Virus record (IMG/VR): IMGVR_UViG_3300005512_000277
Coordinates: 1-27,016 of that record
From: a virus
Lineage: Duplodnaviria > Caudoviricetes
Reading direction: 5' to 3' (one strand)
Length of the DNA: 27,016 bases
Below the pieces are notes generated by a model. It had not been told where the DNA came from. It worked only from the letters and a program-made list of their open reading frames with translations, and did not search any database. The position numbers and the translations under genes are program-made. Below, one piece after another: positions 1-27,016 of this stretch. Positions within the stretch are counted from its first letter, which is position 1, and each line of letters starts with the position of its first letter.

Positions 1-549
1 GCCTCCAACATTACGGCGGGATCGCTCAACGCTGACCGGCTCTCGATTGACGGGGTGACGCTGGATACCTCTGGCGGCAACCTGATTATCGCTAACGGGG
101 GTGTAGGAACGACGCAGGTAGGGACTCGGGCTATCACGAACACCGCTCGGGCTGATATGGCGTCCAATACGAATTACACAACCGCATGGCAAACCCTTGT
201 AAGCCTCACGGGGCAATCCTTCGATGCTGGGGACATTGCCGAGCTGTCTTGGGGTATCCGGGCGCATCCTGAAGCAGATGCTGCGCCGTACATTGCCATT
301 CGCATCTACGTTCAGGTATCCAATACGCCGAAGCTCTATCAGTATTTTATTGGGGATGCGTTCTTCGACACGACCAACTGGGCGCAGATTCAGCAGGCGC
401 TATTCAGTAGCACGTTCCAATATCCCATTGATACGACAAATGGTGACTGGCGGTTTTACTTGCAAGCGGCAACGAATGACAACAACACCTTCCCGCGATC
501 CTTCCGGGCGCCGGGAACCTACATTCAGGCGGTGAGGCTCAAGCGATGA
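1..549 (+). CDS. Tail tip / host-specificity protein, C-terminal part (5' truncated by window)
   Basis: Frame is open from base 1 (ASNITAGSLNADRLSIDGVTLD...). ITAGSLNADRL is typical of the C-terminal region of phage host-specificity proteins. Directly followed by a fibre chaperone gene. Confidence 0.7.
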   Translation, partial: ASNITAGSLNADRLSIDGVTLDTSGGNLIIANGGVGTTQVGTRAITNTARADMASNTNYTTAWQTLVSLTGQSFDAGDIAELSWGIRAHPEADAAPYIAIRIYVQVSNTPKLYQYFIGDAFFDTTNWAQIQQALFSSTFQYPIDTTNGDWRFYLQAATNDNNTFPRSFRAPGTYIQAVRLKR

Positions 550-905
550 GATGGGCGGTAATTGAGGGTGACGAGATCACAATGATCTACGAGGGGCAGG
601 AGCCCCCAGAAGGCTCTGTATTGATTCCAGAGGGGCTTAATCCATTTAGGCTAGTGTGGGATGGGGTAGAGCTTAAAGAGGCGCCTGCTGCCTCTATGGA
701 GGCGGAGAGGGCTATTGCTAATAGGGAATACCGGAACCAATTGCTGACAGCCTCCGACTGGACCCAACTTCCTGACGCGCCTCTGACTGATGCCCAGAAG
801 GCGGCTTATGGAGCCTACCGGCAGGCTCTCCGTGATCTTCCCAATCATGTAAACTGGCCCAATATTTCAGCGGACGACTGGCCGCAGGTGGAGGAATTCA
901 AATGA
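546..905 (+). CDS. Tail fibre assembly chaperone
   Basis: C-terminal RNQLLTASDWTQLPDAPL...YRQALRDLP...WP signature of phage tail assembly chaperones. ATGA overlap with the upstream gene. Confidence 0.85.
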   Translation: MRWAVIEGDEITMIYEGQEPPEGSVLIPEGLNPFRLVWDGVELKEAPAASMEAERAIANREYRNQLLTASDWTQLPDAPLTDAQKAAYGAYRQALRDLPNHVNWPNISADDWPQVEEFK

Positions 906-2236
906 GCAAGATTTCTGAGCTGTCAGACGGCGGCGCACTTCAAAGTACCGACTATCTCATTGCGGTGCGGTCGGGTGGGAATGTCAAAGTGCAGCCCGGC
1001 TCCATGAGCGTAGACATCAACGGCGGCACGATTGACGGCGTGACCATCGGCGGGTCGAGTGCTGGGGCGGGGAGTTTTACGACCCTAACCGCAAGTGGCG
1101 ACGTTAACTTTGATAGCGGGACGTTGTTTGTCGATGCGTCTGCGGATGCGGTGGGGATTGGGACGAGTTCGCCGGGGTACAAGGCGGACATTGCGGCAAG
1201 CAACGCACTCGTGATGCGCCTTAAAGGTGGCTCAGGCGCCGTAGATAATTGCGGCCTGACCTTTGCCGGTAACGCAACCGGAAACCTTTTTAGGATAGGC
1301 ACCAACGTATCCGACAACGGCACAGGCGCGAATTTTGATTTTTACGACCTTGTTGCAAATGTCAACCGTTTACGCATCGACTCCTCCGGCCTCCTGACCA
1401 ACCAGATTGGCGCGGTGTTCAACGAGTCTGGCGCAGATTCCGACTTCCGCGTCGAGTCTGACAACAACGCTAATATGCTGTTTGTGGATGCGGGGAATGA
1501 CCATGTTTGCATCGGCACATCTTCTGACCTTGGCGGCACTTTAAACGTCAACGGCGGTGCAGTATTTGATGACGCCGACACCCTTGACCCCGACACAATG
1601 GGCGTTGGCCGTATTGGTATCGGAACGATTGCTGATGGAGGCCCGTTTGGTGGCCCAGCTATTGGCTGGGGCGGTAGTAGTGGGAATACTGCCGCAATCG
1701 CTGCTGTAAGCGGTGTTTTGTATTTAGGCACTGGTAATAAAAGCTCTGCTAACAATTTAGGAACTCGTTTACAGCTTTCTAATACCGAATGTGTTTTTAA
1801 TGACGACGGCAACGACCAAGACTTCCGCGTCGAGTCTGACAGCAACGCCCATGCGCTGTTTGTGGATGCGGGGAATAATCGGGTTGGGATTGGAGAGTCA
1901 AGTCCAAGTCAAGCACTAGATGTTAACGGAAATGTACTTGCGGATCGCTTTATGACGGCGACAGGAACCACTGGGTCTCTTGCTACATCTGGAACCGCCG
2001 ACATTTTAAATCTAGCTGGTGCAAGTGGATTATGGCAAGTGTCTGTTAGGAATAGTGATGGCGGAATAAACTGGAGAAATTCTTCTCAAGTTTTTTTCAA
2101 TGGAGTTTCTTCTTCTAGCATACAAACAAGTGACTCCGCTAATGTAACGGTTACGATGTCTGGAACTAATCTTAGATTAACAAACACTAGCGGCACAACA
2201 ATAGCTCTTACTTGGTCCGTAACAAGATTACTTTAA
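902..2236 (+). CDS. Tail fibre / receptor-binding protein
   Basis: 444 aa, Gly/Ser/Thr/Asn-rich, with repeated VFNESG..DFRVESD.N...LFVDAG...VGIG units and VGIGTSSP motifs typical of fibre shafts. Confidence 0.8.
   Translation: MSKISELSDGGALQSTDYLIAVRSGGNVKVQPGSMSVDINGGTIDGVTIGGSSAGAGSFTTLTASGDVNFDSGTLFVDASADAVGIGTSSPGYKADIAASNALVMRLKGGSGAVDNCGLTFAGNATGNLFRIGTNVSDNGTGANFDFYDLVANVNRLRIDSSGLLTNQIGAVFNESGADSDFRVESDNNANMLFVDAGNDHVCIGTSSDLGGTLNVNGGAVFDDADTLDPDTMGVGRIGIGTIADGGPFGGPAIGWGGSSGNTAAIAAVSGVLYLGTGNKSSANNLGTRLQLSNTECVFNDDGNDQDFRVESDSNAHALFVDAGNNRVGIGESSPSQALDVNGNVLADRFMTATGTTGSLATSGTADILNLAGASGLWQVSVRNSDGGINWRNSSQVFFNGVSSSSIQTSDSANVTVTMSGTNLRLTNTSGTTIALTWSVTRLL
1442..1498 (+). repeat. Internal direct repeat in tail fibre gene, copy 1
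   Basis: 52/57 nt identical to 1820-1876, including two perfect 22-mers (gacttccgcgtcgagtctgaca and gctgtttgtggatgcggggaat). Confidence 0.95.
1820..1876 (+). repeat. Internal direct repeat in tail fibre gene, copy 2
   Basis: 52/57 nt identical to 1442-1498. Confidence 0.95.
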
Positions 2237-2261
2237 CCCCAGCCATAAAGGAGAAACAACC

Positions 2262-2657
2262 ATGGCTATTACTTGTACTTGGACCATCAACAACATGACC
2301 CACAAGGACGCTGACGGCGGGGTGATCCTCGTCTACTGGTCCTGCGTGGCCTCTGACGGCACCTACTCGGCAACCGAAGGCGGCAAGCTACGCTGCGAGC
2401 CTGATCCGTCGGCACCGGGATACATCCCCTACGCAGACCTCACTCAGGACGACGTTCTGGGCTGGGTCTACAACAGCCTTGTCGAAGGCGAGGAAACCCC
2501 CGAGGAGGCAAAGGCCCGGATCGAAGCTGACCGCACGGCTAAGGTGCAGAAGCAAATCGACCGCTCAATCGGATCAATTTTGGTCCGATCAGCGACGTGC
2601 CTTTCCAGATTCAGCGATGGACTAGAGCGGGTGGGAAGGTCTTGGAGGGGCTGGTAA
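2262..2657 (+). CDS. Tail-fibre-associated small protein; native sequence probably ends near 2564 and the rest is a chimeric read-through
   Basis: Good RBS (aaggaga). MAITCTWTI...YIPYADLTQDDVLGWV resembles small proteins encoded next to phage fibres. After ...VQKQIDR the frame reads through DNA that codes for an endolysin in another frame. Confidence 0.65.
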   Translation: MAITCTWTINNMTHKDADGGVILVYWSCVASDGTYSATEGGKLRCEPDPSAPGYIPYADLTQDDVLGWVYNSLVEGEETPEEAKARIEADRTAKVQKQIDRSIGSILVRSATCLSRFSDGLERVGRSWRGW

Positions 2658-2716
2658 AGAGAAGGGCGGCAGAAGCCGCGTTATGGCAGAACCTAAACTG
2701 GCGGGAGTTTGTATGA
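2564..2716 (+). pseudogene. 3' remnant of a GH24 (RrrD-type) phage lysozyme
   Basis: My translation: LNRINFGPISDVPFQIQRWTRAGGKVLEGLVKRRAAEAALWQNLNWREFV*. RW..AGG.VL.GLV.RR..EA.L is the conserved GH24 C-terminus. In-frame TAA at 2540-2542, no start codon and no catalytic N-terminus. Confidence 0.85.
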
Positions 2717-2919
2717 TCACTATTGACGGTACCGAGTACAAAGAAGACGACTTCACCGACGAGCAGAAATACATGCTCGCTCAAATCAAGGACCTTCAAA
2801 CGAAGGAAGAACAGCTAAAGTTCAACCTTCACCAGATCACCGTGGCGAGACAAGCGTTTATCGACGGGCTGTCAAAGTCCCTTAAAGCGCCCTCAGAGGC
2901 CGAAAATGAGCCTGATTAA
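2713..2919 (+). CDS. Small coiled-coil phage protein
   Basis: Start moved to ATG 2713 (RBS gggag, ATGA overlap with the lysozyme stop). MITIDGTEY...QIKDLQ...L..I..AR.AF pattern is common in tail/lysis regions. Confidence 0.7.
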   Translation: MITIDGTEYKEDDFTDEQKYMLAQIKDLQTKEEQLKFNLHQITVARQAFIDGLSKSLKAPSEAENEPD

Positions 2920-3619
2920 CGACATAGTTCGTTCCCCCAATGGCCTGTTAGCGGTCGCTGCGGGGCATTTCGAGGACGCACAAGCGGTAAACATCTTCGG
3001 CGTGAACCCTATTGTCGGGACGACCTATGAGACTTTGTGGGATTATGGAGGGCTTTATAGCTACCCTTCCAGTGCTGCTAGCCTTTCTGCTGTTTCTTCG
3101 TCTGCCTCAGACACTATGGCCGTCCTTATCAGTGGACTGGATGCGAACTATTGGCCGATTCAAGAGGTGGTTACGCTTACTGGTACGTCGGCTGTCACGA
3201 CGACTCAGGCGTTTCTGCGGGTAAATTCTGCGGTCATTCTTTCAGGGGAAAACGCTGGGAACATCACCATTACCTCTGGCGTTACGGTGGTGGGGTATAT
3301 CTCCATCGGGAAGGGTCTAACCCAAGCCTGTAACTTTACAGTCCCGGTAGATCATTCCCTATATTTGACGCGGATTGACCTAACGTCAGGCACCGTCAAC
3401 CCGAATAAGTACATTACCTATCGCAACGTCACTAAGACGCATACGGGGCGGTGCTTGCGGGTAGCAGAGGCAACGTGGCAGACTGACGAACAGTCGTTTG
3501 ACCGGCAGGTGCCCTTTAAGATCGCGGAGAAAACCGACTTCCAGTTTGAGGCCAAATCATCTTCGGGCGATAACATTGTCTCCATATTTGTGGAAGGCAT
3601 ACTGGTGAGGAATGACTGA
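2906..3619 (+). CDS. Hypothetical protein, possibly virion-associated beta-rich protein
   Basis: 237 aa ORF, S/T/G/V-rich, translationally coupled to both neighbours. Confidence 0.65.
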   Translation: MSLINDIVRSPNGLLAVAAGHFEDAQAVNIFGVNPIVGTTYETLWDYGGLYSYPSSAASLSAVSSSASDTMAVLISGLDANYWPIQEVVTLTGTSAVTTTQAFLRVNSAVILSGENAGNITITSGVTVVGYISIGKGLTQACNFTVPVDHSLYLTRIDLTSGTVNPNKYITYRNVTKTHTGRCLRVAEATWQTDEQSFDRQVPFKIAEKTDFQFEAKSSSGDNIVSIFVEGILVRND

Positions 3620-3714
3620 TGCCCCTAAAAAAGAGCCAGAGCAAGAAGAAGATGCCCCAAGGCGGGGTCATGAAGCGTAAGACCGAGAAGAAGAAAAAGC
3701 CCTACGGGAAGTAG
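3619..3714 (+). CDS. Very small Lys-rich protein (MPLKKSQSKKKMPQGGVMKRKTEKKKKPYGK)
   Basis: TGATG coupling, RBS ggtgagga. Below the ORF-track cutoff. Confidence 0.55.
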   Translation: MPLKKSQSKKKMPQGGVMKRKTEKKKKPYGK

Positions 3715-3719
3715 TAGAC

Positions 3720-3737
3720 GGGGGGCCGAAGCCCCCC
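3720..3737. terminator. GC hairpin at the end of the late transcript (ggggggc-cgaa-gcccccc)
   Basis: Perfect 7-bp stem with a UUCG loop on the - strand. No clear U-tract on either side. Confidence 0.45.
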
Positions 3738-3828
3738 TGCTACGCCAGCAACGGGCGGGAAACTAGCGCAGCGGTTATATCCTAGCACCTTCTAATAGCA
3801 AAATGTTCTAAGCATTCTCTGCTAAACC

Positions 3829-3847
3829 TAAACAGAACTGTTATGAT
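3829..3847 (+). promoter_or_regulatory. Putative extended -10 promoter (TGtTATGAT) overlapped by dyad TAAACAG-aa-CTGTTAT
   Basis: TG at 3839-3840 and TATGAT at 3842-3847, upstream of RBS gagaggag and the first recombination gene. Confidence 0.55.
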
Positions 3848-3875
3848 TGCAGTGGGTTTAGAGAGGAGATTACCC

Positions 3876-4460
3876 ATGTTACCTAAGCTGATCTGGGACA
3901 CCCTGTCCCAAATTGACGTATCGGCTCATACCGAGCGCAAGCAGAACCTTACCTATCTATCCTGGGCGTGGGCCTGGGGGACGATGTGCAAGCACTTCCC
4001 TGACACCACCTACACCTTTACGTCTGAGTCCTTCCCCGATGAAACCGTGGAGTACACCTGTACTGTCACGGTAAACCACAACGGTGCTACCCACTCCCAA
4101 ATGATGTGGCTCCCGGTTATGGATCACCGAAACAAGGCGATCAAGAATCCTGACGCGTTCGCTCGGAACACCTGCAAGATGCGCTGCCTTACGAAGTGCC
4201 TCTCCATGCTTGGCTTAGGCCACTACATTTATGCAGGCGAGGACCTTCCCGAAGGGCATGAACCGGAGAAGATCAACGAGCAGGAAGCCGAACTGCTTAA
4301 GCGCATGATTGAAGAAACCTCGACCGATCTTGAGAAGTTCTTCATGGCCTTCAAGATCAAGTCTCTACAGGAGATGCCAAAGGAGCGGTTCCCTAAAGCT
4401 CTGGCTGCGCTAGAGAAGAAGATGGAAGCTCAAGGGGGTAGCGCAAATGCAGGTGCATGA
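3876..4460 (+). CDS. Single-strand annealing protein, DUF1071 (Sak-type)
   Basis: LTYLSWAWAW and MWLPVMDHRNKAIKNP...MRCLTKCL...GLGHYIYAGEDLP motifs. Start moved to ATG 3876 behind RBS gagaggag. Confidence 0.85.
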   Translation: MLPKLIWDTLSQIDVSAHTERKQNLTYLSWAWAWGTMCKHFPDTTYTFTSESFPDETVEYTCTVTVNHNGATHSQMMWLPVMDHRNKAIKNPDAFARNTCKMRCLTKCLSMLGLGHYIYAGEDLPEGHEPEKINEQEAELLKRMIEETSTDLEKFFMAFKIKSLQEMPKERFPKALAALEKKMEAQGGSANAGA

Positions 4461-4710
4461 CCCCGTTGTTATAAAAACCTCGCTAGAAGAAGCGATTGGC
4501 TGGGCAACAATTGCTCTTGAGTCGGGTGATTTAGGCGCAATGATGCGAGCACATAGCAAGCTGAATGAAAAAATGCCACCTATGTCTGGACTTATTTACT
4601 TAGCGTTGAACAAAGGGACGGTAGACCAATTGTCCGAGGAAGACCAAGACCTCGCTGAACTCATTGAGTTTAGGGATACTTTGCGGGAGGCAATAGATGC
4701 GGGTAATTAA
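4447..4710 (+). CDS. Hypothetical protein
   Basis: 87 aa ORF overlapping both neighbours, somewhat more AT-rich. Confidence 0.6.
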   Translation: MQVHDPVVIKTSLEEAIGWATIALESGDLGAMMRAHSKLNEKMPPMSGLIYLALNKGTVDQLSEEDQDLAELIEFRDTLREAIDAGN

Positions 4711-5296
4711 CTGCGAGCAGGGAACCGAGGAATGGCTGGCGGCGCGTTTAGGTGTGCCCTCCGCCTCTAGCTTCTCGAAGCTCATTACCCCTACGGGGAA
4801 GCGATCCTCTACCTTTGATTCATACGTCAATCAATTGGTGGCGGAACGTATCACAGGTGAGGCAACGCCCTTCCCTACTACAGACGCTATGGCTAGAGGG
4901 ACCGAACTGGAACCCCACGCTAGAGCCTATTACGAGTTCGCTACCGATAACGAAGTGGTAGAGATGGGGTTCATCAAACACGCCGTCTTAGAAGCTGGAT
5001 GCAGCCCTGACGGCTTCGTAGGGGATATGGGAGGCATTGAGATCAAGTGCCCCCTACCTCATACGCATATTGAAACCCTACGAGGGGGAACTATGCCCTC
5101 GAAACACATTCCCCAAGTACAAGGGTGTATGTGGATCACTAGACGGGAATGGTGGGACTTCGTGTCCTACCACCCCGATATGCAGACTCTAATCGTACGG
5201 ATCGAAAGAGACGATGCGTACATAGAGACCCTCGCGGAGCTTGTAAAAGAAGCCTGCGAATCCATCGAATGTTTAACTAAGGATGTAGCACTATGA
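4697..5296 (+). CDS. YqaJ / lambda-exonuclease family 5'-3' exonuclease
   Basis: EQGTEEWLAARLG..SAS, RGTELEP.AR, GCSPDG, IEIKCP, QVQGCMW and WDFVSY motifs. Confidence 0.92.
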   Translation: MRVINCEQGTEEWLAARLGVPSASSFSKLITPTGKRSSTFDSYVNQLVAERITGEATPFPTTDAMARGTELEPHARAYYEFATDNEVVEMGFIKHAVLEAGCSPDGFVGDMGGIEIKCPLPHTHIETLRGGTMPSKHIPQVQGCMWITRREWWDFVSYHPDMQTLIVRIERDDAYIETLAELVKEACESIECLTKDVAL

Positions 5297-5541
5297 GCTA
5301 TGACAATAACCTTTCTGGCGCCCTCTTCAAGAATGATAAGAAAGAGACGGAGAAGCACCCGGACTACAAGGGGTCTTGTGAGATTGATGGGACCGAGTAT
5401 TGGGTAAGCTCGTGGCTTAACGAGTCGAAGAATGGGCGTAAGTACCTAAGCCTTAAGTTCAGCGCGAAGGACGAGCAAAAGCCCAGCAAGCCGGAACCAG
5501 CGGACGTAGGCGATGACCTAGACGAAGATGTGCCCTTCTGA
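5293..5541 (+). CDS. Small ssDNA-binding-like protein
   Basis: SGALFKN..K...HPDYKG...YWVSSW...YLSL core plus an SSB-type acidic tail DDLDEDVPF. Confidence 0.75.
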   Translation: MSYDNNLSGALFKNDKKETEKHPDYKGSCEIDGTEYWVSSWLNESKNGRKYLSLKFSAKDEQKPSKPEPADVGDDLDEDVPF

Positions 5542-5747
5542 TGAACGTGGGAGCTAGCTTACGAGCCCTCCAGAAAGACCGCGTGATAGCAAATGTGGAT
5601 ATTGCTCGGGCTCTCGGGGTACACGCTCTAACAATCAGCCGCTGGCGGAATTACACGGACCTACAGGCGTCCTATTGTCAGAAGCTGGCGGACTTTTTCG
5701 GGCTAACTGTTGACGAGTTTCTATCCTATGGACTTCTGGAAGATTGA
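5541..5747 (+). CDS. Cro/C1-type helix-turn-helix regulator
   Basis: 68 aa; DIARALGVHALTISRW...LADFFGLTVDEF pattern. Confidence 0.8.
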   Translation: MNVGASLRALQKDRVIANVDIARALGVHALTISRWRNYTDLQASYCQKLADFFGLTVDEFLSYGLLED

Positions 5748-6165
5748 TCGACCCCAGCAGGTTGAGGAGCGGCTAGAACACTTAGGGGAACACCTTAAAG
5801 CTAATTGGGACTGGTCTACGCCAGTCTCGATTAAGCCAGAGGTGTACCAGAACCCACGCTCTTTAACGCAAAACGCTTTATTCCACGTTTGGGTACGGCA
5901 GATGGTAAGTCACTTCAAACCGGCTAGACCGGAGCTAACCGACGAGGAAATGAAGGACATATGCAAATACAGGTTCCTAGGCACGGAATCTAGAAAAGCT
6001 GGTAAGATCATGCTCGAAAATCAGTTGAAGCAGACATCTAAGCTACGAAAAGGCGAGATGTATCACTTCATGGAGCAGGTCTACCAGTGGTGTTTGGAAT
6101 TGGGCCTGCAACTCGATACCCCATCTGACTCGGAGTTCATGGAGATACGTAAGAGTCAGGCGTAG
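5728..6165 (+). CDS. NinB/Orf-like recombination mediator
   Basis: RSLTQNALFHVW and TSKLRKGEM..FMEQV..W..E.G..L motifs. ATG 5728 preferred over TTG 5710. Confidence 0.75.
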   Translation: MDFWKIDRPQQVEERLEHLGEHLKANWDWSTPVSIKPEVYQNPRSLTQNALFHVWVRQMVSHFKPARPELTDEEMKDICKYRFLGTESRKAGKIMLENQLKQTSKLRKGEMYHFMEQVYQWCLELGLQLDTPSDSEFMEIRKSQA

Positions 6166-6174
6166 GGAGGGAGA

Positions 6175-7365
6175 ATGGGCGCACCAAAGCAAGTAGACCC
6201 AGAGTTATTGAACTACTGCGTTTCGGAACAGGAACGGCTGTACGTCAATGGTACGATTGAACACGGGTCTATGCGAGCTGCGGCTCAGGCTGCAGGGGTT
6301 AACTCTGGAACGGTTCGGCAAGCACTGGACCGAATAAAGCTCCGGGCGGCGAAGATGGGTTATGCGCCGGAGCATGACCTGAATAAACCGACTACTGCCC
6401 CGTTCGTGGTGAAGGGAACGTCTACTCTCTACGGGGAGGACGGTCAGCCGAAATTGCAGTGGGTAAAGACCAACCTCGATAGGGAAGCCCAGCTAGAGAT
6501 CATGCAGCAGGCTGTAGAGGCGATCTGCGAAGATGTTAAGCCTACCAAAGCCATCCCTCCTCCCCCTGACGTAAACGAGCAACTCATTTCCATCTACCCG
6601 TGGGGCGACCCTCACGTTGGGATGTACGCGTGGGCTGATGAGGTGGGAGATAACTTTGACCTGTCCATCGCGGAACAGGACATGTGCAACGCGGTTGACT
6701 ATCTGGTTGAACGATCCCCGCCCTCTAAGCGCGGCGTCCTTGTTAATTTGGGGGATTTTTTCCACTATACCAACATGACGGGCACGACAGAGCGCAGCGG
6801 CCATGTCCTCGACCGAGATTCACGAACGGCAAAGATGATCGACGTAGGGGTTAGGATCATCAAACGATGCTTAGAACGAATGCGGGAGAAGCATGAGATA
6901 GTCGAACTCATAAACGCTCCCGGTAACCATGATGAAACCTTCGCTCACTTCCTTAACGTCCTTTTCCGCAACCTCTACGCCAACGAAAACCGCGTTATCG
7001 TTCACGACGCACCTACGACCCGTCATTACTTACAGCACGGGAAGTGCCTGATCGGTGTAGTCCATGGTCATCAGACCAAGGACCGAGACCTACCGGGGAT
7101 CATGGCTACGGAAAAGCCCAAAGAATGGGGGGCGACTAAACATAGGGTATTCCTTCGCGGACACCACCATCATGACTCAAGGGTTGAATACAACGGATGC
7201 GTGGTCGAAATGGTAAGGACCCTCGCTGCCGGGGACTCCCACAGCGTGGGCGGTGGGTACTTATCAGGTAGGGATATGAAATGTATCGTCATGCACTCCG
7301 AATTTGGAGAGCAGATGCGGTTAACCTGTGGAATCGACGTATTGAGGAGAGAATATGCAGCTTAA
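6175..7365 (+). CDS. Calcineurin-like metallophosphoesterase with N-terminal HTH
   Basis: GDPHVG, LGDFFH, PGNHD, HGH and GHHH metal-binding motifs; N-terminal SMRAAAQAAGVNSGTVRQAL HTH. Confidence 0.8.
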   Translation: MGAPKQVDPELLNYCVSEQERLYVNGTIEHGSMRAAAQAAGVNSGTVRQALDRIKLRAAKMGYAPEHDLNKPTTAPFVVKGTSTLYGEDGQPKLQWVKTNLDREAQLEIMQQAVEAICEDVKPTKAIPPPPDVNEQLISIYPWGDPHVGMYAWADEVGDNFDLSIAEQDMCNAVDYLVERSPPSKRGVLVNLGDFFHYTNMTGTTERSGHVLDRDSRTAKMIDVGVRIIKRCLERMREKHEIVELINAPGNHDETFAHFLNVLFRNLYANENRVIVHDAPTTRHYLQHGKCLIGVVHGHQTKDRDLPGIMATEKPKEWGATKHRVFLRGHHHHDSRVEYNGCVVEMVRTLAAGDSHSVGGGYLSGRDMKCIVMHSEFGEQMRLTCGIDVLRREYAA

Positions 7366-7567
7366 CAATTACGGGCCCATGGCTGAGACGCTAAAAAGGA
7401 TTACGGCTTACCAACAAGTCGGCTGTCATCACGAACCCGGCTATGGGCAGGATTATTACCGAATCACAGTCAAGGAGGGTTCTAAAACGATCTCTGACGT
7501 ATTTAACATCCAGAACGATGGTCAGCTAAATGATGCCATCAACAAACTGTATCTGAGGGCGCTATGA
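7355..7567 (+). CDS. Hypothetical protein
   Basis: RBS gaggaga; coupled to neighbours. Confidence 0.6.
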   Translation: MQLNNYGPMAETLKRITAYQQVGCHHEPGYGQDYYRITVKEGSKTISDVFNIQNDGQLNDAINKLYLRAL

Positions 7568-7752
7568 ATAGGATTGAATGGCAGGAGGACGACCCGGATC
7601 AGGATGGCGAGGTGGCTATGTCCCTAACGATCATTTCAGGGGACTCAGCGTTACTCGCTAGAGCGCGGAAGATGTTCCGCCAGCTATTGGATGACCGCCA
7701 GCCCCTAACACCCATCTCTTCTTTCCCGAGGAATGACGATGGCCGCGATTAA
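7564..7752 (+). CDS. Hypothetical protein
   Basis: ATGA overlap, RBS gaggg. Confidence 0.55.
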   Translation: MNRIEWQEDDPDQDGEVAMSLTIISGDSALLARARKMFRQLLDDRQPLTPISSFPRNDDGRD

Positions 7753-8143
7753 GCGCGACGCGGCGGACAACTTTTTTTCCCTATGTGTTAGAGCTAAGGC
7801 GAATTTCTCTTGTGAATACTGCGGGAAGGAGTTTCCCGGCCCTGATCAGGGGCTGCATTGCGCCCATATCGTGGGGAGACGCAACTCAAGCACGCGCTGG
7901 GCCTTAGACAACGCTGTGTCCCTCTGCTACTACCATCACCGCTATTTCACGGAAAACCCCTTAGATTTCTCCTATTGGCTCTTTGAGTATTTGGGCGAAG
8001 GCCATATGGAGCGCCTCATGGAGAAGCGTAACGAGGTCTATAGGGTGCGCGTGGCGGATAAGAAGGAGATCGCCAAGCACTATCGGGAGCAGTGGAAAGC
8101 CTATCAGGACGGCCTTGAGCCGGAATTTGTCTCTTGGAATTAA
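7739..8143 (+). CDS. NinG/Rap-like HNH-fold nuclease
   Basis: D..FS..VR, CEYCG, LHCAHIVGRR..STRW..DNA..LC..HH motifs. Start ATG 7739 behind gagga. Confidence 0.75.
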   Translation: MAAIKRDAADNFFSLCVRAKANFSCEYCGKEFPGPDQGLHCAHIVGRRNSSTRWALDNAVSLCYYHHRYFTENPLDFSYWLFEYLGEGHMERLMEKRNEVYRVRVADKKEIAKHYREQWKAYQDGLEPEFVSWN

Positions 8144-8168
8144 AAAAGGGGCCCCGAAGGGCCCCAAA
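8142..8168 (-). terminator. Rho-independent terminator on the - strand
   Basis: Minus strand reads GGGGCCC-TTCG-GGGCCCC-TTTTTT. Confidence 0.85.
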
Positions 8169-8200
8169 GCTGGCAGGAGAGAGGAGGGAGAGCCACCAGC
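8142..8200 (-). ncRNA. Putative ~60 nt small RNA with an anti-Shine-Dalgarno loop
   Basis: Lies between a - strand promoter (TTGACG 8235-8230, 17 bp, TATAAC 8212-8207) and the terminator. Folds as GCUGG-[UGGCUCUCCCUCCUCUCUCCUG]-CCAGC followed by the terminator hairpin. Confidence 0.55.
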
Positions 8201-8206
8201 CAGTAC

Positions 8207-8269
8207 GTTATACCCCTTGGAATAAAGCCCGTCAAATCGCTTTACAGGGCGTCCTAGAGGGGTTAAATT
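8207..8269. promoter_or_regulatory. Back-to-back sigma70-type promoters
   Basis: Plus strand: TTTACA 8241-8246, 17 bp, TAAATT 8264-8269. Minus strand: TTGACG, 17 bp, TATAAC. Confidence 0.6.
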
Positions 8270-8273
8270 GAAT

Positions 8274-8700
8274 GCGTCGGTGGGGCTAGCAACCCCTGAA
8301 GAACCGACGGGAAAAGGATTGGAATCGTTCACCCGACGCGGTGAACACTATAACGCCACTACCAGTAGCGTTCAATCCCTAAAACCCGTCTATATCTTGT
8401 GCCGACTGGGACTGCTCCCCACAAGATGTGCTGTCGCATCGCGCAGCCAGCAGCAAAGCGAGATGTTAGTTCAGGACCTTTGAGGACGGGAATAAACAGC
8501 GTACAGGTGCCGCGAAAGCGTGGGGGCGGTGTTACGAGCCGCAGGTAAATCGTTGCTGATGACGCTGAACTAACGGGAAATTGCAGGTAGACCTAGCATG
8601 GGGGCACCAATAGTCCTCAAAAGACACTTATTGCCTAAGAAAAGAGGGTAGCCGGGGCCTTATAGCAAAACGGTATTTTAAGACCGCCCGTCCTGGCTCT
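8274..8700 (+). ncRNA. Putative large structured RNA or structured leader/origin upstream of the helicase
   Basis: No credible ORF; more than ten complementary segment pairs, some crossing (see findings). Begins at the predicted start of the + promoter. Confidence 0.55.
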
Positions 8701-8728
8701 AAGATTAAGGTTCGACAGAGGAGGCGTT

Positions 8729-10201
8729 ATGCAGTTACGACCACACCAGGAACAAGCAGTTGAGATGCTCCGAGACAGTTTGCGGAGAGGCAAGACCCGC
8801 CCCATCCTTGCGGCCCCCTGTTCCTTCGGTAAGACCATTACTGCGGCCTACTTACTTTCTGAGGCAGCGAAGAAGGGCAAGCGCGGTATCTTTATCTGTG
8901 ACCGCGTAAAACTGGTTCAGCAGGCTCTAGACGCCTTCGACCGTGAGGGGTTAGAGGTAGGGGTCATGCAGGGACAGCATGAGAGACAGGACTATCGCGC
9001 TCCCATCCAGATCGCGTCGATTCAGACCATCGCTCGACGTAAGCATCTGCCTGAATTTGACTTCGCCATCGTTGACGAATGCCACGTTCACTACAAGACG
9101 ACGCAATACATGATGGAGCGATATACGGCGGTCCCTTTCATCGGGCTGACGGCGACCCCGTATAGCAAGGGGCTGGGCCTGGCTTATAACGACCTGGTCT
9201 GCCCCATAACCCCTACGGAATTGCTCGAAGGGAAATACCTTACCCCTGTCACCTACTACGGCGGCGCCTCAGTTGATGTATCTAATATCAAAGGACGGGC
9301 GCTAAAGACTGGCGGGTCCGACTATGACCCTCTTGCTCTAGGGAGGGCTACGGAGGATGACCAGACCCTGGTTGGAGACATCATTTCAAACTGGCTGAAG
9401 CACGCTAGCGGACGGCAGACGATTGCCTTTTCTCCCTCGATCAAGCACTCAAGAGACATGGTGGATCAGTTCAATGCGGCTGGAATCCCCGCAGTCCATA
9501 TTGACGGCTACATGGACGACGAGGAGCGGCAAGTTATCTACCGCGCCCACGACGAGGGGGAGTTCCTGGTCCTCTCCTGCTCTCGATTGCTGAATGTTGG
9601 TTATGACGCGCCCAAAGTCTCATGCCTGATTGATTGCTTCCCCACGAAATCCATCATCGCCTACGTTCAGAGAGCGGGCAGGATCATGCGGACGGCGGAG
9701 GGCAAAGAGGACGCTATCTACCTGGACCACGCGGGGAACGTCGGACGGCACGGCTTCGCGGAGGACATCGAGCCGGAGGCTTTAGATACCTCGGAAAAGG
9801 GGTTCTCTGAGCGGAACCAGGTGAAGGAGAAGAAGGAGAAGAAGGCGCACGACTGCCCCCAGTGTTATCGGAAGTTTACGGGTATGCGATGCGTCTGCGG
9901 CTACACCCATCCCATCAAGGATCGGTTAGAGACTGATGGCAGCGAGCTTAAACGCCTCGAGCGTAAGAACCGGGGGCAGCTATCTTGTGGGGACTGGTAC
10001 GGACAACTAACCCTCTATGCCGACTACCAAGGCTACAAGAGGGGCTGGGCGGCTCATGTCTATAGGCAGAAGTTTGGGAAATGGCCTAACGGTGTTGCTC
10101 CTGAACGGGTGTCTGAGGTCTCCCCCGAAGTAATGGGGTTTATCAAGCATCAACAAATTAGGAGGGCAAATGCTCGCGGACGAATTGAAGTGGATGCTTA
10201 A
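8729..10201 (+). CDS. Superfamily II (DExH, ResIII-like) DNA helicase with C-terminal Zn finger
   Basis: LRPHQ, PCSFGKT, VDECH, GLTATP and YVQRAGR motifs; CPQC...CVCG. Confidence 0.92.
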   Translation: MQLRPHQEQAVEMLRDSLRRGKTRPILAAPCSFGKTITAAYLLSEAAKKGKRGIFICDRVKLVQQALDAFDREGLEVGVMQGQHERQDYRAPIQIASIQTIARRKHLPEFDFAIVDECHVHYKTTQYMMERYTAVPFIGLTATPYSKGLGLAYNDLVCPITPTELLEGKYLTPVTYYGGASVDVSNIKGRALKTGGSDYDPLALGRATEDDQTLVGDIISNWLKHASGRQTIAFSPSIKHSRDMVDQFNAAGIPAVHIDGYMDDEERQVIYRAHDEGEFLVLSCSRLLNVGYDAPKVSCLIDCFPTKSIIAYVQRAGRIMRTAEGKEDAIYLDHAGNVGRHGFAEDIEPEALDTSEKGFSERNQVKEKKEKKAHDCPQCYRKFTGMRCVCGYTHPIKDRLETDGSELKRLERKNRGQLSCGDWYGQLTLYADYQGYKRGWAAHVYRQKFGKWPNGVAPERVSEVSPEVMGFIKHQQIRRANARGRIEVDA

Positions 10202-10367
10202 GAAGGGCTGGACTGCCCAGTATCGGCATGAAACCTACCGGGAGCGGATTACCCGCTCGGTCTACGAATCGAAACTCAGAAGCAAAGTCACGCATGGAGA
10301 GGAAACGAATGATCTCTGGGGAGGGAGTCGAAATGCACAGCTTGGAGCGTGGAACGAAGAAGCGTAG
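10170..10367 (+). CDS. Hypothetical protein
   Basis: RBS ggaggg at 10161; overlaps the helicase end. Confidence 0.45.
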   Translation: MLADELKWMLKKGWTAQYRHETYRERITRSVYESKLRSKVTHGEETNDLWGGSRNAQLGAWNEEA

Positions 10368-10545
10368 GGCGCTAGAAATGTGGGAGGAGGAAATGCTTAC
10401 CGAAAGACAGGCAGCAGCCCTCTTGCGAGTTTTTGCCCAAATCAACGAATGGGAACATTTGAGGGGGGTAGAAAAGACCGCGTTTAGGCAAGGTGTGAAG
10501 AAGATCGCTAAAGCATGGGGAAACAGAAAAGATGCGCGTCCTTGA
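10309..10545 (+). CDS. Hypothetical protein (start uncertain)
   Basis: In-frame ATGs at 10309, 10333 and 10393 each have SD-like sequences; stop overlaps the methylase start. Confidence 0.5.
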   Translation: MISGEGVEMHSLERGTKKRRALEMWEEEMLTERQAAALLRVFAQINEWEHLRGVEKTAFRQGVKKIAKAWGNRKDARP

Positions 10546-11336
10546 CCTATTCAGCGGCATAGGCGGGTTCTCACTAGGTTTAGAGCGAGCCGGTATGGAG
10601 ACGGTAGCGTTCTGCGAGGTAGACGCATTCTGCCGTCAAGTCTTAGCCAAGCACTGGCCTAACGTAAGGATTCACGATGATGTCAGAACACTTGATGGAA
10701 ATGAGTACCGAGGAGCAGTTGACGTTGTTTGCGGAGGATTCCCCTGCCAGCCGTTCAGTGTTGCCGGGAAGCGAGCAGGCAAGGACGATGACCGTCACCT
10801 CTGGCCTGAGATGCTTAGAATCATTCGAGAGGTTCAGCCGCGTTACGTCATTGGCGAGAACGTTGCTGGGTTCGTCAACATGGAACTCGACAATTGCCTA
10901 TCTGACTTGGAAGCAATCGGTTACGCCTGCGGGGCGTTTGTTATTCCGGCTTGTGCCGTCGATGCCCAACACAGAAGGGATCGAGTCTGGATTCTTGCCA
11001 ACAGCAACAGCAACAGCGAACCAAGCCGCTCCGTCAATGATGAAGCACGCGGGTTGCAGACGACTAATGGGGGGGGGCAAAGTTCATGCCAACGCCAACA
11101 GCGCACTTGAGCAAGGAGGGAGGTTATCCAGCGGAGTACACGCGCAAGACGCCGACACTAACAGCGGAAGCCACGAAGGCGGACGGACTGCCCCCTGCCA
11201 GTGGAAGCCTGAACCCTCAGTGGGTCGAGTGGTTAATGGGGTTCCCCGAAGGATGGACCGACTTAAAGCCCTTGGAAACGCCGTAGTGCCGCAAGTGGTG
11301 GAGCAGATCGGACTAGCAATAATGGGGGAACAATGA
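10532..11336 (+). CDS. C5 cytosine DNA methyltransferase, alpha subunit (frameshifted at G9 tract 11069-11077)
   Basis: LDLFSGIGG, GGFPCQPFS, ENV and H.R.RVWI (motifs I-VIII) lie in ORF 10532-11110; motif X (RLKALGNAVVPQV) lies in the +1 frame ending at 11336. Deleting one G joins them into 267 aa. Confidence 0.85.
10677..11286 (+). CDS. Overlapping-frame beta subunit of the methyltransferase (same frameshift; start could be 10695 or 10701)
   Basis: QLTLFAEDSPAS...LPT.TA N-part, then MPTPTA...LNPQWVEWLMGFPEGWT (motif IX-like) in the +1 frame. Same arrangement as M.EcoHK31I alpha/beta. Confidence 0.7.
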
Positions 11337-11755
11337 TTGACGAGCTACTAGACAGGCTGGACAAGGTGAGAGCTAACGGCAAGAGCAAGTGGGTAGCCTG
11401 CTGCCCGGTACACGGGGATAAGAACCCCTCGATGAGCGTGGCGGAAAAAGACGGGCGCGTCCTATGCCATTGCTTCGCGTGCGGGGCTAACGGGCTAGAG
11501 GTAGCGAAGGCGCTCGGCCTGCCCCCATCGGTCCTGTTTGAGAAGCCTATAGAGCATGGCTATATACCGAAAAAAGTCTACGAAAAACTGGATATAGACA
11601 GGCTCGTTCTCGCCGGTTATGAGGAAATGAAGAAAGCAGGTAAGCCCTTGTCCTATAAGGACTTTAAGCGGGTAAAGCTGGCTAGGGCTAGGGTGGAGGA
11701 ATTAGAAAGCCGATTCTTAGAACAAAACAATATAAACAGAGCTGTTTACAGCTAG
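11333..11755 (+). CDS. Stand-alone CHC2 primase-type zinc-finger protein
   Basis: CCPVHGDKNPSMSV...CHCFACGA. Only 140 aa, with no Toprim domain. Confidence 0.8.
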   Translation: MIDELLDRLDKVRANGKSKWVACCPVHGDKNPSMSVAEKDGRVLCHCFACGANGLEVAKALGLPPSVLFEKPIEHGYIPKKVYEKLDIDRLVLAGYEEMKKAGKPLSYKDFKRVKLARARVEELESRFLEQNNINRAVYS

Positions 11756-11772
11756 CCAGAAATGATTAGAAT
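11733..11772 (+). promoter_or_regulatory. Putative sigma70 promoter overlapped by dyad TAAACAG-ag-CTGTTTA
   Basis: TTTACA 11745-11750, 16 bp, TAGAAT 11767-11772, upstream of RBS gagagagga. Confidence 0.55.
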
Positions 11773-11817
11773 GTATTCATGCCCTAACGCAAGGGCCTAA
11801 CGAGAGAGGATAAGAAA

Positions 11818-12027
11818 ATGGCAATAGCAACCAAAGCACAGCGAGCCATCATCAAGGCGGAGGCAGAGAGCCGGGATTGCCGCTATCGGATCACTCAGGA
11901 CGGCGAAGTGCATTTCCACGGCCAAATGCCCAACAGTATCGAATCCGGCTGGTGGATTTTTGAGCCAAGCGTTCAGGAGGCATTAGATAGCATTGCGGGT
12001 TATCCGCTAGAGGAGGACGCGGCATGA
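11818..12027 (+). CDS. Hypothetical protein
   Basis: Strong RBS; first gene of the small-ORF cluster. Confidence 0.65.
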   Translation: MAIATKAQRAIIKAEAESRDCRYRITQDGEVHFHGQMPNSIESGWWIFEPSVQEALDSIAGYPLEEDAA

Positions 12028-12191
12028 GCAGCTATATTTACGCTTACGGCTACCGCACTCACGAGGCGGCGGAGCTTGCCATCATTGATGAACTATCCGA
12101 GTCCTGCGTGAGCCGGTGCGAGAACCCGCGAGTTGTCGCGTACCGCACCAAAGGTGGCCGCAAGCTCTATTGCATCTTGCTTGACGCTTAA
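12024..12191 (+). CDS. Hypothetical protein (55 aa, MSSYIYAYGY...)
   Basis: Not in ORF track; RBS gaggagg, ATGA overlap. Confidence 0.6.
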   Translation: MSSYIYAYGYRTHEAAELAIIDELSESCVSRCENPRVVAYRTKGGRKLYCILLDA

Positions 12192-12200
12192 GGAGGCAGC

Positions 12201-12353
12201 ATGAGCCGTAAAGAGTACCTGAACCTTCTGCGCGCCCAGCCGACGCAGTTTTTGAAAAAGAGCGTAGCACGCCCGTCATTGTGGATGAGCAAAACCCACG
12301 TCCTTTTGCATTACATTGCTCTCAAGGAGCGCGGAGAGGCGCAAGAACAATGA
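12201..12353 (+). CDS. Hypothetical protein (50 aa, MSRKEYLNLL...)
   Basis: Not in ORF track; perfect RBS taaggagg. Confidence 0.65.
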   Translation: MSRKEYLNLLRAQPTQFLKKSVARPSLWMSKTHVLLHYIALKERGEAQEQ

Positions 12354-12529
12354 AAACACTGCTAGCAGCCACCATCGTCTTATTTATCCTGGGATGCGTA
12401 GGGGAGATGGACTACCAGGATGCGGTAGACGAAGCCGACCACTATACCGATATGGTCTGCAACGGCTACTGGCCCGACTATCAGCTGTTGAACCCGGACT
12501 GCGCGTTTAATGTGGAGGCGAAACAATGA
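12350..12529 (+). CDS. Small membrane-anchored or secreted protein
   Basis: MKTLLAATIVLFILGC signal-like N-terminus; start moved to ATG 12350 (ATGA overlap). Confidence 0.65.
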   Translation: MKTLLAATIVLFILGCVGEMDYQDAVDEADHYTDMVCNGYWPDYQLLNPDCAFNVEAKQ

Positions 12530-12651
12530 GATTCGGGTGCGTAATGATTAACTTCAATTACACCAACTGGCACGACTCCTTTGAGGAGGCCTTGGCCTTC
12601 GGTCTGAAATCCGGATTTCAGTTCACGATCATTGAGGAGGCGGTTAAATGA
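12526..12651 (+). CDS. Hypothetical protein (41 aa)
   Basis: Not in ORF track; RBS ggagg, ATGA overlaps at both ends. Confidence 0.55.
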   Translation: MRFGCVMINFNYTNWHDSFEEALAFGLKSGFQFTIIEEAVK

Positions 12652-12962
12652 GCAGGCACACGCCGGGAGAGTGGCGGGTTTATAACGGATGGGTACACCC
12701 GGGCTTTGACGGCCCGGGCCCTGAAACTACTAACGGTGACACGGCTATCTGCGAGCCACTCGGGCCAGACAAAGAGGCTAACGCTCACCTGATTGCAGCG
12801 GCGCCTGAGCTGTTGGAGGCGCTTAGATGGTACGCGGAGCAAGTTGAGGATTTGAACCGTAACACCTGGGCAGCCGAAAAAGCATTAGGGGTTTTGCGGG
12901 CAGATCGCGGCAAAAAGGCGCTGGCAGTCATCGCAAAAGCAAAGGGAGAGGAGCATGAATGA
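12648..12962 (+). CDS. Phage protein of the HTPG.W...ANA.LIAAAPELLEAL...IAKAKG family
   Basis: Recognisable motif set common among small early phage genes. Confidence 0.75.
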   Translation: MSRHTPGEWRVYNGWVHPGFDGPGPETTNGDTAICEPLGPDKEANAHLIAAAPELLEALRWYAEQVEDLNRNTWAAEKALGVLRADRGKKALAVIAKAKGEEHE

Positions 12963-13134
12963 ACAACCAAAACTGCGAGTCTCCGATGTTGGTGTGATCT
13001 CTGTGGATTCCAATGATCTGGCTCGCAGCAAAGCAGGCAGAAAACAAATCGAGGCGCTTGAACGCTTAACGAAAAACCGTCGAATTCCGCCGACATTTGC
13101 TTCAGCCGCGATTGCAATAGCAAAGGGAGAGTGA
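12955..13134 (+). CDS. Hypothetical protein (59 aa, MNEQPKLRV...AIAIAKGE)
   Basis: Not in ORF track; RBS ggagaggag. Confidence 0.55.
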   Translation: MNEQPKLRVSDVGVISVDSNDLARSKAGRKQIEALERLTKNRRIPPTFASAAIAIAKGE

Positions 13135-13137
13135 GTA

Positions 13138-13449
13138 ATGCGCGACTACGACGAGAACTACGAATGGTGGCAGGAGACTCGGGAAATGGTGACAGAGCAG
13201 GCTAAGTATCACGTTGAGGACTGGGTATGGAAGAACATAAACGACGCCGACTCAATGCAATATTTCTTTGAGACTATGGGCTTGGACCCCTTCGGGCTTG
13301 CTACGATCATGCTAGAGCATAAAAGCCATGCGGATCGGGTTAAGGCTATCCTCGATGAGTATGAGAAGGACGTAGAGGAGTTCCTAATCTGCTCCGATGC
13401 GTTCCACAAGAAGATGGAAGCCATGCGGATGGGCGACTATGACATTTAA
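13138..13449 (+). CDS. Hypothetical acidic protein
   Basis: 103 aa, RBS gggagag. Confidence 0.65.
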   Translation: MRDYDENYEWWQETREMVTEQAKYHVEDWVWKNINDADSMQYFFETMGLDPFGLATIMLEHKSHADRVKAILDEYEKDVEEFLICSDAFHKKMEAMRMGDYDI

Positions 13450-13639
13450 GATCGACGAGATCATTTGGGATGCCGAGGAGGGCAACCTTGGCGTAATGTA
13501 TGAAGGGGACCCCACCGACGAGCAGGCAGCGGTGGTCTCCGCCATGATGCAGGCCTTCTCCCGCCTAATCGTTAAGCAGCAGGAGGAGGCGGAAAAGATT
13601 ATGGCTAAATGGGAGGCGGCAGGGGAGATCAAGCATTGA
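13439..13639 (+). CDS. Hypothetical protein
   Basis: Start moved to ATG 13439 (MTFKIDEIIW...), giving a short overlap with the upstream gene. Confidence 0.55.
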   Translation: MTFKIDEIIWDAEEGNLGVMYEGDPTDEQAAVVSAMMQAFSRLIVKQQEEAEKIMAKWEAAGEIKH

Positions 13640-13794
13640 TACTCGCTAAGGACTTCAACTACCTATTAGGCAAGCAGGACGGCTACGCTCAGGCCCCCTT
13701 TAACGTCCATATAGGGGGCTCGTACGAGAAGGGATACAAGGAAGGGCAAAAACTGTATACTGATCAGCAGCGTAGGGGGCAGGGCCCCCGTTAG
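13636..13794 (+). CDS. Hypothetical protein
   Basis: TTG start overlapping the upstream TGA, RBS ggggag; Y..GY..G motifs. Confidence 0.45.
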   Translation: MILAKDFNYLLGKQDGYAQAPFNVHIGGSYEKGYKEGQKLYTDQQRRGQGPR

Positions 13795-13808
13795 AGCCGG
13801 GGGCTTAG

Positions 13809-14309
13809 ATGCTGAAGATCGAATATCGCAAGGCGGTAGACCTTACGCCGTATGAGAACAACAGTCGGACTCATAGTAAGGAACAGGTCGGTCAGATCGT
13901 AGAATCCATCAAGGAGTTTGGATTCACGAATCCAATCCTGATTGACGAAGATGGCGGGATTATCGCAGGCCACGGCAGGCTAGAAGCCGCTACCGCGCTC
14001 GGGATGGAAGAAGTCCCTACCATTACGCTAGAAGGGCTCTCAGAGGCCCAGAAGCGCGCCTACGTTATAGCTGATAACAAACTGGCTTTGAACGCTGGCT
14101 GGGATTTTGAGATGCTAAAACTTGAGTTTGAAGAGTTAAGCAATCTGAAGTTTGATTTTGAGCTTACAGGATTTGCGCAGTTTGAGCTTGCTAACATATT
14201 TGACGATGGTGTAAGGGAGGTGCAACAAAGCAAAACAAAAGAAATTGATGTTGACAGCTTTGATGCGGATCATCAGTGTCCAAAGTGTGGATTTGAATTT
14301 AATGATTAA
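13809..14309 (+). CDS. ParB/Srx-like N-terminal domain protein with C-terminal CxxC ribbon
   Basis: LTPYENNSRTH, SIKEFGFTNPILID, IIAGHGRLEAA and YVIADNKLA motifs; CPKCGFEF. Confidence 0.88.
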   Translation: MLKIEYRKAVDLTPYENNSRTHSKEQVGQIVESIKEFGFTNPILIDEDGGIIAGHGRLEAATALGMEEVPTITLEGLSEAQKRAYVIADNKLALNAGWDFEMLKLEFEELSNLKFDFELTGFAQFELANIFDDGVREVQQSKTKEIDVDSFDADHQCPKCGFEFND

Positions 14310-15384
14310 AAAACCTGATTGTGCCTGGAATCTATCAGACCTTAAATTAGTGCCTCAAAACGGATTTAAGGTAATGTCTACGTTTTCATGTGGTGGTGGG
14401 TCTACTATGGGTTATAAATTAGCAGGGTGTACTGTAATTGCTGCTAACGACATTGACCCTGAAATGGCATGGCATTACAAAGCAAACCATAATCCCAAGC
14501 ATTATTTTCTTTGTCCTATCGGTGAACTTATAACTGCTGACTTGCCGCAGGAATTATTTGAGCTTGATATTTTAGACGGATCACCACCTTGTAGCACGTT
14601 TAGTATGGCTGGAAGTCGCGAAAAAGCATGGGGTAAAGATAAACACTTTAGAGAAGGGCAGGCAAAGCAAGTATTGTCTGATTTGTTTTTTGACTATTTA
14701 GACTTAGTAGAAAGGTTAAAACCAAAAGTTGCTATTGCTGAAAATGTTAAAGGTATGCTTATTGGAAACGCAAAAGGCTATACTAAAATGATAATGCAGC
14801 GATTTAAAGAAATTGGTTACCGTGCTCAGGTGTTTCTTGTTAATGCTGCTGATTGCGGCGTTCCTCAGCGTAGGGAGCGTGTATTTTTTTGTGCGGTTAG
14901 AGATGATCTTAATTTGCCAGCACTTAAACTAAGTCCGCAGCATAGGTGGATAAGTGTCGCAGAGGCTACTGCTGACCTGCAGGTTTTAACAAAAGAAGAA
15001 ATTGAAGAAACAAAGCCCACCCTAAATGATTTGAAATGGTGGCCAAAAACTAAGCCCGGCTCTGATTATGGCGTTGCAGCATTAAGGGAAACAGGTAAGC
15101 CGACAGGATTTTCTACAAAAAAACTAAATGGAGATATTCCATCTAATACATTAACAGCGACTGATATGTTCAAGCATTGGCAAGAATGCCGAAAATTAAC
15201 TTTTAGAGAATGGAAACGCCTTGGCTCTTTTCCTGACGACTATCAGGCAAAAACAGATAGAATTGGAAAATATATGATAGGAATGAGTGTGCCGCCAAAG
15301 ATGACTGAGCAGGTAGCAAAAGCCGTTATACAGCAGTGGCTAGAACCTATATCAAAAAATATTGATATAGATAAGGTTGCCTAA
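14302..15384 (+). CDS. C5 cytosine DNA methyltransferase (single chain)
   Basis: STFSCGGGS, DGSPPCSTFS, ENVKG, GVPQRRERVFF, RLGSFPDDY and IGMSVPP motifs. Start moved to ATG 14302. Confidence 0.9.
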   Translation: MIKKPDCAWNLSDLKLVPQNGFKVMSTFSCGGGSTMGYKLAGCTVIAANDIDPEMAWHYKANHNPKHYFLCPIGELITADLPQELFELDILDGSPPCSTFSMAGSREKAWGKDKHFREGQAKQVLSDLFFDYLDLVERLKPKVAIAENVKGMLIGNAKGYTKMIMQRFKEIGYRAQVFLVNAADCGVPQRRERVFFCAVRDDLNLPALKLSPQHRWISVAEATADLQVLTKEEIEETKPTLNDLKWWPKTKPGSDYGVAALRETGKPTGFSTKKLNGDIPSNTLTATDMFKHWQECRKLTFREWKRLGSFPDDYQAKTDRIGKYMIGMSVPPKMTEQVAKAVIQQWLEPISKNIDIDKVA

Positions 15385-15728
15385 TGCCAGCAGGCCGACC
15401 AAGAAAAGAAATAGACTGGAGCATAGTTGATAGCTTGTGTGGTATTCACTGCACGGGAGATGAGATAGCGAGCGTCTTAAATGTTCACTACGACACGCTA
15501 AACAACCGATGCAAAGAGGAGCATGGAGTTAATTTTTCGGACTACTATAAAAAGGCTTCATCTAGTGGAAAAATATCACTTAGGCGACAGCAATACTCGG
15601 TAGCTATGAAGGGTAACGTCTCAATGCTTATCTGGCTAGGCAAGAACATATTAGGGCAGAAGGACGCGCCGGAGAACGGCTCCGATCGGCAGGACATAAA
15701 TATAAATATCGTGACTCCCGATGCCTGA
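15384..15728 (+). CDS. terS: Terminase small subunit
   Basis: GRP.KEID, CT..EIA HTH, SLRR.Q and MLIWLGKN.LGQ.D motifs; directly upstream of TerL. Confidence 0.8.
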   Translation: MPAGRPRKEIDWSIVDSLCGIHCTGDEIASVLNVHYDTLNNRCKEEHGVNFSDYYKKASSSGKISLRRQQYSVAMKGNVSMLIWLGKNILGQKDAPENGSDRQDININIVTPDA

Positions 15729-16950
15729 TATCCGCCCGACGGCGCCTCAGTTCCAATATATAACGTCAAAGGCTAAGTTCCCCGCGTTCATCGCTGGGTT
15801 TGGGGCAGGCAAGACTGAGGCAGCTATCCTCCGGTCTATCTTCGGGCTAGTGGCTAACCCTGGGACTAATCGAGGCTTTTACGCTCCCACCTACGACCTT
15901 ATCCGAATGATTGCATGGCCCAGGTTCGAGGCGATGCTAGACGAGCTTGGCATTGCGTACAGACTTCAGAAGTCCCCTATAAATATGATTGAGCTAGAGG
16001 GCTATGGCTCGATCATCTTCCGGACTATGGATAACCCGCAAAGGATCGTGGGCTACGAACACGCTGACGCCGATATAGACGAGCTAGACACCCTCAAGAG
16101 GGACGACGCGGCTTACGCTTGGCGGCAGATCATGGCCCGGAACCGCCAGAAGAAGGCGGGGCCTAATACGATTGGGGTAACGACGACGCCTGAAGGCTTT
16201 AGATTCGTGTACGAGGCGTGGAAGAAGGACCCTAAAGACGGCTACGAGATCATCCAGGCCCCTACCGAATCCAACCCTTATCTACCAGATGGGTACATAG
16301 ATTCCCTTAAAGCGGCGTACCCTGAACACCTTCTGGCGGCGTACCTCAATGGGCAGTTCGTAAACCTGACCTCTGGGACCGTATACGCCTCCTATGACCG
16401 GGTACGGTGCGACTCCCAAGAGGTAATCCAGCCACGAGAACCGCTATATATCGGCTGCGACTTCAACGTGACTCAACAGTGCGCCACCGTCTACGTTCAG
16501 AGGGGAGACGGCTGGCACGCGGTAGATGAATTGACTCGTATGTTTGATACGCCGGAAATGATTAGGATTATCCAGTCTCGATACGATGGGCATCCCATAT
16601 ATATCTACCCTGACGCCTCTGGATCGGCGAGAAAGACAGTAAACGCCAGCGTCTCTGACATCGCTCTGTTAGAGCAGGCAGGGTTTTATATAAGGGTGAA
16701 CAAGCGGAACCCTGCGGTTAAGGATCGGATACTCGCTATGAACGCGGCGCTAGAAAACGGCACGGTTAAAATCAATGCGGCAAAGTGCAAGAATACGGCT
16801 GACTGTTTAGAGCAGCAGACGTATAAGAATGGCGAGCCTGATAAGAGCTCAGGGAACGATCACCAGAACGACGCGACGACGTACCCAATTGCGTACGAGT
16901 TCCCGGTGGTGAAACCGATTGCTAATGTTCGCTTCCAATTTGCGGTATGA
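15721..16950 (+). CDS. terL: Terminase large subunit
   Basis: Walker A AGFGAGKT, Walker B DIDE, coupling motif TTTP, nuclease GCDFN, YPDASG and DH..DA. Confidence 0.93.
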   Translation: MPDIRPTAPQFQYITSKAKFPAFIAGFGAGKTEAAILRSIFGLVANPGTNRGFYAPTYDLIRMIAWPRFEAMLDELGIAYRLQKSPINMIELEGYGSIIFRTMDNPQRIVGYEHADADIDELDTLKRDDAAYAWRQIMARNRQKKAGPNTIGVTTTPEGFRFVYEAWKKDPKDGYEIIQAPTESNPYLPDGYIDSLKAAYPEHLLAAYLNGQFVNLTSGTVYASYDRVRCDSQEVIQPREPLYIGCDFNVTQQCATVYVQRGDGWHAVDELTRMFDTPEMIRIIQSRYDGHPIYIYPDASGSARKTVNASVSDIALLEQAGFYIRVNKRNPAVKDRILAMNAALENGTVKINAAKCKNTADCLEQQTYKNGEPDKSSGNDHQNDATTYPIAYEFPVVKPIANVRFQFAV

Positions 16951-16977
16951 TGGACAAAACCTTTAGAGGGCGTGGCG

Positions 16978-18375
16978 ATGCCTGTAGATACTAAGCACCC
17001 GGAATGGGAACTGCATTACCCTATGTGGCAAAAGACTCGGGATGCTGTCCGGGGGTCTATTTATGTTAAAGAGAAGCGCCACGAATACCTGCCGGTGCCC
17101 GACGCTGAGTCAAACGACGATACCGTAGGCTCCCAAACGCTCCGCTATCGCCAGTATCTGAAGCGAGCCCTGTATACGAACTTCACGGGTCGGACCAAAT
17201 CCGCTCTGGTAGGCGCTGCCTTCCGCCGTGCCCCATCGTATGAGCTACCCAATGGCCTTGAGTACCTAGAGGACGATGCGACAGGGGACGGCCTTGGGGT
17301 GGTTCAGATGGCGAAGGACGAGCTATCAAACCTCCTAGAGACTGGGCGCTCTATCCTCCTGGTTGACTATCCCCAAACGGAGGACGGGCTGACGGCGGAA
17401 GAGGTGGCACGCCTAGACCTCCGGGCAGCGATCATCCCTTACACGGCAGAACAGTGCGTCAACTGGAAGACGGATAACGTCCGAGGGCGGAAGCTGCTCA
17501 CCCTGTGCGTCCTGGCTGAGTCCTATTTGGAAGGGGACGATGAATTCGGGCATGAGAAGAAAACCCAGTACCGCGTCCTGCGGCTCCGAGAGGACGGATA
17601 CACGCAGCAATTGTATCGGGACGAGGAAGAATATACGGACGAGTTTTACCCCCGTAAGGCAGATGGCTCGGTTTGGGACTTTATCCCGCTGATGTTCGTA
17701 GGATCGAAGAATAACGACGCAACCGTTGATGACGCACCCCTTTCTGATATTGCGGACGTCAACATCGCCCACTACCGGAACAGCGCAGACTATGAGGAGT
17801 CCTGCTTCATTACGGGCCAGCCTACGTTGTTCATCACCCACAACCTATCCCCGGAGCAGTGGCACGACTACAACCCGGACGGGATCAAGTTAGGGGCCCG
17901 TACAGGCCATGTATTAGGCGATACTGGCTCTGCGACTCTGCTCCAGCCTAACCCTAACTCCCTCGTCATGGAGGCCATGAAGGCGAAAGAGAACGCTATG
18001 GTGGCTATTGGGGCGCGGATTATCACTGACCGGGGCAACAATGAAACCGCAGAAGGGGCACGGATTCGCTTCGCGTCTGAAAATAGCGTATTAGGGGACG
18101 TAGTAAATAACCTCTCTATGGCTATCGAGCAGTGCATCTACTGGTGCGGTGAGTTCATGGGTACGGCTGAAGAGGCAGAGTTTGAGATCAATCGGGAGTT
18201 TTACGATAAGTCGCTCGACCCCCAGTTGATTATGGCTATGACGACGCTGCTAGACCGGCAGATCATCTCCGACGCAGACATCTTCGACCGGCTAAAGGCT
18301 GCGGGGATCATTGAAGGGGATCGCACCCTTGAGGACGTACGGGAGGAGCTGGGCGAAGTCAACCCGCTAGCATAA
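16978..18375 (+). CDS. Portal protein (DUF4055-type)
   Basis: HP.W...W...RD...G, Y..YL.RA...NF..RT and N..HYRNSADYEE motifs; follows TerL. Confidence 0.88.
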   Translation: MPVDTKHPEWELHYPMWQKTRDAVRGSIYVKEKRHEYLPVPDAESNDDTVGSQTLRYRQYLKRALYTNFTGRTKSALVGAAFRRAPSYELPNGLEYLEDDATGDGLGVVQMAKDELSNLLETGRSILLVDYPQTEDGLTAEEVARLDLRAAIIPYTAEQCVNWKTDNVRGRKLLTLCVLAESYLEGDDEFGHEKKTQYRVLRLREDGYTQQLYRDEEEYTDEFYPRKADGSVWDFIPLMFVGSKNNDATVDDAPLSDIADVNIAHYRNSADYEESCFITGQPTLFITHNLSPEQWHDYNPDGIKLGARTGHVLGDTGSATLLQPNPNSLVMEAMKAKENAMVAIGARIITDRGNNETAEGARIRFASENSVLGDVVNNLSMAIEQCIYWCGEFMGTAEEAEFEINREFYDKSLDPQLIMAMTTLLDRQIISDADIFDRLKAAGIIEGDRTLEDVREELGEVNPLA

Positions 18376-18656
18376 TGGCTAAGGACCCACGAATAGAGAG
18401 GCTAGGCGTTGAGGGATACAATAAACCGAAGCGGACGCCGAAACACCCAACTAAAAGCCATGTGGTACTCGCGAAGGAAGGGGACCAGATCAAAACGATC
18501 AGGTTCGGACAGCAGGGCGTATCTGGTTCTCCCCCCCGTAAAGGCGAGTCAGAGGCAGACAAGAAGCGACGAGCCTCATTCATGGCCCGACATCGAAAGA
18601 ACATCGCCAAAGGAAAAATGAGTGCGGCCTACTGGGCGGCAAAGGAGAAGTGGTGA
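18375..18656 (+). CDS. Small basic phage protein
   Basis: NKPKRTP.HPTKSHVV.AK.G...K.IRFGQQG...RR.SF.ARH...SAAYWA...W. Confidence 0.75.
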   Translation: MAKDPRIERLGVEGYNKPKRTPKHPTKSHVVLAKEGDQIKTIRFGQQGVSGSPPRKGESEADKKRRASFMARHRKNIAKGKMSAAYWAAKEKW

Positions 18657-18781
18657 TGCCTGTTTATAAGGTCAAGGGTGGTTATCGCTGGGGGCAGACC
18701 GGGAAGGTCTATAAGACGAAGGAAGAGGCCGAGAGGCAGGGCAAGGCCATTTTTGCGTCAGGGTATAAAAAGCGTAAGTGA
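18656..18781 (+). CDS. Small basic protein (41 aa, MPVYKVKGGYRWGQTGKVY...)
   Basis: Not in ORF track; TGATG and GTGA coupling, RBS aaggag. Confidence 0.65.
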   Translation: MPVYKVKGGYRWGQTGKVYKTKEEAERQGKAIFASGYKKRK

Positions 18782-19815
18782 GCACTAACGACGCGATTAA
18801 GGATGCCTTTATACGGCACCAAATCTTCGTGCAACGCTACGCTAAGGGCAGGGAGCGTGAGGCGGAAGAGTTCATTCGTAAGGTCTTAGAGGAGGCCGTG
18901 AGCCGTCTCAACATTGATCTGACGGAGCTTAACCGCGCTCGATTGGATCGCCTGATCCAAGACCTGATCCAACTGGTCAACGAGCTAAACGGCACCTATA
19001 CGGATGGGTTCATTCAGGAGGCCCTAGACTTCGTGGAGTACGAGGTAGGGTTTAACTTCCGCGTCCTCGGGGCGAACGTGGCGGTTGATACCGTCCTGCC
19101 TAACATGGCCCAAGTCCAAGCAGCTATGCTGACTAACATTATGGACCTCGAGCCCACCAAGGGCTATACGATCCGTGAGGCATTGGCGGAGTTCGGCAGG
19201 AAGAAGGGCCAACAGATCGTCCAGAAGATCAGGGACGGCATCGTATTGGGTGAGACAACCCAGCAGATTGTGAAAAACATTAAGGACCTTGAGGGCATCC
19301 AATCCCGGCAGGCAGCGGCGCTAGCGCGTACAGTTACCAACCATGTGTCGATTCAAGCCCGGCAAATCACCATGAGGGAGAACGATGACATTATCGACTC
19401 GTATCAATGGGTGGCGACATTGGATAGCAGAACGTCGCTCATCTGCGCATCCCGTGATGGACAGATTTACGAAGACATTGATTCAAACCCTAAACCTCCT
19501 GCTCATTTCAATTGCCGTTCCACTATCACTTTTGTGGTTAATCCTGAGTTTGATCTTGGTGCTGATATTGAGGGCGACCGTCCCTCCAAAGGGCCGGATG
19601 GAGTTCAGTCCGTAGGGGCTGATACGACGTATGAGCAATGGTTACGCCGCCAGCCCCAAGCATTCCAAGAGGAAGTATTGGGTATAGCGAAGGCGAAGCT
19701 ATTTAGGGATGGAAAGTTGTCTATAGGCCGATTCGTTGATGATCAGGGCCGCGTGTTATCATTAGACCAATTAAGAGAGTTGGAACCGCTGGCATTTGAG
19801 CAGGCGGGACTTTAA
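18778..19815 (+). CDS. Minor head / head morphogenesis protein (SPP1 gp7, Mu F family)
   Basis: LART, WVATLDSRTS.IC...DG and PPAHFNCRST motifs. Confidence 0.9.
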   Translation: MSTNDAIKDAFIRHQIFVQRYAKGREREAEEFIRKVLEEAVSRLNIDLTELNRARLDRLIQDLIQLVNELNGTYTDGFIQEALDFVEYEVGFNFRVLGANVAVDTVLPNMAQVQAAMLTNIMDLEPTKGYTIREALAEFGRKKGQQIVQKIRDGIVLGETTQQIVKNIKDLEGIQSRQAAALARTVTNHVSIQARQITMRENDDIIDSYQWVATLDSRTSLICASRDGQIYEDIDSNPKPPAHFNCRSTITFVVNPEFDLGADIEGDRPSKGPDGVQSVGADTTYEQWLRRQPQAFQEEVLGIAKAKLFRDGKLSIGRFVDDQGRVLSLDQLRELEPLAFEQAGL

Positions 19816-19852
19816 CGCGGCAGAGCCGCAACGTGCTAACCAGAGGTGACGC

Positions 19853-20515
19853 ATGAGTGATTTACTGCAAGACGTAGAACTAGACGATGGCCTTAAAGAA
19901 CAACTGTCCTCCCGTTTCAACGAAGCCCTACAGGCTAAACTAAACGAGGAGACTACTGGCCTTAAGAATAAGGTTGACGAGCTTCTGGCCGAAAAGAAGA
20001 AGGTGCAGCAGGAACGGGAAGAAGCCCGGATGCGCGCCAAGCAGGAAGCCGAAGATAAGGCTGCTAAAGAGAACGACTATAAGCAGCTATTTGAATCGCA
20101 GAAGCAGGAAGCCGACACGCTCCGCTCTACGATTGAGAAGATGAACGCTGATATTAGGCAGCAGAAAGTATCGACGGAGGCTGCTAAACTAGCGGCACAG
20201 TTGACAAAAGATACGCAACGCGCACAATTGCTACAGAAAGAGATTAGCCATCGGCTGACTCTTGTAGATAACGAATTAAGGGTGACGGACGAAAGCGGTC
20301 AATTAACCGTGTCCTCACTTGATGATTTGGCTAACGCTATCAGGAACGCATACCCGTTCTTGGTGGATGGCAGTCAAGCTAGTGGCGGCGGGGCCGTCAA
20401 AGCGCAAGGTGGAGCCGAAGCGCGGAAGGAAGTTAGTAGAGCCGCATTCGATAAGATGGACCAGCGCCAGCGCTCTGAGTTCGTCAAGTCAGGCGGTAAA
20501 ATCTTTGATGAATAG
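19853..20515 (+). CDS. Capsid scaffolding protein
   Basis: Coiled-coil (GLKNKVDELLAEKK), ASGGGA linker, position directly before the capsid gene. Confidence 0.8.
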   Translation: MSDLLQDVELDDGLKEQLSSRFNEALQAKLNEETTGLKNKVDELLAEKKKVQQEREEARMRAKQEAEDKAAKENDYKQLFESQKQEADTLRSTIEKMNADIRQQKVSTEAAKLAAQLTKDTQRAQLLQKEISHRLTLVDNELRVTDESGQLTVSSLDDLANAIRNAYPFLVDGSQASGGGAVKAQGGAEARKEVSRAAFDKMDQRQRSEFVKSGGKIFDE

Positions 20516-20532
20516 CATTCTGGAGGCCGGTT

Positions 20533-21678
20533 ATGGCTAACGTACTGACGAACCTCGCAGCGGATATCTACGTCGCTGCTGATGTGGTGGGGCGGGAGCT
20601 AACCGGCTTCATCCCTGCGGCTACCATTAACGCGAATGGCTCCGAGCGTGTTGCAAAGGGCGATACCGTCCGCGCTGCATTTACTCGCGCTGCTAGCGTT
20701 GTCGATGTGTCCGAGGCAATGACGATCCCCGAGGGGACCGATCAGACCGTGGACAACAAGACCCTCTCCATCTCTAACAGCCGTGCTGTCCAAATCCCCT
20801 ACACGGGTGAGGATATCCGCCACCTGAACAACGGTGTGGGCTTTGAGACCGTGTACGGCGACCAGATCGCTCAAGCTATGCGCGCTCTCGTGAACGAGAT
20901 GGAAGCCGATCTTGCAGAGGAAGCGTACACGAACGCATCCCGCGCATTCGGCACCGCTGGTACGACCCCGTTCGCAAGCAACTTCTCCGAAGTGGCCGAG
21001 CTTCGCCAGATTCTGGTGGACAATGGTATGCCTGCTAACGACGGCCAAGCCTCTCTGGTTCTGAACACTGTCGCTGGTACGAACCTGCGTCAGCTTGCTC
21101 AGCTTCAGAAGGTGAACGAGGCCGGTGGGGCTGACCTGCTTCGCCAAGGTACGCTGCTTGAGCTTCAGGGCCTGTCCCTGCGTGAGTCCGCTCAGGTTCA
21201 AGCGCACACCAAGGGCACGGGCTCCAGCTACCTGCTCAACGATGCTTCGTCCGCCATTGGCGATACGACCATCGCAGCAGACGGCGGCTCGGGTACCATC
21301 CTTGCTGGTGATGTAATCACCTTCAACGGTGACACCAATAAGTATGTCGTGAACACCGCTTTCTCTGGTGGTTCGCTGGCAATCGGGGCTCCCGGTCTGC
21401 GTCTGGCTCTCGCTAACGATGCACCTATTACCGTGGGTAACAGCTTCACCGCTAACGTGGCCTTCCATCGTCGGGCTCTGGAGATCGCAATGCGCGCTCC
21501 TGCTGTTCCCGAGGGTGGCGATGCTGCCGATGACGCAATGACCGTGCAGGACCCCTTCTCTGGGCTCGTGTTCGAGATTCGCGTGTATCGCGGCTATCGT
21601 AAGACCATGATCGAGGTTGCAGCAGCATGGGGTGTTAAGGCTTGGAAGCCTGACTTCATTGCTCTCCTCCTCGGCTAA
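20533..21678 (+). CDS. Major capsid protein (P22 coat-like, HK97 fold)
   Basis: 381 aa, MAN.LT start, GTAGTTPF, insertion domain AGDVITF.G, strong codon bias, followed by a terminator. Confidence 0.88.
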   Translation: MANVLTNLAADIYVAADVVGRELTGFIPAATINANGSERVAKGDTVRAAFTRAASVVDVSEAMTIPEGTDQTVDNKTLSISNSRAVQIPYTGEDIRHLNNGVGFETVYGDQIAQAMRALVNEMEADLAEEAYTNASRAFGTAGTTPFASNFSEVAELRQILVDNGMPANDGQASLVLNTVAGTNLRQLAQLQKVNEAGGADLLRQGTLLELQGLSLRESAQVQAHTKGTGSSYLLNDASSAIGDTTIAADGGSGTILAGDVITFNGDTNKYVVNTAFSGGSLAIGAPGLRLALANDAPITVGNSFTANVAFHRRALEIAMRAPAVPEGGDAADDAMTVQDPFSGLVFEIRVYRGYRKTMIEVAAAWGVKAWKPDFIALLLG

Positions 21679-21686
21679 GAGGTATC

Positions 21687-21710
21687 AGGGGGCCTTCGGG
21701 CCCCCTTTCT
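21687..21710 (+). terminator. Rho-independent terminator after the capsid gene
   Basis: AGGGGGCC-TTCG-GGCCCCCT followed by TTCT. Confidence 0.8.
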
Positions 21711-21722
21711 CTCGGGGGTATT

Positions 21723-21860
21723 ATGGAAACCAAGAAGAAGCCCGGACCTAAGCCGAAGCTGGTTAAGATGGTCCGCCCTGACGGAAAGACCGCAGACGTT
21801 CACCCTTCTGAAGTCGAGAACTACAAGCTAGGCGACTACAAGGTGATGGAGACGCGCTAA
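21723..21860 (+). CDS. Small head-associated protein (45 aa, ...ADVHPSEVENY...)
   Basis: Not in ORF track; ADVHP.EV.NY motif typical after this capsid type; TAATG coupling. Confidence 0.65.
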   Translation: METKKKPGPKPKLVKMVRPDGKTADVHPSEVENYKLGDYKVMETR

Positions 21861-22333
21861 TGGCTATCGTGGTCGAAGATGGAACGGTGGTCTCTGCGGC
21901 TAACTCTTACATCACCGTCGCAGAATTTAAGAGCTGGGCAGATGATCGCGGGATCACCTACGGGACCGACGCAGCTATCGGCCAGCAGCTATACCGCGCC
22001 CATGATTATTTCGAGTCGCTGTCCTTTAAGGGCGTCAAGCATACCGAAGACCAGCCGATGCAATGGCCTCGGGATGACGTATACATTGATGGGTACGCTG
22101 TAGATTCGGATGAAATCCCGAAGGAAGTTAAGGCCGCTATCTACGAGCTAATCAAGATCGAGGCGGACGGGGATTCCCGGCTAGCGCCTTCGGAGCGTGA
22201 GGTGACGTCGGAGCAGGTGGACTCTATCAAGATCACCTACAAGGACAACGCAGGCATGAAGCGCACCACGCCTGCGCTAACCCAAGCCCTTCGGAAGCTG
22301 GTTCAGCCTACGACTATGGTGGCTAGAGCGTGA
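21860..22333 (+). CDS. Head-tail adaptor (DnaT-like annotated family)
   Basis: IVVEDGT...ANSY.TV, Q.M.WPR and IP.EVK.A..EL motifs. Confidence 0.8.
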   Translation: MAIVVEDGTVVSAANSYITVAEFKSWADDRGITYGTDAAIGQQLYRAHDYFESLSFKGVKHTEDQPMQWPRDDVYIDGYAVDSDEIPKEVKAAIYELIKIEADGDSRLAPSEREVTSEQVDSIKITYKDNAGMKRTTPALTQALRKLVQPTTMVARA

Positions 22334-22680
22334 CGTACAACTACACGCCCATCACGGCGTCCGCTGGCCGAATGATTACGAAGTTCGGCAAGCAGTACAC
22401 GTTCACCCGTGTAACGAAGGGGGCCTACAATCCAGCTACGGGGCAGACTAGTGACACAGCGTCTACGTTTACGGGATACGCTTGCCTTTTTGACTATACT
22501 GACGCTGATAGGGCTGACGGTGCTATTTTACAGGGTGACCGTAGGATGCTCGCGGAGTCTGGAACGTATGAAGTCGGCGATACTGTCGTGGTGGGCTCAG
22601 ACACTTACCGTGTTATCAACATTAGCGATATCGGGCCCGGTGGGACCGTGGTCGCATCAAACCTACAGATTCGGAAATGA
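22330..22680 (+). CDS. Head closure protein
   Basis: I.KFG, G.YNP.TG, DG..I..GD and Q.R motifs; gene order. Confidence 0.75.
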   Translation: MTYNYTPITASAGRMITKFGKQYTFTRVTKGAYNPATGQTSDTASTFTGYACLFDYTDADRADGAILQGDRRMLAESGTYEVGDTVVVGSDTYRVINISDIGPGGTVVASNLQIRK

Positions 22681-23054
22681 AGGACCTAACGGAGGTTCTG
22701 TTAGAGTTCGGGGAAGTGCCGGAGAAGGTGGTACGCGGCACCCTATTGGGCCTGACGAGCCGGATCATTAAGCGCAGCCCAGTAGATACCGGGCGCTTTC
22801 GGAACAACTGGCAAGCGACGACTAATGCTCCTGCTACCGGGCAGGTTCAGGGCCAGGACAAGACCGGGAACAAGGCAGTAGATTCGGCTAGGACGGCGGT
22901 CAATAAGCTAGATATGGGGCAGGACTTCTTTCTGTCGAATAACCTCCCCTATGCGCATCGGCTAGAATTCGGCTGGTCCAAGCAAGCGCCTAGCGGGATG
23001 CTGCGGTTAAGCATTGCGGAGCTACAGCAGCGCATGAACGAGGCTGGGAAATGA
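22677..23054 (+). CDS. HK97 gp10-like tail completion protein
   Basis: SPVDTGRFRNNW and NNLPYA.RLEFGWSKQAP.GM motifs. Confidence 0.85.
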   Translation: MKDLTEVLLEFGEVPEKVVRGTLLGLTSRIIKRSPVDTGRFRNNWQATTNAPATGQVQGQDKTGNKAVDSARTAVNKLDMGQDFFLSNNLPYAHRLEFGWSKQAPSGMLRLSIAELQQRMNEAGK

Positions 23055-23458
23055 GTACCTTCTTCAACGATATACAGGCCGCGCTAGACACCCGCTTAGA
23101 CTCTATGGACTCTACGCCTATCGCATGGCCTAACGTCCCTTATGAGCCCCAAGGCGGCACGGTATACCTTCGCCCTAGCTTCCTCCCGGCTGAAACGCTA
23201 CAAGCCTCGCTAGGTGCCTCTGGGAAGGACGAGACCAACGCTATTTATCAGGTTGACGTTGTATTCCCTAGGGGATCGGGTAGGACTACCTTAACGGATA
23301 CCATCGCAGACCATTTCAAAAGAGGAACGGTTCTGTCGTACAATGGCACTAGTTTGCGGGTTCGGTCTGTTAGCATCGGTCCTGCGATTTTGGATGGCGC
23401 GTGGACTTTCGTGCCAGTTTCGATTGATGTGCAGACATTCACAGGGGCACGATCATGA
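23051..23458 (+). CDS. Tail terminator protein
   Basis: IAWPN, YQVDV..P.G.G and IA.HF.RG motifs; gene order. Confidence 0.78.
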   Translation: MSTFFNDIQAALDTRLDSMDSTPIAWPNVPYEPQGGTVYLRPSFLPAETLQASLGASGKDETNAIYQVDVVFPRGSGRTTLTDTIADHFKRGTVLSYNGTSLRVRSVSIGPAILDGAWTFVPVSIDVQTFTGARS

Positions 23459-24372
23459 CTATTGCAAATGGCGCACAACATAGTCTGCACTTCGTTGCAG
23501 AATCGACCTATGGCACCACGCCCTCCACCCCGACGTGGACGCCTGTTCCGCATACGGGAACGACCCTTGCTTTAACGAAGGACGCTATCGAATCCGAGAA
23601 GCTCCGGGGCGACCGTCAGGTGGAGGACTTCCGCCACGGGAACAAGAGCGTTTCTGGTGAGATTACCGGGGAGCTTGAGTACGACGCCTTCGACGATCTC
23701 CTGGAAGCGGCGCTCTGCGGCTGCTGGACGACGGATGTACTGAAAGCTGGCGTTACCCGTCGCTCGTTCACCTTTGAGCGTAAGTTCGCGGACCTTGCCG
23801 TGGCTGAGTATCACCGCTATACCGGGTGTGAAATCAACAGCATGGCTCTCAGCGTTAGCCCGAACTCGATGGTCACTTGCACCTTCGGGATCATTGGGAA
23901 GGACCTAACCACCAACACGACGCAGGTGGCATCCAGCACCTACAGCGCAGACGTTGGGAATACTCCTTTTGACTCCTTCACGGGATCAATTACGGAGGGA
24001 GGCTCCGCAATTGCTACGGTGACGGCTCTTGAGCTAAGTCTTGAGAACGGCATTGAACCTCTCTTTGCGGTTGGTTCTGCTACGACCCAACGTCCTGCGA
24101 TTGGCAAGAGCCGGGTGACGGGTACGCTGACGACCTACTTTGAGTCCAAGGCTCTGTACGAGAAGTTCCTAAACGAGACGAGCAGCAGCATTGCCCTAAC
24201 TCTGACCGACCTTGATGGCAACGACTACCTCATTGAGATCGGCAATGTTAAGTACAACAGCGGCCAGCCTGATGTTTCGGGGGAGGGCGCAATCACTATC
24301 GCAATGGACTTCGTGGGCCTCTACGACTCGTCGGATGCCTCCAACATTGTGATTACTCGGACTGCTGCATAA
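23455..24372 (+). CDS. Major tail tube protein
   Basis: E.TYGTTP, ESE.LR.DR, RSFTFE..F.D and Y.RY.GC motifs; 305 aa. Confidence 0.88.
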   Translation: MTIANGAQHSLHFVAESTYGTTPSTPTWTPVPHTGTTLALTKDAIESEKLRGDRQVEDFRHGNKSVSGEITGELEYDAFDDLLEAALCGCWTTDVLKAGVTRRSFTFERKFADLAVAEYHRYTGCEINSMALSVSPNSMVTCTFGIIGKDLTTNTTQVASSTYSADVGNTPFDSFTGSITEGGSAIATVTALELSLENGIEPLFAVGSATTQRPAIGKSRVTGTLTTYFESKALYEKFLNETSSSIALTLTDLDGNDYLIEIGNVKYNSGQPDVSGEGAITIAMDFVGLYDSSDASNIVITRTAA

Positions 24373-24391
24373 CCCATAAAAGGGCGGGATT

Positions 24392-24775
24392 ATGGAGTTT
24401 GACAAGCTAGCGACTACGGCAAGCCATGAAGCCGGGGCAGAGGTAAACATCCTCTCCCCGGTTGATGGTTCTAAGACTGACGTTTTCATCAAGATACAAG
24501 GCGCTGATTCTAAGGCATGGCGCAAAGAGAAGAAGCGTCAAACGTCTAAGATTATTGCGGCTAAGGCGGAAGGGAAGCTAGAGGAATTAGACTTCGACGC
24601 TATGGACGTAGACGCGCTCGTAGCTATCACGATGGACTGGAAGGGTATTACGAAGGGCGGCAAGAAGTTCGACTGCACCCCTGAAAACGCCCGAGCCCTC
24701 TACGAACAGTCTCCCTCTATCGTAGAGCAGCTATTACGATTCTTGGGGGATACGGCTAATTTTACGCAAGGCTAG
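24392..24775 (+). CDS. Tail assembly chaperone (lambda G equivalent)
   Basis: G.DS..WR, DW.G, TPENA..LY and ...ANF motifs; lies between tube and tape-measure genes. Confidence 0.82.
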   Translation: MEFDKLATTASHEAGAEVNILSPVDGSKTDVFIKIQGADSKAWRKEKKRQTSKIIAAKAEGKLEELDFDAMDVDALVAITMDWKGITKGGKKFDCTPENARALYEQSPSIVEQLLRFLGDTANFTQG

Positions 24776-25098
24776 TCGAGGAGTTCGTAGCGTTTGGCCG
24801 CTGGTGTATGTGGCTGAATGCCTGCCCCGAAGGCTCCACGGTTAGCCGCTTAGATACGTTCAGGCAGGTTCAAAAGTCTACGGGGAGAACGCCTAAAGAG
24901 CTTGATGGGCCCAAGCTGTCTAGCCTTCACGATAGCGCGTGGCGAGCGTACACTGACCTGACGGAGTATACTTATTCAGAAATCGAGAGCTACTCCCGGC
25001 TGACGGGTAATGAGCTAGAGCCGTGGGAAGTCGAAGCCGTTATGGCGCTGGCTAAGTATCGTGGAGCAGAACCGAAATGGCCTCTTACGAAGCACTAA
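24760..25098 (+). CDS. -1 frameshift extension of the tail chaperone (lambda GT equivalent)
   Basis: The -1 frame opens exactly at TTT 24760 after TAA and reads FYARLVEEFVAFGRWCMWL...SEIESY.RL.G..L.PWEVE. Confidence 0.72.
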   Translation, partial: FYARLVEEFVAFGRWCMWLNACPEGSTVSRLDTFRQVQKSTGRTPKELDGPKLSSLHDSAWRAYTDLTEYTYSEIESYSRLTGNELEPWEVEAVMALAKYRGAEPKWPLTKH

Positions 25099-27016
25099 TC
25101 CGCATGAGAGCGGACACCAGCGAGGTTAAGAGCGCGAAACGCGACCTTGATAACCTTACTGGTTCTTCCCGCGAAACAAAGCGTCAGATCGAGGAAACCG
25201 GAACGGCGGTAGATCGTACTGGCCGCACGATGACGGAGTTCACGGGTAAGGCGACCCAAACTACCCAAGCCGTAAGACAGAGTGATTCGGCCTTTGACGC
25301 CCTTGGGCTCTCTGCGGCTTCGGCTAGCACTAAGGTTAATGCTGCTTCTTCGGGTTTTGGCCGTATTGGAAAGAACTTTGCTACGGTAAACAGCGCAGCC
25401 CGTCAGGCAGCTACTAGCGTACAAAAGACTGGCGATAATGTTATTGACGCTAGCAGCCGGTTCCGCGCATCAAAGGGCGCTATTTCTAACTTATCCTTCC
25501 AGCTTCAAGACGTTGCGGTTCAGGCGCAGGCAGGGACAAGCGCGTTTACAATCCTTGGGCAGCAGGGCCCACAGATTGCGTCTGTATTTGGCCCCGGTGG
25601 TGCGGTAGCTGGTGCGCTTATTGCCTTTGGCGCGCTTATAGGTGGCGTGCTTTATAAGACGTTAGGTGGGGCTAAAGACGAGGTAGACCGCCTAGCAGAC
25701 GCTATGGCTGGCCTAGAACTAGCCTTTGAGCGTACCGAGCAGGGGTCCTTCATCCTGTCCCAACGCCTAAAAGAACTGGCCCAGAACTCCCGAGAGCTTG
25801 CAGAGATCGAGCTAGCTATCGGTATTGCTAGTGCCAAGATTGCCTTTGAAGAAGCGCAAGACGCTATCGTTTCTTCGGTTAGCGGGATTACTACAGCGGT
25901 TAATCTCGGGGCGCAGGCGTTTTTAGAGTACGGGAACGCCTCTGACTATGCTCGCACTGCCGATGCTAATCTCCGGTCTATCGGGGAGCGCGTACAAGAG
26001 CTACAAACGCGCTTCGGCTTATCTACTAAACAAGCAGTAGAGTTCGGCGCAGCCTTCGCTACCTTCCGGGCGGACCAGTCCGCAGAGAATCTAGCAGCCC
26101 TTCAGGCGGTAGTAGGGAATCTCGGTGATACGTTGGCAGAAAACGCCAACCCCGAGCTATTAGCTCTTGTTCAAGGTCTTAGCGAAAACCTACAAAAAGC
26201 CGATGACGCTTCTGACGCCTTAGAGATGTTTGGGAATGCTTTAGATGGGTCTGCGGCATCCGCTGCTACCCTAAATGACGCCTTGACGCCTGCTACTGAC
26301 AGCATTGGGCGCATGATTGAAGCCCTAAAAGAAGAATCCGCGTTGATCGGTAAGAGCGCACGGGAAAAGGCGCTCTACAAAGCCGAGCTAGAGGGCGCGT
26401 CGCAGGAAGAAATAGACGAAATTAATCGCATCTACGACAAGATCGTAGCCCGAAACCTGCTTCTAGATATTGAGAAGCGCACGAAAGATGCGGAGAAAGC
26501 TGCGGCTAAGGCGGCAGACGCTAAAGCTAATGCCGAAGAAGCGGCAGAAAAACGGAAGAAGGAATCCGCTCAGGCGAATCTAGAAAACATTCTCGCCATG
26601 AATGACACGGAAATGGAGGCGTTCAACCGCCAGCTACAAGAGAAGCGGGATCGCTTGGCCGAAGATCGAGCCATGAACCGTATCACGGAACAAGAACACC
26701 AGCAGGCGCTTACGGAGATCACGGAAGCGGAGGCTACCCGCAGGAACCAGATTGAGCAAAGGCTAGCGTCTGAGAATACGGAACGCCTCTTAGGCTTCTC
26801 CGATATGCTCTTAGAAGGTAAGTCCGATAAGGCGAAGCAGGCAGCAGCCCTAGCGATTAACCTAGCGGACAAGGAGAAGCGGGAGAACGCTAAACAGATT
26901 CTGTCCGACTCCTATTCGGCAGCGATGAAAGCCTATAAGGCTCTATCAGGCATCCCCGTTATTGGCCCTGCATTAGGCGCTGCGGCTGCTGGGGTGATTA
27001 TCGCGGCTGGTGCTAC
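25077..27016 (+). CDS. Tape measure protein (3' truncated by window)
   Basis: Missing from the ORF track, consistent with having no stop in the window. ATG 25077 MASYEALIRMRADTS...; contains lambda-type NLSFQLQDVAVQ.Q.G......LGQQGPQI; the last bases are in the same frame (IPVIGPALGAAAAG). Confidence 0.9.
   Translation, partial: MASYEALIRMRADTSEVKSAKRDLDNLTGSSRETKRQIEETGTAVDRTGRTMTEFTGKATQTTQAVRQSDSAFDALGLSAASASTKVNAASSGFGRIGKNFATVNSAARQAATSVQKTGDNVIDASSRFRASKGAISNLSFQLQDVAVQAQAGTSAFTILGQQGPQIASVFGPGGAVAGALIAFGALIGGVLYKTLGGAKDEVDRLADAMAGLELAFERTEQGSFILSQRLKELAQNSRELAEIELAIGIASAKIAFEEAQDAIVSSVSGITTAVNLGAQAFLEYGNASDYARTADANLRSIGERVQELQTRFGLSTKQAVEFGAAFATFRADQSAENLAALQAVVGNLGDTLAENANPELLALVQGLSENLQKADDASDALEMFGNALDGSAASAATLNDALTPATDSIGRMIEALKEESALIGKSAREKALYKAELEGASQEEIDEINRIYDKIVARNLLLDIEKRTKDAEKAAAKAADAKANAEEAAEKRKKESAQANLENILAMNDTEMEAFNRQLQEKRDRLAEDRAMNRITEQEHQQALTEITEAEATRRNQIEQRLASENTERLLGFSDMLLEGKSDKAKQAAALAINLADKEKRENAKQILSDSYSAAMKAYKALSGIPVIGPALGAAAAGVIIAAGA

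Follow-up and report, generated by a model that had tools for sequence, protein, structure and literature searches.

A candidate small-RNA family in tailed phages, apparently uncatalogued, with comparative evidence for predicted targeting of the phages' own early leaders

The locus and its genome setting

The window, meaning the whole stretch of 27,016 nucleotides analysed here, comprises the complete record IMGVR_UViG_3300005512_000277 and is a 27-kb fragment of a tailed phage. The early block runs in the order sak, YqaJ exonuclease, ssb, HTH, ninB, phosphoesterase and ninG; after ninG come a helicase, a methylase, a primase zinc finger and a cluster of small ORFs, and then the packaging, head and tail genes. 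The cytosine methyltransferase (10532-11336) is split across two frames that both match phrog_363, with the same split length in contigs L001 and L002. No close cultured relatives were found, intergenic blastn giving matches of only 26-36 nt (capsid 50%, helicase 38%). The genomes G002 and G003 (L271-L274) have the early module and its RNAs in common with the window and almost no structural genes that match; the early module thus travels with different virion types.

The 50 annotated ORFs of the window gave no integrase and no antirepressor, and in four relatives, each 76-88% complete, no tyrosine or large serine integrase was found. A search of 185,579 species genomes found no prophage copy beyond one 995-bp fragment. 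The initial sequence-only reading, which saw no obvious CI or integrase in this phage, is supported as to the integrase and was too strong as to CI, since positions 5541-5747 of the early operon hold a small HTH_3 (Cro/CI-like) gene, just above the Pfam cut-off, which leaves room for a protein repressor.

Of particular interest is a short unit on the minus strand between ninG and the helicase gene, here called unit A (Table 1). A minus-strand promoter (TTGACG-17-TATAAC) and a terminator with U6 had been described there, and both are present, the former on reading the sequence and the latter also in the terminator scan, as the first of 26 terminator-like sites in positions 1-16000. The -35 and -10 boxes lie 17 nt apart and the hairpin begins 6 nt beyond the -10; the promoter does not appear in the promoter-scan output because its -10 lacks the last T. 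The hairpin that was originally drawn, with 5 bp and a 22-nt loop, holds as a hairpin but not in its dimensions, the fold giving 8 bp, two of the pairs in the display stem being G-U, and 16 nt. Folding of 8142-8200 yields -27.5 kcal/mol (z -3.3), and none of 200 shuffles is as stable.

Two further descriptions of the locus need qualification. The unit was said to contain no ORF, and mechanical ORFs do overlap it (7961-8332 minus, 7983-8225 plus and 8134-8271 plus), but the loop varies in length by 1-2 nt among relatives, which argues against the unit coding for protein. The genome was said to be otherwise all-plus, which is true of the called proteins but not of RNA, given a second minus-strand RNA unit, unit B, at 3720-3772.

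Table 1. Coordinates in the window of unit A, its neighbours, its predicted target sites and the companion RNAs
Feature	Position	Strand	Remarks
Unit A, predicted 59-nt small RNA	8142..8200	-	start placed from promoter spacing
-35 box TTGACG	8230..8235	-	sequence read; TTG-type box in relatives
-10 box TATAAC	8207..8212	-	TATATT, TATGTT or TATAAG in relatives
Display hairpin	8169..8200	-	8-bp stem (8200-8193 with 8176-8169), 16-nt CU loop (8192-8177)
Intrinsic terminator	8142..8165	-	7-bp GC stem 8165-8148, UUCG loop, U6 at 8147-8142
NinG/HNH-like gene	7733..8143	+	stop codon alone overlaps the U tract, by 2 nt
Back-to-back promoter TTTACA-17-TAAATT	8241..8269	+	promoter scan
Companion structured non-coding element, about 355 nt	8273..8625	+	own promoter, back-to-back with unit A
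Unit B, second small-RNA unit	3720..3787 (RNA unit 3720-3772)	-	extended -10 TGnTAGGAT at 3787-3779, hairpin with loop core CCGCCCGU, GC hairpin
Sak RBS, word AGAGAGGAG	3860..3868	+	gene 3876-4460; behind extended -10 TGTTATGAT at 3839-3847; best-supported predicted target
Phosphoesterase RBS GGAGGGAGA	6166..6174	+	9-nt match in the window genome; not conserved as a target
Helicase RBS AGAGGAGG	8717..8724	+	8-nt match; tracks the loop partly
First gene of small-ORF cluster, RBS GAGAGAGGA	11802..11810	+	gene 11818; promoter 11745-11772; second predicted target
Further 8-nt matches in small-ORF cluster leaders	12009-16, 12943-53, 13124-31 (AGGGAGAG)	+	sequence match

Conservation of the unit and its companion RNAs

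Related contigs were collected by searches with the helicase, ninG, phosphoesterase and sak genes and by three pattern scans, and the 5' motif of the neighbouring non-coding element served as the anchor for reading their flanks. A CU-loop unit lies on the opposite strand in all 26 distinct flanks long enough to read, 20 of them identified by pattern and six (L001, L002, L019, L130, L010 and L012) read directly. It comes in two architectures, one with two hairpins (in some cases with an extra 5' hairpin) and one with a three-way junction, the latter in a lineage with an inverted recombination operon. The two-hairpin form has had its display stem replaced by unrelated sequences with the pairing kept: in a 10-row alignment 88% of 145 cells are paired, with 12 two-sided changes, and none of 500 shuffles reaches its paired fraction or its covariation score. 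In three rows of that alignment the register is off by one column, and a set of related sequences may outscore shuffles of this type; the paired fraction and the covariation count as supporting evidence only. The terminator stem is paired in 70 of 70 cells, with one G-C/C-G swap.

The geometry of the putative promoter is conserved. A TTG box and a TAT box stand 17 nt apart in 13 of 13 two-hairpin units examined, in a scan that required these prefixes and allowed spacers of 16-18, and the spacer sequences differ. From the -10 to the loop stem there are 6 nt in seven of the 13 units and 22-23 nt in the six with the extra 5' hairpin. For the three-way-junction form no clear sigma-70 promoter was seen by eye, and its U tract is weak. 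In 10 of the 13 units the better fold is that of the pyrimidine strand. In the other three the plus strand, which carries the leaders' own purine word and folds too, is slightly better, as might be expected if the purine strand were the functional one, a decoy whose copy of the early-leader word would titrate some protein or RNA that binds the leaders. The U tract, the promoter and the G-U pairs indicate that the pyrimidine strand is functional, and the promoter scan lists no plus-strand promoter upstream of the unit; a decoy therefore seems to us barely credible.

A covariance model run over 100 sources (1.1 Mb) scores the held-out member L144 at 70 bits and unit B of L115 at 47 bits, and elsewhere finds nothing above 27 bits. 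Rfam has no match for unit A, the window at E up to 5 giving two weak and unrelated matches, none of them at the locus, and 15 related loci at gathering score giving a tRNA only. More distant phages keep the companion RNA and do not have unit A beside it, and the element in L016/L115 is ambiguous, having no terminator and possibly belonging to the companion RNA. We consider unit A very probably a real RNA gene.

The sak-to-ninG operon, together with the 355-nt element, is inverted relative to the helicase gene in L006-L013. Unit A is kept after the inversion, with ninG no longer its neighbour, and in this third lineage it is co-oriented with the helicase gene, about 150-200 nt upstream. This orientation, promoters that are back-to-back or overlapping, and a terminator scan that lists no plus-strand terminator after ninG would all suit a by-product or a cis-acting element, whether a terminator for backward transcription, an OOP-like cis-antisense RNA against read-through from ninG to helicase, or part of the helicase leader in the inverted lineage. 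Such roles are nevertheless very unlikely, since the overlap with ninG amounts to 2 nt, the unit persists where ninG no longer adjoins it, the lineage-3 helicase leaders already have a local anti-SD stem, and the conserved display hairpin, with a loop matching leaders 3.6-4.3 kb away (see below), would be left unexplained. The local stem, in L004, L007, L009, L011 and L012, sequesters the helicase RBS within the 60 nt before the helicase start and has matched changes on both sides between contigs; the window's version of it is weak.

Every contig with the close-clade motif has the companion element next to unit A; the element inverts along with the early operon and is retained in distant phages. 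Two-sided changes occur at 14 of its 73 predicted pairs, eight of them in one long-range helix, and it has no Rfam match. Its identification as a tmRNA is unsupported, ARAGORN on 10 loci giving no tmRNA and one tRNA-like call inside the helicase region. Unit B, whose GC hairpin has no U run in the window, is also found in L014, L016, L019, L022, L079, L116, L128 and L141, and in another form in L003, L004, L007 and L009-L012. TTGCTA-16-TATAAC was dropped as its promoter, the spacing in relatives favouring the extended -10. Its loop core CCGCCCGU, which seems to resemble part of the decoding region of 16S rRNA, is nearly invariant and is carried by at least five different stems; no phage target emerged consistently, the best recurring match being 8 nt in the tail-assembly-chaperone leader (24382). 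This invariance suggests a host partner for unit B.

Other candidate units occur farther afield. In L035, L036, L038, L039, L041, L044 and L060 a different hairpin unit lies on the opposite strand between the lysozyme gene and an ERF-like recombinase gene; its loop is of the CCUUCCCCU type and it ends in a U tail. Its best leader match (8-9 nt) is to the small gene after ssb in four of five contigs scored, and in this ERF-recombinase clade the CU-loop unit has no match to the recombinase leader. At 12827-12895 of L227, and also in L028, L029 and L263, a promoter-like site is followed by a hairpin, a single-stranded CUCCUCCUCU and a terminator; this is a further anti-SD RNA candidate, in a clade more distantly related.

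Correspondence between the loop and the early leaders

The CU-rich loop of unit A had been proposed to pair with five ribosome-binding sites of the phage, in front of sak, the phosphoesterase, the helicase, the first gene of the small-ORF cluster and gene 13138, and all five matches are present where they had been placed. It had also been suggested that loop and RBS might change together in relatives, and for the first two sites discussed here they do. For each contig the loop was compared with the 28 nt that precede homologous start codons. In 19 of 19 contigs (18 of 18 without the row of the ambiguous L115 element) the sak leader, 4 kb from the unit, matches the contig's own loop perfectly over 8-10 nt, and of 17 genes compared sak alone averages at least 8 nt of own-loop match in every group. 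The window's sak leader folds with the site in a 14-nt loop, and its accessibility-corrected pairing with unit A is predicted at -15.6 kcal/mol.

Loop and leader carry a different word in each lineage: AGAGAGGAG in lineage 1, GAGAGAGAG, a (GA)n word, in lineage 2 and UGAGGAGAC in lineage 3. Exchanged between lineages, lineage-2 loops match lineage-3 sak leaders by 4-5 nt and lineage-3 loops match lineage-2 leaders by 4-6 nt, except for the loop of L139, which reaches 7-8 nt. The separation is less complete for lineage-1 loops, which reach 7-8 nt on lineage-2 leaders, and the L139 loop matches a lineage-1 leader by 10 nt and its own by 8. In lineage 3 the positions after the GUCUCCUC loop core vary and the sak leader is almost fixed. 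The (GA)n word pairs poorly with the ribosomal anti-SD (-3.2 kcal/mol for sak), so the lineage-2 match is more than a Shine-Dalgarno match, and the loop appears tuned to the phage leaders and not copied from 16S rRNA.

The second site is the first leader after the primase gene, which matches the contig's own loop by 8-10 nt in 13 of 14 contigs, the single miss being the L016/L115 row (13 of 13 without it). The search here spanned up to 330 nt, and each match directly precedes a start codon. The genes downstream of the matched leader are often unrelated between contigs. In lineage 2 the cluster leaders carry the lineage-2 word, and the lineage-3 post-primase leader has, in addition, CAAGGGG, which complements the loop in its 3' part.

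The remaining targets fare less well. The helicase leader follows the loop in part, with mean own-loop matches of 7.7, 5.8 and 6.2 nt in lineages 1, 2 and 3. The phosphoesterase leader averages 7.7 nt in lineage 1 but 6.0 nt in lineage 2 and 5.8 nt in lineage 3, where foreign loops do as well, and its match in the window is likely incidental. In L102 the phosphoesterase is 97% identical to that of the window, yet the loop and the sak leader are those of lineage 2. The comparison with own loops rules out the phosphoesterase, exonuclease, ninB, ssb, primase and terminase leaders as conserved targets, and two top-ranking sites, L128 5958 and L248 5629, were not counted, being spurious ORFs over the RNA locus itself. 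Of the target set first named, then, the Sak and small-ORF-cluster leaders stand as predicted targets, the helicase stands partly and the phosphoesterase falls away.

Gene trees count in support of pairing with the early leaders: loop type fits those of sak, exo and ninB with two changes, the fewest possible, and requires five on the phosphoesterase tree and three on that of ninG, which directly adjoins the unit. Against this, the helicase tree likewise needs only two with all groups together. How far these matches represent independent events is limited by descent. The three lineages amount to two independent transitions for the co-change of loop and leader, and contigs within a lineage are near-copies, so that the pooled counts suggest more independence than there is. 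Common ancestry by itself would also let loop type follow the sak tree. What can be said is that seed complementarity to the targets has been kept through joint change of loop and leaders, over two independent transitions only.

A separate line of evidence is the contrast between early and other leaders. In the window, matches of at least 8 nt occur in 9 of 24 early leaders and in none of 23 others (Fisher p 0.001); beyond the five sites already named, four more matches lie in called early leaders (7345, 10320, 12009 and 12943-53). Shuffled loops give a mean of 1.0 early matches, and one of 2000 shuffles reached nine; it had been cautioned that purine-rich SD matches are partly expected by chance, and the window's early matches exceed that expectation. 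Across five long records the counts are 23 of 103 early and 1 of 137 other leaders, with shuffled-loop p values of 0.0005, 0.021, 0.0045, 0.059 and 0.015, although two of the five are not significant on their own in the Fisher comparison of early with late (p 0.16 and 0.21). These figures depend on gene starts from a simple caller and on early boundaries set by the analyst, and SDs are somewhat stronger in the early leaders in four of the five records. Among 978 leaders of more distant phage contigs the background match rate is 0.4-3.2%.

The window's loop contains CCUCCU, the anti-SD core (PMC6107199), and 2.4% of background leaders match that loop at 8 nt, so that dozens of host genes would match by chance. 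The RNA might on these grounds be a generic anti-SD directed at host mRNAs, or a sponge for a pyrimidine-binding host protein, with the phage matches secondary. A fixed host target, though, should fix the loop, which instead changes with the phage leaders; and the lineage-2 loop, which has no such core, matches 0.4% of background leaders and 5 of 20 of its own early leaders. We regard a host target as quite unlikely, and pairing of the unit A RNA with the early leaders of its own phage as likely.

Relation to known RNAs and presumed role

The OOP RNA of lambda lies upstream of the replication genes, and unit A resembles it in being a short opposite-strand unit with its own promoter and terminator that adjoins replication genes. 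OOP (77 nt) and sar of P22 (68/69 nt) are short phage RNAs that regulate their own phage's genes, OOP as a cis-antisense RNA to cII and sar by pairing with a single mRNA, ant (PMC12197685). Unit A has no long perfect coding overlap comparable to that of OOP, its overlap with the ninG stop being 2 nt, and it differs from both in matching distant leaders by 8-10 nt.

The c4 RNA of P1 and P7 acts in trans on an mRNA of its own phage, its loops pairing near an RBS, and sequence differences underlie its specificity between related phages (PMC12197685; PMC8198154). The loop of unit A is likewise predicted, in silico only, to match near RBSs of its own phage, and it differs between related phages. 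However, c4 belongs to the c4-icd-ant operon and controls an antirepressor, whereas unit A has its own promoter and terminator, several predicted targets that head separate early transcripts, and as neighbours ninG, the non-coding element and the helicase gene, with no ant operon; neither the window nor the related loci match the C4-type structure of Rfam.

The comparison with c4 suggests another role for the same pairing, in which the RNA would keep early genes silenced, either on a genome already resident as a carrier or plasmid-like form or on a superinfecting phage from the same lineage. This overlaps in mechanism with damping of the phage's own early genes and differs in biological role. 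The lineage-private words of loop and leader do resemble an immunity code, c4 underlies P1/P7 heteroimmunity by acting through loops on the ant RBS region (PMC12197685), and no integrase was found in the window or the four relatives; but the species genomes yielded the one 995-bp fragment and no prophage copy, the 7-8 nt matches between lineages 1 and 2 would blur specificity, and an HTH protein is encoded. Immunity is the main alternative outcome and an unlikely one, damping of early genes with a delay being the most likely. A wider, tentative picture, for which we would claim little confidence, is an RNA repressor-operator system in which each lineage has a private 8-10 nt RBS word and one sRNA that reads it, combining shut-off of the early regulon with lineage-specific superinfection immunity without a CI protein, and with unit B and the 355-nt RNA in the same control module.

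RNA-only repression of a phage's own replication functions is known from the CI RNA of P4 (PMC4825925), though that RNA arises by processing of the very leader under its control and acts by terminating transcription, whereas unit A is predicted to block translation in trans. A functional analogue is the RegB endoribonuclease of T4, which inactivates early phage mRNAs at the purine motif GGAG (PMC1702504); the shut-off of early mRNAs proposed here would be brought about by an RNA with a lineage-specific motif instead of cleavage by a protein nuclease with a fixed one.

Among bacterial RNAs, the cuckoo or RSs0680 (CcsR) sRNAs of Alphaproteobacteria have an anti-SD-like CU loop on a stem of variable sequence (PMC4615179), and unit A too exposes an anti-SD-like sequence in the loop of a variable stem. 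The cuckoo RNAs, however, consist of two to four adjacent hairpins, each with a fixed CCUCCUCCC, whereas unit A has one loop, lacks the exact motif, varies in that loop by lineage and finds no Rfam match; the word 'phage' does not occur in the main text of that paper. RNAIII, RsaE and LhrC carry a C-rich UCCC loop that blocks SD sequences (PMC4132741). UCCC is unpaired in the window's loop and in the other two-hairpin loops, except where it closes the stem. Those RNAs are host RNAs of low-GC Gram-positives with host targets, and Rfam gives no homology of unit A to any of the three. At the level of abstracts, no description of the unit A RNA was found in the literature searched, and six motifs are absent from six supplementary files of the viral structured-RNA catalogue PMC10690425, whose files 1, 2 and 4 lie outside that scope and may hold the family.

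These observations support the view that the conserved minus-strand unit probably makes a trans-acting 59-nt sRNA that represses the phage's own early transcripts, above all those with the sak and post-primase leaders. The host sigma-70 polymerase would transcribe unit A from infection onward, alongside the early promoters (sak at about 3839-3847, the cluster at 11745-11772), and the terminator-capped RNA, presumably stable, would accumulate. Its open CU loop would capture the lineage-specific purine word in the leader RBS, and the pairing would cover the SD, exclude the 30S subunit and block initiation, as is established for C-rich-loop sRNAs (PMC4132741). The outcome would be a delayed negative feedback that shuts down the early recombination and host-takeover genes as infection proceeds. 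The proposal that one sRNA silences the early modules is thus partly supported, by anatomy and co-variation, as to a stand-alone RNA aimed at early leaders of the phage; the silencing we infer, and on present comparisons translational repression is the net effect that we favor, with reasonable though not high confidence.

Unit A thus appears to represent a real and apparently uncatalogued family of phage sRNAs, with comparative evidence for self-targeting of early leaders, and two further uncatalogued RNA families lie at the same locus. Known phage regulatory RNAs mostly act on one phage mRNA or on host mRNAs, whereas here the comparative data point to one tiny RNA that addresses several early leaders of its own phage, by a code that has changed together in the RNA and its targets. 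The lineages supply natural cognate and non-cognate pairs, with which early shut-off and RNA-based exclusion could be examined by reporter swaps even though the phage is uncultured, and the same pairs of loop and leader may serve as compact, possibly orthogonal translational repressor pairs.
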